DNA from: a virus
Length of the DNA: 64,000 bases
Reading direction: 5' to 3' (one strand)
Virus record (IMG/VR): IMGVR_UViG_3300021962_007571
Location: 19,526 to 83,525 of that record
The notes beneath the pieces were generated by a model, which saw nothing but the letters and a program-made list of their open reading frames with translations, did no database searches and had not been told where the DNA came from. Position 1 is the stretch's first letter, and each line of letters begins with the position of its first letter. The translations under genes were made by a program, and so were the position numbers. This document shows, in pieces, positions 1 through 64,000 of the stretch.

Positions 1-71
1 ACATCCAATGCGTAGTCTTCAGCTCCAAAGAACTTTCCTAATCTTGTAATTGGCACTTTATTTTGACTCAT
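1..71 (-). CDS. 5' end of a gene running off the window (MSQNKVPITRLGKFFGAEDYALD...), product unknown, possibly a virion protein
   Basis: ATG at 71-69 on the minus strand, open to the window edge, TATTTAT motif 4 nt upstream; absent from the ORF track. Confidence 0.6.
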   Translation of the reverse strand, partial: MSQNKVPITRLGKFFGAEDYALD

Positions 72-118
72 ATTGATAAATATCTAAAAATTTATTATCA
101 TTACATAAATAATGTACT

Positions 119-1900
119 TTGGAAAATAACAACCGAGAAATAAGTCAATTATTAGAACAAAAGGCACTCAATATTCTTGAGTCGTATTCTGGTGCAAACA
201 ATTATCTACTTAGATTAAAAAGACAACAAGAATTAAATAAAAAATTCTACCCAACAAGGGCTCAGTCAGAATACATTGTTAATTTTCATAATGTTGTTCC
301 AAAGATTGCAAAAAAATGGGTTGACTTAGACCCATACTTTGCTAAAAAAATTGCCGACGAAAAACTATACACTAAAATACCTGAACAAGTTTGGATTGAA
401 AAGTTATTAGTTGAGAAAGATAAGTCCTACCATATTTGGGGTAAAATATTTGAGAATGAGGATTTACACGAATTTTGGTTACCAAAGGGTGCCGTAATTA
501 AAACCCACAAGGTTGAGAAAGTTGAAATAGACTACTCCAAGTACGGTCACAGACCTCCACTACAACATCAAAAAGAAGCAATAGAAAAATTAGTAGGGTG
601 TAAAAAGTTTATTTTGGCGGATGATATGGGGTTAGGTAAAACTACCTCAACAATTATTGCCGCATTAGAAACAGGTGCTAAGAAAATTTTAATTGTTTGT
701 CCAGCATCTTTAAAAATAAATTGGATGAGGGAAATTCAAAATTATACAGATAGAAGTGTTTTTATATGTGATGGTAAAAACTATTCAACTGAACACGATT
801 TTGTTATTGTAAATTATGATATCCTTAAAAATTTTCACAATAACGATAAAAAAGAAAGACACACTTCATTAATATTACAATCAAACTTTGAATTAGTAAT
901 TTTAGATGAAGCTCACGCAGTTAGTAACTCTCAAGCACAAAGAACAAAATTAGTTAATGATTTTGCTAAAACAATTGACAAAATTTGGTTGTTATCAGGA
1001 ACACCTATGACTTCAAGACCAATGAATTATTATAATTTATTAAATCTAATTGATAGTCCTGTTGCCCAAAATTGGATGGCTTACGCAATTAGATATTGTG
1101 AAGGGTATCAATTTAAAGTTGGTAATAGAAAAATTTGGAAAACAACAGGTGCGTCTAACCTTGAAGAACTTAGGGATAGGACTTCAATGCAATTTTTAAG
1201 AAGATTAAAAGAAGATGTTTTAGATTTACCTGATAAAATTATTACACCTGTATATCTAAGATTACGTTCAAGACTGTATGAAGAATTGATGGGTGAGTAT
1301 TATGATTGGTACGATAAAAAAGAAGAAGAGTCATCATCATTAACTTTACAGTTTTCAAAGTTAATGAAAGTACGTCAAATTATTGCTGAAGAAAAACTAC
1401 AATCAACATTTGAATTAGCCGAAAACATTTTAGAACAAGGTAAGAAAGTTATTATTTTTACAAACTTTACAGACACTTTAAAAAAGATTGTTGAGAAATT
1501 TGGTAAAGAGTGCGTGTATCTTGATGGTAGTTGTTCTCCCGCTCAGAGACAATATGCGGTAGACCAATTTCAAGAAAATGATAAAATAAGAATATTTGTT
1601 GGAAACCTAAAAGCTGCGGGAGTCGGATTAACCTTAACCGCGGCTGAGGCGGTTATTATGAATGACTTATCATTTGTACCTGCAGAACACAGTCAGGCTG
1701 AGGATAGAGCTTATAGATATGGTCAAAAATCAAATGTTTCAGTGTTTTATCCAATATTTGAAAACACTATTGAAGGAGCAATCTATGATATTCTCTCAAA
1801 GAAAAAACAGATTATCAGTGTTGTTATGGGGGATAATGTGAACTCAGACCCTGCGGATGTTGTAGAGGAAATTCTTAAGATGATACAAAACAGTAGATAA
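119..1900 (+). CDS. SNF2-family (SMARCAL1/HARP-like) helicase
   Basis: Motifs LADDMGLGKT, VCPASLK, ILDEAH, LSGTP, AAGVGLTL, QAEDRAYRYGQ. Confidence 0.92.
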   Translation: MENNNREISQLLEQKALNILESYSGANNYLLRLKRQQELNKKFYPTRAQSEYIVNFHNVVPKIAKKWVDLDPYFAKKIADEKLYTKIPEQVWIEKLLVEKDKSYHIWGKIFENEDLHEFWLPKGAVIKTHKVEKVEIDYSKYGHRPPLQHQKEAIEKLVGCKKFILADDMGLGKTTSTIIAALETGAKKILIVCPASLKINWMREIQNYTDRSVFICDGKNYSTEHDFVIVNYDILKNFHNNDKKERHTSLILQSNFELVILDEAHAVSNSQAQRTKLVNDFAKTIDKIWLLSGTPMTSRPMNYYNLLNLIDSPVAQNWMAYAIRYCEGYQFKVGNRKIWKTTGASNLEELRDRTSMQFLRRLKEDVLDLPDKIITPVYLRLRSRLYEELMGEYYDWYDKKEEESSSLTLQFSKLMKVRQIIAEEKLQSTFELAENILEQGKKVIIFTNFTDTLKKIVEKFGKECVYLDGSCSPAQRQYAVDQFQENDKIRIFVGNLKAAGVGLTLTAAEAVIMNDLSFVPAEHSQAEDRAYRYGQKSNVSVFYPIFENTIEGAIYDILSKKKQIISVVMGDNVNSDPADVVEEILKMIQNSR

Positions 1901-1945
1901 TTTTACAATTCTTGTTATTTATTAGATATACAAAAGCCTTAAAAT

Positions 1946-3613
1946 ATGAAAAATCTGGTAAATAAGATTGAAACGTTAGAAGAGGAAGTTCAGAAAAATG
2001 AAAAGGACTTCGCAAAAAAATTCTTCATTAACGAAATGAAAAAAATAGGAATAGAAAGACTACCCTACTCATATAGTTCCCTTAAAAGATTTATTGACCC
2101 TGAAACTATGGATGTTCACTATAACAAACATTATAAAGGGTATGTCGAAAAATTAAATTTAGCCTTAGATAAGAAAAAATTTGGTGATTTAGATTTAGAA
2201 CAAATTGTTAAAACTATTAGTAGATTTAATAAAACTGTTAGAGATAATGCGGGTGGTGCTTACAATCACGCTTTATTTTGGAAAATGTTGTCACCAAAAA
2301 CTCAAAAACCAAAAGGTATGATTTTAAAACGTGTTGAAAAAGAATACGGTACCTTTGGTAATTTTAAAAAGAAGTTTGAGGAAATTGCTAAAGAAAGATT
2401 TGGTTCTGGTTGGGTTTGGTTAGTAGTAACAAAAACTAATAATCTAAAAATAATGTCCACCCCAAATCAAGACAATCCTTTGATGAACGATGTTAAAAAT
2501 GGTGGATATCCAATATTAGGATTAGATTTATGGGAACACGCATATTATCTAAAATATCGTAATAAAAGAGACGAATACATTAAAAACTTTTGGGATGCGG
2601 TTAATTGGGATTTTGTAGAAAAATTATACAAAATGAAAATTGAAACAAGAATTGATGAGGATATTGTGATGCAACAACTTATGAACGCTTCCAATAAAGA
2701 CATCATCACAGAACAAGAAGCTAAGTCTCAAAGTTGTTCTCACGGTGAAGAAATAAAATTTAAACAATTACTATTTCCCTCTTCAGATTTAAAACAAAAA
2801 ACAACCCTCTATTCAAGATTCAAACAAGACTATGTTAGAGGATGGATGGATATACTTAAAAAATCGTATCCTGAAAATTGGAAAGAAAAAAATTCTTTAT
2901 TTGTTGGTCACGAATCAGGTTTATACAATAAAGAAAACGTTAGGTCGTTACTAATGAACTTAACTTCATCTTATTCGGCATTCTGTATTATTCATAAGGA
3001 TGTTAATCAATATTTAGTCCAAAATAATCAATCACCAATAGAATACACAAACGACCCAAAACACAATTTGTCTGAATTAAGAAGATTTTTCTCAGTTTTA
3101 GATGGTATTCGTTCGATTATTTTTAATAGAGAAAATCAATCAAATACTTTAAAACAAATTGGAGGAGTTCTTAAAAAAACAGATTGTCTTGGTAAAAGAA
3201 ATGAGGACGCCGCTTGTAAAATAATTAATCAAAATTTAGGTGATGGTTCTTGTAAGATAGAATCAGGTGCGGGACATTCAAATGATATGTTATCAGGTAT
3301 TGACGCAACATTAAAATTAGAAGGTAATAATTTAACCGCTCAAATAAAACCTTACAAAACAATTGTGGTTTCTGATAATTTTGTAGCAATACAAGGGTCC
3401 TCAAGTACTCAAGAATATAAAAAGGTTGATACTATCATTTTTGTTAATGTAAAATCACTATCTGTTAAAATATTCAAAACTAATAATATTAAAATTGAAA
3501 AGGGTAACTTTTTAATTCCAAAAGAAAATGAAATTATGTCTATTGTTGGAACAGGAGATATTGAACTAATTGATTGTAACAAATATTTATCAGAAAACGC
3601 AATATGGGAATAA
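1946..3613 (+). CDS. sod: Mn/Fe superoxide dismutase fused to a long C-terminal region containing a PD-(D/E)xK-like nuclease motif
   Basis: LPYSY..L, HYNKH, NHALFW, FGSGWVWL, NQDNP, DLWEHAYY in aa ~36-228; C-terminal GKRNE...GIDA...AQIK. Confidence 0.9.
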   Translation: MKNLVNKIETLEEEVQKNEKDFAKKFFINEMKKIGIERLPYSYSSLKRFIDPETMDVHYNKHYKGYVEKLNLALDKKKFGDLDLEQIVKTISRFNKTVRDNAGGAYNHALFWKMLSPKTQKPKGMILKRVEKEYGTFGNFKKKFEEIAKERFGSGWVWLVVTKTNNLKIMSTPNQDNPLMNDVKNGGYPILGLDLWEHAYYLKYRNKRDEYIKNFWDAVNWDFVEKLYKMKIETRIDEDIVMQQLMNASNKDIITEQEAKSQSCSHGEEIKFKQLLFPSSDLKQKTTLYSRFKQDYVRGWMDILKKSYPENWKEKNSLFVGHESGLYNKENVRSLLMNLTSSYSAFCIIHKDVNQYLVQNNQSPIEYTNDPKHNLSELRRFFSVLDGIRSIIFNRENQSNTLKQIGGVLKKTDCLGKRNEDAACKIINQNLGDGSCKIESGAGHSNDMLSGIDATLKLEGNNLTAQIKPYKTIVVSDNFVAIQGSSSTQEYKKVDTIIFVNVKSLSVKIFKTNNIKIEKGNFLIPKENEIMSIVGTGDIELIDCNKYLSENAIWE

Positions 3614-4716
3614 TATCAGAACCACACAGGTCAAAATTATACACAAGAGTTAAACATCTTTTAGGTGCACCGATAAGAAGTGTCGAATTAGAAGATGAAA
3701 TGTTAGACTCGTTATTAGAATTAGCAATTGGAGATTATTCACAATATATCCAAGATTGGTTAATTGAATCTCAATGGTCGGCATTACAAAATTTAAATTT
3801 AGATGAACAATCTTTAGCCAGAGCTTTTGTAACTAGAAGTTTAGACTATGAAACACGTTATAGTTACGCATATTCTAAAATTGTTGGACTACAGGCTGGT
3901 GGTGATTGGGTGTTGAAAAAAGATTTTATTGAACTTAAAAAAGGTCAACAATTGTATGAAATACCTAAAGGTAGAGAAATCAATGAATTACTTTGGTTTA
4001 CACCTGCTGAGTTAACAAATATTTTATTTGACCCTTGGTCTTTTGGGGCTATGGGTGGACCTGGACTTGGAGGTCCTGGCGGATACTCTCAATTAGGTTA
4101 TAGTGGTTCTTATTTCTTAATGCCTGCGTTTGATATGTTGTTAAGAATGCAAGAAATTAACATACAGAGAAGAATTATTTCTTCAGAATTAACATATAGA
4201 ATCACCGCGTTACCTGATGGTAAAAAAATGGTTCATTTAATGAACACACCAGGAGGTAAATTTGATTTTGGTAATTCAAATTTTTACAGTGGTAAAGTTT
4301 GGTATTGGTATTATGATGTTGATGGCCCAGATAGAGATAAGTGTTTGGCAGAAAATCCTGATATTATCAAACTACCTTCAGATGTTCCTTTTGATGAAAT
4401 AGCTTGGATTGATTTAAATAACCCCGCCCAACAATGGGTTAGAAGATGGTTTATCGCTCTTTGTAAAGAAACGTTAGGAAGAGTTAGAGGGAAGTATAGT
4501 GGTAACTTAAAAACACCTGATAGTGAATTAACTATGGATTATCAAAGTTTATTAACTGAAGGTAAAGATGAAAAATCTAAGTTAGAAGAAGAACTTAAAC
4601 TAAGGTTAGAGAGAATGAGACCTGAAAAAATGATGGAGAAAGAAGCTTTAACCGCAGAAAATTTAAATAAGGCAATGAAATTTAGAGCAATGCCAAGACA
4701 AATATACGTAATTTAA
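3604..4716 (+). CDS. Neck/head-completion protein (T4 gp13-like)
   Basis: N-terminal LGAPIRSVELEDE and C-terminal WVRRW..ALCKE.LG.VRGKY..L pattern typical of gp13-like proteins. Confidence 0.7.
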   Translation: MGIISEPHRSKLYTRVKHLLGAPIRSVELEDEMLDSLLELAIGDYSQYIQDWLIESQWSALQNLNLDEQSLARAFVTRSLDYETRYSYAYSKIVGLQAGGDWVLKKDFIELKKGQQLYEIPKGREINELLWFTPAELTNILFDPWSFGAMGGPGLGGPGGYSQLGYSGSYFLMPAFDMLLRMQEINIQRRIISSELTYRITALPDGKKMVHLMNTPGGKFDFGNSNFYSGKVWYWYYDVDGPDRDKCLAENPDIIKLPSDVPFDEIAWIDLNNPAQQWVRRWFIALCKETLGRVRGKYSGNLKTPDSELTMDYQSLLTEGKDEKSKLEEELKLRLERMRPEKMMEKEALTAENLNKAMKFRAMPRQIYVI

Positions 4717-4720
4717 TTAT

Positions 4721-5056
4721 ATGGGAATAATACGAAATACACCTTCAGAAAGAATAGTACAAGGTAAATTGGTTGTATCATCAGAACAAGTTATAGTTTC
4801 TGATTCACAATTTAAAACAAGAGGTGAAGGTGTTGTAATTGTAAAAGGTATCGACAGTAGTAAAGTTATTTTAGACCACACAACAACTGATAGAGTAGTG
4901 ATTAAGGCATTAACTAAAGTATTAATAATACCTATGAATGGCAAAATTGACGATGAATATGATGAACTTTTATTAGATAAAGGTTCTTGTGTGGAATTTT
5001 CATATTGTATTGGAAATTGGTACATACTAAGTTCAGACGGATTAAAAATGAGTTAA
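4721..5056 (+). CDS. Small beta-rich hypothetical, probably virion protein
   Basis: Co-oriented with the neck gene; ends GNWYILSSDG like fibre C-terminal modules. Confidence 0.5.
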   Translation: MGIIRNTPSERIVQGKLVVSSEQVIVSDSQFKTRGEGVVIVKGIDSSKVILDHTTTDRVVIKALTKVLIIPMNGKIDDEYDELLLDKGSCVEFSYCIGNWYILSSDGLKMS

Positions 5057-5060
5057 AAAT

Positions 5061-5087
5061 AAAAGGGGGTTTTAGACCCCCTTTTTT
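5061..5087. terminator. Bidirectional intrinsic terminator
   Basis: AAAAGGGGGT-tttag-ACCCCCTTTTTT between convergent genes. Confidence 0.85.
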
Positions 5088-7800
5088 AATTTATATATTC
5101 TTCCCATCCTTCTTCCGCCAACTCATACATATAATCGGGACTTAATCCTCTTTTATCCCAATACTTTAATTCTTGTTCTGAGATATCCAAAACATCTTCT
5201 TGTAGTCTATCTTGACCTGATGGGTCAAATGGTTTCCCGTTAATCAATTCACATTGTTCTTTGGTAAACAATCCACGTTTTTCAGGGTCTAAAACTAATA
5301 AGTTATCTCTAACCTCATCTTTAAACACAACTAATAAAGGTTCAATACGTTTATTAAACGTTGTAATAGCTCGTGGGACATTATACTCACCTGTTAAGTC
5401 AGGATTATCTTCTAACGCTTTACTGTCTAACATATAACAGTTTAATACTGTTTCTTCACCTTTCTTTTGTACGTCACCGTGAGATGCTCTAATTCCGTTA
5501 TTAACATAAAATATGACATCACCTAAGTTAATATTAAGTCCGTGTTTGATGGCTAATTCCATATGAGCCATTTTACTCATAGACCCACCCGACTTTGTTT
5601 TTTGAGTACTTCTAATTCTATAATCTTCTAAAGACAATTTAACTTTAGCTCTTTGGGCAATTTGTTTTAATGGAATCTTTTGGTCAAATATTTTCTGTAA
5701 GTATTCGTAATACCACTCAACAAATTCTTGACCTTTACCCTCTAACAATAGTTTAACTCCTTTATCCAAAAATGCCTCAATATATAAAGGTAGTTTTTTA
5801 GATTTAATAGTGTTACCCGTTAACTTAACTTTACCTTTGGCATCCATAACCGCATAGTTCTTACGAGCCAAGTTAATACAAGAAGGCCAAGTACCATCAG
5901 TATCTAACGCCATTTCACCTCTCATAAATAAATCGTTGAACTCCGCAACGTCCGCGTCATCGCCAGTATATTCCTTACCCTCTTTAACTTTCCAATTTAA
6001 ACCTTTACCGATATAACGTCTGTTTTCCCATCCTTCAGGTTTAGAGAAGTTCACACCGTCCGTATCCATTACAAGAGGGGTATATCCTCGTTTCATAAAG
6101 AACTTAATCATCATACGAAGATATTGTCTTCCTGTACAAGTAATCTGTTCACCCATATACATATCACCCCAAGCAAATACCTGTGGAGCTGATAACGCAC
6201 CGAACATCGAGTTAATAAAAATCTTAATTGGTAACTGTTTACGGTCATAAGATAACGACTTCTTAGGGTCGGTTTTCTCATATTGACCCGCCAAGTTTTT
6301 ATACAAGATACGAGTATCACGGAAGTACTTCAACATCGCTTTCATACCACCTGTAACGTCACATTCAGGAAATACATCGTGTACCAACTGAATAGAAGGG
6401 TATAGGGAACTAAAGTCAAGTTTCAATACGTTTCTTGAGTAACCTACTTTAAGTAGTCTTGATAAACCACCAACAAAGTCTGTTTTATCTTGTTTTTTAG
6501 GTATTGCTAACTTGAACTTATAAGACCAAGCTAACATTAACATTTTCCATAATGTTGCGGTACCCATAGTTGAAACTCTTTCGTAGGTTGTCGGAATCAT
6601 AGATGCCAACAAAAATGAACCCTGATTAAATTCATCATCGACAACAAGAGTTTCTTCCAAGTCATCGTCAAGATATCTTTCAACTACATTATCACCTGTT
6701 ACTTTAATGTAAGTACCAGGAAATCTAACATCTAAATTATCAAATTCAGGTTTGTCGGCTCTCTTATACTTACCGTTAGTAACGTTTAACCAATACTCTT
6801 CTTTTTTGGCATACATAGGACCAATCTCTAAATGGTCAATATATACACGGTCTTGAGCCTCAGCATCAATATATTGAGTAATGTATTTCAAACCTGCAGA
6901 CTTAATACTTGAATTAATTGCCTGAGCTCTACGTACAGAGTGAATAATATCAATTACGTTGTAACCCCAAATTGATACTTGATTGAATCGTTCTACTTCA
7001 TTCGCAAGTTTCAACATACTCTCTTTTTGAGATATGGTTCTTGCAGGATTCAATGAACGGCAAACCTTTTTAATGTCTAAATTAAGTGCCTTACATCTTT
7101 CAAATATCCAAAACCAGTCGAAGTTAGCTGAATTGTAACCACCAATAATACTTGGTTTTATTTCGTCAATAATGTTAAAAAACTGAACTAACCCCTGTCT
7201 TTCTTGTTCTTCAGTTGCACATTCGATTACCTTTTGATAACCTTTGTTAGTTTTTATTCCAATCATAAAGATACGACCGTCCTTAGGTTCAAGTGCGGTC
7301 GTCTCTAAGTCGAATACAAGTCGAGTAACATCATTGTACTCCTCATATCCTTTAAATAAACGTTTTTCTCTTTGTATTAAGTATTGTTCTACAGGAGGTA
7401 GAATCATAATTAAATCTTTCGCCCTTTCACTCCAAGGGTCTAAACCACCATCTCTAAAGAATTGGATTAGAGTACGGTAACCTTTTAAAGATTTAACCAT
7501 ATACTTAAGACCTTGTTCCATTCTATCATTACCTTTAGTTTCTAACTTTTCGATAACAATACCATATTTGGTCATATTTTCTTTTTGAGCGCCTTTAGAA
7601 TTTTGATAAAAGTTTAAACCTTTCAAATCTCCAACCCACGCAAATGCAATAAAACTGTCTTTTTGGATTACTTTTCCCTGACCAGGGATTTCTTTAATTT
7701 TGTAAATTGAATCTGACACATAATCAAATTCGACCGCCACGATAAATTCTTCGGGGTCATTACCTTCAAGGAAGGATTTAATTTCTTCTTGACTAATCAT
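5086..7800 (-). CDS. polB: Family B DNA polymerase
   Basis: Exonuclease FDLET and GYNSANFD; polymerase LDFSSLYPS, KIFINSMFG, MDTDG, KNYA. Confidence 0.95.
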   Translation of the reverse strand: MISQEEIKSFLEGNDPEEFIVAVEFDYVSDSIYKIKEIPGQGKVIQKDSFIAFAWVGDLKGLNFYQNSKGAQKENMTKYGIVIEKLETKGNDRMEQGLKYMVKSLKGYRTLIQFFRDGGLDPWSERAKDLIMILPPVEQYLIQREKRLFKGYEEYNDVTRLVFDLETTALEPKDGRIFMIGIKTNKGYQKVIECATEEQERQGLVQFFNIIDEIKPSIIGGYNSANFDWFWIFERCKALNLDIKKVCRSLNPARTISQKESMLKLANEVERFNQVSIWGYNVIDIIHSVRRAQAINSSIKSAGLKYITQYIDAEAQDRVYIDHLEIGPMYAKKEEYWLNVTNGKYKRADKPEFDNLDVRFPGTYIKVTGDNVVERYLDDDLEETLVVDDEFNQGSFLLASMIPTTYERVSTMGTATLWKMLMLAWSYKFKLAIPKKQDKTDFVGGLSRLLKVGYSRNVLKLDFSSLYPSIQLVHDVFPECDVTGGMKAMLKYFRDTRILYKNLAGQYEKTDPKKSLSYDRKQLPIKIFINSMFGALSAPQVFAWGDMYMGEQITCTGRQYLRMMIKFFMKRGYTPLVMDTDGVNFSKPEGWENRRYIGKGLNWKVKEGKEYTGDDADVAEFNDLFMRGEMALDTDGTWPSCINLARKNYAVMDAKGKVKLTGNTIKSKKLPLYIEAFLDKGVKLLLEGKGQEFVEWYYEYLQKIFDQKIPLKQIAQRAKVKLSLEDYRIRSTQKTKSGGSMSKMAHMELAIKHGLNINLGDVIFYVNNGIRASHGDVQKKGEETVLNCYMLDSKALEDNPDLTGEYNVPRAITTFNKRIEPLLVVFKDEVRDNLLVLDPEKRGLFTKEQCELINGKPFDPSGQDRLQEDVLDISEQELKYWDKRGLSPDYMYELAEEGWEEYIN

Positions 7801-7892
7801 TTATATATTTTTTAAAGTGGTTTATTAGCTGCCGTATATAACGACATTTACCTTACCTCAATAAATATAAAAATTTTAAAGATTTAAGTCAA

Positions 7893-8273
7893 TTAGCAAC
7901 AAGGATTATCTGAAATAAAACTATCTTGGATATTGACAAACAATCGTTCTCTGATTGGGACGATTAGGTCTCCTTGGTCATTTTTTAACATAAACTGACC
8001 TTCGTATCTACCGACCTTATTGGTGTCTTTCTTTTTGAATTGGTAGTAAATATAATATTCTGTAGGAGTATTTGGGTCTACAAAAGTTTTTGAGACAAAC
8101 CCTGCGGCTTTACCAGTTATCTTAGGGATACCTGTTTCAGTATCAATCATAGTGAAAATAATAGAAGAAGATTCTATCAAATCCATAAATTTATGATAGT
8201 CACTTCTACCATCTTTAACTACTTGCATTTTAAGAATAGGTAGGGTTGCGTTCTTTTTAATAAAAAATTCCAT
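7893..8273 (-). CDS. Ig-like virion protein (BppU N-terminal-like)
   Basis: FFIKKNATLP.L...YQF...DT...GRYEGQF pattern; late motif upstream. Confidence 0.55.
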   Translation of the reverse strand: MEFFIKKNATLPILKMQVVKDGRSDYHKFMDLIESSSIIFTMIDTETGIPKITGKAAGFVSKTFVDPNTPTEYYIYYQFKKKDTNKVGRYEGQFMLKNDQGDLIVPIRERLFVNIQDSFISDNPCC

Positions 8274-8338
8274 CAAACTTTTTATAATAAATACATTGTA
8301 ATTTAAAATAATGATATAACTATGCTTATTTTACTTCA

Positions 8339-9142
8339 TTACAACATAATATCAAAATATTCTCTCCAATCAGATTTAATTAAATGAAATAAATCTTTTT
8401 GTTTAGAATAACAGATATCAAATATCTTCTCATCACTACCAATATATCCATCATTAATTGACTCTTCTATTGTATTAACAACTAAGTCCAATAAATTATC
8501 TATTAAATGTGAAGGTAATAAAAATGCGGTTCCCTGTATATGTCTTATCTGTGATAAACTATGATATTCTTTATTTGGTATTGTAAAATCTTCATTGTGA
8601 CTAAAAAATGTGATTTTGTTAGGGTCCAAAGATTTAACTTTTAATATGTTTGGCCATTTTTTGTTTTTATAAAGATTAATATCATTTCTTAAACCTCCAG
8701 CATCTGCCCAAATAACAATATCATTATTAAAATAATTGTTGTCTATAGTGTCTTTAAGAAAAAAAACTTTGTTAAACATTATTATGTTGTATAAAGGTTG
8801 ACACATTTCGGGAACATCGGGGAAACTAACCTTAGATTTAAAATCTTCTGAAAACATTAGACCACTTAAAGAGTCGTAATATTTTTGATACATAGGTAAC
8901 TCAGATAGAGGTTTCTCAATAAAGATAGTTTTTTCAAGATTAGGGTCAAACTCTTTTCTATATTTAGTTAATTCGTCAACAAATTTAGATTCTGTGTATA
9001 CCACAATATTACAATCTAATGATAGTGTATTTCTCATCCACCAACCATAGGTGTGATAAGACATTCTAAAATTATTCCAATTTTCTCTACCAATATCATA
9101 TAGAGCCATTACTATAACAGGATTATTTATATCCATTCCCAA
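8339..9142 (-). CDS. HtrL/YibB-like putative glycosyltransferase
   Basis: ALYDIGR, Y....NK..FL......N.F.....W.DAG, G.DE/Q pattern. Confidence 0.7.
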   Translation of the reverse strand: MGMDINNPVIVMALYDIGRENWNNFRMSYHTYGWWMRNTLSLDCNIVVYTESKFVDELTKYRKEFDPNLEKTIFIEKPLSELPMYQKYYDSLSGLMFSEDFKSKVSFPDVPEMCQPLYNIIMFNKVFFLKDTIDNNYFNNDIVIWADAGGLRNDINLYKNKKWPNILKVKSLDPNKITFFSHNEDFTIPNKEYHSLSQIRHIQGTAFLLPSHLIDNLLDLVVNTIEESINDGYIGSDEKIFDICYSKQKDLFHLIKSDWREYFDIML

Positions 9143-9882
9143 TTAACTTTAATATTTTTATGTTGAATATCCACTTCGTTTACATCAAAATAATTTGAAG
9201 TGTTATCAGAGTTTATTAATGTACTTAATTTAAATCCGTACTTATTTAAAACTGTAGGGACAAATCCTTCAGAATATGCGTAATACCCGTTATTGTTAAG
9301 CTCAAGTAATTTTTTTAACGCCTTATTTGAAAATCTTGTTGTCGGGAAAAACGAACCAAACATTTCGTTAGTTTCTTCAGGTAGTACGTCTCCGTCACCA
9401 GGAAATCTATCAAACCAAAGACTTTTTGAGAAAGTTTTATTGTCAATAGTTGGCACATTTTGTTGTGAGATTACCCCGTCTTTTTTAAAACAAAAATATG
9501 ACATAAAATCAGAATCATCTTTGTCTGTTCCTAAGAAAAACTCTTCCCAATTTTTTATTTTAATATCATCATCAAAAAACCAATAAAAATCGTAATTAGG
9601 ATTTTTCACATAAAAGTATAACATCCTTAAATGAGCAAAAAACCAAATAATATTTCTATTACCATACGAGTTCCAATAATGATTTTTACTAACATCTATG
9701 TTAAAATTAAGATTTTCTCTAATTTCTTTTTCGGTATATTTAAATCCGACATCAAATGAAGAATCATTTGTAATATCTGACACCCAAATTAATCTTTTAT
9801 CTTCTTTTGGAAAATTATTCCAATTATCAACATAACTTGGGTACATATTAGGTGTTGTACAAACACAATTTATATTATTCAT
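9127..9882 (-). CDS. Putative GT-A fold glycosyltransferase
   Basis: YDFYWFFDDD (DxD), RFS..AL, SE.FVPT; cluster context. Confidence 0.6.
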   Translation of the reverse strand: MNNINCVCTTPNMYPSYVDNWNNFPKEDKRLIWVSDITNDSSFDVGFKYTEKEIRENLNFNIDVSKNHYWNSYGNRNIIWFFAHLRMLYFYVKNPNYDFYWFFDDDIKIKNWEEFFLGTDKDDSDFMSYFCFKKDGVISQQNVPTIDNKTFSKSLWFDRFPGDGDVLPEETNEMFGSFFPTTRFSNKALKKLLELNNNGYYAYSEGFVPTVLNKYGFKLSTLINSDNTSNYFDVNEVDIQHKNIKVNWEWI

Positions 9883-10693
9883 ATTCTTTAGTTAAAATTT
9901 CATTCCATTCAGGAATTCTATTAAATTGATGTACTATATCGTACTTTAAATTTTCGTGAGTAAAAACTTCATTACCGACTAACTGAGCAACTCCGCCATA
10001 TCTACCTATAAATCCGTTTTTAAAACCCCAACTTTCAAAAAATTGTGTTGGTCCGCCTAAAGCACAATGTAACGTCCACCCTTCAGTAACTTCAAATATT
10101 CTTAAATTATCAATTTTATTTTCAAATATCATAATAATTAAAGCCGCTTGGTCTTTAATGTTGTGGTTATTTAATCCGTTTTCACACATCAAAAACAGTT
10201 CATCGTACAATTTAATTAATGACTCTCTTTTACCTCCAATAACTCCTGAACAAATAATGTCTTGATTTAAACACTTACCAAAGTATTCGGGAAAAACCTT
10301 ATTTATTACGTCAGTATTCCAAGGTTCCTGTATTAATTTTAACCCTTCAGAACCTACAAATACGTCATAGTTTAAATCCATTTTAGTAAAAGGGTCTGAT
10401 TGGAATACAACATCAAAAACGTCAGTGATTAAGAATAAATCTATATCACTAGTTTTTAAAAATTCTAATGTTTTACCAAGTCTTTTATGATTAATATAAT
10501 AGGTATCGTCAATACTAACAGGTATTGATATGATACCAATTTCTTCACACATTTTAATTTCTTCTTCAGTTGAGTTGGCACATAATAGGATAATATCACC
10601 ATCCGAATATTTTTTAAAACTTTTTGACCATACTTTTATTTTATTAAAATTTAATTTAATATTATTTGATAATCCTAATAACGCTTTTTTCAT
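9875..10693 (-). CDS. Putative GT-A glycosyltransferase
   Basis: TDVFDVVFQSDPF, CSGVIGG, DQAAL, IVHQFNR. Confidence 0.7.
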   Translation of the reverse strand: MKKALLGLSNNIKLNFNKIKVWSKSFKKYSDGDIILLCANSTEEEIKMCEEIGIISIPVSIDDTYYINHKRLGKTLEFLKTSDIDLFLITDVFDVVFQSDPFTKMDLNYDVFVGSEGLKLIQEPWNTDVINKVFPEYFGKCLNQDIICSGVIGGKRESLIKLYDELFLMCENGLNNHNIKDQAALIIMIFENKIDNLRIFEVTEGWTLHCALGGPTQFFESWGFKNGFIGRYGGVAQLVGNEVFTHENLKYDIVHQFNRIPEWNEILTKEYE

Positions 10694-10700
10694 ATGTTTT

Positions 10701-11270
10701 TTAACAATTATTTAAAGATAAATTTAATTCTTCATTAAAGTTTAAAATTGTCGGCCAAAGATACTCAACACAGTAATTGGTTTGATTTATTATTTCAGTT
10801 TTAGACAAAGTTTCTTTTATTTTTTTATAATATTCTAAACTATTTTTTAATATTAATTTTTTAGATACTATACATTGGGCAGAACTAATAAATTTTATTG
10901 GTTGGTTATATGAAATATTATTTCTATTTGCATATTCTATTGTCTTTTCTAATTCATTACCGTCTCGAATATAAGTACAACCTAAAGGATAAAATTCGGT
11001 TTTAAAATCAAAACCATTAACTTTTTCAATAAACGACGGGCAATGGTCAAAAGGATAATCTTGAGAGAAACAAACATAGTCAGGTAAGTTTTCATAATTA
11101 TCTATCATATATGTTAGATACGCAATAGTGTCGAAACCAACATTAGGTAAATTATTTTCAAACTTACTATTATTTTCAGGATTTTTATTATAGACAATGT
11201 TAGGGTATTTTATATTACTTAACCATTCTAAATTTCTATTGTAATGACAAACAATTACTACCAAATCCAT
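10701..11270 (-). CDS. DUF3431-like (GT-related) protein
   Basis: HYN.NLEWL, LPNVG...AYL.Y.IDNY.NLPD...F.Q..PFDH, AQ.IVSK..I. Confidence 0.75.
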   Translation of the reverse strand: MDLVVIVCHYNRNLEWLSNIKYPNIVYNKNPENNSKFENNLPNVGFDTIAYLTYMIDNYENLPDYVCFSQDYPFDHCPSFIEKVNGFDFKTEFYPLGCTYIRDGNELEKTIEYANRNNISYNQPIKFISSAQCIVSKKLILKNSLEYYKKIKETLSKTEIINQTNYCVEYLWPTILNFNEELNLSLNNC

Positions 11271-11272
11271 TT

Positions 11273-12523
11273 TTATAATTTTCCTTCAATTTTATCACAC
11301 CATCCTTTAGATTCAGAATGAGGCCATACAACCCAATACGATGGTTTTTCTGCGGTTAAAAATTCTCTCCAAATTTTACAATAACCATCTTTATCATTCT
11401 TCAATCTATTGATTTCATTTTTATCGGCGTCTTTTCTATGTAAAGTTTCACCACCTTCTCTATGAAACGCAACCACCCAAAAATCGTAATCCGTTTCAGA
11501 TACTTGACTTAAACTAACATCAATACAATGTTTAAAAATTTGTGAAAAACTATTAATCCATTCTTCTTCATTTTCAAAATTATATGTGTTAGGAGGATAT
11601 TTTTTATCTAAAGTTTCTTGTTGTACTGCCCTTTTACCAAATAAAATACCCGCATATTTTTCATAGTCACGTAAAGTTCTTTCAGTACCAAAACCAAAAA
11701 TACCAAATTCTTCAGGGTCAAATACTTCACCATCCATACTAAATAATCTTCTATTTTTAGAATGTGAAAATTTATTCTTCTCTCCCCAAGTTTTATCATC
11801 ATCCCATTGTTTAGTTCTACCTTTACGAGTGTATTCGTGCCAACAAATAATTTTATGTGGGTGAAATAAATCATATCCGTGAGTATAAGCTCTTGCGGCA
11901 ATAGAAATTTCTTCACCGTGGAAATAAAATTCAGGGTCGTGTTGTACTTCTTTGGCAAACGAGCCTAAAGTAAATGCGAAATGTGCGGAATAGAACCTAC
12001 TCGGTACTGGTTCTTCTAAAGTATCCCAATTAGGGATTGTTTCAGGTAAAAAGAATATCGCGCCTTCAGGAATAAATCTATCAAAAGACATTCTCCAAGG
12101 AACCATAACTCTACCATTTGGGTCGTTCTCTGGGTCAAAAGAAGATACATAACTTGTTAGTAAAGGTTTTTTATAACCCTTTTCTTGTAGTTGTTTAATC
12201 ATATTAATAGACATCTCATCCCAATCTTGTTGAAATCTCATATGAGAATCTATTTGTAAAGTATACTCTTCTCCATCATATAACTGTTGAGTTAGATTTC
12301 TTGCCCAACAAACACCTTTAGACTCTTCATAAGGAATATTTAAAATTCTAAATCTATTATCATTTTCATACTCAGACAAATCATCAAACTTATCATTAGG
12401 GTGAAATTGTCTTGCAATTGAAAAAATTAAGTTCTCAGGATTTTTAGCCTTACTAATGGCATCCTTAATAGTTGGTATTAGTTGGGGGTCTCGATAAGAC
12501 GCAATTTGGATAAAAATTTTCAT
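11273..12523 (-). CDS. GT60-family polypeptide alpha-GlcNAc transferase (Skp1 Gnt1/TcOGNT-like)
   Basis: IFIQIASYRDP, GVCWAR, LQIDSHMRF..DWD, DP...F.GEEI...R.YTHGYD. Confidence 0.85.
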   Translation of the reverse strand: MKIFIQIASYRDPQLIPTIKDAISKAKNPENLIFSIARQFHPNDKFDDLSEYENDNRFRILNIPYEESKGVCWARNLTQQLYDGEEYTLQIDSHMRFQQDWDEMSINMIKQLQEKGYKKPLLTSYVSSFDPENDPNGRVMVPWRMSFDRFIPEGAIFFLPETIPNWDTLEEPVPSRFYSAHFAFTLGSFAKEVQHDPEFYFHGEEISIAARAYTHGYDLFHPHKIICWHEYTRKGRTKQWDDDKTWGEKNKFSHSKNRRLFSMDGEVFDPEEFGIFGFGTERTLRDYEKYAGILFGKRAVQQETLDKKYPPNTYNFENEEEWINSFSQIFKHCIDVSLSQVSETDYDFWVVAFHREGGETLHRKDADKNEINRLKNDKDGYCKIWREFLTAEKPSYWVVWPHSESKGWCDKIEGKL

Positions 12524-12576
12524 ATCATTATTTTAGATACTAAAATATAATAAACAAAGAGTGAATATAAATAAAA

Positions 12577-12601
12577 AATCCCCCAAGTTAGTTGGGGGAT
12601 T
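12577..12601 (-). terminator. Intrinsic terminator after the fibre-like gene
   Basis: AATCCCCCAA-gttag-TTGGGGGATT with A-run on the left. Confidence 0.75.
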
Positions 12602-12625
12602 GTCAAATATTGTGTGATGTTATTT

Positions 12626-13483
12626 TTAATATATTTTATTTAACACAAATATGTCAGAGTATATTGAATTTAAAGCACTATTACTACTAAATTCTACTGT
12701 AACATCTAACGTATTTGAAACCGTGGTATTAAATGTTGTGTTATTAACCGTATTAAAGGCAAAACCTTCAGGTGCCGCATTAGATTGCTTTGTGGTATGA
12801 AATACTCCAAGGGACACAATTTCTCCAACTCCAGCAACACCTGTGTTTCTAATTGTGAAATTTATTGAGAATTGCCATACGTCATTTACCGCACCATTCA
12901 TATTTTGAAGTCCACTATCAGCTAAAACAACTGAACCTGCTTTAACTCGTATTCTAATATCGTCGCCATTTCTTGATGATAACAAACCTCCAAAATCGGC
13001 TCTAAAACTATCTCCAATTTGGAATTGGTTAGGCCCTACAGTAAGGGTACCTACACCACCATTGATTATTGATGATTCTACAGTTGTGGCACTTACCACA
13101 ACACTGTTACCTGTTTGAGAAAATAAACCATATACCGTAGGGAATGGTGCTGGTGGAGCAGATGTTCCTGAAGAACCGCTAGTACCACTAGTTCCATCAG
13201 TACCTGAAGTACCACTAGTTCCATCAGTACCTGAAGTACCACTAGTTCCATCAGTACCTGAAGTACCACTAATACCATCTGTTCCAGAATTTCCTGAAGT
13301 CCCACTAGTACCATTATTACCTGAAATACCACTAGTACCTGAAGTCCCATTTTGAGTTACCGCAGAAAAAGGTATTGACTCAGTTTGTCCTGAAGCTACA
13401 GTATTGTAGTTTACGATAACCATCAAAGAATCTGAATATCCTGTGGTCGCTTTTGGTAATAATGATATTGGTAAATCCGCCAT
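12626..13483 (-). CDS. Collagen-like (Gly-Thr-Ser) fibre protein with a C-terminal beta-sandwich head
   Basis: ~21 consecutive G-X-Y triplets; N-terminal ISLLP anchor motif. Confidence 0.75.
   Translation of the reverse strand: MADLPISLLPKATTGYSDSLMVIVNYNTVASGQTESIPFSAVTQNGTSGTSGISGNNGTSGTSGNSGTDGISGTSGTDGTSGTSGTDGTSGTSGTDGTSGTSGSSGTSAPPAPFPTVYGLFSQTGNSVVVSATTVESSIINGGVGTLTVGPNQFQIGDSFRADFGGLLSSRNGDDIRIRVKAGSVVLADSGLQNMNGAVNDVWQFSINFTIRNTGVAGVGEIVSLGVFHTTKQSNAAPEGFAFNTVNNTTFNTTVSNTLDVTVEFSSNSALNSIYSDIFVLNKIY
13161..13350 (-). repeat. Gly-X-Y coding repeat including three perfect 27-bp units (GTSGTSGTD)
   Basis: AGTACCACTAGTTCCATCAGTACCTGA x3 from 13181. Confidence 0.9.
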
Positions 13484-13491
13484 TGTATTTT

Positions 13492-13749
13492 TTATTTTTT
13501 ATTTAATTCCATATAATATTGTAAACCTGACTTGTTATTAGGTACAATATTATCATCATTTAATTCGTTACTACCTAAATAAACAATCTCTTTTTCGATT
13601 GTGTAAAGGTCTAAGAATTTAGTTGTTTTTTTAATTTCTGTTTTAAAATCGGCAACTTTGATGTTGTCGTTTAAATCAAGCGAAGTAACGTAATTTTGTA
13701 TGTTACCCTCACCTTTTAGTTTTACTGTTATTTGTGTTTGATATCTCAT
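13492..13749 (-). CDS. Small ubiquitin-like (beta-grasp) protein, no C-terminal GG
   Basis: QITVK / LDLNDNIKVADFKTEI / IVYLGSNELNDD align by eye with ubiquitin QIFVK / LEVEPSDTIENVKAKI / LIFAGKQLEDG. Confidence 0.55.
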   Translation of the reverse strand: MRYQTQITVKLKGEGNIQNYVTSLDLNDNIKVADFKTEIKKTTKFLDLYTIEKEIVYLGSNELNDDNIVPNNKSGLQYYMELNKK

Positions 13750-13750
13750 A

Positions 13751-15802
13751 TTAGTCCCACCATATGTAATCGTTTATCATATCCCAACTGGTATATTCAT
13801 TGTCTATTGTAATTTGTTTTACTTCATCATTAGAAATCATAGTTAATAGATATTGACCATCAATATTATTTTTTACAACATATCTATCTTTAACTGCGTA
13901 AACATCGTTCCAATAATCATCTTCAATAAGAGTACTATTTAATAGTGCCCCGTTAAAATTGTATAGATTAACTCTTAAATTATCGGAGTTAGTAAGGTAA
14001 ACATATAAGAAGTTATCTTTACCAATTCTTAAATCTCTTTCACCAAAATCTTCAGGTAAAGTAAATTGATTACTTATTGAATCTTTAGTTAAAACTCTAG
14101 CGGTTGAATTTTGAGAATTATATAAAAGAATATTTGAATTTGTAGAATAGTATTCTTGAGTGTAATAATTAGTTGATGTATTAATATCATTATACACTTC
14201 TGTTTGTGTATACCCTGTTACTTGGTTATTAACATAGTAACCATCCTCGTAATTAGTCATATAAAAAGTTCCATAACTTGTTGAAATATTATACCAACTA
14301 GGTATTGGAAATCCTAATGAATCGACTAATTCACCGTTTAAGAATAATCTATGGTTAGCGTATGAGTCACCATCGGTAGTGTAACTATAATTAAAATAAT
14401 CACCAAACCAATTAGTATTCCATCCGTTTATATCATTATAACTTACATTTGTTGATGTGATATTAACACCATTTTCAGTTATTGAGAAAACCGATGAATT
14501 AGTGTCACCTGTCGAACATATTGTATAAAAAGTCTTATTTCCCCAAGAATAAGGATAAAAAGTTTTATCATTTGAACCGCTATTTTGGAAAGTATAGGTT
14601 GTAAGTTCGGTTTGATTTTCTAATCTATAAATAATATCTAAATAACTAACTTCATATCCACCACCTGTGTAATAATTCCCCGTACCGTTATATAAGATAA
14701 TAAAAATACCTCCAGAAGGAACATCGTCAGGATAAAATTTTGTTTCGTACTGAGTTGTTATATTAGTATAATTATTACCTCTTACGTGGGTTGTTGATGA
14801 AACGTAATCAGTAACACCGTTATAATTATTAATTAAATAATCAATATTATCATCATCACTATTCCACATAGTAATGTTAAATGATTTATCACCATACCAT
14901 TGAAAATACCACTGATTGTATGTGTTTGGTATTATTAATAAATCAGACTTTACTGTAAGTGACGTGTCGTAAATTTTTAGAGAACTAAGTGTATTATTAC
15001 TTATCAAATAAGATAATTCGTAAAAATAATTTGACGAATAATACGTACCATAATATCTTTGTTCAATAGTATAGTCCCAACTATTAATTAATTCGGTAGA
15101 ACCATTATTATTGACTTTATATGAATATGCCGTGTTATTGTCATTATTATAAATTACGAAAAAGAATGAACCGTCTTGACAAGTTCCGTCCCAATCCCAT
15201 TGAATATCTAAACTTTCATAATTTGAGTCAAATGTATATTGATAAACTGATTTACCGTTAAACCAATAAAATAACCCTCCATCAGGGTCTTGGAAATAAA
15301 CAATTCTACCATCTATTATACCAGAATTAGAGTCAAAGGTAGTTGCACTGAATTGTTCAACAACATTCCCATTAACATCAATAAACAATGATAAACGTTC
15401 AGTATAACCATCATTACGAAAATCTAATAAACAACCACTTTCAGATAATGGATACCAGTTGTTGATATTCCAATATGTCGTATCAACACCTAAATCTATA
15501 ATTTCAGCGGTAAAGTCGTTAAAGTTTAAGAACCCTAAACTAAAAGTTGTTTGACCTGAAACATTACCTAATTGCATATAATTTTGGTTTTGTCCGTAAG
15601 GCTCTGAAACTGTTAATGTATAAACATAATCGTATGTTGTTGATGAAATAGTATACTCACCATAAGGTAATTCACTATAATAATTGAAAGGTATTGTCTT
15701 AATACCTAAGTCAATTGGTGTTCCACCTGTCATTGGTTGGAACGTAACATTTGCGGTCTGTCCCGATAAATTATTACTTGTTATTCTAACTCCTATAGCC
15801 AT
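13751..15802 (-). CDS. Tyr/Asn/Thr-rich beta-structured virion protein (possible beta-propeller)
   Basis: Composition, fibre-operon context, late motif upstream. Confidence 0.55.
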   Translation of the reverse strand: MAIGVRITSNNLSGQTANVTFQPMTGGTPIDLGIKTIPFNYYSELPYGEYTISSTTYDYVYTLTVSEPYGQNQNYMQLGNVSGQTTFSLGFLNFNDFTAEIIDLGVDTTYWNINNWYPLSESGCLLDFRNDGYTERLSLFIDVNGNVVEQFSATTFDSNSGIIDGRIVYFQDPDGGLFYWFNGKSVYQYTFDSNYESLDIQWDWDGTCQDGSFFFVIYNNDNNTAYSYKVNNNGSTELINSWDYTIEQRYYGTYYSSNYFYELSYLISNNTLSSLKIYDTSLTVKSDLLIIPNTYNQWYFQWYGDKSFNITMWNSDDDNIDYLINNYNGVTDYVSSTTHVRGNNYTNITTQYETKFYPDDVPSGGIFIILYNGTGNYYTGGGYEVSYLDIIYRLENQTELTTYTFQNSGSNDKTFYPYSWGNKTFYTICSTGDTNSSVFSITENGVNITSTNVSYNDINGWNTNWFGDYFNYSYTTDGDSYANHRLFLNGELVDSLGFPIPSWYNISTSYGTFYMTNYEDGYYVNNQVTGYTQTEVYNDINTSTNYYTQEYYSTNSNILLYNSQNSTARVLTKDSISNQFTLPEDFGERDLRIGKDNFLYVYLTNSDNLRVNLYNFNGALLNSTLIEDDYWNDVYAVKDRYVVKNNIDGQYLLTMISNDEVKQITIDNEYTSWDMINDYIWWD

Positions 15803-15843
15803 TTTATTTTTTTATTTATAAATATCAATTGATATTATTTAGT

Positions 15844-18800
15844 TTATTGTATTAACCATTTATTTTTAAGATATAACGTTAACGTTGATAATTCTGTTGG
15901 TGATAACGCCCTACTATAAGCTAAAACGTCAAATAAAAATCCGTTTAAATAGAACTGAGCAACTCCCGCGGGAGCCCCTGTGTAGGAAACACCTAAGAAC
16001 ATATATGTAATTAATGATGAAGTTAATGTCCCTACATTTGAAGAAAAAGTTAATGATTGTTGAACCCCATTAATATAGAATTTAAGTCTATCAATATTTG
16101 TTAATCCTCCACCATCAAACACTAATGTTAATATACGAGCATCATTATTTACAATCCCACCGCTAGCAAAACCATTAGCAATGGCCACATTATATGTACC
16201 TCCACTTTGTCTAATGTAAGACGCGTTTAATCCTGTATTACCATCTTCACCTCCTTGGATATATTGTTGTGTGGTGCCAGTATTTAATGTTTTAGCAACT
16301 AATACTAAAGTCTGACCTGATTTGGATGATAAATCAGTTAATGGGTTAACACTTAAACCGTCCGAGGTACCATTAAAGTAAACCCCACCTAAACCATTTT
16401 GTATATTACTCCACCATTCAGGTGCAGGTACAGGTCCTCCGCCAATAGGGTTTGCGTTATGTGCGGAAGACGATGAGTCAGTCCATTGAGTAAATGTACT
16501 TCCACTTGTTGGTACTGGATTAAAATATGATGATAAATCACCTTGATAATATATTTCTAGTGTAGGGTCAGATGGAGGTGGTGGAGGTACTGGAGTCGGA
16601 GTAGGGGTTGGAGTCGGAGTAGGGGTTGGAGTTGATGTAGGTGTTGGTGTTGGAGGTATTGGGGTAGGTGTTGGTATTGGCGTTTCAGTAGATGTAGGTA
16701 TTGGCGTTTCAGTAGATGTTGGTGTAGGTATTGGCGTTTCAGTAGATGTTGGTGTAGGTATTGGCGTTTCAGTAGATGTAGGTATTGGCGTTTCAGTAGA
16801 TGTAGGTATTGGCGTTTCAGTAGATGTTGGTGTAGGTATTGGCGTTTCAGTAGATGTAGGTATTGGCGTTTCAGTAGATGTTGGTGTAGGTGTTGGCCCT
16901 ACTAATAACTCATACCAAATACAAACAGGTTCTCCCTCAATAAAATCAACAGGTGAAGGTTGGATTAATACTAATGGGGACGTTCCAGGATTAATACCTC
17001 CGTTTATTAAACCACCGAATTCATTTGAGAATGAAAATGGGTTACCTTGATAAATTGCGGTATTTTCATTTTGACTAAAATAGATTAAATAATTGTTTGT
17101 TAATAATTGTATATAATAATCATATAAATTATTCCCCTCATTATCTATAAAATTAAAATCAACTCCGTTTATATCAAAAGTATTTGGATTTAATATTCCT
17201 TGACCAGTCCCAAGATTTGAAAATTCAGGAAATATTATATTACCCTCTGTTGGGTAAAAATAAGGTAATGTTATTAAATTAAAACATCCGCCAGTTACTA
17301 CTAAAAATTCAGGTATAAAATCATTGTTAGGTATTATTTCAGAACCTAATCCATCGTTTGGTATGTGATTGTCGTAGAAATCATTAAATGGAATATAACC
17401 TCCATTTAAATCATTATTAGGAATATACCCACCATTTAAATCGTTATTAGGAATATACCCACCATTTAAATCGTTATTAGGAATATATTCTACATTTAAA
17501 TCATTATCTAATATATTGTCACTATCAATATCATTATTTGGTATGATTAAATAATTGATATCGTTTGGAGGTGTAGAGTTACATTGTATGATTAGCTTAT
17601 CACCATTTTCTTGTAAAACATAAAAACCATTTTCTTGTAATAAAAAACAATTTTCAATAGGAGTTGGTGTTGCAGTAGGTGTCGGAGTTGGTGTCGGAGT
17701 TGGTGTTATCGTAGGTGTAGGTGTCGGAGTTGGTGTTGGAGTTGGTATTATCGTAGTAGTAGTTGTAGTAAATGGATTGGTAGTAGTAGTTGTAGTAAAT
17801 GGATTGGTAGTAGTAGTTGTAGTAAATGGATTGGTAGTCGTAGTTGTGGTAAATGGATTGGTAGTCGTAGTTGTAGTAAATGGATTAGTGGTTGTAGTTG
17901 TGGTAAATGGATTAGTGGTTGTGGTCGTAATGATAACATCACAATCAGGACAATCAGGATTAAATAAATCAAAAGTATCTTTTAATAATAAGAAATTGTG
18001 TTTAACCTCATCGGCAGATAAAGGTTCAGTATACATTCTAAATTGCGTTATACCACCATCAAAAGAACCTGCAAAATTTTGTTCAATTAATATGTGTGTT
18101 GTTAGCGCAGATAATGATGTACCACTTAATATATTATTAGGAAAACACTCAGGGTCTTGTTGATATGTTAGTCCTGTTAATGTTTCAGGACAACCTGTGA
18201 ATGTTAAGTTATTATGTAATCCTTGTGTACCACCACCCCAAGATATATTGTAAGGAACACCAACCTGTCTTTCTTTTTCCGTATCAAGACCTCTTGGAAT
18301 AATTTCTTCAATATTTTCAAAAATGTAAAATACTCGTCCATTAACATAAACTTTTATTCTACCTTGTCTATATTCTTTTTCAATTAACCATCTTTCATTA
18401 AGTTTAACCACCTCTATTTTTTCAGGAGGGGTAGAACCACTACTAGTTACTGGCGGCTCAATTAACTTAACTGATTCATTAAGTAATGAAAACAAATAAG
18501 GGTTAGTTGATATTAAACCTAGACCCCCTTTATACCAAAGGTCACAAGTGTCTAACCAAGTATACCTTTCCCATACCAAATCTAACTGTACCCAATGTTC
18601 TTGACTTAAAAACGCAGGATTTATTTGTGCACAAAAATCGTAAATTCCTTTAGGTGTACATAAATTCTCGACAGTATATCCTGTTTGATAAGTTATTCCT
18701 GTCGTTGAACAAGTTCCTGTTGTAACACAATCACCAGTAAAACGTAAAATTCTAACACCTATTTGAGGGTTATGTGGGTCACCACAAAGTTTAAACGCCA

Positions 18801-19821
18801 AGGCATTTGACATTGAATCAAATAAAGGGTCTTTATCAGGTTCAATTTTTGTATCAATAGTTGCGGCACACCCACAATTACAATTTAGACCGTGAGAAAC
18901 TATTTCATTTGTTGGTTGGTATACTTCAATACAAGACGAATTAGTAACTCCTGTATCAGAACAAGCACAAGTTTTTAAACACGTTAAAGTTTCAGTAACT
19001 CTAGTGTAACCTGTATCAGATACAGGACTTCCACTTGCGTGGTGATAAAATTTATTTTCAGCTCTTGTACCTAAATAAAAGAAAATATCTTTGTTATTGG
19101 GATAAAAGTTATTTAGTGTCGTTTGACCTATTGGTGGATTATATTCATCAACAAATCTTGGTTTTAATAACAACTCAACGGTCCAACCTTTATTAACCCT
19201 TTCAGGATATAAAGTGTAGTCATACCCAAATAACTTATAAAATCCTTGGTAAAACCCTCCGTATAACTCGTGATAAACTCCGACCTTAGGGTCTTGTTTT
19301 GAAACTATATTATATGATATGTCTAAAGGTAATCCTGAAAATCTAATATTTGGAGATTGGGTATATCCTGTAACTTGGTGTAATTTTAATCTTCTGTCAA
19401 AATATAATCGTTCAAACTTTAAAAAGTCTGAGAACAATCCCTCAGTTACCGTAATTGTTTGTCCTGTCATTTCAGACACCAAACCATTATCAATACCCGT
19501 CAAACCAATATCACATATAGTTTTTGCGGTATAACAATTTAAATCAATATTATTAGGGTTATAATAATTTGATGAAACTAAGTTGTTATACTGATTATAT
19601 TGGTTAAATGTCAAAACAAATAACTCACTATTATCAGGATTATTTAAATCAAAACTAAATGGTAACCTATTTCCGTCATTTTCGGCAATTAGGTTTGGGG
19701 AAAAGATTACCTCCTCCTTATAGTCCCTCTCATCGGATGCCAAAGAAAAATCTTGTATTTCCGACTTATTTAGGAGATACCACTTATTAAAATTATATTG
19801 GTTTATATTTTGATATGCCAT
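15844..19821 (-). CDS. Large virion protein: Cys-rich LamG-like N-region, mucin-like Thr/Pro stalks, C-terminal LamG/ConA-like domain
   Basis: FDGGI..FRMY.EPLS..EV; (T6NPF)n, (PT)n, (TSTETPIP)n; C-terminal F.NG....YSRALS..E. Confidence 0.75.
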   Translation of the reverse strand: MAYQNINQYNFNKWYLLNKSEIQDFSLASDERDYKEEVIFSPNLIAENDGNRLPFSFDLNNPDNSELFVLTFNQYNQYNNLVSSNYYNPNNIDLNCYTAKTICDIGLTGIDNGLVSEMTGQTITVTEGLFSDFLKFERLYFDRRLKLHQVTGYTQSPNIRFSGLPLDISYNIVSKQDPKVGVYHELYGGFYQGFYKLFGYDYTLYPERVNKGWTVELLLKPRFVDEYNPPIGQTTLNNFYPNNKDIFFYLGTRAENKFYHHASGSPVSDTGYTRVTETLTCLKTCACSDTGVTNSSCIEVYQPTNEIVSHGLNCNCGCAATIDTKIEPDKDPLFDSMSNALAFKLCGDPHNPQIGVRILRFTGDCVTTGTCSTTGITYQTGYTVENLCTPKGIYDFCAQINPAFLSQEHWVQLDLVWERYTWLDTCDLWYKGGLGLISTNPYLFSLLNESVKLIEPPVTSSGSTPPEKIEVVKLNERWLIEKEYRQGRIKVYVNGRVFYIFENIEEIIPRGLDTEKERQVGVPYNISWGGGTQGLHNNLTFTGCPETLTGLTYQQDPECFPNNILSGTSLSALTTHILIEQNFAGSFDGGITQFRMYTEPLSADEVKHNFLLLKDTFDLFNPDCPDCDVIITTTTTNPFTTTTTTNPFTTTTTTNPFTTTTTTNPFTTTTTTNPFTTTTTTNPFTTTTTTIIPTPTPTPTPTPTITPTPTPTPTPTATPTPIENCFLLQENGFYVLQENGDKLIIQCNSTPPNDINYLIIPNNDIDSDNILDNDLNVEYIPNNDLNGGYIPNNDLNGGYIPNNDLNGGYIPFNDFYDNHIPNDGLGSEIIPNNDFIPEFLVVTGGCFNLITLPYFYPTEGNIIFPEFSNLGTGQGILNPNTFDINGVDFNFIDNEGNNLYDYYIQLLTNNYLIYFSQNENTAIYQGNPFSFSNEFGGLINGGINPGTSPLVLIQPSPVDFIEGEPVCIWYELLVGPTPTPTSTETPIPTSTETPIPTPTSTETPIPTSTETPIPTSTETPIPTPTSTETPIPTPTSTETPIPTSTETPIPTPTPIPPTPTPTSTPTPTPTPTPTPTPVPPPPPSDPTLEIYYQGDLSSYFNPVPTSGSTFTQWTDSSSSAHNANPIGGGPVPAPEWWSNIQNGLGGVYFNGTSDGLSVNPLTDLSSKSGQTLVLVAKTLNTGTTQQYIQGGEDGNTGLNASYIRQSGGTYNVAIANGFASGGIVNNDARILTLVFDGGGLTNIDRLKFYINGVQQSLTFSSNVGTLTSSLITYMFLGVSYTGAPAGVAQFYLNGFLFDVLAYSRALSPTELSTLTLYLKNKWLIQ
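16575..16897 (-). repeat. Coding tandem repeat (PT)TSTETPIP and PT runs
   Basis: GGTATTGGCGTTTCAGTAGATGT recurs about 8 times. Confidence 0.9.
17330..17545 (-). repeat. Coding 10-aa repeat (Y/I)IPNNDLNGG
   Basis: 30-bp unit CCATTTAAATC(G/A)TTATTAGGAATATA with degenerate flanking copies. Confidence 0.85.
17660..17930 (-). repeat. Coding repeats (TTTTTTNPF)x6 followed by (PT)n
   Basis: 27-bp unit GTAAATGGATT(G/A)GT(A/G)GT... Confidence 0.9.
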
Positions 19822-19870
19822 AATACATTGATAAATACTTTGTTCGCAGTATTTATATATAAAAACTAAA

Positions 19871-20728
19871 ATGGTAGAAACTAATAAAGAGTATTTTTTC
19901 AGTCCTTACTATTTTTTCATATCTGAAAAACACGATAAAATATCGTTATACTATTCTATTGCCGAAACTTTAACCGAATCAAGAAAAAATGACGATAAGT
20001 TAGATTTTGATAAAAAAGATTTGGATAAAGTAAAAAAAGGTGTGTCTAATATATTAAAAGACAAAAAAATCAAAACTAAAAGTAACATTAAAAAATATTT
20101 TGATAAACTTAACAAGGGTAAAGAAGAAATCGAAGAATTGGTTGATTCTGACGGAACTCTTGTAAGTTCAAGAATACCCCCTCTTAATATGGGATTGGCA
20201 CCTAAGAAGACTACCGACCAAACAGTAGTTATGGGTAGAATGACAAATAACCCCGTAACTAGAGGTTATAGAAAATACTATGGTGAATCTGAAGAATCAG
20301 AAGATAATGTAGTTAATGAAGTTGATTACTCAGAAGCTTTTGGTTACGAAGAAACTAAAGATATGGATGGAGAAGAAACGTTCAAATATTTAGTTAAAAA
20401 AATGGGTATGGAACCTGATGAAGCTAAAGACAGAACTAAACAATTTGGAAAAGACCCATCAGGTAAAAGGACAAAAAACGCACCTAAACAAATTAGAAAC
20501 AAAAAAGGATTTATCGATAGAATGACTTTATCTGAAATTGAAAGACAAAAGATGATGGACATTTTAGATGAAATTATTTTGAATAAAAAAAGTGGTGATG
20601 GTGAGTTGGGAGAGAAAGACAGTAAAGTTTCCAAGATAATTAAAAAAAATATCGAGTCTTTAAAAAAGATGGCAGATAAAGAAGGTCTTACCATAAATCA
20701 AATAATTAAAATGTTAAAAAGTGAATAA
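19871..20728 (+). CDS. Hypothetical charged protein (possible internal head protein)
   Basis: Long ORF, late motif upstream, LTE/VNE/LSE motifs. Confidence 0.6.
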   Translation: MVETNKEYFFSPYYFFISEKHDKISLYYSIAETLTESRKNDDKLDFDKKDLDKVKKGVSNILKDKKIKTKSNIKKYFDKLNKGKEEIEELVDSDGTLVSSRIPPLNMGLAPKKTTDQTVVMGRMTNNPVTRGYRKYYGESEESEDNVVNEVDYSEAFGYEETKDMDGEETFKYLVKKMGMEPDEAKDRTKQFGKDPSGKRTKNAPKQIRNKKGFIDRMTLSEIERQKMMDILDEIILNKKSGDGELGEKDSKVSKIIKKNIESLKKMADKEGLTINQIIKMLKSE

Positions 20729-21146
20729 TCAGTTATACGGAAAAAAATATGAAATTCCTGAAACTATTTTGAATCACTTAAATAATCATTCAGGGGAAGA
20801 GACTATTGATAACCTTTTAAAGTCTCCTGAAAATGGTATTTCATATTCTTTACTTAAAAAAATAAAACATAGAATGGAGAATGGTGAAAAACCTCAATTG
20901 GGTGGTGATACATTCTTAAATTGGATTAACAACACATTAACCTCAGATAGAAGCGGTGTAGAGATATCTAAACAAGCGAAGTCTGATGTATTGCCGAATT
21001 CTTATAATAAATCACCTAATGATGGAATTGATAGTTTAAAAAATATGAACCGACCATCAAAAAGTCATAGAAAACATATGACGGATGAACAAAGAATTAC
21101 GGAAAATTTAAAAAGAATAAACGAATTAATTTCTAAAATAATATAA
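20721..21146 (+). CDS. Hypothetical protein
   Basis: Overlapping operon arrangement. Confidence 0.55.
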   Translation: MNNQLYGKKYEIPETILNHLNNHSGEETIDNLLKSPENGISYSLLKKIKHRMENGEKPQLGGDTFLNWINNTLTSDRSGVEISKQAKSDVLPNSYNKSPNDGIDSLKNMNRPSKSHRKHMTDEQRITENLKRINELISKII

Positions 21147-21148
21147 CT

Positions 21149-21439
21149 ATGGCACAACAAGAACCAATAGATTTAGCACAAACAGAAAACAATACTCTAT
21201 CTGCAGTTGCTGAACAAGAAAGAAAAAAATTATTCCCAAGAAACGACTACAACACATCGAATAAATACTCTTCAGTTAATCCTGACGCATTAGCAACAGG
21301 TGACGAATTGGGTAAAGGTACTGGTGGTGATTTAGACGTTTATAATACTATCGCAGGTAGTAGTGTGGATAATATTGAAAGAAAAAATGAAATAAAAATC
21401 AACAAATTTAACGCAAGTAAAACATATCCTGATTTTTAA
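21149..21439 (+). CDS. Hypothetical protein
   Basis: Tight operon arrangement. Confidence 0.55.
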   Translation: MAQQEPIDLAQTENNTLSAVAEQERKKLFPRNDYNTSNKYSSVNPDALATGDELGKGTGGDLDVYNTIAGSSVDNIERKNEIKINKFNASKTYPDF

Positions 21440-21846
21440 TGAAATTAATTAACACCATAAAAACAATAATATCTGAAGCGGCTACTATCGAAGATATTAC
21501 AGATTCTATCAAAAATAGAAAAATCTGTATTATATACTATGATGGTGATGAACCTGGTGGTAGAGGGTTGCGTCAGATTGAACCTGTTTGTCTTGGTGTT
21601 AGTAAAGCGGGAAATAAAGTTTTAAGAGCTTGGGATGACGAAGGTTCTTCACATACCGCGTATAAAGGAGAACAACCATTACCTGGTTGGAGATTATTCC
21701 GACTTGATAAAATTTTATCTTTAAAACCTACAGGAGAAATTTACAATCAGCCAAGACCTGGTTATAATTTTACAGGAGATAAAACAATGGCAAGTGTTAT
21801 TATCAACGCAAAATTTAATAATCCACCAGAACAAAACGTAGCATAA
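21439..21846 (+). CDS. Stand-alone WYL-domain protein
   Basis: IYY...R.IEP..LG......LRAW....WRLFRLDKI. Confidence 0.8.
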   Translation: MKLINTIKTIISEAATIEDITDSIKNRKICIIYYDGDEPGGRGLRQIEPVCLGVSKAGNKVLRAWDDEGSSHTAYKGEQPLPGWRLFRLDKILSLKPTGEIYNQPRPGYNFTGDKTMASVIINAKFNNPPEQNVA

Positions 21847-21847
21847 T

Positions 21848-22420
21848 ATGAGTGATTTAATGTCTAAATTAGCAATATCTAAAGCCATTATGGATAAACA
21901 TAATGGGATTAACAGAGGAAGCGTTCCACAAGGAAACATACCGTCTATAAATCACCCCGAACTAAATGATTACTCCGCCCCTGAAGCCAAATATAACATA
22001 CCTCAAGATATGTTACAGGAAACTCAACAGGTGAAACCTATGAATATGGAAATTCCATCTAAAGATAGAATTCTTAATTCTAAATTACCTGACGAGATTA
22101 AAAGATTAATGATTGAAAACCCAATCGAATCTAAAAACCCATTAATGGGTGGTGGTGGTTCAGTATTATCTGACGAGTTAGTTGAGAAAGCAACAAAACT
22201 TATGGGTAATTCAAAACCACAACAACAACCACAAAGACAATCTAAACCAATTACTGAAGACTCTAATTTAAGAAAAATGATGAAAGAAGTAGTTGAAGAG
22301 GTGTTAAAAGAAAATGGTCTAATAGTCGAATCGACTTCAAAAACCAATGATATTATGGTTATTAAAGTTGGTCAACATTTATTTGAGGGTAAAATATCTA
22401 AGGTCAAAAAACTAAAATAA
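21848..22420 (+). CDS. Hypothetical protein
   Basis: Operon continuation. Confidence 0.55.
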   Translation: MSDLMSKLAISKAIMDKHNGINRGSVPQGNIPSINHPELNDYSAPEAKYNIPQDMLQETQQVKPMNMEIPSKDRILNSKLPDEIKRLMIENPIESKNPLMGGGGSVLSDELVEKATKLMGNSKPQQQPQRQSKPITEDSNLRKMMKEVVEEVLKENGLIVESTSKTNDIMVIKVGQHLFEGKISKVKKLK

Positions 22421-22471
22421 AACTTTCTTTCTTCGTATTTTTTTGTTATTCTTATATCAAACAATATTAGA

Positions 22472-23689
22472 ATGACAAAAATTAATGTACTAGTCTTACC
22501 ATCAGATAAAACGGGTGTTGGTAAATTTAGGTCTGTAGACCCTCACATCTTTTTACAAAAATTATATCCTGAAGATTTTCACGTAGATATTGATTACGAG
22601 CCAAAATTAAATGACCCTAACTATTGGAAGAAATACCAAATAGTTCATTTCCATAGAAATATTGGTCAAAACTACGAAGCGACTCCACAAATTTTAAAAT
22701 GGTTAAAGAGTCAAGGTATCATCACAATTGGTGATATTGATGACTATTGGATGCCCACCCAAGAACATCCAATCTATCATTTAATTCAACAACATAAACT
22801 AAATGAAAAGATTGTTAAAAATCTAAAAGAGGCGGAATACGTAACTACAACTACTAATCTATTTGCTAACGAAATTAAAAAGATTAATAAAAATGTTGTG
22901 GTGTTCCCTAACGCAATTGACCCAAGTGAACCCCAATTTTGTGAACCAACATTAGAAAGTGATAGACTTAGAATTGGTTGGTTAGGAGGTTCTTCTCACT
23001 TACACGACTTAATGTTAATTGATGGTTCCTTAAGTAAACTTGGTTCAGATAGAAATAATACTCAATTTGTTCTTTGCGGATTTGACACTAGAGGAACGGT
23101 AACAGAAATTAATAAGAATACAGGAGAACAAACTCAGAGACCTATTAGACCTGAAGAAACTGTTTGGGTTAAATACGAAAAAATTATGACAAGTAATTAT
23201 TACGGAGTGTCTGATGATTATTTAAAATTCTTAAACAAATATAAAGAAGAGGTTTATCCTAATGAAATTGACCAACCTTATTTGAGAGTTTGGACACGAC
23301 CTGTTACATCTTACGCTAAAAATTATTCAAAATTTGATGTATCTTTGGCACCAATTAAAAATCACATTTTCAATAGAATGAAATCTCAACTTAAAGTTAT
23401 TGAGGCAGGGTTTTATAAGAAAGCGTTAATCGCATCTGAAATTGGTCCATATACTATCGATTTAAAACACGCATATAAAGATGGACAATATACTAAAGGT
23501 GGTAACGCATTTTTAGTTAGTGAAAATAGAAATCATAGTGATTGGTATAAAAACATTAAAAGATTAATGAATAACCCTAATTTAGTTACAGATTTAGGGG
23601 AAAGTTTATACGAAACAGTTAAAGATACTTACGATTTAAATAATGTCACAAAAACAAGAGCTGAGTGGTACAAATCCTTAATTAAATAA
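22472..23689 (+). CDS. GT-B (GT4-like) glycosyltransferase
   Basis: DIDDYW, RIGWLGGSSHLHDL, DVSLAP...FN..KS.LK.IEAG. Confidence 0.85.
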   Translation: MTKINVLVLPSDKTGVGKFRSVDPHIFLQKLYPEDFHVDIDYEPKLNDPNYWKKYQIVHFHRNIGQNYEATPQILKWLKSQGIITIGDIDDYWMPTQEHPIYHLIQQHKLNEKIVKNLKEAEYVTTTTNLFANEIKKINKNVVVFPNAIDPSEPQFCEPTLESDRLRIGWLGGSSHLHDLMLIDGSLSKLGSDRNNTQFVLCGFDTRGTVTEINKNTGEQTQRPIRPEETVWVKYEKIMTSNYYGVSDDYLKFLNKYKEEVYPNEIDQPYLRVWTRPVTSYAKNYSKFDVSLAPIKNHIFNRMKSQLKVIEAGFYKKALIASEIGPYTIDLKHAYKDGQYTKGGNAFLVSENRNHSDWYKNIKRLMNNPNLVTDLGESLYETVKDTYDLNNVTKTRAEWYKSLIK

Positions 23690-23690
23690 T

Positions 23691-24392
23691 ATGATAAAAA
23701 TACCTATTACTAAAATTTTATTTTTAGACATTGAAACTGTTGGTGGTTGTAAAGATTATGAATCTTGTAAAACGAGTAACCCTAAAGTCGCTGAACAATT
23801 TATTAAATACATCGATTGGTTTCAAAAAAGATTTCCTGAAGATTCTCAATTATCTTTAGATGAGATATTCGCAAAGAGAACCGCACTTGTTCCTGAGTTT
23901 GCCAAAATTATTTGTGTTAGCGTAGCATTTGTTATGGATAACGGAGAAATAAAAAGACAAACATTTTCAGGTGACAATGAACAAGAATTATTATCAGGAG
24001 TTCAAAAATTATTAGATAGATGTGGTAAATTAGATTTCCATCTATGCGGACATAATCTTAAGAATTTTGACATTCCTATGTTGGCAAAACGTATGATTAT
24101 CAATGGATTATTACCACCGTCAATCTTACCTTCATACGACACTAAACCTTGGGAAATCAAAGCTATTGATACTAAAGAAATTTGGCAGTACGGAGCTTAC
24201 ACCGCCATAGGTTCATTAGATTTAATGTGTGCTTGTATGGATATTCCATCTCCAAAAGAAGGAGAAGTTACAGGGTCTAAAGTACACGACGCTTATTGGA
24301 ATAAAAATATGTTAAATGAAATTTCAGAATACTGTGAAAGAGATGTTGACGTATTAATAGACGCAATTAAAAAACTTAAAAATTTAAAATAA
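23691..24392 (+). CDS. PolB-related DnaQ-like 3'-5' exonuclease
   Basis: FLDIET, GHN...FDIP, YCERDV. Confidence 0.85.
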   Translation: MIKIPITKILFLDIETVGGCKDYESCKTSNPKVAEQFIKYIDWFQKRFPEDSQLSLDEIFAKRTALVPEFAKIICVSVAFVMDNGEIKRQTFSGDNEQELLSGVQKLLDRCGKLDFHLCGHNLKNFDIPMLAKRMIINGLLPPSILPSYDTKPWEIKAIDTKEIWQYGAYTAIGSLDLMCACMDIPSPKEGEVTGSKVHDAYWNKNMLNEISEYCERDVDVLIDAIKKLKNLK

Positions 24393-24393
24393 T

Positions 24394-24957
24394 ATGTTAG
24401 ATATCCAAAATATTGAAGATATGTTCGGAGATGACGAACAAGAACTTAAAGAAATGTTAAAAGGAATGGGGGTTGATTTAGATTCCCTTGAAAAAGAGTT
24501 TCAAGATTACAAACCAAAAAAAGAGTTAAGATATGAAACATTATCTTACGATACCGTTAAACCTAAATATAATTACCCTTCTGACTCAGGTTTTGACCTT
24601 CATTCAACAGAAGAAATTATTGTTGAGGCGTTTGGTAGAGCTTTAGTCCCTACAGGTTTGAAGTTTAATATACCAACAGGTACTGAAATACAAGTAAGAC
24701 CTAAAAGTGGTTTGGCAATCAATCAAGGACTTACCGTGTTAAATACTCCAGGTACTGTAGATTCAGGATATAATGGAGAGGTTAAGGTTATCATATTTAA
24801 CACGACAAAAGAACCATTTAAAATCACTAAAGGGATGAAAGTAGGACAAGCGGTATTGTGTCCCGTTATTAATGGTGAGTGGGTAGATTTAATTGAGGTT
24901 GACTCAGTTGAAAATAAAGATAGAGGAGAAAACGGATTTGGTTCCACAGGAATTTAA
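24394..24957 (+). CDS. dut: Trimeric dUTPase
   Basis: SGFDL, RPKSGLA, GTVDSGYNGE, RGENGFGSTG. Confidence 0.95.
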   Translation: MLDIQNIEDMFGDDEQELKEMLKGMGVDLDSLEKEFQDYKPKKELRYETLSYDTVKPKYNYPSDSGFDLHSTEEIIVEAFGRALVPTGLKFNIPTGTEIQVRPKSGLAINQGLTVLNTPGTVDSGYNGEVKVIIFNTTKEPFKITKGMKVGQAVLCPVINGEWVDLIEVDSVENKDRGENGFGSTGI

Positions 24958-24959
24958 TT

Positions 24960-25520
24960 ATGGATAATTTAATATATACAATGAGACCTAAAGGTACTCA
25001 TTTTGAAAAGGGATTTAGAGAGTTTTGTAACGAAATAAAACAAGTCATAGGGGAATCACCTGTTATTGTTGAGCTTGGTTCTTATATGGGAGAAAGTAGT
25101 TTAATATTTTCAGAAGAATTCCCAAACGCAAAAATTTACTGTATCGATACTTGGGAAGGCGGATTTGATAATTTAGATAGTTGTAGTAATCAAAATTATA
25201 ACCAGGTTGAATCTCAATTTGACCTAAGACTAAAACTATCTAATAATATTACAAAAATAAAAAGTCTATCTACAAGTGAAAAAATTGAGTGTGATTTAGT
25301 CTATATTGACGCCTGTCATAAATATGAATGCGTTAAGGAAGATATACTACATTGGTTACCATTAACTAAAAAAGTTATTTCTGGTCACGATTATTATACT
25401 AATCAATCGTTTATTAATAGTCATCCTCATATTGCAGGTGTTAAAGTTGCCGTTGACGAGTTTTTGGGTTCTCCTGATAAAACATTTGTGGACGGGTCTT
25501 GGTTTAAAATTAAAAGTTAA
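24960..25520 (+). CDS. Class I SAM methyltransferase (Methyltransf_24-like)
   Basis: VELGSYMGES, IDTW, YIDACH.YE.V..D, GHDY. Confidence 0.85.
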   Translation: MDNLIYTMRPKGTHFEKGFREFCNEIKQVIGESPVIVELGSYMGESSLIFSEEFPNAKIYCIDTWEGGFDNLDSCSNQNYNQVESQFDLRLKLSNNITKIKSLSTSEKIECDLVYIDACHKYECVKEDILHWLPLTKKVISGHDYYTNQSFINSHPHIAGVKVAVDEFLGSPDKTFVDGSWFKIKS

Positions 25521-25522
25521 AT

Positions 25523-26227
25523 ATGGTAACAGTACATATTATAACATATAATGAAGAAGTTATGATTGGTTTCTGCATTGAACATTACAGAAAAAAATTT
25601 CCAAATTGTATTATAAAGATTTATGACAATTATTCAACAGACAATACAGTCGCAATTGCTGAAGGTTATGGTTGTGAAATTTCAAATTACAATTCTTACG
25701 ATAAATTTGATGAACAAACTTTGATTAAATTAAAAGACACGTGTTGGAAAAATTCTGAAACGGATTGGGTTGTTGTTTGTGACTGTGATGAACTAATTGA
25801 TATAACCCAAGAAGAACTAGTTAATGAGCATAAAAACGGTACTACTTTGTTTAAATTCACAGGTTATAATATGGTAAACACTGGTGATACTATTAATTTA
25901 AATGAAATTTGTTACGGTTATGCCGATAATATATATGATAAAATATTATTATTTAATAAGTCAAAAATATCTGAAATAAACTATAGGCCAGGTTGTCACA
26001 CCGCAAAACCAAAAGGAATTATTAATTATAACGGTAACAATTATAATATGTTACATTATAAATTTTTAGGTGCGGAATATACCGTAAATAGATACAGATT
26101 GTTTGCAAATAGATTGTCAACCTTAAATATGAAAAAGAAATGGTCTATCCATTATACTGAACACGAATCAAATTTGTTAGAATTTTATAAACAAATACCG
26201 TCAAAAGATTTAAAAAAATTATTATAA
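25523..26227 (+). CDS. GT2 glycosyltransferase
   Basis: TYNEE, DNYSTDNT, WVVVCDCDE. Confidence 0.85.
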   Translation: MVTVHIITYNEEVMIGFCIEHYRKKFPNCIIKIYDNYSTDNTVAIAEGYGCEISNYNSYDKFDEQTLIKLKDTCWKNSETDWVVVCDCDELIDITQEELVNEHKNGTTLFKFTGYNMVNTGDTINLNEICYGYADNIYDKILLFNKSKISEINYRPGCHTAKPKGIINYNGNNYNMLHYKFLGAEYTVNRYRLFANRLSTLNMKKKWSIHYTEHESNLLEFYKQIPSKDLKKLL

Positions 26228-26230
26228 TTT

Positions 26231-27739
26231 ATGTTAACAATTATATACTCGACGCATAAAGATGCGGAATACAATAAAAAATTTAAAGAACATTTATTAC
26301 ATACCGTAGGTCTTAAAGATGTTCAAATATTAGAGTTTGTTAATCATAATGAATATTCTCTATCTGAAGTTTATAACAGTGGAATAACCCAATCAATTCA
26401 CAATATTATAGTTTGTTGTCATAATGATATTAAACTTGATAAAAATTGGGGTAAAAAATTATTATCCGAATTTTCAAATAATCCCGATTATGGTATAATT
26501 GGTAAAGCAGGTTCTTGTTATTTTCCTGAGTCAGGAATCTATTGGGAAAAAATGGGTCAAACAATGGTTGGACAAGTTTATCACCATCCACCAGGTCAAA
26601 AAAAATGGTTAAGCCGTTATTCGACAAAGATGCCCGATTTAATACCCGTAGTAACACTTGACGGACTATTCATATCGTTTGATAAAAATAAAATCAAACA
26701 TAACTTTGACGAATCTATTGGTAAATTCCACTTCTACGACCATCTATTCTGTGTTCCAAATTATTTGTCAGGAGTTAAGATTGGGGTTACAACTTCATTT
26801 GAAATAACTCACGAATCTGTAGGGCAACCAAATCAAGAGTTTTGGGATAGTAGAGAAAGATTTGTTGAGAAATGGGGAGATAAACTACCATTAGATTTAA
26901 AACCTAAGTCCCCATTAGTTGAAGAAATTAAAGAAAAAGAATTAAAAAATATTGGTAAGGTTGCGGTGATAATCCCAACCAAGGGTAAGGTTGATATGTT
27001 ATTTAATTGTATTAATTCTTTTTATGAGCATTGTAACCCTAATAATTTTGAAGTGTTTATTGCCGATACAGGGTCAACTTTAGAAGAAAAAGAATGGATT
27101 AAAAATAATATTTTAACATTAGGGAATGTTAATTTAATAGAATATGATTATTATAATTTCGCTAAAATTAACAATGATGTTGTTAAAAATCACATAGATA
27201 ATAATTTTGATTTTTTATTATTCTGTAATAACGATATTAAATTATTAAATAATGTTATATATGAAATGTTGTCTATCTTTAAACAAAAATCAAATGTAGG
27301 TACCGTAGGTGCTAGATTACATTACGAAGATAATACAATTCAACATAATGGAATTGTTCTATTTTTAGATAAAGAAAAACAAATACAGATTTCACATTTA
27401 GGTCTTAAAGGTTATTATAATTTTAATCGAGACACTACTGAAACAATTGGTAATACCGCAGCATTAATGATGATTAGAAAAAACATATTTACAAAGTGTG
27501 GTATGTTTAATGAAAATTATATTAATTGTTTTGAAGATGTGGAATTGAATTTTCAATGTATTTCTTATAACTTAAAAAACTACGTATCGGGTAAATCTGT
27601 CGCATATCATTATGAGTCTCAAACAAGAAATGATAATAGTAGTAAAATATCAGAATTACTTACTGACTATCGTGAAAGATTATTTCCATATATTACTCAA
27701 AATATAAAAAAATTACTTCCATATCTTAAAGGAGTTTAA
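26231..27739 (+). CDS. Two-domain GT-A glycosyltransferase
   Basis: N-domain YN.G...HNDI, LDG.F, FHFYD; C-domain VIIPT, NFAKINN, NNDI, FEDV. Confidence 0.85.
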   Translation: MLTIIYSTHKDAEYNKKFKEHLLHTVGLKDVQILEFVNHNEYSLSEVYNSGITQSIHNIIVCCHNDIKLDKNWGKKLLSEFSNNPDYGIIGKAGSCYFPESGIYWEKMGQTMVGQVYHHPPGQKKWLSRYSTKMPDLIPVVTLDGLFISFDKNKIKHNFDESIGKFHFYDHLFCVPNYLSGVKIGVTTSFEITHESVGQPNQEFWDSRERFVEKWGDKLPLDLKPKSPLVEEIKEKELKNIGKVAVIIPTKGKVDMLFNCINSFYEHCNPNNFEVFIADTGSTLEEKEWIKNNILTLGNVNLIEYDYYNFAKINNDVVKNHIDNNFDFLLFCNNDIKLLNNVIYEMLSIFKQKSNVGTVGARLHYEDNTIQHNGIVLFLDKEKQIQISHLGLKGYYNFNRDTTETIGNTAALMMIRKNIFTKCGMFNENYINCFEDVELNFQCISYNLKNYVSGKSVAYHYESQTRNDNSSKISELLTDYRERLFPYITQNIKKLLPYLKGV

Positions 27740-27819
27740 AATGAGAAATAAATTAACGAGTATTTAATCCTCTATTTATATCTCAATTAAAAACATTACA
27801 ATTATATAAAAAAACAAAT

Positions 27820-28557
27820 ATGACTGAGAGAAGAAAAAAAGTAACGACTCAACCACAAAAAGAAAATGAGTATAAACCGACACTATCTAAAAAAGAACTT
27901 ATTTCACAAATAATAAAGAAAAAAACCAAAGAAAAGTTCTTATCTGAAAGTCAAAGAAAGTATTATGATATTTTAACTAAAAATCAAATTACCATTTGTT
28001 CAGGACCTGCAGGTGTTGGTAAGAGTTATATCTCTATGAAAGCTGCGGTTGACTTATTATCCGACCCAACAACTCCTTACGAAAAAATTATTATTGTTAG
28101 ACCCGCAGTTGAAGCGGAAGAAAAACTTGGTTCTTTACCAGGTAATGTTGAGGAGAAATTGGACCCTTACATTTTCCCATCTTACTATCTATTAAACAAG
28201 ATAATCGGAAAAGAGACAAGAGAAAAATTAAAAGAGATTGAAGCTATTGAGGTGTTTGCCTTAGCTTATATGAGAGGTATGAACATTGACAATTCAATTT
28301 TAATTTTTGAAGAAGCTCAAAACTCAACACCAAGTCAAATGAAACTTTTATTAACCCGTATTGGGTTTAATTCTAAGTTTTTCTTATCGGGAGATTTAGA
28401 ACAGTTTGATAGACATAAAGATAAAACACAAACAGGATTATGGGACGCTCTTAAGAAATTTCAAAATGTAGACGATATTGGTACTTTTGAATTTAAACCT
28501 GAGGATGTAGTGAGAAACCCATTAATTAGTAGAATCTTAAAAAGATACGAAGAGTAA
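27820..28557 (+). CDS. phoH: PhoH-family ATPase
   Basis: GPAGVGKS, RPAVE, LGSLPG, YMRG, EAQN, LTRIG, GD..Q, VVRNP. Confidence 0.95.
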   Translation: MTERRKKVTTQPQKENEYKPTLSKKELISQIIKKKTKEKFLSESQRKYYDILTKNQITICSGPAGVGKSYISMKAAVDLLSDPTTPYEKIIIVRPAVEAEEKLGSLPGNVEEKLDPYIFPSYYLLNKIIGKETREKLKEIEAIEVFALAYMRGMNIDNSILIFEEAQNSTPSQMKLLLTRIGFNSKFFLSGDLEQFDRHKDKTQTGLWDALKKFQNVDDIGTFEFKPEDVVRNPLISRILKRYEE

Positions 28558-28585
28558 TAATACTCTTATTAGAAAAAACAAATTT

Positions 28586-29188
28586 ATGAGAATTGGTATT
28601 GAAATAAATGGTGTATTGAGAAATACAATAGGTAAACTAGAGTTAGTTTATCAGAAATACCTTATTGACAAAACTGAGGGTATTGAAGAAGAAAATACAT
28701 TTAAATATGAAATGATTTTACCCGTAACTAGTTTAAATTTAAGAGACCATTTTAAATTTGAAAACGATGAGGAGTTTTTTTCTTTCTTATATGAAGAATT
28801 TCCTATGGAAATATTTGGTCACGCAGGTTCGACAGAAACAATGACTTTTAACGACTTTAATGAATTTTACGTAGATAATAGAACTGAACACGACATTGTT
28901 ATTGTTTCAGATGAAATTGGTAAATCAAAACCAGCTTCATTATTTTTCTTATCTAAATTTGGATGTTTAACAGAAAAAGTAAAATTTTATAGTAATACTA
29001 CAATAAATTCAATGTGGGATGAAATAGACATTTTACTTACGTCTAACCCTACCTTATTATTAGAACATCCGAAGAATAAAATTGTTGTAAAATATGTTAC
29101 AGAATATAACAAAGATATTGAAAGTGAATATGAAATTACAACACTTAAAGACTTAAATGATAAACTAAAACAAATATGGACACAATGA
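28586..29188 (+). CDS. HAD/5'(3')-nucleotidase-like protein with a degenerate catalytic motif
   Basis: RIGIEINGVLRN in place of IGIDxDGVL. Confidence 0.6.
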   Translation: MRIGIEINGVLRNTIGKLELVYQKYLIDKTEGIEEENTFKYEMILPVTSLNLRDHFKFENDEEFFSFLYEEFPMEIFGHAGSTETMTFNDFNEFYVDNRTEHDIVIVSDEIGKSKPASLFFLSKFGCLTEKVKFYSNTTINSMWDEIDILLTSNPTLLLEHPKNKIVVKYVTEYNKDIESEYEITTLKDLNDKLKQIWTQ

Positions 29189-29457
29189 TGTTTAAAATAA
29201 TGAATGAACACTATTTTTTAGATTTGGACGAAATAGATAATTTCATTCAGATTAAATCAAACCCAACTACGGGGGAAACAAGTGATAATCATATCAGTAT
29301 TGTAAAATACGAAACAATTAAATTAATGTTAGAAGTATTAATGGATGGTAATGAAGAAGTTGATGAAGCCTTAGGACAAAAGGGTTCAGGACTTTCAATA
29401 CCATTTAAATTGGCCTTTAACACACTATTAAGTAAAAAACTATTAAAATCATTTTAA
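29176..29457 (+). CDS. Hypothetical protein
   Basis: Operon continuation. Confidence 0.55.
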   Translation: MDTMMFKIMNEHYFLDLDEIDNFIQIKSNPTTGETSDNHISIVKYETIKLMLEVLMDGNEEVDEALGQKGSGLSIPFKLAFNTLLSKKLLKSF

Positions 29458-29459
29458 TT

Positions 29460-30515
29460 ATGGAAGATAACAGAATATTAAAACTAGAGAAATCAATCGA
29501 AAACTTAAAAGATAAAAAATGTCGAATTTATCTATTTGTACAGGATACAAAAGGTAACCCTAAAGCTGGTGTACGATATATGTACCAAATGGGTATGTCA
29601 TTAAAAAATCAAGGATTTAATCCTATTATGCTTCACGAAAAACCCGAATACATTGGTGTTAAAGAATGGTTGGGTGAGGAGTATATGGAATTACCTCATA
29701 AACCAATTGAAGGTCAAAATTTAGAGATTTCACCTGAAGACTTTATTGTCATCCCTGAAATTTTTGGTTTCATTATGGAACAAATTAAAGATTTACCTTG
29801 TGCTAAAATTGTACTTTGTCAGGCTTATGACCATATGATGGAAACTTTACAACCAGGGTTTGGTTGGGCTAACTATGGATTTTACAAGTGTATCACAACT
29901 TCAGAATTCCAAAAAGATTATATCTCAGGTGTTATGAAAAATGTGTCAATTGACATCTTAAAACCATACATCTCTGAAAGATTTGTTAAATCAGAATATC
30001 CTCAAAAACCTATTGTGGCAGTTCATTCAAGAGACCAAAGAAAAACATTAAACTTTATTAAAACTTTTTATCTTAAATTCCCTCAATATAGATGGATTAC
30101 TTTTAGAGATATGAGAGGTTTAAGTGAAGAAGACTTCTCAAGTTTCTTAAAAGATTGTTTCTTAAGTGTTTGGATAGACGACACCAGTGGTTTTGGAACT
30201 TTTCCATTAGAATCAATGACTTGTGGAGTTCCTGTTATTGGAACAATACCTTCTTTATTCCCTCATTGGATGAATGAAGACAACGGATTATGGATTAGTG
30301 AGGAAACTAAATTAACTGATTATACCGCAGACTTTATTCAAAATTGGTTGGAGGATAACATTAAACCAGAATTATACGATAAAATTAACGAAACAGTCGC
30401 AACTTTATCTAATAAAACTGAATTTGAGACGACCTTAGTTTCTTTATTTAACAATTATTTAGAAACAAGAGAAAAATCATTCACAGAACAATTAAATAAA
30501 TTAAAATCAGAATAA
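29460..30515 (+). CDS. GT-B (GT4-like) glycosyltransferase
   Basis: GVR.MY, VIPE, GFGTFPLESM.CG.PVIG. Confidence 0.8.
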   Translation: MEDNRILKLEKSIENLKDKKCRIYLFVQDTKGNPKAGVRYMYQMGMSLKNQGFNPIMLHEKPEYIGVKEWLGEEYMELPHKPIEGQNLEISPEDFIVIPEIFGFIMEQIKDLPCAKIVLCQAYDHMMETLQPGFGWANYGFYKCITTSEFQKDYISGVMKNVSIDILKPYISERFVKSEYPQKPIVAVHSRDQRKTLNFIKTFYLKFPQYRWITFRDMRGLSEEDFSSFLKDCFLSVWIDDTSGFGTFPLESMTCGVPVIGTIPSLFPHWMNEDNGLWISEETKLTDYTADFIQNWLEDNIKPELYDKINETVATLSNKTEFETTLVSLFNNYLETREKSFTEQLNKLKSE

Positions 30516-30516
30516 T

Positions 30517-31320
30517 ATGGAAAACACATTTAACGTATCAGTAATATTACCAATTAAAACCGCAACGTCTAAAGATTTTGAGGATTTATTTGCTAAAGCT
30601 ATAACATCAATTAAAGAACAAAAAACTAAAGTTAACGAATTAGTAATTGTATATACAAACGAAGAACTTTTAACTAAAAAAATCAACGAGTTTGATTTTG
30701 GAGATTTAAATGTTAAAAAATTAGTTTGGGAACAAGAACCTAACTTCTCAAACCAAGTTAATTTTGGTGTTGAGAACGCATCATCAGAATGGGTATCTTT
30801 CTTTGAATTTGATGACGAGTATTCAAACATTTGGTTTAAGAATGTAGAGAAATATTCTTCAATCTATAAAGATGTTAACGCATTCCTTCCTATCGTAGTT
30901 GATGTTGATGCTAAAGGTGGATTTGCTGGTTTTACAAACGAGGCAACATTCGCATCAAACTTCTCACAAGAAATGGGATTTTTAACTAACGAAACACTAC
31001 ACGATTTTCAAAACTTTCAAACTTCAGGTATGGTTATTAAAAAATCAACAATCACTGAATTTGGAGGACTTAAATCTAATTTTAAATTAACTTTTGTGTA
31101 CGAATTTTTATTAAGACTGACATTCAACTCTGTAAGAATAATGACAATACCTAAGATAGGTTATAAACACGTTAATCTCAGAGAAGGTTCAATATTTTGG
31201 AACTACAAATACGGTTCAGATATCTTGTCCGAAAATGAGGTTAAATTTTGGATTGAATCTGCAAAGAAAGAGTATTTTTTTAAAGACGAAAGACCATTAA
31301 ACTATGAACCACAAATTTAA
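30517..31320 (+). CDS. GT2-like glycosyltransferase
   Basis: VSVILP, N.G...A..EW..F.E.DD, EF.LRL. Confidence 0.75.
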   Translation: MENTFNVSVILPIKTATSKDFEDLFAKAITSIKEQKTKVNELVIVYTNEELLTKKINEFDFGDLNVKKLVWEQEPNFSNQVNFGVENASSEWVSFFEFDDEYSNIWFKNVEKYSSIYKDVNAFLPIVVDVDAKGGFAGFTNEATFASNFSQEMGFLTNETLHDFQNFQTSGMVIKKSTITEFGGLKSNFKLTFVYEFLLRLTFNSVRIMTIPKIGYKHVNLREGSIFWNYKYGSDILSENEVKFWIESAKKEYFFKDERPLNYEPQI

Positions 31321-32075
31321 TGCTAAGCGAAGACACATTGTTAAGTGCGTCTACGGAAAATATTGATTCAAAAAAAAGAGGTAGGAAACAAAAACAAGCA
31401 AATTATTTTGATGTACAAGAAGAAGCTGCGGTTAGAATGTTTTTATTAGAACCATCTTGGGAAGAAAGAAACAAAATCTATAATCAATATTTACGAGACC
31501 CTTTGGATAAAATGATATCGTCTATTATTAGACGATATAAATTATACAGAAAAGATATGGATTTTAAAGAAATCCATACTGATACTCATTCTTTTTTGAT
31601 GACTAAAATTGAAAAATTTAAACCGTCAAAAGAAAAGAAAGCATACTCTTACTTTGGTACTATTTGTAAGAACTATTTAATGGGTCAAATTATTAAAGAC
31701 CAAAAAGAGTTAAATAGAAAAATATCTTATGAAGATATATCAACATCAATCGAGGAAAATGTAAAATATTCATACTCTCTTGAAAATGATTATATTGAAG
31801 CAACTACAATTATTGAGAAATTCATAGATGAACTAAGATTGTACATTGATACCGAATCTCTGTCGGACAATGAAAAAAAATTAGGATATGCTTTAATGGA
31901 ACTCTTTGAAAATTATGAAACAATTTTTATGGGGGCCGACAACAATAAATTTAATAAGAATGTAATTTTACTATCGTTAAGAGAAATGACTAATCTATCT
32001 ACTAAAGAGATTAGAAATTCAATGAAGAAGTATAAAAAACTATACGGTAGTATCTTAGGAAATATTTTAAAATAA
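31320..32075 (+). CDS. Phage sigma-like factor (gp55-like late sigma candidate)
   Basis: Sigma region-2-like KFKPSK.KKAYSYFGTICKNYL. Confidence 0.65.
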   Translation: MLSEDTLLSASTENIDSKKRGRKQKQANYFDVQEEAAVRMFLLEPSWEERNKIYNQYLRDPLDKMISSIIRRYKLYRKDMDFKEIHTDTHSFLMTKIEKFKPSKEKKAYSYFGTICKNYLMGQIIKDQKELNRKISYEDISTSIEENVKYSYSLENDYIEATTIIEKFIDELRLYIDTESLSDNEKKLGYALMELFENYETIFMGADNNKFNKNVILLSLREMTNLSTKEIRNSMKKYKKLYGSILGNILK

Positions 32076-32095
32076 ACACTGAAGTATTTATAGAT

Positions 32096-32464
32096 ATGAG
32101 TAGACCTAAGAAAAAAGAAGTAAAATTTACTAAAGATTCTGTATTGTCAATTTTACAGGAAGTATACAATGAGATTGTTGAGCAGAGAAATACTGCTTTA
32201 AGAATCCAAAATAAAATGTTGGCGATGATGAAGGAACCTGAAGATATGACCCTTATTGGACCTGTTATCGAAAAACAACAAAAAATAATCAACGACTGTG
32301 TTGAGAAAAAATTAACTTTATCTAAACTACAATCATCTATTTGGGAAAAAAGTCAAAACGAAAAATCCGATTTTACTATCGATGATTTAAGTGATGATTT
32401 AATGGAAAGTTTAATAAATAAAGACGTTGAGAGGTCTGACGACTCTTATAAATTAGGTAAATAA
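32096..32464 (+). CDS. Hypothetical coiled-coil protein
   Basis: ORF with TATTTAT 4 nt upstream. Confidence 0.55.
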   Translation: MSRPKKKEVKFTKDSVLSILQEVYNEIVEQRNTALRIQNKMLAMMKEPEDMTLIGPVIEKQQKIINDCVEKKLTLSKLQSSIWEKSQNEKSDFTIDDLSDDLMESLINKDVERSDDSYKLGK

Positions 32465-32465
32465 T

Positions 32466-34358
32466 ATGGGAGAAGCATCTGTAGATTTAAATAGTGCTTA
32501 CGGTTCAGTTGAGCAAAAAATGAAGGCGAATAGAACCTATCTCGAAGTAAAACAGGATGCCCAAAAAATTAAAAAAGACCTAAAAGACAATTTAGAAAAA
32601 AATAAGGAGTCCGTCACTACTACAGTTGAGAAACTGAAAGAACAGAAAAAAAGATATCAGAGACAAGTTAAGACTCAGATGGACCAAATGTTAAGTATGG
32701 TTCAATTCAATAAAGGTTCAGGTAGCTCAACAATGAGATACATTAAAACAAAGTTTATTGAAGCGGCCGTTAGAATTGGACCGAAAATCTCTGATATGTT
32801 AGAGAAAGAAAGTATTAAAAGTTTAGGTTGTTCTCAACAACAAGCTTTTACCGCAACAACAGTATATATCAAAGTTAAAAGTACTGATTTACAGAATCTA
32901 TTAAAAAGAGACCCAAACGAAGATAGTGCGGCGGTTGCTTATGAAAAAACACCACCTGTTTTAGGAACTAAACCATATAGTATGAATAGAGAAATGTGGG
33001 ATAGACTACAAAATCTAAACGTGCCATCCCAATATAATGGAGGTTCAGGTCAAAAGTTATTTGATATAACTTATGTACAACAAGATAATAATAGTATCAC
33101 AGGTGATTTCTATAAAATAGATTTAGTTAACAAACCTACAGGTAACACTGTTGGTAGTTTTTTAAGTGACTATTACAAAGCAATTAATTTAGTAGATAAC
33201 AATAATTTATTTGCACAACTAATGGACCAAATTAGTGGTGCGGTTTCATTTGACGCTAAATTAGGTTATGGGGAGTTAGATGAAAAAAATAAATTCATAC
33301 TATTATTACAAAGAATTTTAGGACTTTGTTTTGATAATAGAAAAGAAATTGATGTTAGTGGTAATGCCAAAGTTGCGGAATTAGATGGTGTTGACGAAAG
33401 TTTTTTTGAGTTTACAGATATTGATTTAAGATATTTGGATGATTTAATATCTAACATACAGAATGGTGTTGTTGAATTTGAAGATTGTGAAAATGTAAAA
33501 TTTCCTGTAAACACTGCCGCGGTTATGGATAGTTTACTTAAATTTAATGATTTAACAAAGATTGAGGATATTGAAAAACAGGCAATGAGTTTGACTGACA
33601 CTTTGATTGATGATGATAGATGGAAACTACCTAACTCTTTCGATATTAACTTATCAGTTGATTTAAGTTTTTTAACTAACCTACCTAAAGCAATTATGAT
33701 GGCGTTATTATCACCCAAGATAATTTTACCATTATTAATTATGTCAAAAGCAATCTCACAAAGTATTGCAGACACCATAGAAAGTTTAGGTGATTTTATA
33801 AGAGCCTTTAAAAAGTATGTAATTAATGTTATGTCTAAAATTGGGGGATTATTTGTTGAAACTCTTTTTGATATTATCAAAGAAGATATTAAAACATTAA
33901 TTGGACAGATAATTTCAGATATTGCAAAAGAAAAAATATTAAAAAAATACGCAATAATCTTAAAATTAGTTGAGTTAATTTTAATTATTGCCAGATTTAT
34001 AGAAGATTGGAGGAAATGTAAAAGTGTTGTTGATGAGATTTTAGCATTACTGAACTTAAGTGGTATTGGAAATGCAATTCCTTCATTCCTATTATCCGCT
34101 TCAGAATTATTAGACGGATTTTCAAATACAAGAGCGTCAATTAATGTTATTGAGGAGTTACAAAAAATAGGAATTCCAACGGGACCTATGCCTGATGGTA
34201 GTCCAAATTTATATTTACAAGCTAAAGTTGCGGAAATTAAAGGGGTTGAAAAAGAAAGAACTGAAAATGGTAAGGTACAAGTTTTTGTTAAACCATTACC
34301 TGTGAGTCCTGCTGGGGTAACACTACCCGCAGGTAATATATTTGGTAAAGCATTTTAA
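32466..34358 (+). CDS. Large hypothetical protein, probably virion/baseplate
   Basis: 630 aa, immediately upstream of the spike-like gene. Confidence 0.55.
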   Translation: MGEASVDLNSAYGSVEQKMKANRTYLEVKQDAQKIKKDLKDNLEKNKESVTTTVEKLKEQKKRYQRQVKTQMDQMLSMVQFNKGSGSSTMRYIKTKFIEAAVRIGPKISDMLEKESIKSLGCSQQQAFTATTVYIKVKSTDLQNLLKRDPNEDSAAVAYEKTPPVLGTKPYSMNREMWDRLQNLNVPSQYNGGSGQKLFDITYVQQDNNSITGDFYKIDLVNKPTGNTVGSFLSDYYKAINLVDNNNLFAQLMDQISGAVSFDAKLGYGELDEKNKFILLLQRILGLCFDNRKEIDVSGNAKVAELDGVDESFFEFTDIDLRYLDDLISNIQNGVVEFEDCENVKFPVNTAAVMDSLLKFNDLTKIEDIEKQAMSLTDTLIDDDRWKLPNSFDINLSVDLSFLTNLPKAIMMALLSPKIILPLLIMSKAISQSIADTIESLGDFIRAFKKYVINVMSKIGGLFVETLFDIIKEDIKTLIGQIISDIAKEKILKKYAIILKLVELILIIARFIEDWRKCKSVVDEILALLNLSGIGNAIPSFLLSASELLDGFSNTRASINVIEELQKIGIPTGPMPDGSPNLYLQAKVAEIKGVEKERTENGKVQVFVKPLPVSPAGVTLPAGNIFGKAF

Positions 34359-34359
34359 T

Positions 34360-34557
34360 ATGGATGAAAGAGAAAAAGTTAACAATATAATTAAGAATTT
34401 AAACGAAAGTTCAAATTCAGAATTGGCATACGCTTTAGATTTCCTAAATTCAGATTTTGAACAAACTAAAACCGCAATTATTAAATTAACAAAACATATT
34501 GATACTGTTGAGTTAGTGTATAATAAAGTTTTAAAAGAATTAGAGAGTAGAAAATAA
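34360..34557 (+). CDS. Small hypothetical protein (likely start MDERE)
   Basis: ATG directly after the upstream stop; TAATG coupling to the next gene. Confidence 0.5.
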   Translation: MDEREKVNNIIKNLNESSNSELAYALDFLNSDFEQTKTAIIKLTKHIDTVELVYNKVLKELESRK

Positions 34558-36143
34558 TGACAAGTAATTACGAAAATAAAAGGTTATGGACAGGTCACGT
34601 TATTGATAATAATGACCCCCTTATGGTTAATAGGGTTAGGGTTCAATTTGACACTAGTAACAATGAGGCAATTTTAAAAGGTGTACCTGAATATATTGAC
34701 AATAAAAAAACAATCGCTGATGATGGAAAAGATTTAAATCCTGAATTTAAATGGACTTCTATTGACCCGTTTGTTTTCTTACCATTAATACCTTTATTTG
34801 TTAAAGTTACTCCAAAGATAAAAGAATCTGTTAATTTAATATATCCTAACGTAGAAACTAACTATACGGAACAATATTACGTTCAAGGGACTTTAACATC
34901 ACCATTAACTTTATATAAAGAAGATTATGAATCATCTAGAAGGTTTGCAACTAGAGATAGATTAAAACAACCTAGAAATCTTCAAAACGTTCCTGGTGTT
35001 AATAGAAATAACAGAACAAAATCTATACAAAAAAGATATACTCACCCACCAACTGAAGGTGCGTTTATGGAGGCCGAAGATGTTGGTCTACAAGGTAGGG
35101 GTACTTGCGATTTAATCATTAAAGATAATGATATAATTTTAAGAGCTGGTAAGACTACCACAATACCTAAAAATGCAAATACTAATGTTGACGTTAAATC
35201 AACAAGAAGTTTTATACAACTTTCAGATTTTAATTTCAGAATTAATGATTTGGGGACTTCTGAGACTGCAAGATTAGAACAAGATGTTTTATTTGTTAAG
35301 TCTTTAGTAGAATGGAATATTGTTAATCCCGATAATGCTGCAAATCCAAATCAATTTATTTTGGATGTTTATTTATACAACCTACCGCAAAAAACAGGTT
35401 ATACTACAAATAAGATATACAGAGATACACCTATTGACGCTGCTGACAAGAGCTTAGTTTATTATGTACAATACACTAATCAAACAATGCAAAATGTAAT
35501 TGATGTCATTAATAACTTTATTACCCAATGTAATGATGGTGTTATTAATTTACCTCCAAACGAAATAAAAGAAATTAGTAATCAATTCCCACTGTTTTTT
35601 AGACCATCTCCATTAACATTAAAATGTTTAACAAGTGATAATGGTTCTCAACAATATAAAAACATTTCTGAAATTAATTCTAAAATTAAATTTAAATCAA
35701 TCAAACAAGGTGACGGTTTAATTTTCTATAAAAATAAAACAGGACAACAATCAACTGTTAGAAAGGAAACTATTAAAAATTACGACACCGAGGGAACTTC
35801 AACAACGTATAACATATTAGGTGCGGATAAATTACTAATACTTTCACACGAATCTAAAATACCAAGTAAGGGTAAAATAATTTTAGATAGTACTACTATG
35901 AGAGGTATGGACCAAAAATTTTTGGTTGAGAAGGTTTTACCAAATACAGACCCTGTAGTTAGAGGTGAAGAACTTATGAAGTTTTTAAACTTAGTTGTTA
36001 AATTTTTAGTGGCTCACGTTCACCCATTTCCAGGTGTACCTCCAGTACCTGTGGCTACTGATGGTACTCAAGCAATTAAAATTCTTACCGAGATGCAAAA
36101 CGCATCTAACACTATTCTTAATCAGAATATCAGAATTAACTAA
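34557..36143 (+). CDS. Baseplate hub/central spike protein (gp5/gpV-like)
   Basis: N-terminal OB-fold motif V.DNNDP...NRVRV...LP......PK..E.V; C-terminal metal-binding HVH. Confidence 0.65.
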   Translation: MTSNYENKRLWTGHVIDNNDPLMVNRVRVQFDTSNNEAILKGVPEYIDNKKTIADDGKDLNPEFKWTSIDPFVFLPLIPLFVKVTPKIKESVNLIYPNVETNYTEQYYVQGTLTSPLTLYKEDYESSRRFATRDRLKQPRNLQNVPGVNRNNRTKSIQKRYTHPPTEGAFMEAEDVGLQGRGTCDLIIKDNDIILRAGKTTTIPKNANTNVDVKSTRSFIQLSDFNFRINDLGTSETARLEQDVLFVKSLVEWNIVNPDNAANPNQFILDVYLYNLPQKTGYTTNKIYRDTPIDAADKSLVYYVQYTNQTMQNVIDVINNFITQCNDGVINLPPNEIKEISNQFPLFFRPSPLTLKCLTSDNGSQQYKNISEINSKIKFKSIKQGDGLIFYKNKTGQQSTVRKETIKNYDTEGTSTTYNILGADKLLILSHESKIPSKGKIILDSTTMRGMDQKFLVEKVLPNTDPVVRGEELMKFLNLVVKFLVAHVHPFPGVPPVPVATDGTQAIKILTEMQNASNTILNQNIRIN

Positions 36144-36173
36144 TTCTTTGATATTTATTAGTAAAAAGAATAA

Positions 36174-37712
36174 ATGTCAACTCACAGGTCATATTTTAGC
36201 AAAAACAATACGATTATTAGTGATTCACTATCTAATACGGGTAGAAATCCTATAACTGATTTATATTTTGGGTCTGCGGTGGATACTATCGCCCCAAATG
36301 GATATACTAGATTTATATTTGATTTAGATTTATCACAACTATTTGAAAAAATCTTAAACGGAACAATTACTACCGAATGTGTTAATAATATGACACATAC
36401 TTTAACTATGACTAACACAATTCGTTTTGACGAAGATTTGTTAAATAGTTATAATTCAGACCAAAGAAGAAGAGCAAGTTCTTTTGATTTACTTCTATTT
36501 AGAATTCCTGAGACTTGTTCACCTACAACAGGTACTACAACAACAACTACACAATCTTGTAATCCATTACCACAAACTTGGGATGAGGGTGTTGGTTATG
36601 ATTATAATAACACTAGAAAAGCCGTTAATACAAGTATTGGGACATCAGTTAGTAGTGCTCCATTAATTGACAATGAATATTCGACAAGACCATCTAATTG
36701 GTTCCAAACCGATAATTTAAATTTATGGTCTGAACCTGGTATGTATTCAAATACCAATACATCACCATTTGTTAATTATAATGATTTACATATTGTTGAT
36801 ATTCAACATTTTGATAAAGGTAATGAAGACATTAATTTTGATATGAGTTCAGAAATTAATGGAATTATTGATGGTACAATTACAGGTGTAACAGGATGGG
36901 GTATAGCGTATAGACCTGATTTTGAATTAATCACGGGATTAACATCTAACTATAGTGTGTCTTTCTTTACAAGACATACCCAAACTTTCTATGAACCTTA
37001 TTTACTAACAACATATGATGATTTAGTTCAAGATGATAGAAATCTGTTTGTAGAAAAAACGATAAATAAACTTTATTTATTTGCTTACGTTGATGGGGAT
37101 TTAGTTAATTTAGATTCTAATCCATCGGTTTCAATCTTAGACCCTAATGGTGACCCTATTCCGTCATTGACTAATCTACCTACCTGCCCAAGAACAAAAG
37201 GTGTGTACGAAGTTGTAATACCTCCTATGAGTGGTTATAACACTCCTTGTCAATTCACAGATGTATGGTCTAATGTAGTTTATAACGGTGTGACATTACC
37301 TAATGTAGAAAACGAATTTACTCTACAGACATATAAAAATAGAATGATAATAGGTCCACAATCTAAAGAACCTGAAGTATTTGGTTTTGATTTTTATGGT
37401 ATTAAACAAGATGAGAAAATATTAAATACCGAATCAAGAAAAGTTGGTGTGTCAATTAAGAAGGCATACACAACAAAACACTTACTTCAAAATGTAGATG
37501 CTTATTATCGAGTTTATGTAAGAGAAGGAAATACAGAAGTCCAAGTTCAAGACTGGACTAAAATTAATAGAACTCCTAATGAATATTATTTTATTTTTGA
37601 CACTGTCGATAAAATACCTAATGAATATTATATTGATATAAAAGTTAATACTAGTGGAGAAACTGACGTTTATAAAAGAACAATTAAATTTATGATAGTC
37701 AACAAAAAATAA
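36174..37712 (+). CDS. Virion structural protein with Ig-like C-terminus and a short Thr run
   Basis: WDEGVGYDY, FFTRHT; TTGTTTTTT; late motif upstream. Confidence 0.6.
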   Translation: MSTHRSYFSKNNTIISDSLSNTGRNPITDLYFGSAVDTIAPNGYTRFIFDLDLSQLFEKILNGTITTECVNNMTHTLTMTNTIRFDEDLLNSYNSDQRRRASSFDLLLFRIPETCSPTTGTTTTTTQSCNPLPQTWDEGVGYDYNNTRKAVNTSIGTSVSSAPLIDNEYSTRPSNWFQTDNLNLWSEPGMYSNTNTSPFVNYNDLHIVDIQHFDKGNEDINFDMSSEINGIIDGTITGVTGWGIAYRPDFELITGLTSNYSVSFFTRHTQTFYEPYLLTTYDDLVQDDRNLFVEKTINKLYLFAYVDGDLVNLDSNPSVSILDPNGDPIPSLTNLPTCPRTKGVYEVVIPPMSGYNTPCQFTDVWSNVVYNGVTLPNVENEFTLQTYKNRMIIGPQSKEPEVFGFDFYGIKQDEKILNTESRKVGVSIKKAYTTKHLLQNVDAYYRVYVREGNTEVQVQDWTKINRTPNEYYFIFDTVDKIPNEYYIDIKVNTSGETDVYKRTIKFMIVNKK

Positions 37713-37745
37713 ACATAAAAAAAGAAATATTTATAAATAAAAATT

Positions 37746-37922
37746 ATGTCAATATCAGCAGGAACTTACGATTACACAGTTTGTACTATATGTAGTAGTG
37801 GAGATACTGAAACTGCAATCTCAGTTGAGGTACCTCATCCATCATATACTAATGATAAAGGTGAAACTGTAATACAAACTCAAATGGTAACATTAGGAGG
37901 ATTAAACGGATTAAATAACTAA
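37746..37922 (+). CDS. Unannotated 58-aa protein, paralogue of the C-terminus of the next gene
   Basis: MSISAGTYDYTVCTICSSGDTETAISVEVPHPSYTNDKGETVIQTQMVTLGGLNGLNN; many synonymous differences from 38381-38554; late motif upstream. Confidence 0.8.
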   Translation: MSISAGTYDYTVCTICSSGDTETAISVEVPHPSYTNDKGETVIQTQMVTLGGLNGLNN

Positions 37923-37930
37923 AAAATAAA

Positions 37931-38554
37931 ATGCCAAATTATAATATAAATCAATGCTTAACTAATACTCAGTATGTTGTTTCTGCGAGTACATTAACTC
38001 TTGGAGAAACTATAGGGTTTTTTATTGGAGAAGAACCGTTATGTGGAGTAGTTGGGGATGTAACAAGTAATTCCCCAACCCCACTTTCTTTTTATAATGG
38101 AGATACTTTTTCAGATTGTTGTGAATGCTTGAGTGCAGTAACAGATTCTTTAAATTTTAGATTTATATCTTGTGATACTTCTAGAGAAATTGATATAGAG
38201 GCAACTAATTTTTGTCGTGAATATGGAATACCGTTAACAGGTAAGTTTTATGAAATACAATACGGGTCTGAATCACCATTTTGTGCAGTATTTACCGAAT
38301 TAACTCCGACAGGTCAAACTAACTATTTTTACGTTGGCGGTCCTTTTAATGATTGTAAAAATTGCCAAACTGAAATACCGACAATATCCGCAGGAACTTA
38401 CGACTACACTGTTTGTGTGATATGTGACGATGGAAGTACTGAAACCGCAGTTACAGTTGAGGTACCTCATCCATCATATACTAACGGTTATGGTCAAACT
38501 GTAATACAAACTCAAATGGTAACATTAGGAGGGTTTAATGGATTAAACAGTTAA
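37931..38554 (+). CDS. Cys-rich virion-like protein with the duplicated C-terminal module
   Basis: DCCEC, DCKNC, CVIC motifs. Confidence 0.65.
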   Translation: MPNYNINQCLTNTQYVVSASTLTLGETIGFFIGEEPLCGVVGDVTSNSPTPLSFYNGDTFSDCCECLSAVTDSLNFRFISCDTSREIDIEATNFCREYGIPLTGKFYEIQYGSESPFCAVFTELTPTGQTNYFYVGGPFNDCKNCQTEIPTISAGTYDYTVCVICDDGSTETAVTVEVPHPSYTNGYGQTVIQTQMVTLGGFNGLNS

Positions 38555-38574
38555 AATAAAATACAAAATATAAA

Positions 38575-39066
38575 ATGAAAAAAGTTTTTAAATTAAAAGA
38601 GTCTGAATTAATAAAGATAATTGAGAAGGTTGTTAAAGAACAAACTGATGAAAGGTATATGTTCTTTAGTAACTTAGAACAAATTCAAAGACAAATGGGT
38701 TTGTTGTTAGATTTAAACCACGACCAAGTTAGTGAAATTTTAGAAAATGGTCACGATTGGGCTCAAGACCATATTGCCACCGCAAAAGAATCTATTGACC
38801 AAGTATTTGATTTCTTAATGAATGAAACTAAGAGTTTCCATAAAATGGGAGATGAATTAGGTACCGCACCAAAAGAAGACCAATTGGTTATGGGTGAAGG
38901 TAAGAAAAAAGCAGGTACTAAATTATGTAGTAGAGGTAAATCAGCCGCTAAATCTAAATTTAAAGTTTATCCTTCGGCTTATGCTAACGGATATGCGGTA
39001 CAAGTCTGTAAAGGAAGTATGCCAGGATTAGATGGTAAAAAACGATGTTCACCACCTTATTGTTAA
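38575..39066 (+). CDS. Hypothetical protein with an LKESEL leader and a basic Cys-containing PSAYANG domain
   Basis: KLKESELIKIIEKVVKEQ; KFKVYPSAYANG. Confidence 0.6.
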   Translation: MKKVFKLKESELIKIIEKVVKEQTDERYMFFSNLEQIQRQMGLLLDLNHDQVSEILENGHDWAQDHIATAKESIDQVFDFLMNETKSFHKMGDELGTAPKEDQLVMGEGKKKAGTKLCSRGKSAAKSKFKVYPSAYANGYAVQVCKGSMPGLDGKKRCSPPYC

Positions 39067-39072
39067 TAAAAT

Positions 39073-39100
39073 AAAAAACCCTCATTACTGAGGGTTTTTT
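39073..39100. terminator. Bidirectional intrinsic terminator
   Basis: AAAAAACCCTCA-ttac-TGAGGGTTTTTT. Confidence 0.85.
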
Positions 39101-39529
39101 TTATTCTTCAATACTTACAACTTCTAAGTCAAAAATCAATTTTTTACCTGCTAAAGGATGATTTCCATCGATTACCACAGTTTCTTCTTTGATTTCAATA
39201 ACCTTAACGTTAATTGGACCCATAGGACCCATACCTTGTAACATTTGGCCTTCTTGAATATCTTCAGGTACTTGATTTCTTGGTATTTCAATAACCATTT
39301 CAGGTCTTGGTTCTCCGTAAGCTTCAGTATGTTCAAGTTCGATTGTTTTAGTTTCTCCTTCGGACATATCAATTAATCCTTTTTCAAAACCAGCAATTAA
39401 TTGACCTTCCCCTAATTTTACCGTTAAAGGTTCTCTACCTTCAACTAATGATGAATCAAACACTGAACCATCTTCCAATTTACCAGTGTAGTTCACACTA
39501 ACGGTATCTCCGTTTTTAATTTTTTTCAT
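39101..39529 (-). CDS. slyD: FKBP-type peptidyl-prolyl isomerase (SlyD/SlpA-like); likely start MKKIK
   Basis: V.YTG.LEDG.VFDSS, LIAGFE, AYG, DGNHPLAGK.L.F. Confidence 0.9.
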   Translation of the reverse strand: MKKIKNGDTVSVNYTGKLEDGSVFDSSLVEGREPLTVKLGEGQLIAGFEKGLIDMSEGETKTIELEHTEAYGEPRPEMVIEIPRNQVPEDIQEGQMLQGMGPMGPINVKVIEIKEETVVIDGNHPLAGKKLIFDLEVVSIEE

Positions 39530-39656
39530 AATATTTGTTTTATATGATAAAATATAGGAAGAAAATATTTCGATATCAATACCTAAAAACAAAAAAAAAC
39601 CTTGTCTAATCTAAAAATTCTATATATATTTGTATAATTAATTAACACACAAGAAA

Positions 39657-40073
39657 ATGTTTTTACTAACTAAAAAAAGTAGAATGAGATTTATGGTCAG
39701 ACTACGTAGATTCTTTAAAAAACTATCGATTAAAATTGATGGTGGTGAATCTAAACTTGACGATATTCAAATTGAATCAATTAATATCGTCAGAAAGATG
39801 ATGATTAAGCCCGATGCTACTTTATTAATTGCCCCAATATCTTCAATATGTTATATTGAGTGGAAACATTATTTTATTAGGTTTGGTGATTCGGCATTAA
39901 CAATTACTAATGGTAAATTTTCATATTACATATGGTTACCATCAAGGTCTATAGAACAACTAAGGGAAAATTTTTACCGCAATGTTGAGCTACGTAGAAA
40001 AAATATGGAAGTTAAATACGATAGGAGAACTTTAGAAAATATGAAATCAATCTCAGACGAGGTTAGAAAATAA
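39657..40073 (+). CDS. Hypothetical protein
   Basis: ORF preceded by TATATTTG (39625-39632). Confidence 0.55.
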   Translation: MFLLTKKSRMRFMVRLRRFFKKLSIKIDGGESKLDDIQIESINIVRKMMIKPDATLLIAPISSICYIEWKHYFIRFGDSALTITNGKFSYYIWLPSRSIEQLRENFYRNVELRRKNMEVKYDRRTLENMKSISDEVRK

Positions 40074-41039
40074 TTACTTATTCTTAATCACTTCAGTTAT
40101 AACATCTTTTAAGAGTCTTGAGAAAGACTCTTTTTTTGTTTTATAACTAACCATTTTAGGTTTATTACCCGTACCTGATTTGTTATGTGTTTTTTCTACC
40201 CTTCTTTTTTGCTGACAAGCTGATTTTTTTTGAGAGTCACTCATTTTACCCGCAACTCCCGCGGCTCTACATTTTGGGTATCCTTTACTTGATGCGTCAG
40301 GTCTGCCACAGGGAGGATGTTTACCATCTTTATCTTTTCTACATATATTAACCCAAGGACCTTTAGGTTGTTTACTACCTTTTGGTTTTTTCTTAGTACC
40401 AAACCAAACCCCTAAATCTTCAACAACTGTATTTTCGGTAATTTCAACCCACTCACTTACAGTATGTACATCGTGAACATCTCGTTCATAACTTCCGTTA
40501 GAATCTTTTTCCCAAACACCAATAACTGTTTTAATATTATTTTTCAATGTTTTCTGCTTACTTTTTTTATTTATTTTATGTTTTGAATGTTCTTTAAATG
40601 GACCCAATTCACTATCAGACCATTTTTTTAAACCTATTTCAATTGGGGCTGAGTAAGGTCCCGAAGTTACTGTAGAACTAATTTCGTTAATTTTTTTGTT
40701 TCTACCAGGTGTCGGATTAATAATATCTCCATCATCGTCATTTTGAATAGGATGATTTTTAGAATAATTAGAACTCTGTTTAGCTTTCTTTTCAATCTTT
40801 TTTATAACCTTTTTAGGTTCGTCCATAGTCCCATCATAACTATCCACCGCCAATAAAGGACTAAAATATTTTGAAACGGGCTCATTAAAAGGGTTTAATT
40901 GACTTTTATCAAATATTTTTTTACCTAATCGTAATGGTGCAATATATGAACCCCTTCCCGCAGAATCTGAGGTAGCCTCATTTATTGGTTTTTTAAAGTA
41001 CCAATTTCTAACATCTTCTTCAAGTCTATCTCTATACAT
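40074..41039 (-). CDS. Basic hypothetical protein with an internal repeat and a C-terminal WF..WV.IC..PCGR..YPKC domain
   Basis: Two INE-starting repeats; Cys motif. Confidence 0.6.
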   Translation of the reverse strand: MYRDRLEEDVRNWYFKKPINEATSDSAGRGSYIAPLRLGKKIFDKSQLNPFNEPVSKYFSPLLAVDSYDGTMDEPKKVIKKIEKKAKQSSNYSKNHPIQNDDDGDIINPTPGRNKKINEISSTVTSGPYSAPIEIGLKKWSDSELGPFKEHSKHKINKKSKQKTLKNNIKTVIGVWEKDSNGSYERDVHDVHTVSEWVEITENTVVEDLGVWFGTKKKPKGSKQPKGPWVNICRKDKDGKHPPCGRPDASSKGYPKCRAAGVAGKMSDSQKKSACQQKRRVEKTHNKSGTGNKPKMVSYKTKKESFSRLLKDVITEVIKNK

Positions 41040-41081
41040 TTATAAAAAAAATTTGTATTATTATCTATAAATATTTGATTT

Positions 41082-41336
41082 ATGGAAAACACTCAAGAAA
41101 ACTTAAAAGAACCTATGGGGTTTCTTTTTGACAGTATAGCATATTACAATATTGAAGACTTGGAAAAGTTTGTAACTGATATGACACCTGACCAAGCTCT
41201 TTACTGTGTCATACAAGCCTCAAAATCGGCTTACTCTAAAAACATTTTTGAATTAGAGGAATCTGAAGTTTTATCTAAAGCAATTAGAAAATTATCAATA
41301 CCTAATGTCATTGAAGATGCACCTGTTGAAGAATAG
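41082..41336 (+). CDS. Hypothetical protein
   Basis: ORF only. Confidence 0.5.
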   Translation: MENTQENLKEPMGFLFDSIAYYNIEDLEKFVTDMTPDQALYCVIQASKSAYSKNIFELEESEVLSKAIRKLSIPNVIEDAPVEE

Positions 41337-41718
41337 AATTAAGATTGCGGTTATTGCCCACGATGGTAAAAAGGCTGATATGGTTTCATTTATTATGAAA
41401 CGATTAGATTTTTTCACCTCTGAAAATGTTGAAGTTATTGCCACAGGTACTACAGGTAAACATTTGATTCACGCAGGGCTAAGTAAAGTCCATACTGTTT
41501 TAAGTGGTCCTATGGGTGGAGATGCTCAAATTGCGTCTATGATTACTGAGGGTAAGATTGATGCCGTAATATTTTTTATAGACCCTTTAGAAGTACACCC
41601 ACACCAAGTAGACGTTAGTATGTTATTAAGAATTTGTAATGTCCACGACATTCCGCTAGCAACTAATTATAAAACAGGTAAGATGGTTATTGATTGTTTG
41701 GAAAGTTTTCCAAAATAA
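41305..41718 (+). CDS. mgsA: Methylglyoxal synthase
   Basis: IA.IAHD.KK, ATGTTG, SGPMGGD.QI, FF.DPL..HPH..DV..L.R.C.V..IP.ATN. Confidence 0.95.
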   Translation: MSLKMHLLKNRIKIAVIAHDGKKADMVSFIMKRLDFFTSENVEVIATGTTGKHLIHAGLSKVHTVLSGPMGGDAQIASMITEGKIDAVIFFIDPLEVHPHQVDVSMLLRICNVHDIPLATNYKTGKMVIDCLESFPK

Positions 41719-41774
41719 ATAATTTTATTTAAAAAAAAAGTTGTATATTTGTATTGTAATTAAACGTAAACAAT

Positions 41775-42002
41775 ATGAAAAACTTAGTATTAGTAATCTT
41801 ATCAGTAATCTTCTTATCTTCTTGCGCTACACAAATCCAACTTGCCGACGGACGAAAAGTTTCTAAAAGAGAACACAAAAAAATGTTGGAGAAGGCTTGG
41901 AACGAAAGTTTTGGTAAAATGTCAGACCAAGAAAAAGACTTGATTTACAGTGTTCCTGTTATCGTAGACACTATGACCGTGGTTCCAGATACTATTAAGT
42001 AG
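41775..42002 (+). CDS. Small lipoprotein
   Basis: MKN + hydrophobic stretch + LSS-C lipobox; host-type promoter at 41744-41751. Confidence 0.7.
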   Translation: MKNLVLVILSVIFLSSCATQIQLADGRKVSKREHKKMLEKAWNESFGKMSDQEKDLIYSVPVIVDTMTVVPDTIK

Positions 42003-43467
42003 TTGGTTTTTGGAATATAATGTGTTGACCTGTTTTATACATTTTTCCATTATAACCAGCATCTTTTAATAAAGTGTAAGAACCATCAGTATTAGGAGTT
42101 TTACCAAAAAACCCACCATTAATAAATTTGTCAGTTGCAACTTTAACAGAATCGTTGTTAGTTGTATTAACAATAATTGGTTTGATGACTATTGTAGACG
42201 TTTCAGTTTTTGGAATAACTTTAAGTTTATCCCCAGCAAACCATTCAGTATTTGTTGGGGTGTGTTTAAAGTATTTTAATACAATGTATGTTCCATCAGA
42301 CTCTGGTTTTTTATTAATAATACCATTTTCAATATAGAAATTAGTGGTTTTTTCAGGATTTAACATTTCTAATTTTTTAACGTTACCTGTTAGTTTTGGT
42401 AAATTTTTATTTGAAGGACTGTCAACTTTAGTCGGTTGACCACTATCAACCCCTTTTTTCTTTAAATTACCACAATTATCCAATTCCAATATTTTAATAT
42501 CACCTGTAACACCTCTACCAATAGCGGGAGTACACTGATGAAATAAAACTGTATTACCTTTACTTATTCTAACTTCAGGTCTATCGGAGTGACAATCTGA
42601 AGGGGACAAACATTGTAAACTAATTACAATATCTTTACTTTCATTACCTATTATCGCCTTTGCTTTGGCATCATCCACAACTAATTTTCCACTTGTTCTA
42701 TCACCACCAATTGGAGGATTTTTCTCTCCGTTATTTAAATTTGCCTTACCAATTGAAACTCCATTTAATTTAACATCAAACAATGCAACATCACAATCGT
42801 GGTCCCCTCTACAACTAAATGGTCTACCATCAGTACCTATTGATGGTTGTGAAGATTTATCTTTTTTGTACATAACCTCAACAGTTAGTCCTATAATACA
42901 TTCCTCAGGTGGTTTAATAGCTAAAATTACTTTAACATATCTTTCTTTATCGTAATCAGGATTATTCTTATTACTTTGACCCTTAACATATTTAGTATTA
43001 CCTAATATAAGTTCTGATGGTTCAAATATTGGCATTTCACTAATAACATTTTGAGATTTTAAACTTGAAAAATATTGTTTTAAATAATTTTTCATAGTTT
43101 CGGCTCTTAATCTTGATAACTCTAAAGGTTTTAAAGATTTTTCTTCTGTAAAATCTTCGGACTTACCTGTTGACGGGTATTTTTCTCTATCATAATTTGT
43201 TACTTGAGATTCACTAGCGATAACTTTAACGTAAGTAATTCTACCTTTATTATTTCTTAAAAAATTTGCAGCTCCTTCTAAATCAGACTTTAATTTTTTT
43301 TCATCTTTCTTAGAAAACCCTGAATATTTCCCATCATCAAAAAATGATTGTCCTGACATAGTATATTCATTTTTACCAGCAGGAGTTACTTGTTCAACAA
43401 TATCATATAAAGATAATATTCCTATTCTCTCTTCTTCGGTTATTAATAATTTTCTTCTACAAGACAT
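41995..43467 (-). CDS. Hypothetical protein with an OmpA-C-like domain and Cys-rich middle
   Basis: F..GK...L, LS.LRA..MK.YL; leader LLITEEER..IL.LY. Confidence 0.55.
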   Translation of the reverse strand: MSCRRKLLITEEERIGILSLYDIVEQVTPAGKNEYTMSGQSFFDDGKYSGFSKKDEKKLKSDLEGAANFLRNNKGRITYVKVIASESQVTNYDREKYPSTGKSEDFTEEKSLKPLELSRLRAETMKNYLKQYFSSLKSQNVISEMPIFEPSELILGNTKYVKGQSNKNNPDYDKERYVKVILAIKPPEECIIGLTVEVMYKKDKSSQPSIGTDGRPFSCRGDHDCDVALFDVKLNGVSIGKANLNNGEKNPPIGGDRTSGKLVVDDAKAKAIIGNESKDIVISLQCLSPSDCHSDRPEVRISKGNTVLFHQCTPAIGRGVTGDIKILELDNCGNLKKKGVDSGQPTKVDSPSNKNLPKLTGNVKKLEMLNPEKTTNFYIENGIINKKPESDGTYIVLKYFKHTPTNTEWFAGDKLKVIPKTETSTIVIKPIIVNTTNNDSVKVATDKFINGGFFGKTPNTDGSYTLLKDAGYNGKMYKTGQHIIFQKPTT

Positions 43468-43512
43468 TCAAATAATATTTATTATATAAATAGTTTAAAT
43501 TTTTAAAATACT

Positions 43513-43544
43513 TTTGGCAGATTAAATAATCCGCCGTATATTTG
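43513..43544 (+). promoter_or_regulatory. Bacteroidota-type primary sigma promoter (-33 TTTG / -7 TAnnTTTG)
   Basis: TTTG 43513-16, 20-nt spacer, TATATTTG 43537-44. Confidence 0.75.
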
Positions 43545-43548
43545 TATT

Positions 43549-43661
43549 GTGATTGAGGGAAACGATTTAGATACAAATAAATCAATCATAGTTGTTGAGT
43601 CGAAAGAAGCTCAATTAGGACGGAGAAGGAACGATTTAGATACAACCCTCCGTCTTTTTTT
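43549..43661 (+). ncRNA. Putative small RNA with three hairpins; the outer two display the identical loop AACGAUUUAGAUACAA
   Basis: Promoter directly upstream; stems GTGATTGA/TCAATCAT, TTGAG..GAAA..CTCAA, GACGGAG/CTCCGTC followed by T7. Confidence 0.65.
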
Positions 43662-44073
43662 ATACCCAAATAACTATTTGGTCTTCACCAACTCTAAAAG
43701 GGTTTTCGTAGGATTCTCGGAATACTGTAACAATTAATAATTTCCACCCAACACCACCTTCATTAATGGCTTTGATTGCAATCGCGATTTCTTTTTCAGG
43801 AGATTTAATTACAAAATAATCATTATTTTTAATGTCACCTATAGCGATTAATTCGGCAATTTTTTTACGACCAAGTTCAATAATATATTTAATTTCGGCG
43901 TTAGATATTTCTTTAGTATTATAATCTTCTATATCAGTTCTAGTTCTTCTATCATATGCGTGCGGACTTCTATCAAGTTCAAATGAATAGGTTACCTCAA
44001 TCTTAGTGATTAAGCTACCTATCTTCTTCTCTAACAATAACTGTTCTCTGATTATTTGACGTAGTCTATTCAT
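43660..44073 (-). CDS. Hypothetical protein with a RelE/BECR-like RNase signature and an LRQIIRE leader
   Basis: S.HA.DR..R near the N-terminus and LIVTVF near the C-terminus. Confidence 0.5.
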   Translation of the reverse strand: MNRLRQIIREQLLLEKKIGSLITKIEVTYSFELDRSPHAYDRRTRTDIEDYNTKEISNAEIKYIIELGRKKIAELIAIGDIKNNDYFVIKSPEKEIAIAIKAINEGGVGWKLLIVTVFRESYENPFRVGEDQIVIWV

Positions 44074-44095
44074 ATTATATAAATACCTATAAAAT

Positions 44096-44126
44096 AAAAA
44101 AAGGGGACTAATAATAGTCCCCTTTT
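44096..44126 (-). terminator. Intrinsic terminator after the major capsid gene
   Basis: AAAAGGGGACTA-ataa-TAGTCCCCTTTT. Confidence 0.85.
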
Positions 44127-44146
44127 AGATATCATTAAGATATTGA

Positions 44147-45979
44147 TTATCTTAACTCGTTTAAGTCAAATGTTCTAACTCCATCAACTTGGATACGTCC
44201 GTAGAAACGGTTGTTAACCATTTTCTTAGCGTAACGTGTCATAATACCTTTGATAGGTGTAAAGTTGAATGGATTGTACATTGTAGGAGTTAATTGTAGA
44301 GGTACGTATGGAGCGTAGATGTAACCAGTGTCTAACAATGACGTTCCTTTGTGTCCCATTAACACAGTGTTTGGTGGGAAGTAAGGGTCACGGTAAACTT
44401 GGTATCTACCTGCTAATGTACCAACTCTTTCAATACCCATATTGTATTGGTCTTGCTCAGGAGCCGCGTTAGATACGTGGAAGTATTCTAAATCGTCAAA
44501 GATTGCACTGATTTCAGAAGAAACAACAATCCAGTTAGCACCACCTCTTAAAGTAGATTTGTGGATTTGAGCTGAGATTTGGTTGATTGCCGTAATCAAT
44601 GTTTGGTTCCAATCTTTCTGAGTGTAAGCGTTAGTTTGAGGAACTCTCTTCCATCCGTTGTAATCCCAACGTAATGTCCAAGCCGCACCTTTACGTAAGT
44701 CACGTAAAATTTCACGGTCGATTTCTGCTGCAACTTGTTCAGATAATAAAGCCGTTAATTCAGCTTCAGCATCGATGTTGTGGAAAGCCGCAACGTCTTG
44801 AGCTAACTCAGGAGACCATTGTGCTCTTAATTTTCTTTCAGTTACAGAAACAGTTACTGATTCTAAGTCGAAAGAAACCTCACCAATTTTATCTTCAAAT
44901 TCAAGTTCTTCATATCTTCTGTATACACCGATGAAAGAGTCACCTGAAGCTGCAGTTTCAATAGTAGTACCTGTGTAACCGTCAAGAGAATCTTGACCAC
45001 AAGTAGCACATACTGGACACTGTAAATCAACTTCTAAGTAGATACAACCTGTAGCGTCACAGATGTCATAGAATGAACCACCGTTACCTGCTGGGTTACT
45101 ACCACTTGTTCTTGGGAAGTTAGTTTTAGTGTTTTCACCGTATTGAACGATACCTTTACCATATTGTTGAGTAACAACTCTGAAAGATAAAGAAGTAGCA
45201 TCTTCTACAGTACAAGTACTAGCAGTACTTACTTCTAAACCTGGACCTGCGATAATGTGTAAGTCAGATAAGAATGCTTCGTTATCCATTTCGTTACCAT
45301 CAGGACCGATTAATTTACCAGCACCTGCGTTAGCGAAACCACATAATTTCATAATTACTTTTCTAACGTTTTTACCATCGTATTCGTCAACTGCGTTTAC
45401 TAAGTTACCGTCAGACCAAACTTGTAATGTTGTGTTAGCAGTGATAACTTCAAATCTACCTTTTGAGTAGTCGAATAAACCTGCTGGATTTAATGTAGGT
45501 TCAGAACCTTCATAGAATAAATCGTAAAGGTTTTTAGCATATGCACCTGTACCTTGATAACCTGCGTCAGGATTTCCAGGATAGTTTCCAGGAGAACCGA
45601 TTGGAGCGTAGTGGTCACCAGATGTAGTAGTACCTGTGTTATAACCTTGGATTTTAGGTACGAAGTAGAACAATTTACCGATTGGTAAGTTCATAGCTTG
45701 TACTGATACGATGTCATTCGCTAATAATTTAGAGAATACTCTTCTAACGATAGGGAATACAACTGTTTCGAATGAACCAGATGAATCTGTCGCAGAAGCT
45801 TCGTTGATTAAGAAAGACGCTTGGTTCTCATATAATTGAGCTACGTTTTCTTTTAAATGACCTTTAAGACCCTCTAAGAATCCTAATTTGTCCCATTTGT
45901 TGATTGTGTCTTCTTTAATAACTTTAAGGTGTTTTAAACCAATGTTACCAACAAGACCGCTTTCTAATAATGCACCCAT
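44147..45979 (-). CDS. gp23: Major capsid protein (T4 gp23-like)
   Basis: P.VRR...L.ANDIV.VQ.M..P.G, RKL.A.WS.ELAQD...H.IDAEAEL...LS.....EIDREI, YAPYVPL, G.MTRY. Confidence 0.95.
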   Translation of the reverse strand: MGALLESGLVGNIGLKHLKVIKEDTINKWDKLGFLEGLKGHLKENVAQLYENQASFLINEASATDSSGSFETVVFPIVRRVFSKLLANDIVSVQAMNLPIGKLFYFVPKIQGYNTGTTTSGDHYAPIGSPGNYPGNPDAGYQGTGAYAKNLYDLFYEGSEPTLNPAGLFDYSKGRFEVITANTTLQVWSDGNLVNAVDEYDGKNVRKVIMKLCGFANAGAGKLIGPDGNEMDNEAFLSDLHIIAGPGLEVSTASTCTVEDATSLSFRVVTQQYGKGIVQYGENTKTNFPRTSGSNPAGNGGSFYDICDATGCIYLEVDLQCPVCATCGQDSLDGYTGTTIETAASGDSFIGVYRRYEELEFEDKIGEVSFDLESVTVSVTERKLRAQWSPELAQDVAAFHNIDAEAELTALLSEQVAAEIDREILRDLRKGAAWTLRWDYNGWKRVPQTNAYTQKDWNQTLITAINQISAQIHKSTLRGGANWIVVSSEISAIFDDLEYFHVSNAAPEQDQYNMGIERVGTLAGRYQVYRDPYFPPNTVLMGHKGTSLLDTGYIYAPYVPLQLTPTMYNPFNFTPIKGIMTRYAKKMVNNRFYGRIQVDGVRTFDLNELR

Positions 45980-46006
45980 TTTAGTATTTGTTTTTAAATT
46001 TTATTT

Positions 46007-47485
46007 TTATTTTATGATGTTCATTTTTGACATCAAGTCCTTCATTCTTAAGAATTGAGGATTTTCGTAAGTTTTAGACTCAATCAAGTTAGCTGCTGAA
46101 CCTGAAGATGGAGTTCTTTCCATTTTTTCTTGTAAAGATTCTTTTACAACTGTTGCACTTCCTTGAGTAGATAACTCGTCTTTTATTGTTTTATAAAGAG
46201 ATTTAGACTCTTTTAAAGATTCAACGGAATCAAATCTTCTTAAAATGTTGATTTTCTCATTTTTAGTTGTTGAATGTTCTGTGAATAATCTTGTAGCGTA
46301 TGCTAAGTTTGAATTAAACACTGCAACTTCATTTAACTTACTTCTGAAAATATTTAAAGCTTTTCTATACTCTTCGTTTCTTTCTCTTAGTGTAGTAAGT
46401 TCTTTCTCAACGTTTTCAACTTTTAAGTGACGTGGTGCAGCTTTTGGTTTATCTAAACCATTTCTACCCCATCTTTTTCCATTACCTAATGTTCTTGATG
46501 CTTCTGAAGTTTCACCGTCTTGTTTAACAGTTTTTTTCATATCCATCTTTTTACCTTCTTTGTATTCGAATTTAGCTTTACCCATTCCAACACCTTTTGG
46601 TTTTACAGTCATAGAACCTTCTTTGGTTTCCATTTTCTTACCTTCTTTGTATTCGAATTTAGGTTTACCCATTCCCATACCTTTTGGTTTGAATCCTTCT
46701 TTTGTTTCTGATTTTTCAACATCAGCGTTTTCGTTCCAGCCCTCAGTGAATTCGAACTCTTCTTCTTCAGATTCTTCAAGGTCAAAGTTTCCTAAGTCTT
46801 CTAGGTCGTCAAGATTGATTTCATAATCGTCATCATCATCTTCATCATCCATAGAAATTTCTTCGAAATCTTCCATCTCGTCATCCATTTCAATTTCAAA
46901 CATAATCTCAGAATCATCATCAGATTCTTCAATTTCTAAATCAATATCATCAACCTCTTCTTCTTCTTCACCTAAAGAAATTTTATATTCAACGTCTTCG
47001 TTAGTGTCTTCTAAGTCAATCATATCACCGTCTTTTTTAACGATAATACCATCTTCTTCACCCATTGCTTTGAATACTTTTAAAATTTCCTCGTCAGAAG
47101 CCATTGTTAAATCAATTGGTTCTTCGTCATCCATATCCATAGATGTGAAATCGAACTCGTCATCAGAAGACATATCGTCCATATCGTCAGTATCTTCGAT
47201 ACCTTCAATATCTTCTAAATCATCTTCCATTTCGTCGTCCATTTCGTTATCATCTGAATCCTCGTCTCCCATATCTTCAATGTCGGTATCTAATTGTTCG
47301 TCAACCTCCATTGTAGTGTCGTCAAGGTCAGAATCGTCTTCAGTCTTTAAAGACTCTTTTACTAATTCGCTGATTTCTTGCTTCATAGTTGAAGCTAGTA
47401 TTCCTTTTGCATTTTCAGCAACTACATTTTCCAAACTTTTCATTTGGATTAGTGCCTCTTCTACAAGATTTTGTTTTTCTGCCAT
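46007..47485 (-). CDS. Prohead core/scaffolding protein (likely start MAEKQ)
   Basis: Very acidic middle, coiled-coil C-terminus, located between protease and capsid genes. Confidence 0.75.
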   Translation of the reverse strand: MAEKQNLVEEALIQMKSLENVVAENAKGILASTMKQEISELVKESLKTEDDSDLDDTTMEVDEQLDTDIEDMGDEDSDDNEMDDEMEDDLEDIEGIEDTDDMDDMSSDDEFDFTSMDMDDEEPIDLTMASDEEILKVFKAMGEEDGIIVKKDGDMIDLEDTNEDVEYKISLGEEEEEVDDIDLEIEESDDDSEIMFEIEMDDEMEDFEEISMDDEDDDDDYEINLDDLEDLGNFDLEESEEEEFEFTEGWNENADVEKSETKEGFKPKGMGMGKPKFEYKEGKKMETKEGSMTVKPKGVGMGKAKFEYKEGKKMDMKKTVKQDGETSEASRTLGNGKRWGRNGLDKPKAAPRHLKVENVEKELTTLRERNEEYRKALNIFRSKLNEVAVFNSNLAYATRLFTEHSTTKNEKINILRRFDSVESLKESKSLYKTIKDELSTQGSATVVKESLQEKMERTPSSGSAANLIESKTYENPQFLRMKDLMSKMNIIK

Positions 47486-47651
47486 TTTTGATTTTATTTG
47501 TATATAAATATTTCCAAATATCAAAAAAGATTAACTTAACGATATTGTTAAATTAAATTTTTTAAATTATTGGGTTTATTTTTTTATTTTTTTATAAAGT
47601 AACGTCAGATTTAAGTGTACAATACAACAAATATAAATATCTCCATAAACG

Positions 47652-47679
47652 AAAAAAGGAGGACTATTGTCCTCCTTTT
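47652..47679 (-). terminator. Intrinsic terminator
   Basis: AAAAAAGGAGGAC-tatt-GTCCTCCTTTT. Confidence 0.85.
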
Positions 47680-47697
47680 AAATAATTTATTAATTGA

Positions 47698-47910
47698 TTA
47701 GTCTTCGATAACCTCATCAATTTTACTTTCAGATACTGAAGTAATTCTCCAATCTTGGCTAAATGATTCGTATCTCTTAGTAACTTTTGCCTCAACATCT
47801 GTTACTGAAAAACCTTTAACCAATTTCTCCTCTCTGATTTTTTTGATTTTCCCTGTATTCTCATCAGGTAAATCGTACTGAATTTTTGCTACAAAATATT
47901 TTTCGTCCAT
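47698..47910 (-). CDS. DUF4494-like protein (Bacteroidota-associated family)
   Basis: F..KI.Y....G..KK..E..LV...S.T..EA.....I..V.E.KI.EV. Confidence 0.7.
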   Translation of the reverse strand: MDEKYFVAKIQYDLPDENTGKIKKIREEKLVKGFSVTDVEAKVTKRYESFSQDWRITSVSESKIDEVIED

Positions 47911-47915
47911 AATAA

Positions 47916-48644
47916 TTATTTTCCTAAATAATCGGATAATTTTTTCATTAAGTCAAGTGATTTGTTTCCTGAATTAACATTCATTCCTGTTGCTCTTGCC
48001 ATTTGCATCTTTTTTTCCTCGTCTAAATTCTCTTCATAGTTTGTTCTATCTTCAGGATTTAAAAATAAATAAGCTCCTGGTGTGGATGGAGATGATACTA
48101 AATCAAAACAAATTAATTCAAAATCATCCTGTACTTCGTTTTGTTCACCTTTTTTTGCTAAGGAACCAACTCCTCTTGATGATATACCAAGAGTAACTCC
48201 TTGTCTTAGGTAATTTGCTGCCATATCCCCTTTACAAGATATAACACCTCTTTCGTGAAATCCTGGCGATGTTAATAATTTAATTTTACCCATTAAGATA
48301 TTACCTTCCCACCAAATATCGGTAATTGAGTGAGATACTCTATCTAAGTCAATTAGTGATGATTCAGGGTGGTTTAGTTCTGATAATGCAGTACCTTTAG
48401 CAATTGCTTTCTTATAGTTGTCCGCTTCTCTTTTTAATATTCTTTCAGGATAGACTCTACCATTTCTATTCGGAGTGTTGTATTTTTGTAAAACCGCATA
48501 GAATTCAAACGGTTTTGAATAATCTAAAAAGTTTTTAGATTCTTTAATTATTTCCGAATTGTATTTGTCGTTTGGTGACACATATCCCGCATCCCATTCA
48601 ATCAGTATTCCTTTACCTGTTTCGTTTGGTCCTAATATTTTCAT
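47916..48644 (-). CDS. gp21: Prohead protease (T4 gp21-like)
   Basis: NRNGRVYP, ELNHP, VSH, GISSRG.GS, FD.V..PSTPGA. Confidence 0.92.
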   Translation of the reverse strand: MKILGPNETGKGILIEWDAGYVSPNDKYNSEIIKESKNFLDYSKPFEFYAVLQKYNTPNRNGRVYPERILKREADNYKKAIAKGTALSELNHPESSLIDLDRVSHSITDIWWEGNILMGKIKLLTSPGFHERGVISCKGDMAANYLRQGVTLGISSRGVGSLAKKGEQNEVQDDFELICFDLVSSPSTPGAYLFLNPEDRTNYEENLDEEKKMQMARATGMNVNSGNKSLDLMKKLSDYLGK

Positions 48645-48687
48645 TTTTTCTTTTCTAAATAAATATACCGTAATATGGATATAATAT

Positions 48688-49134
48688 TTAAACCTTGTAA
48701 GTTTGTTTTTTAGTTAGTGTGAAATTAAACTCTTCATTTTTAATAAAATTACTTTTAATGATTTCATCAGATATTGATTTAATACTGTTTTTTAGTTCTA
48801 ATGATTTGAAATCGTTATCGAGTTCTTTTAGGTATAGATAACATTCTAAATTTAAAAACGATTTTTTATTTAGTTGGATTCCGCTTGACCTCAGGTCCAA
48901 ATCAACAATAAATTTGTCTTCAAAAATATTCGTATTTATTGACTCAAGGACCGAATGTTTTATTGACCTTGATAGGTTATTGACAACCCTGTTAGGAGAT
49001 TCAATTTCAATTTTAGGCTCTGCCCAAGTTTGAATGTTTATGTAAATTGATTTTAAGTTTTTTGAATCTACTGTACCATAATTAACTTTGTAATTTCGGT
49101 ACCCCGAAAGTTTTGCACTTTTCCCTTTTTTCAT
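48688..49134 (-). CDS. Hypothetical protein
   Basis: ORF only. Confidence 0.55.
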   Translation of the reverse strand: MKKGKSAKLSGYRNYKVNYGTVDSKNLKSIYINIQTWAEPKIEIESPNRVVNNLSRSIKHSVLESINTNIFEDKFIVDLDLRSSGIQLNKKSFLNLECYLYLKELDNDFKSLELKNSIKSISDEIIKSNFIKNEEFNFTLTKKQTYKV

Positions 49135-49230
49135 TTTTTCTCATATTGTATACTGTTTATGTTTAGTAAAAAAATACACAATATTTTGTGATTAGTCAAA
49201 ATATTTTTATATTTGCAGATATTTGTAATT

Positions 49231-49419
49231 ATGTTAATAGTAAAGATAGACCAAAAGACTCCAATTGAGAAAGCTCTTAAAACTTTAAAGAGTAAAGTTA
49301 TTAAGACCAAACAAAATGAGATTTTAAGGGAGAGAAAAGAGTTTGTTAAAAAATCAGTTCAAAAAAGGACTATTAAGAAAAATGCTATTTTTAAACAAAA
49401 AATTAAAGACTCTCATTAA
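49231..49419 (+). CDS. rpsU: Ribosomal protein bS21 (Bacteroidota-type)
   Basis: MLIV....IEKALK..K.K..KT.....LRER.EF.K.SV.KR; TATATTTG at 49208-49215. Confidence 0.9.
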   Translation: MLIVKIDQKTPIEKALKTLKSKVIKTKQNEILRERKEFVKKSVQKRTIKKNAIFKQKIKDSH

Positions 49420-50110
49420 GATTCTTCAACTTTAATAATGACACTGAATCAATAGTGTCATTTTTTATTTTTAAAATAGTCTCATCAATTTTAACTTTAG
49501 TTTCACTATCTGAATTTTTAGATAATTTTTCTAATTTTTCAATGACTAATTCACTTAACACTTCGTATCTATTAGACACTTCTCCTTCAGATAATGTAGA
49601 ATATTTTTTAATCTGTTCTAAGTCAGATTCATTTAGACTTTCTAAATAATTTTTAATTGTTGAATTAGCAACCTCAACCATTTTTTCTAAAGGAATATTG
49701 ATACTTTCAGATTGTATTTCTTTTTTAGAAATAAGAGTATTAATAATACTTTGTCTACTTGTAACAATGTTCTCAATTACAAAAGTATTTTTATTCATTA
49801 CACTATCAATATCTTTGTACTGATTTTCAGATGTAACATCTTTAGTCCAATCAATCAACTTAGAAAGTGATTTTTCAGTAATATTTAATCTTTGGTATAT
49901 GTCAACACATTCCGATAAAAAGTCGTCGGCAAAATCTTTAGAAAAACCTTTCTCTTTAGATAATTCCTCATAAAGATGATAAGCCATATTAATTAGTTCG
50001 TTTTCTAAAACTAACTTTCTAAATGTTTTAATTTCCTTATTAAACGTATTAGTTTTATACGACTCAACTAATTTAGTTTCTATTTTAGATTTTAAGTGTC
50101 CAAATTCCAT
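49403..50110 (-). CDS. Hypothetical head-module protein (likely start MEFGH)
   Basis: Between portal and protease; late motif at 50127-50133. Confidence 0.6.
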   Translation of the reverse strand: MEFGHLKSKIETKLVESYKTNTFNKEIKTFRKLVLENELINMAYHLYEELSKEKGFSKDFADDFLSECVDIYQRLNITEKSLSKLIDWTKDVTSENQYKDIDSVMNKNTFVIENIVTSRQSIINTLISKKEIQSESINIPLEKMVEVANSTIKNYLESLNESDLEQIKKYSTLSEGEVSNRYEVLSELVIEKLEKLSKNSDSETKVKIDETILKIKNDTIDSVSLLKLKNLNESL

Positions 50111-50133
50111 ATCAATATTTTTATTAATAAATA

Positions 50134-51972
50134 TCAACTATTTAGAAGTTTATCCAAAGCAACTCCCATTTCTCCTAAAGAGTTTCTTCCTTTAGATAAA
50201 TCTATCACTTCTTCCTCAGTTAAAAAGTCATCACTTTCAAGAAGAATGTTAAGATTTTCTCTCTTAGATTCAGGTGTAATTCCAGCTGGTTCACCACCTA
50301 TTGGTTCTTCAGTTGTTGGTGGTTCTTCTCCTCCTCCGATATCACTCATACCACCTAATGAAGATGGTGATTCACCACCTGTGTCCCCACCAGTTTCTGA
50401 ACTTTGTGTTGTTCCTGTAGTACCACCACCGTACAATTTATCTACCGTATCAAATATACCCGTTTTAACGATAACTGTTGGTGTATCTGTCAATTCTTTA
50501 CCAACTGCTCTTTCAAGTCTTTGTTGTTGTAAATCAAGTCTAATTTCCTCGTCAGAGAAACCAAGTACGTGTTTCTTAGCCCAAGATACTGATACAGGTG
50601 CAATACCTTCGATAGCGGTAACTGCGTCCTTGTATAATAATATTTTTTCTTTCCAAACATCAACCTTTAATAAATCCGCTTGTGTAGATGGATTAGTTAA
50701 TGTTAATGTAAAGTTTGATAACTCATCTTCAAATCCTAATAAGAATAAATGTATAATTGCAACTTTGTTCAATTCTTGCAACATACTTTTTTGTATTCTA
50801 TTGATAGTTCTTGCGAAACGAATATCTAATAATGATAAATTTTTACCGTCCCCTACAGATTCCTCAAACCCTAAGTAAGCTTTAGGTATTCTTAATGCGG
50901 TAACTAATTTTTTCTGAATATATTCGATATCCGCAATTTCTGAAAGGTTTTGAGCTCCAGGTAATGTTGTGATTGGGTCTGGCGCCGCCATATCACGAAC
51001 AGGAATAAAGTAATCTTGGTCAACCGCCATTTGATTAAATCTCATATCGACATTACCAGTTTTACTGTCTACAACTTGGTCTCTTTTAAATTTATTGGCA
51101 ACACGTTGTACATATGGTTCAACATCCTTATCATCCATATTACCGACGAAGACCTTGAAGATTCTTCTCTCAGGTGCACGTGATGTACGATAAATTAACA
51201 TCGCATCTTCAGATAATAAAAGTTGTTTCCAAATACGTCTTGCTTTTTCTAACATAGAGGTACCGTAAGGAAGTTTTCTATCGTCACCTAACAACCTAAA
51301 ATGGGCAATCTCCCAAGTGTTAAATTCCATATCCCTATTCTTCCAACTAAATCTTAAGGCTTTTTGTTCAGATTCATTATTGTCTAAATTAGATTTACCT
51401 TTCATTCCTCTTTCAACCCTTTCAATTTCAATGTTTGGTAATTGCATACAACCAACAACACCTTTTTCAGGGTCTAATTTTAAGTAAACAAAATTATCAC
51501 CATATTTGCAAGTGTTTCTTGTCCACATCGCTAAATTGGTATTGATATCTAAATTATTATTAAATAAATCTGTTAATACAGATTTAATTCTTTTTGATTC
51601 TGAATAGATTTGTAATATGTAACCGTTTTGGTCTGCCGTTGTTGATTCTTCAGCATATATGTCTAAAGCTGCCGATATTTCAGGGGTATATTCCATAGAT
51701 TCATAATCATAGTATGATGCCAATCTTGTTGGTTCAAAGTAAACCCCCTGTGTGTATAAATTATTCTCAATCTTAGTCCATTGGTTTGCTAAATAAACGG
51801 TTTGTTGTGCCTGTAATTTAGCCTTTTCGTATTCCTGTTGACTTGTAGTCTTAAGTAATTCTTTCTTATCATATCTAAAAGTTGGGTAGTCCTGATTCAA
51901 TAATGAATTGGGACCAAAGGTCTGTGATAACCTTTGCCAAACCGTTAAATTGTTATTTTTATTATTTTCCAT
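50134..51972 (-). CDS. gp20: Portal protein (T4 gp20-like)
   Basis: PEI..ALD, EDAMLIYR.SRAPERR.F, DYF.P.R, I.TLPG..NL..I.DI.Y..KL..AL.IP. Confidence 0.93.
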   Translation of the reverse strand: MENNKNNNLTVWQRLSQTFGPNSLLNQDYPTFRYDKKELLKTTSQQEYEKAKLQAQQTVYLANQWTKIENNLYTQGVYFEPTRLASYYDYESMEYTPEISAALDIYAEESTTADQNGYILQIYSESKRIKSVLTDLFNNNLDINTNLAMWTRNTCKYGDNFVYLKLDPEKGVVGCMQLPNIEIERVERGMKGKSNLDNNESEQKALRFSWKNRDMEFNTWEIAHFRLLGDDRKLPYGTSMLEKARRIWKQLLLSEDAMLIYRTSRAPERRIFKVFVGNMDDKDVEPYVQRVANKFKRDQVVDSKTGNVDMRFNQMAVDQDYFIPVRDMAAPDPITTLPGAQNLSEIADIEYIQKKLVTALRIPKAYLGFEESVGDGKNLSLLDIRFARTINRIQKSMLQELNKVAIIHLFLLGFEDELSNFTLTLTNPSTQADLLKVDVWKEKILLYKDAVTAIEGIAPVSVSWAKKHVLGFSDEEIRLDLQQQRLERAVGKELTDTPTVIVKTGIFDTVDKLYGGGTTGTTQSSETGGDTGGESPSSLGGMSDIGGGEEPPTTEEPIGGEPAGITPESKRENLNILLESDDFLTEEEVIDLSKGRNSLGEMGVALDKLLNS

Positions 51973-52008
51973 ATTTTAAATTTAATCAATCAAAAAAAAT
52001 TATAAAGG

Positions 52009-53778
52009 TTATCTTCGAGAACCTCCGAACAACCATAAATATTTTTGATAATCATTTTTAGTCGCCTCATTATTATAATTATGATGATTTGGCATTCCAG
52101 CTGGAATTACAGGGTTGAATGCAATATTTCTACTTGCTTCTTCGTTATTATTAACAGTCCAAGAACTTAACATTGCTTTAGTTTGTTCAGTTACTTTTGT
52201 TAATTGACTAAACGAATTTTCACCGACATATGTTGCCATAGCAATGGCCATAATTAAATCATCGTGATGTCCTTTTTGGTGGTCAGGTCTACCATTAATG
52301 TAAATAAATGTATTCATCTCGTTAAAGAGTCTATTACTATAGATTCTAAACCCGTGTCTCATACACTCTTCAAATGAAGATATAATTTGAACTCTTTTAT
52401 TGTTAAAGTTTATACCAGGGATTTTATCTAAAGCTTTAGGGTCATACTTCCATTTATTCCCCATTTCAACACCATCAATATATAAGTTTTTGTAACCCAT
52501 TTCTTGTAATTTTCTTGCGGTAGAAACACCCATACCACCAGTGATATCAATTACAATAAAAGCATTATACATCATCGCCCATTTATACGCAATTTCCGCA
52601 GCGACATCAGGTGGTATTTTCCCTATATATTCTAGTACTTGTTCTCGTTCGTCAAAATCAATAATAATCATAGATGTGAAATCCTCAGAGTCACCTCTTG
52701 ATACGTCGACACCCATAATGTATTTATGACCCTGTATTGGCTCTTTCCATATCCATAAAGCACCCCCCATCATTTTATTGATGGGTTCCCTCAACATATT
52801 GTGATGTATGTCTTGTAATTGTTTAGAATCAAATACATTATCACCTGAACCTAAAAAGTTACATTCTAACTCCTGAGATACTTTACGTTTATCGTATTTA
52901 AGTTTTTTAACCATACCCTCAAACCAAGACGAAGTTGGTTTAAATCCCGCCGCCATTTTTTCTTTAATTTCATCAAAGTCTCTTTGTCTTGGGTCTATAC
53001 TAGAGTAATCAATCATCTCCACGTTAGAATAGTCTTCTCGATTTAAAAAATAATGTATTAAATCCTCAACTTTTAATAATTGGAAATCTTTAGTATATCT
53101 TGGGTCTTTAAACCAATACATTTCAGATATTTTAAATTCATTCATACCTCTTAACGCTTGGTCGTATATTTCATAATAAATTGGGTCATACCCGTTTGGA
53201 GTTGACACAACGATAACTTTACCCCCTGTAGATAGGGACGCCATACAAGCAGCCCAAAAGTCACTGTCCGCTTCAATATATGCGGCCTCATCAAATACAA
53301 GAATTGTAGGAGTATAACCCCTTAAGGCATCTCGTGATGTTGCAACGGCTTTAACTTCACATCCGTTAGTTAATTTATAATGTCTTTGTGAATTTTTTTC
53401 TGATGAAAACCCTACTCCTGTCCAGTTAGGCCACTGTTCAGTAAACCCTCGAATTTTATTCGCCATCTCAACCGCAGTATCTAATTTATTGGCAATTATT
53501 AGAATTTTTTCAGGTTTTTTCTTAGACGCAAAAACTAACTTCTTTGATGCCCAAGCGGCGGTTACTGTAGATACACCCGCTTGTCGGTATTTTAATGCAA
53601 TGTTTTCGTTATAATTTTCGTAATCCTCAAGTAGAGATACTTGGTCTGGAAATAGTTCTAATGGAACATACTGAGATACAGTATTATCGTAGGTTTGTAA
53701 ATAAGTTTTAAGTGCGTAAGGAGTATTCTTTACGCACTTAGTGTATTCTAATATTAATTGTTCTTTTGTAAATGACAT
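52009..53778 (-). CDS. terL: Terminase large subunit (T4 gp17-like)
   Basis: K.RQ.G.ST, FDEAA, STPNG, QE.EC.F, GVDVSRG, HDDL.MA. Confidence 0.95.
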   Translation of the reverse strand: MSFTKEQLILEYTKCVKNTPYALKTYLQTYDNTVSQYVPLELFPDQVSLLEDYENYNENIALKYRQAGVSTVTAAWASKKLVFASKKKPEKILIIANKLDTAVEMANKIRGFTEQWPNWTGVGFSSEKNSQRHYKLTNGCEVKAVATSRDALRGYTPTILVFDEAAYIEADSDFWAACMASLSTGGKVIVVSTPNGYDPIYYEIYDQALRGMNEFKISEMYWFKDPRYTKDFQLLKVEDLIHYFLNREDYSNVEMIDYSSIDPRQRDFDEIKEKMAAGFKPTSSWFEGMVKKLKYDKRKVSQELECNFLGSGDNVFDSKQLQDIHHNMLREPINKMMGGALWIWKEPIQGHKYIMGVDVSRGDSEDFTSMIIIDFDEREQVLEYIGKIPPDVAAEIAYKWAMMYNAFIVIDITGGMGVSTARKLQEMGYKNLYIDGVEMGNKWKYDPKALDKIPGINFNNKRVQIISSFEECMRHGFRIYSNRLFNEMNTFIYINGRPDHQKGHHDDLIMAIAMATYVGENSFSQLTKVTEQTKAMLSSWTVNNNEEASRNIAFNPVIPAGMPNHHNYNNEATKNDYQKYLWLFGGSRR

Positions 53779-53781
53779 ACA

Positions 53782-55056
53782 TTACTTAGGTCTTGAGATA
53801 CCCAAGCCACCTAAGAAGTCGTCAAGTCCGTCATCATCATCGTCATCGTCATCATCACCGTAACTACCTAAAGAATCTTCTAAGTCTCGTTTCTTTAAAT
53901 CAGATACTATGTCGTTAACCATATCTTTAATGAATTTTTGACCTTCAGGACTACCCGATAATATTTTTTTAGCAACGTTAAAAAACTCTTCGGTTTCTAA
54001 CGCTGAAAATCTTGCAAATAGATAGTGTTGGATATGTTTTTTATCGTCATCAAATAACTCTATAGGATATGCTTGTAAAAATTTCTCCCAAATAACAGGT
54101 CCTAATCTTAAGTCCCAAATTTCATTAGGTAGGGTATCTGTACTACCCATAATCATTTGTTGTGATTTAGGGTCATCAGGTAAACCGTGAGTACCAAAAA
54201 CTTCCATAACACCTTTAATTAATTCGTGAAGTAATACTGGAAAAAATACACCTCTTGCTTTAATTGTAGGTGGGTCTGTTTGGTCATCAATTTCTTCTTT
54301 ACCCGCCATACTTTGTTCGTTACCCGCCATCATCATAACCGACTCATCTGGCATCAACCAATAGATTAAGTCATTAATTGACATTAACGTACCATATAAA
54401 CTTACTAAATCAGGATTTATTTTATTTAAAGATTCTCTACTTAATTCAAACATATAATGTCCTTTTTTAGATGAACCTTGTATTAACGCATTAATAAATC
54501 TACGTTTAGCCTTTTCTCTATCAAATTTTTCCATTGCAGACATAAAGTCCTCAAGGTCTTGTTCCGCTTGTTGACCAAATTGAGCTTCAATTTCTTCTTC
54601 TTCAGGTTCTTCACCTTGTTTCTGAAATCTACTTTGGTCAATACCACCCATAGGTACTAATTTAGCATCAAATTGAAATTGGTCAGTAATCCCCATTTCA
54701 TCTTTAACTAACTTTACCGCCAATTTTTCTAAATAATCTTTGTTTTGAGATTCAATCTGTAATACTTTTTGTACCGCACCCATTAACGCTCTTTGTAATT
54801 GCATAAAAGCGTTTTGGCCAGTAATCTCTTGCATTCCTGTATACCTCTTAACTTTCTCAACAACATCTTTAAATCTTTTAGATGCCACTAATTCTTCAAA
54901 ATTATCGGGAGTACCATCTTTATCCACATCAGGAAAAGCAGGGTTCTTAGATAATGTTGTTTGTTGTAATTTAAGCTTTCTCTCTAAATCAGGATTCATT
55001 CTTTCAGACCCTGAATATTCAATTGCTTCTTTAGTATCTTTTTTTAATTTTGCCAT
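53782..55056 (-). CDS. Conserved hypothetical head-module protein
   Basis: 424 aa, KRRFINALIQG, FP.L.HELIKG; acidic tail. Confidence 0.6.
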   Translation of the reverse strand: MAKLKKDTKEAIEYSGSERMNPDLERKLKLQQTTLSKNPAFPDVDKDGTPDNFEELVASKRFKDVVEKVKRYTGMQEITGQNAFMQLQRALMGAVQKVLQIESQNKDYLEKLAVKLVKDEMGITDQFQFDAKLVPMGGIDQSRFQKQGEEPEEEEIEAQFGQQAEQDLEDFMSAMEKFDREKAKRRFINALIQGSSKKGHYMFELSRESLNKINPDLVSLYGTLMSINDLIYWLMPDESVMMMAGNEQSMAGKEEIDDQTDPPTIKARGVFFPVLLHELIKGVMEVFGTHGLPDDPKSQQMIMGSTDTLPNEIWDLRLGPVIWEKFLQAYPIELFDDDKKHIQHYLFARFSALETEEFFNVAKKILSGSPEGQKFIKDMVNDIVSDLKKRDLEDSLGSYGDDDDDDDDDGLDDFLGGLGISRPK

Positions 55057-55967
55057 TATTTCTTAAATTTAATTCCTAGTGAGTCGAATGACATCCAACT
55101 TGGCATAGATTTCTTAGCCTTTGGTGCTGGTGATGTTTTTGGTTTATAAGGACTATCCTTATCTGGTTTTGGTGGTGTTTTAGTACCAGGTTTTGTTGTT
55201 GGTGCAGGTTTAGATGGTGCCGTTTGTTCCTTAGTTTCTTTTTTAGCTTTAGGTGCTGGTGAAGTCTTAGGTTTGTACGGACTGTCTTTATCAGGTTTTG
55301 AAGGTGTCTTAACAGGTGTCTTAACAGGAGCCTCTTTAGTATCCTCACTTACTTTACCCATAGACATTATTTTACCAATTGGTAAACTCATTTTTTTCTC
55401 TTCAACCATATTAATTAAATCTCCTTTTTTCATTCTTGGTTTGATATGTTTTTCAACCAAAGATAAGATTTTATTTTCTAAAATCACATCAAAAGGTAAT
55501 TTATTTTCATTCATTGATTTTTTAATAGCTTGAACACATCTTTCAAACTTAGGAGTTTTCTTAGGCCCTAATTGACTATGACAAATAGCCCAAGGATTTG
55601 GTTCAAATTCTTTTTTAGATTTCTTCTTTTTGTTTTCTGTCATTTCACCCTCATTTTGAGTAGCGTAAATATTACCTGAAGAATCTTGTTTAATTGAAAC
55701 TCCATCTACGACCGCTCCTGTTGTTTTTGCCGCGGATGCTGGAATTTTAGTTGTTTTTACTTGTTTAGTAGTTTGAGTTACTTGTTCCTTAGTTTCTTTC
55801 TTTGAATGGTTACATTTACAGTTTTCCATTCCACACTTAGGACAAGTTTCTTTTTTACCCTCAACTAAATTTTTGTGTAACTTATCAATCTCTGACTCAC
55901 TTAAAGTCATTAACGTTCTTTGGCTAAGACCAAATTTAACTAGATTCGCATATTTGTTAGTTTTCAT
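55056..55967 (-). CDS. Lys/Pro-rich hypothetical protein with a duplicated KPDKDSPYKPKTSPAPKAKK
   Basis: Translation. Confidence 0.6.
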   Translation of the reverse strand: MKTNKYANLVKFGLSQRTLMTLSESEIDKLHKNLVEGKKETCPKCGMENCKCNHSKKETKEQVTQTTKQVKTTKIPASAAKTTGAVVDGVSIKQDSSGNIYATQNEGEMTENKKKKSKKEFEPNPWAICHSQLGPKKTPKFERCVQAIKKSMNENKLPFDVILENKILSLVEKHIKPRMKKGDLINMVEEKKMSLPIGKIMSMGKVSEDTKEAPVKTPVKTPSKPDKDSPYKPKTSPAPKAKKETKEQTAPSKPAPTTKPGTKTPPKPDKDSPYKPKTSPAPKAKKSMPSWMSFDSLGIKFKK

Positions 55968-56367
55968 ATACTACTTTTTTTTCAAATTCAAGAACGATAT
56001 CTCGTTCATATAATTTATCTTTAATTTCTTGTTCTGATTCACCAAATCTAAAAACAAGTCTTTTAGTTGTGGTAAAATCAATGTCTTCGTTTTCTTTCTC
56101 CCAGGCCAATGAAACAACATCGTCCATAGAATCCATAAAACTAAAAAAATCGGAGTTCTGAATTAGCTCAAATTCTAACGAGGTATTTTTCAGTACTCCA
56201 ACTTTCTTTATAAATTCAAGTTCAGGTGGTTTTGGGTAACCGTTAGATGGTTTTGAGTCCCAAGATTCTCCCCAAACGTTTTTAATATCGTCAGAAAAAA
56301 TAAATTCATACATATTATCACCTTTATAATTAGGACCTAATCCATTTACATAAACTAAGTGAATCAT
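55957..56367 (-). CDS. Hypothetical protein
   Basis: Overlapping operon arrangement. Confidence 0.55.
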   Translation of the reverse strand: MIHLVYVNGLGPNYKGDNMYEFIFSDDIKNVWGESWDSKPSNGYPKPPELEFIKKVGVLKNTSLEFELIQNSDFFSFMDSMDDVVSLAWEKENEDIDFTTTKRLVFRFGESEQEIKDKLYERDIVLEFEKKVVYEN

Positions 56368-57716
56368 AAAATTTGACCTTTAGGTGTGATTTTATATTGT
56401 CTGTTGTTTATTTCAAAAACTAAATTTTTCTTATTAGTTTTACCTACTAAAGTTGCTGATTTTTTTTCTTGTAAAAATTTTCTTGAAGCAATTTCTTGTT
56501 CAATATTCTCAGACAATCTTTTTATTTCACTATTACGTTTACTGATTCTTTCTTTATGTTCTTTGATTCTTTGTTTCGATAAATCATCATTATATTTTTT
56601 TTCAGATTCGTTAACGTTAAAATACTTCATAAGAACATTCTCAATCTTAGCTTCCATAAAGATAGAGTCAGCAATTTTACCTACGTGGTTAAATTCATCT
56701 TCTTCTTCACTAAACTGACCTGGTGTCATACCTTTCATAAGTGTTTTATCAGCGATGTCTTGAGCTAAGTCACTCCAAGTTTCACCAATTTCACCAAATC
56801 CAATTGGTTCTTCATCTTCAACCTCATCTGCAGGGATTTCCTCTTCTTCACTTCCAAATTCTTCTTCATCACTGAATTCATCAGAATCCATTTCCTCGTC
56901 CGCTTCAATACCTTCAAATTTATTAAGAATATCTTCTCTATCATCCTCATCAAGATTGTTTAAATCTAACGCAGAAATAATTGAATTAATAACATACTTA
57001 ATATCTTTTGAAGACATTTGATTTTCTTCATCAGAATTAAGAGCTCTTAATTTTTGACCTAATTTACCTGTAAGTTTTTGGATTAATTTAAAAGTAACCA
57101 CTTCATCTTTATCGTCATCTCCAATTGGTTCTGTGGTACCTTCTTCTCCGCCTTCCATATCCATATCATCCATTGGTGGTTCTGGCATATCCATATCATC
57201 CATTGGTGGTGGTGGAACATCTCCTCCTTCTGCAGGTGGTGGTGGAGGTGGTAATGTTGCCGCAGGTGCTGCTGGTGCAGGTGGCGCGGGTACATTTTCT
57301 ACGTCTTCGGTAGGGTTAGTATTTTTTTTTTCAGCGTTTGGTGTTTTCAAAACGAATTTCTTTTGTTCAGAAAACAATGAAATACCTTCTTTGTTGTCGT
57401 GTAAATCATTCATCTCTTTAGCCATTAAGTTTAATCTTTTTAAAGCTTGAGAATATGAATTAAAGTATTTTCTATCTTGAATAGGTGCAATATATCCTGT
57501 TTCAGATTCAGAAATGGTTTGTTTTATAATGTAACCTGATTTCTCTCTTACTATTTGATATTCATTTCCGTTAGCAAGTGTTAAACTATACTCACCTTTG
57601 GACGTTTCATTAATTGATGAAGGAACGTTTTCTCTGAATTTAGATAATTCAATTATTCTTTGAATCTTATCCATTCCTTGAAGTTTTTCACTTCCTAGTG
57701 GTTTTAAATCTCCCAT
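56364..57716 (-). CDS. Acidic, Pro-rich hypothetical protein (probable prohead core component)
   Basis: Poly-P, D/E-rich linkers, many INE/ISE/LSE motifs. Confidence 0.6.
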   Translation of the reverse strand: MGDLKPLGSEKLQGMDKIQRIIELSKFRENVPSSINETSKGEYSLTLANGNEYQIVREKSGYIIKQTISESETGYIAPIQDRKYFNSYSQALKRLNLMAKEMNDLHDNKEGISLFSEQKKFVLKTPNAEKKNTNPTEDVENVPAPPAPAAPAATLPPPPPPAEGGDVPPPPMDDMDMPEPPMDDMDMEGGEEGTTEPIGDDDKDEVVTFKLIQKLTGKLGQKLRALNSDEENQMSSKDIKYVINSIISALDLNNLDEDDREDILNKFEGIEADEEMDSDEFSDEEEFGSEEEEIPADEVEDEEPIGFGEIGETWSDLAQDIADKTLMKGMTPGQFSEEEDEFNHVGKIADSIFMEAKIENVLMKYFNVNESEKKYNDDLSKQRIKEHKERISKRNSEIKRLSENIEQEIASRKFLQEKKSATLVGKTNKKNLVFEINNRQYKITPKGQIL

Positions 57717-57823
57717 TGTATTGTTAATTTAATTTTTTTCTTATTTATTAGTCTCACTTAAGTTAGGGGTATTGACTATAATATTTTTTTCTTTATAAAT
57801 ATATCAATATACCTATTATTTCA

Positions 57824-58579
57824 TTAGTCGTTTATCTTATTTTCCATAGATAAACGTTTATTTAGTAATTCATTTTCAAAATCAAACAATTTTTCAATAT
57901 AACCATTTCGTCTAAGAACTTTAAAAACTAAGTTTTCTGTTGAGTATTCCCCTCCTCTATCTAATCCACATTGTCTAAATTTTTTAATCTTGTCTTTATA
58001 TTTACGAACCATTTTTTTTGCATCATCTATATCTTCATCTGATGCGTTTTCAATTACGTCATCAATTGTTTTCATCCACATATTAGATTTTTGTGTAATT
58101 TCTTCTTTATTAATTTCCACGTTTTCTTTTTTTGGTTTATTTAACCACTCATCAAACAATATAGAGTATACACCAGCACTTTTATGTCTAGGTTCATCCT
58201 CATCTTGAGCATACAATTCAACATCATAATTTTTTATTTTAATGTTAAATCTTGTATTAAATAACATTTTTTTTAAATTAAATAATTTTTCGTATAACTC
58301 TTTGGTACCTTTAGGAAATTGTTTATAATCTACTAATAAGTGTAAGTCAAAATCTGAATATTTAGACCAATTATAGTTAGTTAACGAACCTGTTAAAATA
58401 ATATCGCTAACAAATAAGGGGACATCTAAAAATTCTATGAATTGGTAAGCAATTTCTAAAAGTTGTTCTCTTATCTCAGGTTTTATTGTTTCATCACCTT
58501 TTTCAGATAAAATCCAAATCGCAGGATTTAGTTCATCCTGTAATAAAAAACTTTTTAAAATATTTTGATTAGACTCCAT
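57824..58579 (-). CDS. Pol-beta-superfamily nucleotidyltransferase
   Basis: LTGS...YNW...SDFDLH...VELY. Confidence 0.75.
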   Translation of the reverse strand: MESNQNILKSFLLQDELNPAIWILSEKGDETIKPEIREQLLEIAYQFIEFLDVPLFVSDIILTGSLTNYNWSKYSDFDLHLLVDYKQFPKGTKELYEKLFNLKKMLFNTRFNIKIKNYDVELYAQDEDEPRHKSAGVYSILFDEWLNKPKKENVEINKEEITQKSNMWMKTIDDVIENASDEDIDDAKKMVRKYKDKIKKFRQCGLDRGGEYSTENLVFKVLRRNGYIEKLFDFENELLNKRLSMENKIND

Positions 58580-58608
58580 AACAATAAATACCTAAAAATT
58601 TAACTTTG

Positions 58609-58851
58609 TTAAACCTTTTTGTATTTATGCGTTTTTGAAATGTTTGAATTGAAAAACTTACCTTGTGATTCTGCCATTCTAAATTGGGTGTAAGTTTTGT
58701 GTTGAACGTCTTCGTATTCGTATCTTGTTCCGTTTTTAAATTCTACGACTAACTTACTTGTCTCTGTGTCGTATTCGGCTCTTACTAAATTACTTGAGTC
58801 TATCTCGTTAATAATTTTAGTACCTTCAATAATTTCTCTTTTAATTGACAT
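58609..58851 (-). CDS. KTSC-domain protein
   Basis: SSN....YD....L.VEF.NG..YEY..V......F..AESQGKFFN..I. Confidence 0.9.
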   Translation of the reverse strand: MSIKREIIEGTKIINEIDSSNLVRAEYDTETSKLVVEFKNGTRYEYEDVQHKTYTQFRMAESQGKFFNSNISKTHKYKKV

Positions 58852-58857
58852 AATGTA

Positions 58858-59154
58858 TTAATTAGGATTGTTTAATGGAGTTTCATCATCAATTTGCTTC
58901 ATCTCTCTCTTAAGATAATCTACAAACTCGTTATGGTCAATATCAAAATACATTCTAATCTCATTAAATAATCTATTATGTTCTTGACTAAATTGTTGAT
59001 AATAAGCCATTATATCATTTGGATAATATGGCGGTTTTTCTAAATCCTCCTCTGACCATCCTTCTCTTTTGAAACAATCTCTGAGTTTACGGTATATAGA
59101 TTGTAATTCTTTATCCGCATTTAGTTGTTTAATATATTTTTCAAAAGGTCTCAT
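58858..59154 (-). CDS. Hypothetical protein
   Basis: ORF with late motif 4 nt upstream. Confidence 0.55.
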   Translation of the reverse strand: MRPFEKYIKQLNADKELQSIYRKLRDCFKREGWSEEDLEKPPYYPNDIMAYYQQFSQEHNRLFNEIRMYFDIDHNEFVDYLKREMKQIDDETPLNNPN

Positions 59155-59175
59155 ACTGATAAATATATTAAAAAC

Positions 59176-59202
59176 AAAAAACCCCCAATCGAGGGGGGTT
59201 TT
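59176..59202 (-). terminator. Intrinsic terminator
   Basis: AAAAAACCCCC-aatcgag-GGGGGTTTT. Confidence 0.75.
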
Positions 59203-59205
59203 AAT

Positions 59206-59613
59206 TTAAGACCTTAGTTTTTTTAATTCGTCTCTAATTTCGATTGCTTTTTCAAAATTTTGTTCATCAATCATTTTCTTAAGTTCTAATTCTAATTTCT
59301 CAAGTTTTTCTTGATTTTTTTCAAAACTTTTAATCTGGTCTCTTAATTTAACTGCCGACTCAAAATCCTCATTCTCGATTGCAACTTCTAATTGTTTTTT
59401 CAATTTTGTTAAACCGTTCTTTTCATTTGATTCAGGTTTAAACTTTTTACTAAAAGTTGTAATTTTAAGTGAGCCGTCTTCACTTTCATAAACCTGTTTA
59501 TCCCAATTATTTAAATCTAAATTAGATTTCCAACTTGAATTAAATTTATTGTCAAATTGGGACATCATTTTGTCGAAGTCTCTAAAAAAGTCATTAAAAT
59601 CTCTTCCAAACAT
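59206..59613 (-). CDS. Tandem UVR (UvrB/C motif) protein, candidate ClpC adaptor
   Basis: L..AIENEDFESAVKLRDQI and L...IDEQNFEKAIEIRDEL. Confidence 0.8.
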   Translation of the reverse strand: MFGRDFNDFFRDFDKMMSQFDNKFNSSWKSNLDLNNWDKQVYESEDGSLKITTFSKKFKPESNEKNGLTKLKKQLEVAIENEDFESAVKLRDQIKSFEKNQEKLEKLELELKKMIDEQNFEKAIEIRDELKKLRS

Positions 59614-59719
59614 AATTTTTTAATTTTTTAGTTTAATTTATTTTTTATTTTCAATATTTCTATCTAAATTTGTTCCATAATAACAATAAGAGAAAAATTG
59701 TCACAAGTCAAATACCTTA

Positions 59720-59765
59720 TATGACTTTTTGTCATACATAAATATTTTGATATGACAATTTGTCA
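59720..59765. promoter_or_regulatory. Two TGAC-N5-GTCA palindromes (candidate operators) in the divergent UVR/clpC region
   Basis: TATGACTTTTTGTCATA 59720-36 and TGACAATTTGTCA 59753-65. Confidence 0.6.
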
Positions 59766-59768
59766 AAT

Positions 59769-59800
59769 GTTGAATTTTTAGAATAATTTTAGTATCTTTG
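59769..59800 (+). promoter_or_regulatory. Bacteroidota-type promoter of clpC
   Basis: GTTG-N20-TATCTTTG. Confidence 0.65.
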
Positions 59801-59817
59801 TATAAAATAACGAATAT

Positions 59818-61842
59818 ATGATAGAGTCAATGGATAACGAAAACCAAAAAGAAAACAAAAGAACCTCAGATTCATCAACACCCGCGTTAGACAATTTTAG
59901 TCGTGATTTGATTAAGTTGGCGGAACAAGGTAAATTAGACCCTGTTGTTGGTAGAGAAAAAGAAATTTTGCGTATCGCACAAATTCTTTCTCGTAGAAAG
60001 AAAAATAACCCAATTATCATAGGGGAACCAGGTTGTGGTAAAACCGCAATTGTTGAAGGTTTAGCTATGAAAATATACGAGGGTGATTGTCCAAGGAATC
60101 TAGCGGATAAAAGAATCTTATCTTTAGATATGACATCTATTGTTGCTGGTACAAAATATCGAGGACAATTTGAGGAAAGAATGAAAGTTGTAATTGAAGA
60201 ATTACAAGCTAACCCTGATATTATCATTTTTATTGATGAAATTCACACCATTGTAGGTGCGGGTAACTCATCAGGTTCATTAGACGCTTCTAATATCTTT
60301 AAACCTGCACTTGCTCGTGGTGAAATCCAATGTGTTGGAGCAACTACTTTAGACGAGTACCGTAAAAACTTTGAGAAGGATGGGGCTTTGGAGCGTCGTT
60401 TCCAAAAAGTAATTGTAGATGGGGCAACTAAAGAAGAGACTTTGGTTATTCTACAAAACCTAAAAGATAGATATGAGAATTTCCATAAAGTGTCTTTTAG
60501 TGATGAAGTACTTCAAACTTGTGTTAATCTAGCTGAAAGATATATTACAGATAGAGAATTCCCCGATAAGGCAATTGATATCTTAGATGAGGTTGGGGCT
60601 CGTAGTCAGGTCGATATTAAATTACCTGAAATTATTGAAGAGTTGAAATTGAAAGCTCTTGATATTAAAAATCAAAAGGTTGAGGTTGTTAAAAGTCAGA
60701 AGTACGAAGAGGCTGCTCAACTTAGAGATAAAGAACGAAAAATTACTTCTAAACTTGAGGAAGAGAAAAAGAAATTTGAGGATAGTCTAATCACCAAAAA
60801 GAAAGAAGTTAGTTTAGATTTAGTCTATGACGTAGTTTCAAATATGACTAAAATCCCAGTTAGTAAACTAAATGCTGACGATACCAAAGCGTTAGTTGAC
60901 TTAGACTCTAATCTAAACAAAAAGGTTATTGGTCAACCTGAAGCGGTTAAACGTATTGCAAAATCAATCCGTAGAAATCGTTTGGGAATTAAAGACCCAA
61001 ATCGCCCAATCGGTTCATTTATTTTCTTAGGGTCAACTGGTGTTGGTAAAACTTACTTGGCGAAACAATTGGCAAGAGAAGTGTTTGGTAGTGAAGATAA
61101 CCTTATCCGTGTGGATATGTCTGAGTACCAAGAGAAACACACCGTATCTCGTTTAATTGGAGCACCTCCAGGATATGTAGGATATGATGAGGGCGGACAA
61201 TTAACGGAACAAGTTAAAAACAAACCTTATTCTGTAATCTTGTTTGATGAGATTGAGAAAGCAAACAAAGATATCTTCTCATCTTTACTTCAAATGTTAG
61301 ATGATGGTCATATGACTGATGGATTAGGTCGTAAGATTAACTTCAAAAACTGTATCATCATTATGACATCAAACTTGGGAGTTAAAAAATTACAGGACTT
61401 TGGTAATGGTGTTGGGTTTTCAAATTCAAACAACGCCTTCGTTAATGAAGAGTTAAGAAAACAAACTCTACAAAAAGAATTGAAGAAATTCTTTGCACCT
61501 GAGTTCTTAAATCGTATTGACGATACCATCATATTCAATAGTCTTGGACAAAACGATGTTGATAAGATTGTTGCAATTGAATTAGATAAGTTAAAAGTTC
61601 GTTTAGATAATATGAAGTATAATATCACTTTTGATGAGTCAATTTCTAAAATGATTTCTAAAGTAGGATTTGATGAAATGTATGGAGCTCGTCCTTTAAA
61701 AAGAGCGATTCAAGACAAAGTGGAAGACTTCATTTCTGAAGAAGTTCTTAAAGGAAATCTTAAAGAAGAAGTTAAGTATGTCCTAATAACCGAAGATGGT
61801 GAAAATGTAACCATCCAATTTAAAAATAAAAAAGGGGTTTAA
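59818..61842 (+). CDS. clpC: ClpC-like double AAA+ ATPase lacking the N-terminal Clp repeat domain
   Basis: [17 protein letters not shown]-type M domain [29 protein letters not shown] loop, GARPL. Confidence 0.92.
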
Positions 61843-61857
61843 TACCCCTTTTTTTTA
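61829..61857 (+). terminator. Intrinsic terminator of clpC
   Basis: AAAAAGGGGT-ttaat-ACCCCTTTTTTTT. Confidence 0.8.
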
Positions 61858-61878
61858 TGACCAAATTTATAAATCATT

Positions 61879-61904
61879 AAAAAACCCCTCCAAAAGAAGG
61901 GGTT
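61879..61904 (-). terminator. Intrinsic terminator of the peptidase gene
   Basis: AAAAAACCCCT...AGGGGTT. Confidence 0.65.
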
Positions 61905-61910
61905 ATTTTT

Positions 61911-62738
61911 TTACCAGTATCTAAACGATAAGGATTTTTGTTTTTCGTGAGTGTATTTTTGATACCCTAACAATTCAATCATTTGTTTACCAACATCAAT
62001 ACCGTTAAACGTATCTTCCACAACCACATATTCGTTTTTAGTATGATAATCGTAATACCCTATTGAAATATTAATACAGGAGAAATCAAATTTAGTTTTC
62101 AATGCGTAAACATCAGTATATGGATGTATCATATATTTTCGGTTACTCATACCTTCAGTGATTACTTTATCACATTTTTCAAAGAATTCACTGTCTCTAT
62201 CAAATAATTTAGCACCATAACAAGTTTCTGTTACCATCCAATTTTCAGGTGCGTCGAACTGAATTGCATATCCTACGTTTGTGAAGAAACTTGGGTCCGC
62301 CATTTTTGAACCGTGACAACCTGTTTCCTCAGATACAAAGAATGCCGCTTTAAGATTTGGTAATTCTTTTAGAAGTTCAAAACAGGCAAAAACTCCGCAC
62401 TTATCATCACCTCCAATACCTGTTGGGTTACCACTATCATTATACGCTTTAAGTGATAGTTTTAATTCACCCTCAGTATTTGGTAACATTTCTTCTCTAA
62501 CATTGATAGTGTCTAATTCGTGGACCGTATCGGTGTGTGCAATAACACAAGGAAAAACAAAGTCTTCAGGAAGTTCTCCTGTTTGTTTTATCGCATAAAC
62601 ATTTAAATGTTCGTCAACGTAGTGTTCAATATTATTGGACTTTAACCAGTCAACAATAAATTGAACCATTAAATCTTCTTGATATGTGTGGGTAGGTACT
62701 GATAGGACCTCCTTTAGTAACTGCAAATCTCTTGCCAT
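61911..62738 (-). CDS. M20/M28-clan zinc peptidase
   Basis: AHTDTV, GGDDKCG, EETG, QFD, GYY..HT..E. Confidence 0.85.
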   Translation of the reverse strand: MARDLQLLKEVLSVPTHTYQEDLMVQFIVDWLKSNNIEHYVDEHLNVYAIKQTGELPEDFVFPCVIAHTDTVHELDTINVREEMLPNTEGELKLSLKAYNDSGNPTGIGGDDKCGVFACFELLKELPNLKAAFFVSEETGCHGSKMADPSFFTNVGYAIQFDAPENWMVTETCYGAKLFDRDSEFFEKCDKVITEGMSNRKYMIHPYTDVYALKTKFDFSCINISIGYYDYHTKNEYVVVEDTFNGIDVGKQMIELLGYQKYTHEKQKSLSFRYW

Positions 62739-62776
62739 AATTTTAGTTTATTAGACACAAAGATAGGCATTTTATT

Positions 62777-63805
62777 TTAATCAAACAACTCTGGATGATA
62801 TAAAAAATTATTAAATTGTTCTAAATCGTAATTCCCTTTCTTAAAATCCATAGTACCCTTTGCTTTATACTCAACTTCAATTTTATTGTTTTCAGGATTT
62901 ACTCTTATAACTTTGAACATCATTTTATTTTCATCTTTTGGTCTACCATACCAAACATTATATTTAAATTTTTTACCAATGAGTGATACTATTTTTTTAT
63001 ACTCATCTAAATTAGCGAACTTATCATCATCCTCCATATCGGATATAATAGACTCTAATTGGTATTTTACACTTCGATTAAATGAAGTAGAATCAAATTC
63101 ATTACTACCCATATAATCGTACATATTATTCCAATAATCACCATCAACTGACTTATCGTGACCAACTTTTTTTAATAACGTAAATAAGTCACTATTTTTT
63201 TCTCCGTACTTATCGTACAATTTAATTAAATTATCAACCGTTGTCATATATTTGTAAAAACAACCTTGGGTGTTGTGAATACCGTTTTCTAAAAATATAT
63301 CACATAATTCCTTATTTATTTCCTTTTCCATAGAATTCTTCATTCCTGAGTCCATCTCAACTTCATAATCACCTATAATATAATCAACTCGTTTACTAAA
63401 CAAATCATTAAGTAATCTACAAAATTCTATCGCCTGACTATCGTCTTGTAAGTTTAGATTTGGAGCTACTAATCTTTTAATTTCCTCCATTAATTCTTTA
63501 TTCTCATTATCAAAATAAGGAAACACATAACCTTGACTCCAATCTTCCTCGGCTCTGTAATTGTCAAATAATTCCAAGTTACTATATGATGAATATAAAT
63601 TATTTAAAAACCAAATATCGTCATCTGATAAGTCAAACAATCTAAAATATTGTTCATCATTTTCAAATTTTAGACTAATAATACCATTATCTCTAACATT
63701 AAAAATTAACTCGTCATTTAAACCTTTACCATCAATTAATCCCCTTTTAAACATATGTAGTTGCATATATAACCAATCGGGATTTGACTCTTTTAGTATT
63801 TTCAT
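62777..63805 (-). CDS. Hypothetical protein
   Basis: 342-aa ORF, late motif upstream, leader MKILKES. Confidence 0.6.
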   Translation of the reverse strand: MKILKESNPDWLYMQLHMFKRGLIDGKGLNDELIFNVRDNGIISLKFENDEQYFRLFDLSDDDIWFLNNLYSSYSNLELFDNYRAEEDWSQGYVFPYFDNENKELMEEIKRLVAPNLNLQDDSQAIEFCRLLNDLFSKRVDYIIGDYEVEMDSGMKNSMEKEINKELCDIFLENGIHNTQGCFYKYMTTVDNLIKLYDKYGEKNSDLFTLLKKVGHDKSVDGDYWNNMYDYMGSNEFDSTSFNRSVKYQLESIISDMEDDDKFANLDEYKKIVSLIGKKFKYNVWYGRPKDENKMMFKVIRVNPENNKIEVEYKAKGTMDFKKGNYDLEQFNNFLYHPELFD

Positions 63806-63838
63806 CTATATTTACTTTAACAATAAATACATTGAACA

Positions 63839-63870
63839 TTTGGATATTTAAAAAACAAATCGTATCTTTG
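63839..63870 (+). promoter_or_regulatory. Bacteroidota-type promoter of the tmRNA
   Basis: TTTG-N20-TATCTTTG. Confidence 0.7.
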
Positions 63871-63889
63871 TACTGTTCTTTGAAAATAT

Positions 63890-64000
63890 GGGGATGAATG
63901 GAATCGATTGGCATTGTTGCGTATCGGTGGCACGTCGGAACTGAATTAATTCCGTAAAAACTGATTCAAAACTGTAAACGGCAACGTTTTAGACAAAATG
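63890..64000 (+). ncRNA. ssrA: tmRNA, 5' part (truncated by the window end)
   Basis: GGGGATGAATGGAATCGA resembles the tmRNA 5' end; resume-like context TAAAC-GGC opening a tag GNVLDKM... Confidence 0.75.

What the first reader, a model, noticed from the sequence alone, without database searches (positions are those of the whole stretch)
8339..19821. Candidate phage-encoded mucin-type O-glycosylation system: GT60 plus four GT-like genes next to Thr-run and collagen-like virion proteins
Seen: five co-oriented GT-like genes (GT60, DUF3431-like, two GT-A, HtrL-like) lie directly downstream of virion-like genes rich in hydroxyl acceptors: (TTTTTTNPF)x6, (PT)n, (TSTETPIP)n and a Pro-free (GTS)n collagen. 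Known: GT60 enzymes add alpha-GlcNAc to protein hydroxyls, including Dictyostelium Skp1 hydroxyproline and the Thr-run mucins of Trypanosoma cruzi, whose repeats resemble T6NPF. Inference: GT60 primes the Thr/Ser stalks and the neighbours extend the glycan, giving glycosylated, stiffened or shielded virion fibres. A terminator at 12577-12601 separates the two blocks, but a TATTTAT late motif (12567-12573) precedes the GT60 gene.
Basis: partly seen in the sequence, partly recalled or inferred. Interest (0 to 1): 0.85.

Follow-up and report, generated by a model that had tools for sequence, protein, structure and literature searches.

The report
Phage mucin-type protein glycosylation gene cluster
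An uncultured giant phage of lakes and estuaries carries a eukaryote-type enzyme that starts mucin-like sugar chains, flanked by swappable sugar-adding genes and by fibre-like proteins with threonine, proline and serine repeats, so it probably sugar-coats its own fibres; this is inferred from comparative genomics and no glycan has been measured.

Summary
On the minus strand of a roughly 300-kb T4-like jumbo phage fragment, a tight five-gene operon lies downstream of a 1325-aa protein with T6NPF, PT and TSTETPIP repeats and a proline-free (GTS)n collagen-like protein. The operon is GT60/PF11397 (E 1.9e-69), DUF3431, two unassigned DxD proteins and HtrL.

New evidence:
- GT60 is as conserved as the DNA polymerase and holds a fixed position in 80 related contigs.
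- The genes behind it form a mosaic cassette of GT2, GT7, GT10, GT25, GT32, GT34 and sugar methyltransferase genes.
- The cassette is flanked on both sides by modular proteins. Each has a conserved N-terminal module followed by Thr/Pro linkers. One module folds like a BppU-type baseplate anchor.
- The tail sheath carries a Thr-run insert.
- Three GT60 lineages sharing 37% identity or less sit next to PT-run genes.
- Contigs picked only for (PT)6 carry GT60 in 11 of 68 cases, against 1 of 78 controls.
- Nine large phages without GT60 have no PT runs.

Best reading (about 0.6): cytoplasmic, GT60-initiated O-glycosylation of Thr/Ser linkers in phage fibre proteins, extended by a strain-variable cassette. 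There is no biochemical proof, and virion location of the 1325-aa protein is unshown. This scan had already noted this same stretch from another window of this genome; I found no note of it on other DNA.

The parts
15844..19821 (-). 1325-aa modular protein. It has a conserved 627-aa N-terminal module, then T6NPF x6 (17753-17913), PT runs (17660-17746 and 16591-16655), IPNNDLNGGY repeats (17378-17538), TSTETPIP repeats (16667-16897) and a C-terminal LamG_3-like domain. It is a candidate glycan acceptor.
   Evidence: The N-terminal module is conserved in 26 loci and the C-terminal part is variable. The fold prediction failed.
13751..15802 (-). 683-aa protein rich in Asn, Tyr and Thr, of unknown fold, with no family match. 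It is co-oriented and preceded by a TATTTAT motif.
13492..13749 (-). 85-aa small protein between the fibre-like genes. Its function is unknown.
12626..13483 (-). 285-aa protein with 21 proline-free G-T-S triplets and a 170-aa C-terminal domain. It is a candidate glycan acceptor.
   Evidence: All 18 distinct collagen-like genes of the clade are G-[ST]-S and almost free of proline.
12577..12601 (-). Intrinsic-terminator-like hairpin between the collagen-like gene and GT60.
12567..12573 (-). TATTTAT promoter-like motif ahead of GT60.
11273..12523 (-). GT60-family (PF11397) glycosyltransferase, 416 aa and soluble. D92-S93-H94 and the WHEY histidine are invariant. It has an extra Trp-rich C-terminal domain of about 120 aa. 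It is the proposed initiating polypeptide alpha-GlcNAc transferase.
10701..11270 (-). 189-aa DUF3431-family protein, the second gene of the operon. A glycosyltransferase role is not established.
9875..10693 (-). 272-aa protein with no Pfam family. It has an invariant TDVFDV (DxD-like) motif and a weak PHROG glycosyltransferase hit. It is a probable glycosyltransferase.
9127..9882 (-). 251-aa protein with no family and a FFDDD motif. An embedding search points to relatives in giant viruses. It is a possible glycosyltransferase.
8339..9142 (-). 267-aa HtrL/YibB-family protein, the last gene of the operon. A longer 557-aa HtrL-like gene holds this position in 67 relatives.
7893..8276 (-). 127-aa Ig-like domain resembling BppU-type baseplate or neck anchor domains. 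In at least 25 relatives the orthologue continues after ...PCC into Cys-rich and Thr-run or PT linkers, followed by variable distal domains.

Best explanation
This is a phage-encoded, cytoplasmic, mucin-type protein O-glycosylation module.

Proposed mechanism:
1. The soluble GT60 enzyme transfers a first sugar onto Thr/Ser hydroxyls of unstructured Thr-run, PT and G-[ST]-S segments. By family precedent this is alpha-GlcNAc from UDP-GlcNAc.
2. The acceptors are the phage's own modular fibre or decoration proteins: the 1325-aa protein, the collagen-like protein, p127-type anchor proteins in relatives, and probably the Thr-run insert of the tail sheath.
3. The genes transcribed behind GT60 extend that sugar. 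This cassette is swapped between related phages, so each strain would make a different glycan.
4. The likely effect is stiff, protease-resistant, strain-specific glycan-clad stalks.

Shown: gene content, family assignments, synteny, repeat composition and the statistical association.

Inferred: donor sugar, acceptor identity, chain extension, virion location and physiological effect.
For: **Family assignment.** PF11397 matches at 235 bits. DSH and a downstream His are invariant over 13 sequences down to 50% identity. GT60 enzymes are the polypeptide alpha-GlcNAc transferases that start mucin-type O-glycans in protists (PMC8724618, PMC6939170).

**Location of the proteins.** No GT or repeat protein has a transmembrane segment.

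**Operon structure.** The five genes overlap or are separated by 7 nt or less.

**Synteny.** In 80 relatives GT60 (70-91% identity) sits between the 1325-aa gene family and p127-PolB.

**Repeat distribution around GT60.** S/T/P-rich ORFs make up 31% of co-oriented upstream ORFs. They make up 0 of 325 cassette ORFs and 0 of 174 opposite-strand ORFs. The 7% found downstream are p127 orthologues or the next gene.

**Cassette content.** Cassette families include GT2, GT7C, GT10, GT25, GT32, GT34 and a sugar O-methyltransferase.

**Virion link.**
- The p127 model (pLDDT 88.8) best matches phage baseplate anchor domains: 80alpha Z 8.4, NF5 Z 8.2, TP901-1 BppU Z 8.2. It also matches BppU-named viral models.
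- The tail sheath (phrog_23, E 1.5e-55) carries a Thr-run insert.

**Independent lineages.**
- In the L123 type, a protein with three PT linkers ends 17 nt before GT60.
- In L145, L172, L199 and L208, GT60 lies 0.7-3 kb from PT runs on the same strand.

**Genome-level association.**
- All nine GT60-bearing records of the window and XacN1 lineages that were scanned have (PT)3 runs, 6-31 each, on both strands together, counting G008 from the L123 lineage as well.
- Nine GT60-less large phages have none.
- Contigs picked by (PT)6 carry PF11397 in 11 of 68 cases against 1 of 78 collagen-pattern controls, p 0.0014.

**Assembly check.** Independent metagenomes hold exact contigs across the cassette.
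Against: - No glycan, glycopeptide or enzyme activity has been observed, and the phage is uncultured.
- The 1325-aa and 683-aa proteins have no homologue of known location. The N-terminal fold prediction failed.
- Z scores near 8 for p127 are at the level the tool calls common for models without a clear match.
- XacN1-type loci show no close adjacency.
- A complete 61-kb phage with a distant GT60 has no PT runs. Loci L012 and L044 have no S/T/P-rich ORF.
- The association counts are not corrected for shared ancestry.
- Several cassette families (GT25, HtrL, and GT9 in XacN1) are best known from lipopolysaccharide synthesis.
- Four of the five window genes are not proven glycosyltransferases.
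Confidence: 0.6

Rival explanations
1. The enzymes glycosylate proteins other than their neighbours: host proteins, as a takeover or regulatory modification like Skp1 glycosylation, or other phage proteins. The repeat proteins lie nearby only because both sit in one hypervariable island.
For: GT60 is as conserved as PolB while its neighbours vary. XacN1-type GT60 is not adjacent to repeat proteins. The region lies among replication genes.
Against: Adjacency to PT-run genes recurs in three GT60 lineages with different flanking genes. PT runs are absent from nine GT60-less large phages. No prolyl-hydroxylase-type gene was found for a Skp1-like route.
Confidence: 0.15
2. The cluster remodels a host envelope glycan (lipopolysaccharide core, capsule or exopolysaccharide) during infection, for superinfection exclusion or to stop progeny sticking to debris.
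For: HtrL/YibB, GT25 and GT9 are lipopolysaccharide-associated families. Large GT sets in T4-like cyanophages have been read as cell-surface modification (PMC12801897).
Against: Every characterised GT60 acts on polypeptides (PMC8724618). None of the GTs has a membrane segment. The Pfam scans of the cluster and of the ORFs tested around it showed no flippase, polymerase or lipid-carrier priming enzyme. This reading does not explain the link with PT and Thr repeats.
Confidence: 0.12
3. The enzymes glycosylate phage DNA bases to evade restriction, as in T-even phages and in phages with glycan-hypermodified DNA.
For: The cluster lies between PolB and an exonuclease, dUTPase and methyltransferase block. 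In XacN1 the gene is next to DNA polymerase and RNase H. Variable GT sets would suit an arms race with restriction systems.
Against: The complete relative G001 has one thymidylate-synthase-family gene (314 bits) that keeps the Asn of dUMP-specific enzymes (PFNIAS), so there is no dCMP-hydroxymethylase signature. No Tet/JBP hit was found, although the control genomes did not ring for that search either. GT60 has no known nucleic-acid acceptor. The PT-repeat association is unexplained.
Confidence: 0.07

Closest known systems
Protist mucin-type O-GlcNAc initiation by CAZy GT60 polypeptide alpha-GlcNAc transferases (Trypanosoma cruzi, Dictyostelium) and the cytoplasmic Gnt1 of the Skp1 pathway
   Same: Same Pfam family (PF11397) with a DxH motif. 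The candidate acceptors are dense Thr runs beside Pro. The T. cruzi mucin repeat T8KP2 is cited from my own knowledge, not from a tool. The enzyme is soluble like cytoplasmic Gnt1. In both cases further GTs extend the first sugar.
   Different: The host is a virus of bacteria. The enzyme has no Golgi anchor. It has an extra Trp-rich C-terminal domain of about 120 aa outside the Pfam model. No prolyl hydroxylase was found. The extension enzymes are a swappable cassette. Activity is untested.
Mycobacteriophage virion glycosylation (Freeman et al. 2023, as described in PMC12619734 and PMC11256854)
   Same: Phage-encoded glycosyltransferases act in the cytoplasm on the phage's own structural proteins.
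   Different: There the acceptors are the C-termini of the capsid and tail-tube subunits, and the phages are small siphoviruses with one or two GTs. Here the major capsid protein has no S/T/P-rich segment. The candidates are fibre or anchor proteins and the sheath. The initiating enzyme is GT60, and up to nine variable GT genes follow it.
Giant-virus fibril and collagen glycosylation (Mimivirus, chloroviruses). This comparison comes from my own knowledge.
   Same: A virus-encoded glycosylation machinery works independently of the host secretory pathway. There are collagen-like and Thr/Pro-rich surface proteins. p251-like proteins have look-alikes in Nucleocytoviricota (a lead only).
   Different: Those viruses infect eukaryotes, belong to a different virus realm and use different initiating enzymes.
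GT-rich T4-like aquatic phages: the cyanomyovirus S-SCSM2R with 13 GTs (PMC12801897) and the freshwater 'moraphages' with four core GT groups (PMC12619734)
   Same: They are large aquatic myovirus-like phages with many GT genes of unknown target. The complete relative G001 is 294 kb and has DnaK, as described for moraphages.
   Different: Those papers do not report GT60 or a link to Thr/Pro-repeat proteins. P-SSM2 has no GT60 and no (PT)3 run. I could not test whether this phage is a moraphage.

Membership tests
CAZy GT60 / Pfam PF11397 (polypeptide alpha-GlcNAc transferase) | Sequence match to the family model above its curated threshold | tested here: met
   E 1.9e-69 and 235 bits against a cut-off of 21. 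Two stretches cover profile positions 2-43 and 95-348.
CAZy GT60 / Pfam PF11397 (polypeptide alpha-GlcNAc transferase) | GT-A type metal-binding DxH motif plus a downstream histidine | tested here: met
   D92, S93, H94 and H229 (WHEY) are invariant in 13 sequences down to 50% identity. Assigning them catalytic roles rests on general knowledge of the GT27 and GT60 families, not on a structure.
CAZy GT60 / Pfam PF11397 (polypeptide alpha-GlcNAc transferase) | UDP-GlcNAc donor and a retaining alpha linkage | not testable with these tools
   This needs an enzyme assay.
CAZy GT60 / Pfam PF11397 (polypeptide alpha-GlcNAc transferase) | Polypeptide Thr/Ser (or Hyp) acceptor | tested here: inconclusive
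   Only comparative support is available: adjacency in three lineages and 11/68 against 1/78. No PF13640 hydroxylase was found.
Mycobacteriophage-type virion glycosylation | Acceptors are C-terminal extensions of the major capsid and tail-tube subunits | tested here: not met
   The major capsid protein (44147-45979) has a maximum S/T/P fraction of 0.33. The candidate acceptors are other proteins.
Mycobacteriophage-type virion glycosylation | Glycans detected on virions | not testable with these tools
   The phage is uncultured.
Collagen triple-helix repeat (PF01391) | Uninterrupted G-X-Y periodicity | tested here: met
   E 7.6e-9 and 21 triplets.
Collagen triple-helix repeat (PF01391) | Pro or charged residues in X and Y that stabilise a triple helix | tested here: not met
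   No proline. X is Thr in 16 of 21 triplets and Y is Ser in 16 of 21. Formation of a triple helix is therefore uncertain.
BppU N-terminal baseplate or neck anchor domain (for p127) | Ig-like fold superposable on BppU-type anchor domains | tested here: inconclusive
   Z 8.4, 8.2 and 8.2 to 6v8i_BJ, 9m8o_P and 4v96_AA, with 103-110 residues aligned. BFVD hits named BppU have E about 1e-4. There is no Pfam hit.
HtrL_YibB (PF09612) | Match above the curated threshold | tested here: met
   94 bits against a cut-off of 24.1. It is below the NCBIfam equivalog cut-offs. The family's biochemical function is unknown.
T-even type DNA glucosylation | A dCMP hydroxymethylase that supplies the hydroxymethyl acceptor | tested here: not met
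   The only thymidylate-synthase-family gene of the complete relative G001 keeps Asn in PFNIAS, the dUMP type. The window's own genome is only 26% complete.

The most novel reading that the evidence does not exclude
A very abundant group of aquatic jumbo phages uses a eukaryote-type GT60 enzyme to start mucin-like O-glycans on Thr/Pro/Ser stalks of their own fibres. They diversify the glycan by shuffling a cassette of extension enzymes. This would be a phage 'glycan serotype' locus analogous to bacterial O-antigen loci. It would also be the first functional GT60 system outside eukaryotes.
Probability: 0.35. Interest if true: 0.85.

Novelty: new variant of a known kind. Interest (0 to 1): 0.77.

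Why it matters
Protein glycosylation of phage particles is known experimentally only from mycobacteriophages. The many glycosyltransferases of large aquatic phages have no assigned target.

This locus links a well-defined initiating enzyme family (GT60) to a recognisable class of acceptor sequences. That link gives a directly testable hypothesis for thousands of metagenomic genes: more than 7,000 90%-identity clusters of close homologues.

If it is right, three things follow. It would show mucin-type O-glycosylation in a bacterial virus. It would explain proline-free G-[ST]-S 'collagens' and Thr-run stalks. It would reveal a hypervariable glycan cassette that may govern host recognition, protease resistance or particle stickiness in natural waters.

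Tried and rejected
- **Near-identical DNA in cultured phages:** none found.
- **tblastn of the 1325-aa and 683-aa proteins against phage records:** no match.
- **AlphaFold2 of the 1325-aa N-terminal module with a 19-sequence alignment:** pLDDT 29, unusable. Its profile found nothing in PDB sequences. Pfam gave only faint LamG_3 tails.
- **PDB sequence searches:** single sequences or profiles of GT60, p272 and p251 found nothing meaningful. No solved GT60 relative could be used.
- **Local hhalign between cassette families and the four unassigned window genes:** no significant links. The alignments were shallow, so this is inconclusive.
- **Homologue searches for p272 and p251:** 408 and 368 clusters respectively, none with a Pfam domain.
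- **NCBIfam:** added nothing.
- **Tet/JBP search:** empty, but the controls did not ring either, so it is uninformative.
- **T6 DNA pattern:** absent from XacN1 and G001. Thr runs as such are therefore not universal and PT runs are the commoner form.
- **Metatranscriptome contigs (run X20):** they lie on PolB, the collagen gene, p683 and p1325. None lies on 9.5-11 kb. Contigs cannot show expression levels and DNA carry-over is possible, so I draw no conclusion.
- **Hydroxyproline route:** rejected for lack of a PF13640 gene.
Full report
**What the window is.** The window is bases 19526-83525 of an 83.5-kb IMG/VR viral contig that CheckV rates 26% complete, which implies a genome near 300 kb. 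GC content is about 30%. It encodes a T4-type major capsid protein, portal and large terminase, a family-B DNA polymerase and a helicase. Just upstream of the window lie a tail sheath and a baseplate hub. The nearest cultured relatives by capsid protein are only 28-43% identical. A complete syntenic relative, G001, is 293,850 bp and carries DnaK. That fits the published description of freshwater 'moraphages' (PMC12619734), but I could not test identity with them. Near-identical DNA occurs in estuary, plankton and lake metagenomes from several studies. Independent runs hold exact contigs across the cassette and the GT60-collagen junction, so the arrangement is not an assembly artefact.

**The observation.** Transcription runs from 19821 down to 5086. 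The gene order is:
- the 1325-aa repeat protein
- a 683-aa protein
- an 85-aa protein
- the 285-aa proline-free (GTS)n protein
- a terminator-like hairpin and a TATTTAT motif
- five tightly packed genes, with overlaps of 16 and 8 nt and gaps of 7 and 2 nt
- a 62-nt gap, a 127-aa gene (p127) and PolB

Pfam assigns GT60 (PF11397, 235 bits), DUF3431 and HtrL_YibB. The two genes between them have no family. One has a weak PHROG glycosyltransferase hit and an invariant TDVFDV motif. The other has only a FFDDD motif and an embedding lead. None of these proteins has a membrane segment. TATTTAT is a genuine upstream motif. It stands within 60 nt upstream of 23 of 78 genes against 1.5 expected, and 33 of its 57 genomic copies lie in the 3.9% of DNA that is intergenic. 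It precedes sheath and baseplate genes, the repeat-protein genes, GT60 and p127. It also precedes PolB, PhoH and SOD, so it cannot be called a late signal.

**Relatives: a fixed initiator and a mosaic cassette.** GT60 has 335 related IMG/VR loci and more than 7,000 90%-identity clusters in metagenomes. In the best 80 loci it is 70-91% identical, about as conserved as PolB. It always lies between the conserved N-terminal module of the 1325-aa protein family and p127-PolB. The stretch between GT60 and p127 holds zero to ten ORFs drawn from 65 sequence clusters. Representatives of these clusters match the following families:
- HtrL-like, a 557-aa form found in 67 loci
- GT25
- GT2
- GT34
- GT10 fucosyltransferase
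- GT7 galactosyltransferase
- GT32
- GT11 (weak match)
- a rhamnosyl-type sugar O-methyltransferase

The window's own four-gene version recurs in only four loci. This is the pattern expected of one conserved priming enzyme followed by interchangeable chain-extending enzymes.

**Acceptor candidates on both sides.** ORFs with a 60-residue window of at least 70% Ser, Thr and Pro are distributed as follows:

| Position relative to GT60 | S/T/P-rich ORFs |
|---|---|
| Co-oriented, upstream | 31% of 268 |
| Cassette | 0 of 325 |
| Opposite strand, upstream | 0 of 174 |
| Downstream | 7% |

The downstream cases are all p127 orthologues or the next gene. p127 is a conserved 125-aa domain. In at least 25 relatives it continues after '...PCC' into Cys-rich Thr runs (TTTTTTYNP, ITTTTTTIEP) or PT repeats, and then into variable distal domains of up to 784 aa. 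Its AlphaFold model (pLDDT 88.8) best matches phage baseplate or neck anchor domains: 80alpha Z 8.4, NF5 Z 8.2, TP901-1 BppU Z 8.2 and 7.6. It also matches viral models named BppU, minor tail or neck passage structure. The Z values are marginal by the tool's own guidance, but the top matches are consistent. The 1325-aa protein has the same architecture: a conserved 627-aa N-terminal module followed by variable linkers and domains.

The collagen-like genes of the clade are all G-[ST]-S and almost free of proline, with up to 440 triplets in one ORF. Three chemically different repeat types therefore share one property, a high density of hydroxyl groups. A bona fide virion protein, the 1114-aa tail sheath (phrog_23, E 1.5e-55), carries a 40-aa Thr-run insert.

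**Tests beyond the clade.** XacN1 and RAS14 jumbo phages carry GT60 at 44-48% identity. It sits near DNA polymerase, a carbamoyltransferase and a GT9 gene, with no repeat protein within 9 kb. Only about 5 of 18 XacN1-type metagenomic loci have such a protein within 10 kb.

At genome level the picture is different. Counts of (PT)3-coding runs, with the reversed pattern as control (0-2 hits per strand), are:

| Record | GT60 | (PT)3 runs, both strands |
|---|---|---|
| XacN1 | yes | 31 |
| RAS14 | yes | 11 |
| G009 | yes | 11 |
| G010 | yes | 17 |
| G000 | yes | 13 |
| G001 | yes | 8 |
| G002 | yes | 6 |

Nine large phages without GT60, 2.6 Mb in all, have none. They are LR756508, Mel-JY01, Flavobacterium immuto, avDM4, P-SSM2, phiKZ, RSL1, G and RaK2.

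A third lineage (L121 and L123, 37% identical to XacN1's enzyme) has a 402-aa protein with three (PT)6-8 linkers that ends 17 nt before GT60 on the same strand. A LamG-like fibre-type gene lies behind it, and the flanking genes are otherwise different.

In a reverse test, 68 viral contigs chosen only because they contain a (PT)6-coding pattern carry PF11397 in 11 cases. Of 78 contigs chosen by a (G-P-x)5 pattern, 1 carries it. Fisher p is 0.0014, and the rates are 3.8 against 0.38 per Mb. In six PT-chosen loci GT60 lies in the same locus of 15 kb or less and on the same strand as the PT run. The distance is 0.7-5 kb in five of them and about 12 kb in L154. These include three L123-type loci and one type that is only 31% identical. 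None of these counts is corrected for shared ancestry.

Exceptions exist. A complete 61-kb phage with a distant GT60 has no PT run. Loci L012 and L044 have no S/T/P-rich ORF.

**Rivals.**
- *DNA glycosylation* is suggested by the replication-gene neighbourhood. However, the complete relative's only thymidylate-synthase-family gene is of the dUMP type. GT60 has no known nucleic-acid acceptor.
- *Host-envelope remodelling* is suggested by the LPS-associated families. However, all the enzymes are soluble, no lipid-carrier machinery was seen, and the repeat association is left unexplained.
- *A different protein target* cannot be excluded and is my main rival.
- *The Skp1-type hydroxyproline route* lacks a hydroxylase gene.

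**Verdict.** I put about 0.6 on GT60-initiated O-glycosylation of Thr/Ser-rich linkers of the phage's own fibre or decoration proteins, with a strain-variable extension cassette.

Compared with known systems, it works like protist mucin-type O-GlcNAc initiation (PMC8724618). It serves a purpose like mycobacteriophage virion glycosylation, but it differs from both in host, acceptors and genetic organisation. The full-text searches I ran found no description of GT60 function in phages, only one passing listing in a metagenome survey. I rate it a new variant of a known kind, of high interest because it is abundant and directly testable.

Noticed in passing
window 22472-31320 (+): There is a second set of GT genes. 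It comprises a phrog_7162 GT, a GT2, a double GT2, a GT1-like gene and another GT2, plus a methyltransferase, interleaved with an exonuclease, dUTPase and PhoH. Unlike the variable cassette, these are conserved in the complete relative G001 at 47-66% identity. They may build a common glycan core or act on another substrate.
   Followed up: partly
G000:C1:13864-17208 (-), i.e. L085, 2.3 kb before the window start: The 1114-aa tail sheath (phrog_23, E 1.5e-55) has a 40-aa Thr-run insert (PKTTTTTTTSAPITTTSTTQNPCNTTTTTIPVSTTTTTIP). The G001 orthologue has a Ser/Thr-rich stretch at a different position.
   Followed up: partly
whole contig, e.g. window 12567-12573, 15813-15819 region, 8290 region: TATTTAT, often as GTATTTATA, is a strongly enriched promoter-like motif. 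It stands 10-60 nt upstream of 23 of 78 genes, and 33 of its 57 copies lie in 3.9% of the DNA. It precedes both structural and replication genes.
   Followed up: partly
window 11273-11620 (-), residues ~300-416 of GT60: A C-terminal domain of about 120 aa lies outside the Pfam GT60 model. Its tryptophans are invariant (W322, W349, W385, W400, W408; motif YWVVWPHSESKGW). It is conserved in XacN1-type and L123-type enzymes. It is a possible acceptor-binding or glycan-binding module, by analogy with the ricin domain of GalNAc transferases.
   Followed up: no
L012:13156-14220, L058:17159-18262: In some relatives the p127 anchor domain is fused to a distal domain with a papain-like motif (GDQGDTPQCVGYAWAH). 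That suggests an anchor that displays an enzyme.
   Followed up: no
L026:16659-21242, L036:16654-21242 and others: These are giant proline-free G-[ST]-S repeat ORFs of 400-440 triplets that run off the locus end, downstream of p127. Read depth over the window's GTS repeat reaches 1000x in estuary metagenomes, so such repeats are very common there.
   Followed up: partly
window 17378-17538 (-); L067:17279-17914: The IPNNDLNGGY repeat (30-nt unit x4.3) of the 1325-aa protein also occurs in the C-terminal extension of a p127 orthologue. Modules are therefore exchanged between the two flanking protein families.
   Followed up: no
window 9127-9882 (-): By a protein-language-model search, the closest embedding look-alikes of the 251-aa protein are clusters dominated by Nucleocytoviricota, one of them named a glycosyltransferase family protein. 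This is a lead only.
   Followed up: no
L083 (XacN1 219791-223508): In XacN1 and RAS14 the GT60 gene is followed directly by a 765-aa carbamoyltransferase (NodU/CmcH type). That hints at a carbamoylated sugar in that lineage.
   Followed up: no
window 5189-7419, 13218-15739, 17902-18171: Contigs of a lake metatranscriptome (run X20) match PolB exactly. They match the collagen-like, 683-aa and 1325-aa genes with some differences. Whether this is RNA or carried-over DNA cannot be told.
   Followed up: partly

Follow-up and report, generated by a model that had tools for sequence, protein, structure and literature searches.

The window, meaning the whole 64,000-nt stretch of DNA analyzed here, belongs to a virus record of 83.5 kb to which CheckV assigns a completeness of 26%; one complete relative is 296 kb long. 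In the ORF list, the T4-type major capsid gene, an ORF of 137 aa, and an ORF of 490 aa are all found on the minus strand. The 192-bp gap between the latter two holds a small RNA (sRNA) gene on the plus strand; it diverges from the 490-aa gene and converges with the 137-aa gene (Table 1). No protein antitoxin gene adjoins the 137-aa gene, which has the terminator of the capsid gene upstream of it, and no canonical minus-strand terminator was found between position 43660 and the 490-aa gene. The sequence TATTTATATAAT has exactly two exact copies in the window, and they bracket a cassette made up of the 137-aa gene and the sRNA. Phages with a 490-aa gene that is 40-44% identical lack the entire cassette. 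The relatives L008-L013 do not have it, and there the order is capsid gene, terminator, a similar box, and 490-aa gene. The boxes may mark recombination borders of an inserted cassette, comparable to the promoter-stem-loop cassettes of T4-type phages.

Table 1. Features in and around the cassette, in window positions
Feature	Position	Strand	Basis or detail
490-aa ORF	41995-43467	-	ORF list
Second TATTTATATAAT box, before the 490-aa gene	43481..43492	-	The other exact copy
sRNA promoter	43513..43544	+	-33 TTTG at 43513-16; -7 TATATTTG at 43537-44; spacer of 20 nt
Twin-loop sRNA, ~113 nt	43549..43661	+	Start predicted from the -7 box; end at the T-run
Hairpin 1	43549..43589	+	Stem 43549-56 with 43582-89; 25-nt loop holds the motif (43561-76)
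Middle hairpin	43594..43615	+	43594-43600 with 43609-43615, seven pairs; 8-nt A-rich loop
Hairpin 3, intrinsic terminator	43617..43661	+	Loop is the 16-mer (43630-45)
137-aa gene (P0066), candidate RegB/RelE-like (BECR-fold) nuclease	43660..44073	-	ORF; >90 homologues
TATTTATATAAT box directly before the ATG of the 137-aa gene	44074..44085	-	Candidate phage promoter element
Intrinsic terminator of the major capsid gene	44099..44126	-	Upstream border of the cassette
T4-type major capsid gene	44147-45979	-	PF07068 Gp23, E = 3 × 10−72

An initial annotation had proposed that a host-type promoter, TTTG-N20-TATATTTG, drives this RNA, and that promoter is indeed present, as the best promoter-like site within 43300-44300. 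It is of the Bacteroidota type, with a sigma-70-like TTGGCA-17-TATATT as an alternative reading. The -7 box, TAnnTTTG, is found in all homologues at a constant distance to hairpin 1, unlike the -33 TTTG, which is not conserved among all relatives. The transcription start we infer from the -7 box; unmodified host RNA polymerase would transcribe the sRNA from here and stop at the last hairpin and its U-run. At its far end, the window has the 5′ part of a phage tmRNA gene (63890-64000, plus strand; Rfam RF00023, 26 bits, E = 6 × 10−9), covering model positions 1-113 of 374 and cut by the contig end. ARAGORN missed this gene because it is truncated. A host-type promoter, TTTG-N20-TATCTTTG at 63839-63870, precedes the fragment and is of the same type as the sRNA promoter, and since the two share it, synthesis of the sRNA is expected from the start of infection. 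Lake-water metatranscriptomes contain short pieces of the stretch, as unstranded contigs with cover mostly on the capsid gene; one 106-nt contig (43533-43638, depth 2, run X4) spans most of the sRNA and starts inside the promoter.

The plus strand of 43546-43662 folds with -26.9 kcal/mol (z = -2.74) into the three hairpins that had been drawn by eye, followed by the T-run, and the opposite strand folds poorly (z = -0.88). Hairpin 1 pairs exactly as first described, with 7 Watson-Crick pairs and one G-U. Hairpin 3 also pairs, with a stem longer than had been noted (43617-29 with 43646-56, that is, 43617-25 with 43648-56 plus 43628-29 with 43646-47), and in the fold the 16-mer is precisely its loop. 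The middle hairpin, which does not contain the loop motif, had been described as capped by a GAAA tetraloop; its loop is instead 8 nt here and a variable 6-8 nt in relatives (CGAAAGAA, CGAAAAAA, UAAACC), and the whole hairpin is missing in the two-hairpin relatives L113 and L125. The 16-mer AACGATTTAGATACAA occurs twice, 69 nt apart on separate hairpins, and no further exact copy exists in the window or elsewhere in the 83.5-kb record. Allowing up to 3 mismatches raises the count to 7 matches, where 2.6 are expected, so the remaining inexact matches look like chance. The RNA ends in a run of seven T (43655-61) that overlaps the stop codon of the convergent 137-aa gene. A coding reading of the plus-strand ORF at 43549-43737 was rejected, as homologues differ in length by 1-5 nt and have compensatory substitutions in the stems.

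A covariance model, R1, was built from 24 sequences. It matches 62 related phage loci, equal to 37 distinct sequences, and on the window it finds 43545-43661 with 126 bits (E = 6 × 10−21). In the R1 alignment, 95.6% of cells are paired, compared to 32-50% with the partners slid by 1-3 columns, and 23 of 24 pairs have changes on both sides; no such values arose in 500 shuffles. Helix 1 is 97.9% paired with both-side changes in 7 of its 8 pairs, and helices 2 and 3 each have them in 8 of 8. The alignment was fitted to the model, which favors the structure; helices 2 and 3 had, however, emerged earlier from RNAalifold on a plain MAFFT alignment, where 14 of 16 pairs showed compensatory changes. 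The proposal of conserved loops on stems of differing sequence is thus borne out across the homologues. G-U pairs make up about 90 of the 843 cells, about a tenth of those that are paired, and would read C-A on the opposite strand; this, together with the difference in z between the strands, means that the structure belongs to the plus strand.

In hairpin 3, conservation of the loop core ACGAUUNAGAUAC is 95% or more among the 37 distinct sequences, and the mean major-base frequency in the stems is 0.70. The consensus loop motif is G-R-A-A-C-G-A-U-U-N-A-G-A-U-A-C-W-A. In the 80 best IMG/VR loci, where the DNA 3′ of the 137-aa gene was read on the opposite strand, the build is a TAnnTTTG box, a hairpin with the loop GGAAACGAUUYAGAUACAA, the middle hairpin, a terminator hairpin with the same loop, and a T-run on the stop codon. 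An own promoter and an own terminator, both part of the original description, are therefore kept in the homologues. The two loops, said to be identical, are so in this record but not in relatives: the central base is U, C, or A, one RNA may have different bases in its two loops, and the first loop of some relatives reads ACAAUU. The number of motif hairpins ranges from 1 to 4, with one in L103 and L107, three in L130, L136, and L173 (2621-2749, plus strand), and four in L139, where two tandem two-hairpin units, each with its own T-run, lie at 6775-6943 on the minus strand. There is one copy per phage record, apart from the two tandem units in one record, and near-identical contigs carry identical copies. 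In L007, whose 490-aa protein is 77% identical, both promoter boxes are kept and the spacer has diverged, loop 1 has one change, and the middle stem has two one-sided changes that preserve pairing.

The Rfam search agrees with the initial label of an unannotated RNA: no Rfam 15 family overlaps the element, either in the window (E up to 10) or in nine related loci (E up to 0.1). A blastn search of the region against 50,697 phage records gave no match, and no paper on such an RNA family was found in the literature. The twin-loop RNA is a real and uncatalogued sRNA gene of large freshwater T4-like phages.

A CRISPR-repeat mimic, that is, an RNA anti-CRISPR, had been suggested because the second copy of the 16-mer ends in ACAAC, and one may also ask if the element is a mere DNA-level repeat or an ordinary terminator with no function as RNA. 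We regard all of these as highly improbable. Searched against 185,579 species genomes, the 16-mer has single scattered matches with no array among the matches listed, and R1 gave two marginal matches (E = 0.04-0.07) among at least 80 listed 16-mer loci and recognized none of these as a homologue. The G-U pairs and the difference in folding energy between the strands argue for a plus-strand RNA over a repeat at the DNA level. Hairpin 3 does act as a terminator, but a plain terminator would neither keep a 16-nt loop invariant nor duplicate that loop upstream.

The neighborhood of the RNA was surveyed from both sides. A scan of IMG/VR for the twin motif, blind to proteins, gave 57 loci, of which one is cut at its end and 56 are informative. 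The 137-aa gene is present and convergent in 52 of the 56, at 17-22 nt after motif 2, or 75 nt in two loci. Starting instead from the protein, a convergent promoter-to-terminator RNA ends on the stop codon in 80 of its 80 best loci. In L111, L114, L116, L120, L122, L126, and L129 that RNA is not the twin-loop RNA but a second, unrelated class, ~125 nt long, highly conserved, and possibly pseudoknotted, with the same type of promoter and the same junction at the stop codon. It follows homologues of 139-151 aa (e.g., L111:2294-2441 and L114:2953-3095, both on the minus strand), starts with GGGUUGAACCGAGAUUACCC, and has a CCGAG that can pair with a downstream CUCGG; it has no Rfam match. None of the close homologues (at least 44% identity) lacks a convergent RNA. 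The pair is mostly found after the capsid gene, and also in a tRNA cluster (L113 and L125) and elsewhere, and its neighbor on the promoter side changes freely among loci. In L113 it is surrounded by 14 clustered tRNA genes that share the strand of the sRNA, a setting reminiscent of T4, where the tRNA region includes the stable RNAs C and D (annotated in AF158101).

Four loci have the sRNA and not the 137-aa gene. A deletion in L147 (~3600-3700) has left only the last ~40 nt of the gene, still abutting an intact sRNA, and the capsid terminator comes directly after. L148 and L168 have a different convergent gene beside the sRNA, and L186 has an HNH ORF. An ORF for an HNH-type endonuclease also adjoins the cassette downstream of the sRNA in L173, as it does in L186, consistent with a hot spot for mobile genes at this site. 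Persistence of the sRNA in these four loci suggests that it may have a function of its own. The overlap of terminator and stop codon leaves no spacer for recombination, so the linkage could be partly mechanical. Dependence between the two genes is one-sided: the sRNA persists without the gene, and close homologues of the protein never occur without an RNA.

These observations bear on whether the RNA acts in trans by base pairing, the loops being duplicated seeds for host or phage mRNAs, in the way of sRNAs whose several loops repeat one seed, and the neighboring gene reflecting only a shared terminator at an insertion hot spot. A host-type promoter would give early and strong expression, conserved single-stranded loops are typical of seeds, and the RNA does stand alone in L147, L148, L168, and L186. 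Even so, we consider a base-pairing sRNA unlikely. The central loop base is U, C, or A and is not the same in both loops of one RNA; a base that is free at this place points to recognition by a protein, or of two half-sites, rather than to one 16-nt duplex. Likewise, a loop number from 1 to 4 suits a multivalent protein-binding RNA better than it does a single seed. The best RNAduplex score on either strand of the 64-kb window is -17.3 kcal/mol, within the -15 to -19 obtained with shuffled motifs, and the window has no complement of the 16-mer with 2 or fewer mismatches.

The 137-aa protein belongs to a family of >90 homologues and has no Pfam, PHROG, or PDB sequence match, the PDB having been searched with two profiles. 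An AlphaFold2 model made with 74 sequences has a pLDDT of 83 and a pTM of 0.73, with helix 2-23, strand 25-29, helix 37-43, helix 58-77, and then four strands. Proteins of the RelE/ParE (BECR) superfamily have a compact α/β fold in which a four-stranded antiparallel sheet carries two packed helices. As modeled, the topology of the 137-aa protein fits the RelE/YoeB order with an extra N-terminal helix; the fold of T4 RegB is RelE-like with an extra N-terminal helix (PMC3014915). Foldseek ranks T4 RegB (2hx6) first, at a weak E = 0.088, and many RelE, HigB, YoeB, and ParE chains are among the top rows of the structure comparisons, where unrelated folds tie with them. Z scores by VIA-align are 3.6-4.5 for RelE, HigB, YoeB/ParE, and RegB, again tied by unrelated folds: RelE1 has Z = 4.5 with an rmsd of 3.2 Å over 73 aligned residues, and RegB has Z = 3.6 with 98 aligned. 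For nucleases of the RelE/RegB type, Z is never above 5.0 and the Foldseek E never below 0.088. ToxN chains are absent from these fold-search results, in which all scores are weak.

The profile of the family does not align significantly with that of T4 RegB (hhalign E = 0.18). In that best local alignment, H38 and R42 fall on RegB H48 and R52, and H48 is a catalytic residue of RegB (PMC3014915). No residue but H38 is invariant when the wider family is compared, and R42 is conserved in at least 90% of the 74 sequences; the endoribonucleases of the superfamily have His/Arg/Glu catalytic residues. No sequence match to the RelE/ParE superfamily is above the curated threshold, and the protein's own record has no PF14076 match. 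The sole recurrent weak Pfam match is DUF4258, in 3 of 57 remote relatives with a best E = 0.015; it is also the nearest named Atlas lead (score 0.78), and it has been counted among the toxins of the RelE/ParE superfamily (PMC11980606). The protein has 22 basic and 22 acidic residues in what is modeled as a soluble α/β fold, and the family median pI of 6.7 is near neutral, which is unusual for an RNA binder. With fold scores this weak and a RegB profile match that is not significant, we hold a RegB/RelE-like nuclease as the probable, and not an established, identity of the protein.

Remote homologues share an HAxERQxRH motif and have an hhalign probability of 99.5%, and many of them have no such RNA. 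Often they are one domain of ORFs of 300-1000 aa (L316, L321, L324, L370, and L383), on many marine and freshwater phage contigs. A tblastn search with the 137-aa protein finds a single match, 40% identical, in LR745206, an unannotated phage of 634 kb. This homologue (L189:1870-2260) does not have the RNA either. Its convergent neighbor is a protein gene with which it shares a terminator, and by eye the C-terminal end of that protein is like an S1-type RNA-binding domain, which is curious as RegB needs protein S1.

Our tentative reading, which we put a little short of an even chance, is that the twin-loop RNA is an antitoxin-like partner of a RegB/RelE-type nuclease of the phage. The near-constant tail-to-tail position beside the RegB/RelE-like gene suggests that control of this protein, by binding to it, is the probable role of the RNA. 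Loops that stay fixed on variable stems, a free base at the loop center, 1 to 4 loops, and a one-sided dependence are what is expected of an RNA restraining a harmful protein. So too are the absence of a protein antitoxin and the swap to another RNA class in one clade of the protein. In such a mechanism, the sRNA would hold two large loops open on stems of no fixed sequence, and each loop would bind one copy of the protein, keeping it inactive or tuning it in some other way, in the manner of a type III toxin-antitoxin pair. The 137-aa gene, which follows the capsid gene, would be expressed from behind a phage-specific box. What the sequences establish is the RNA gene with its structure, conservation, and linkage to the protein gene; nuclease activity, binding, and inhibition are predicted. 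The suggestion of a bivalent protein-binding RNA is in this way retained as to valency, given the 1 to 4 loops and the free center base, but not as to the partner, for which the phage's own 137-aa gene, beside it in 52 of 56 loci, is the likeliest.

One partner suggested at first was a host defence protein, and the RNA proved to be linked to the phage RegB/RelE-like gene instead. The broader form of that idea has the RNA as a sponge or decoy for some host RNA-binding protein (a defence nuclease, or a translation or ribosome-associated factor), with the adjacent phage protein unrelated. One motif displayed multivalently on covarying stems is suited to this, the promoter is early and of host type, and the phage encodes another translation-related part, the tmRNA fragment. 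The core GAUU-N-AGAUAC also resembles, apart from one extra base, the 790 loop of 16S rRNA, which we take to be GAUUAGAUAC. Mimicry of the 790 loop was kept only as a minor idea, as the match needs a 1-nt gap and the probability of one by chance was estimated at ~0.1. A host-protein sponge leaves unexplained why every close homologue of the 137-aa protein keeps a convergent RNA, of another class in one clade, and we think it quite unlikely.

Control in cis is a further reading, in which the sRNA pairs, type I-like, with the 3′ region of the 137-aa mRNA, or convergent transcription interferes. Transcripts of the 137-aa gene would run on across the sRNA gene in antisense, and the 137-aa gene, perhaps together with the 490-aa gene that follows it, would be expressed less. 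The tail-to-tail overlap is kept throughout, the capsid gene lies on one strand with the 137-aa and 490-aa genes, and no canonical minus-strand terminator is found between 43660 and the 490-aa gene. But pairing of this kind needs neither identical loops nor loops conserved across phages with differing stems, and the toxin-like protein is not a small membrane peptide. As the main mechanism, we judge cis-antisense control very unlikely. It may act alongside RNA-protein pairing: because no canonical minus-strand terminator follows the 137-aa gene, antisense effects of the tail-to-tail overlap may add to control by the antitoxin-like RNA.

To our knowledge, only protein antitoxins have been described for nucleases of the RelE/ParE type, and the toxins paired with RNA antitoxins are all ToxN-like, AbiF-like, or AvcD. 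It is possible, and we hold it with some doubt, that this is the first RNA antidote or regulator of a nuclease of the RegB/RelE class (BECR), in a new, convergent form of RNA-protein toxin-antitoxin system, carried by lytic jumbo phages, in which the second RNA class would have the same role in a sister clade. An RNA controlling a RegB/RelE-like enzyme would, if true, widen both the class of RelE/ParE nucleases and that of RNA antitoxins, and it would suggest a specific means by which T4-type phages keep their own mRNA-cutting enzyme in check. Whichever the partner is, there is a well-supported new RNA family with strong covariation and dozens of members. The family is found in abundant freshwater Bacteroidota phages that also carry tmRNA, and it bears on phage takeover of translation. 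tmRNA rescues ribosomes stalled on mRNAs cut by RelE, and one may speculate that a phage carrying both tmRNA and a RelE-like enzyme would be coherent. The system is small (117 nt and 137 aa) and testable in E. coli or Flavobacterium johnsoniae.

Among known systems, the type I pairs txpA/RatA and bsrG/SR4 of Bacillus subtilis have antisense RNAs that overlap at the 3′ ends around one terminator hairpin. The toxins are short membrane peptides, and the RNAs act by pairing. The cassette is like them in having convergent genes that overlap at their ends around one terminator hairpin. It differs in that the protein is modeled as a soluble α/β protein of 137 aa, and the conserved parts of the RNA are its loops. 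The CsrB/RsmZ RNAs also present one short motif in several loops, with free stems and a variable copy number. At 13-17 nt the motif here is far longer, loop 3 of many relatives does not keep GGA (e.g., CAGAAAC in L062), and the presumed partner is an adjacent phage protein rather than CsrA, to which no link was found.

The type III systems include ToxIN, CptIN, and TenpIN, and also AvcID (PMC5086642, PMC10511110). As in these, the cassette genetically couples a small protein, a probable nuclease, to a non-coding RNA built on repeats of one unit; by analogy the RNA would bind and neutralize the protein, the number of RNA units varies, and the RNA can occur alone while the protein does not. The layout is different. 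Here the RNA is downstream, convergent, and has its own promoter, whereas the type III RNA is upstream on the same strand before a leaky terminator, and the loop is set on distinct hairpins in place of a tandem pseudoknot repeat. In addition, the modeled protein is more like RegB/RelE than ToxN, and it is a lytic T4-like jumbo phage that carries the pair. The early notion of a type III antitoxin mimic would then survive if it is taken to mean a type III-like antitoxin of the phage's own nuclease, with the gene layout departing from it.

For T4 RegB, an "anti-RegB" partner has been postulated and never found (PMC3014915). The sequence similarity between RegB and the present protein is not significant, and the second catalytic histidine of RegB (H68) has no clear counterpart. 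Unlike the gene here, T4 regB has no neighboring sRNA in the annotated record, and RegB is expressed from an early promoter, whereas the 137-aa gene follows the capsid gene. What the two have in common is that both are proteins of ~140-150 aa in T4-type phages, with, in the model of the one studied here, a RelE/YoeB-like topology and an N-terminal helix, and the twin-loop RNA could be a partner of the kind postulated for T4.
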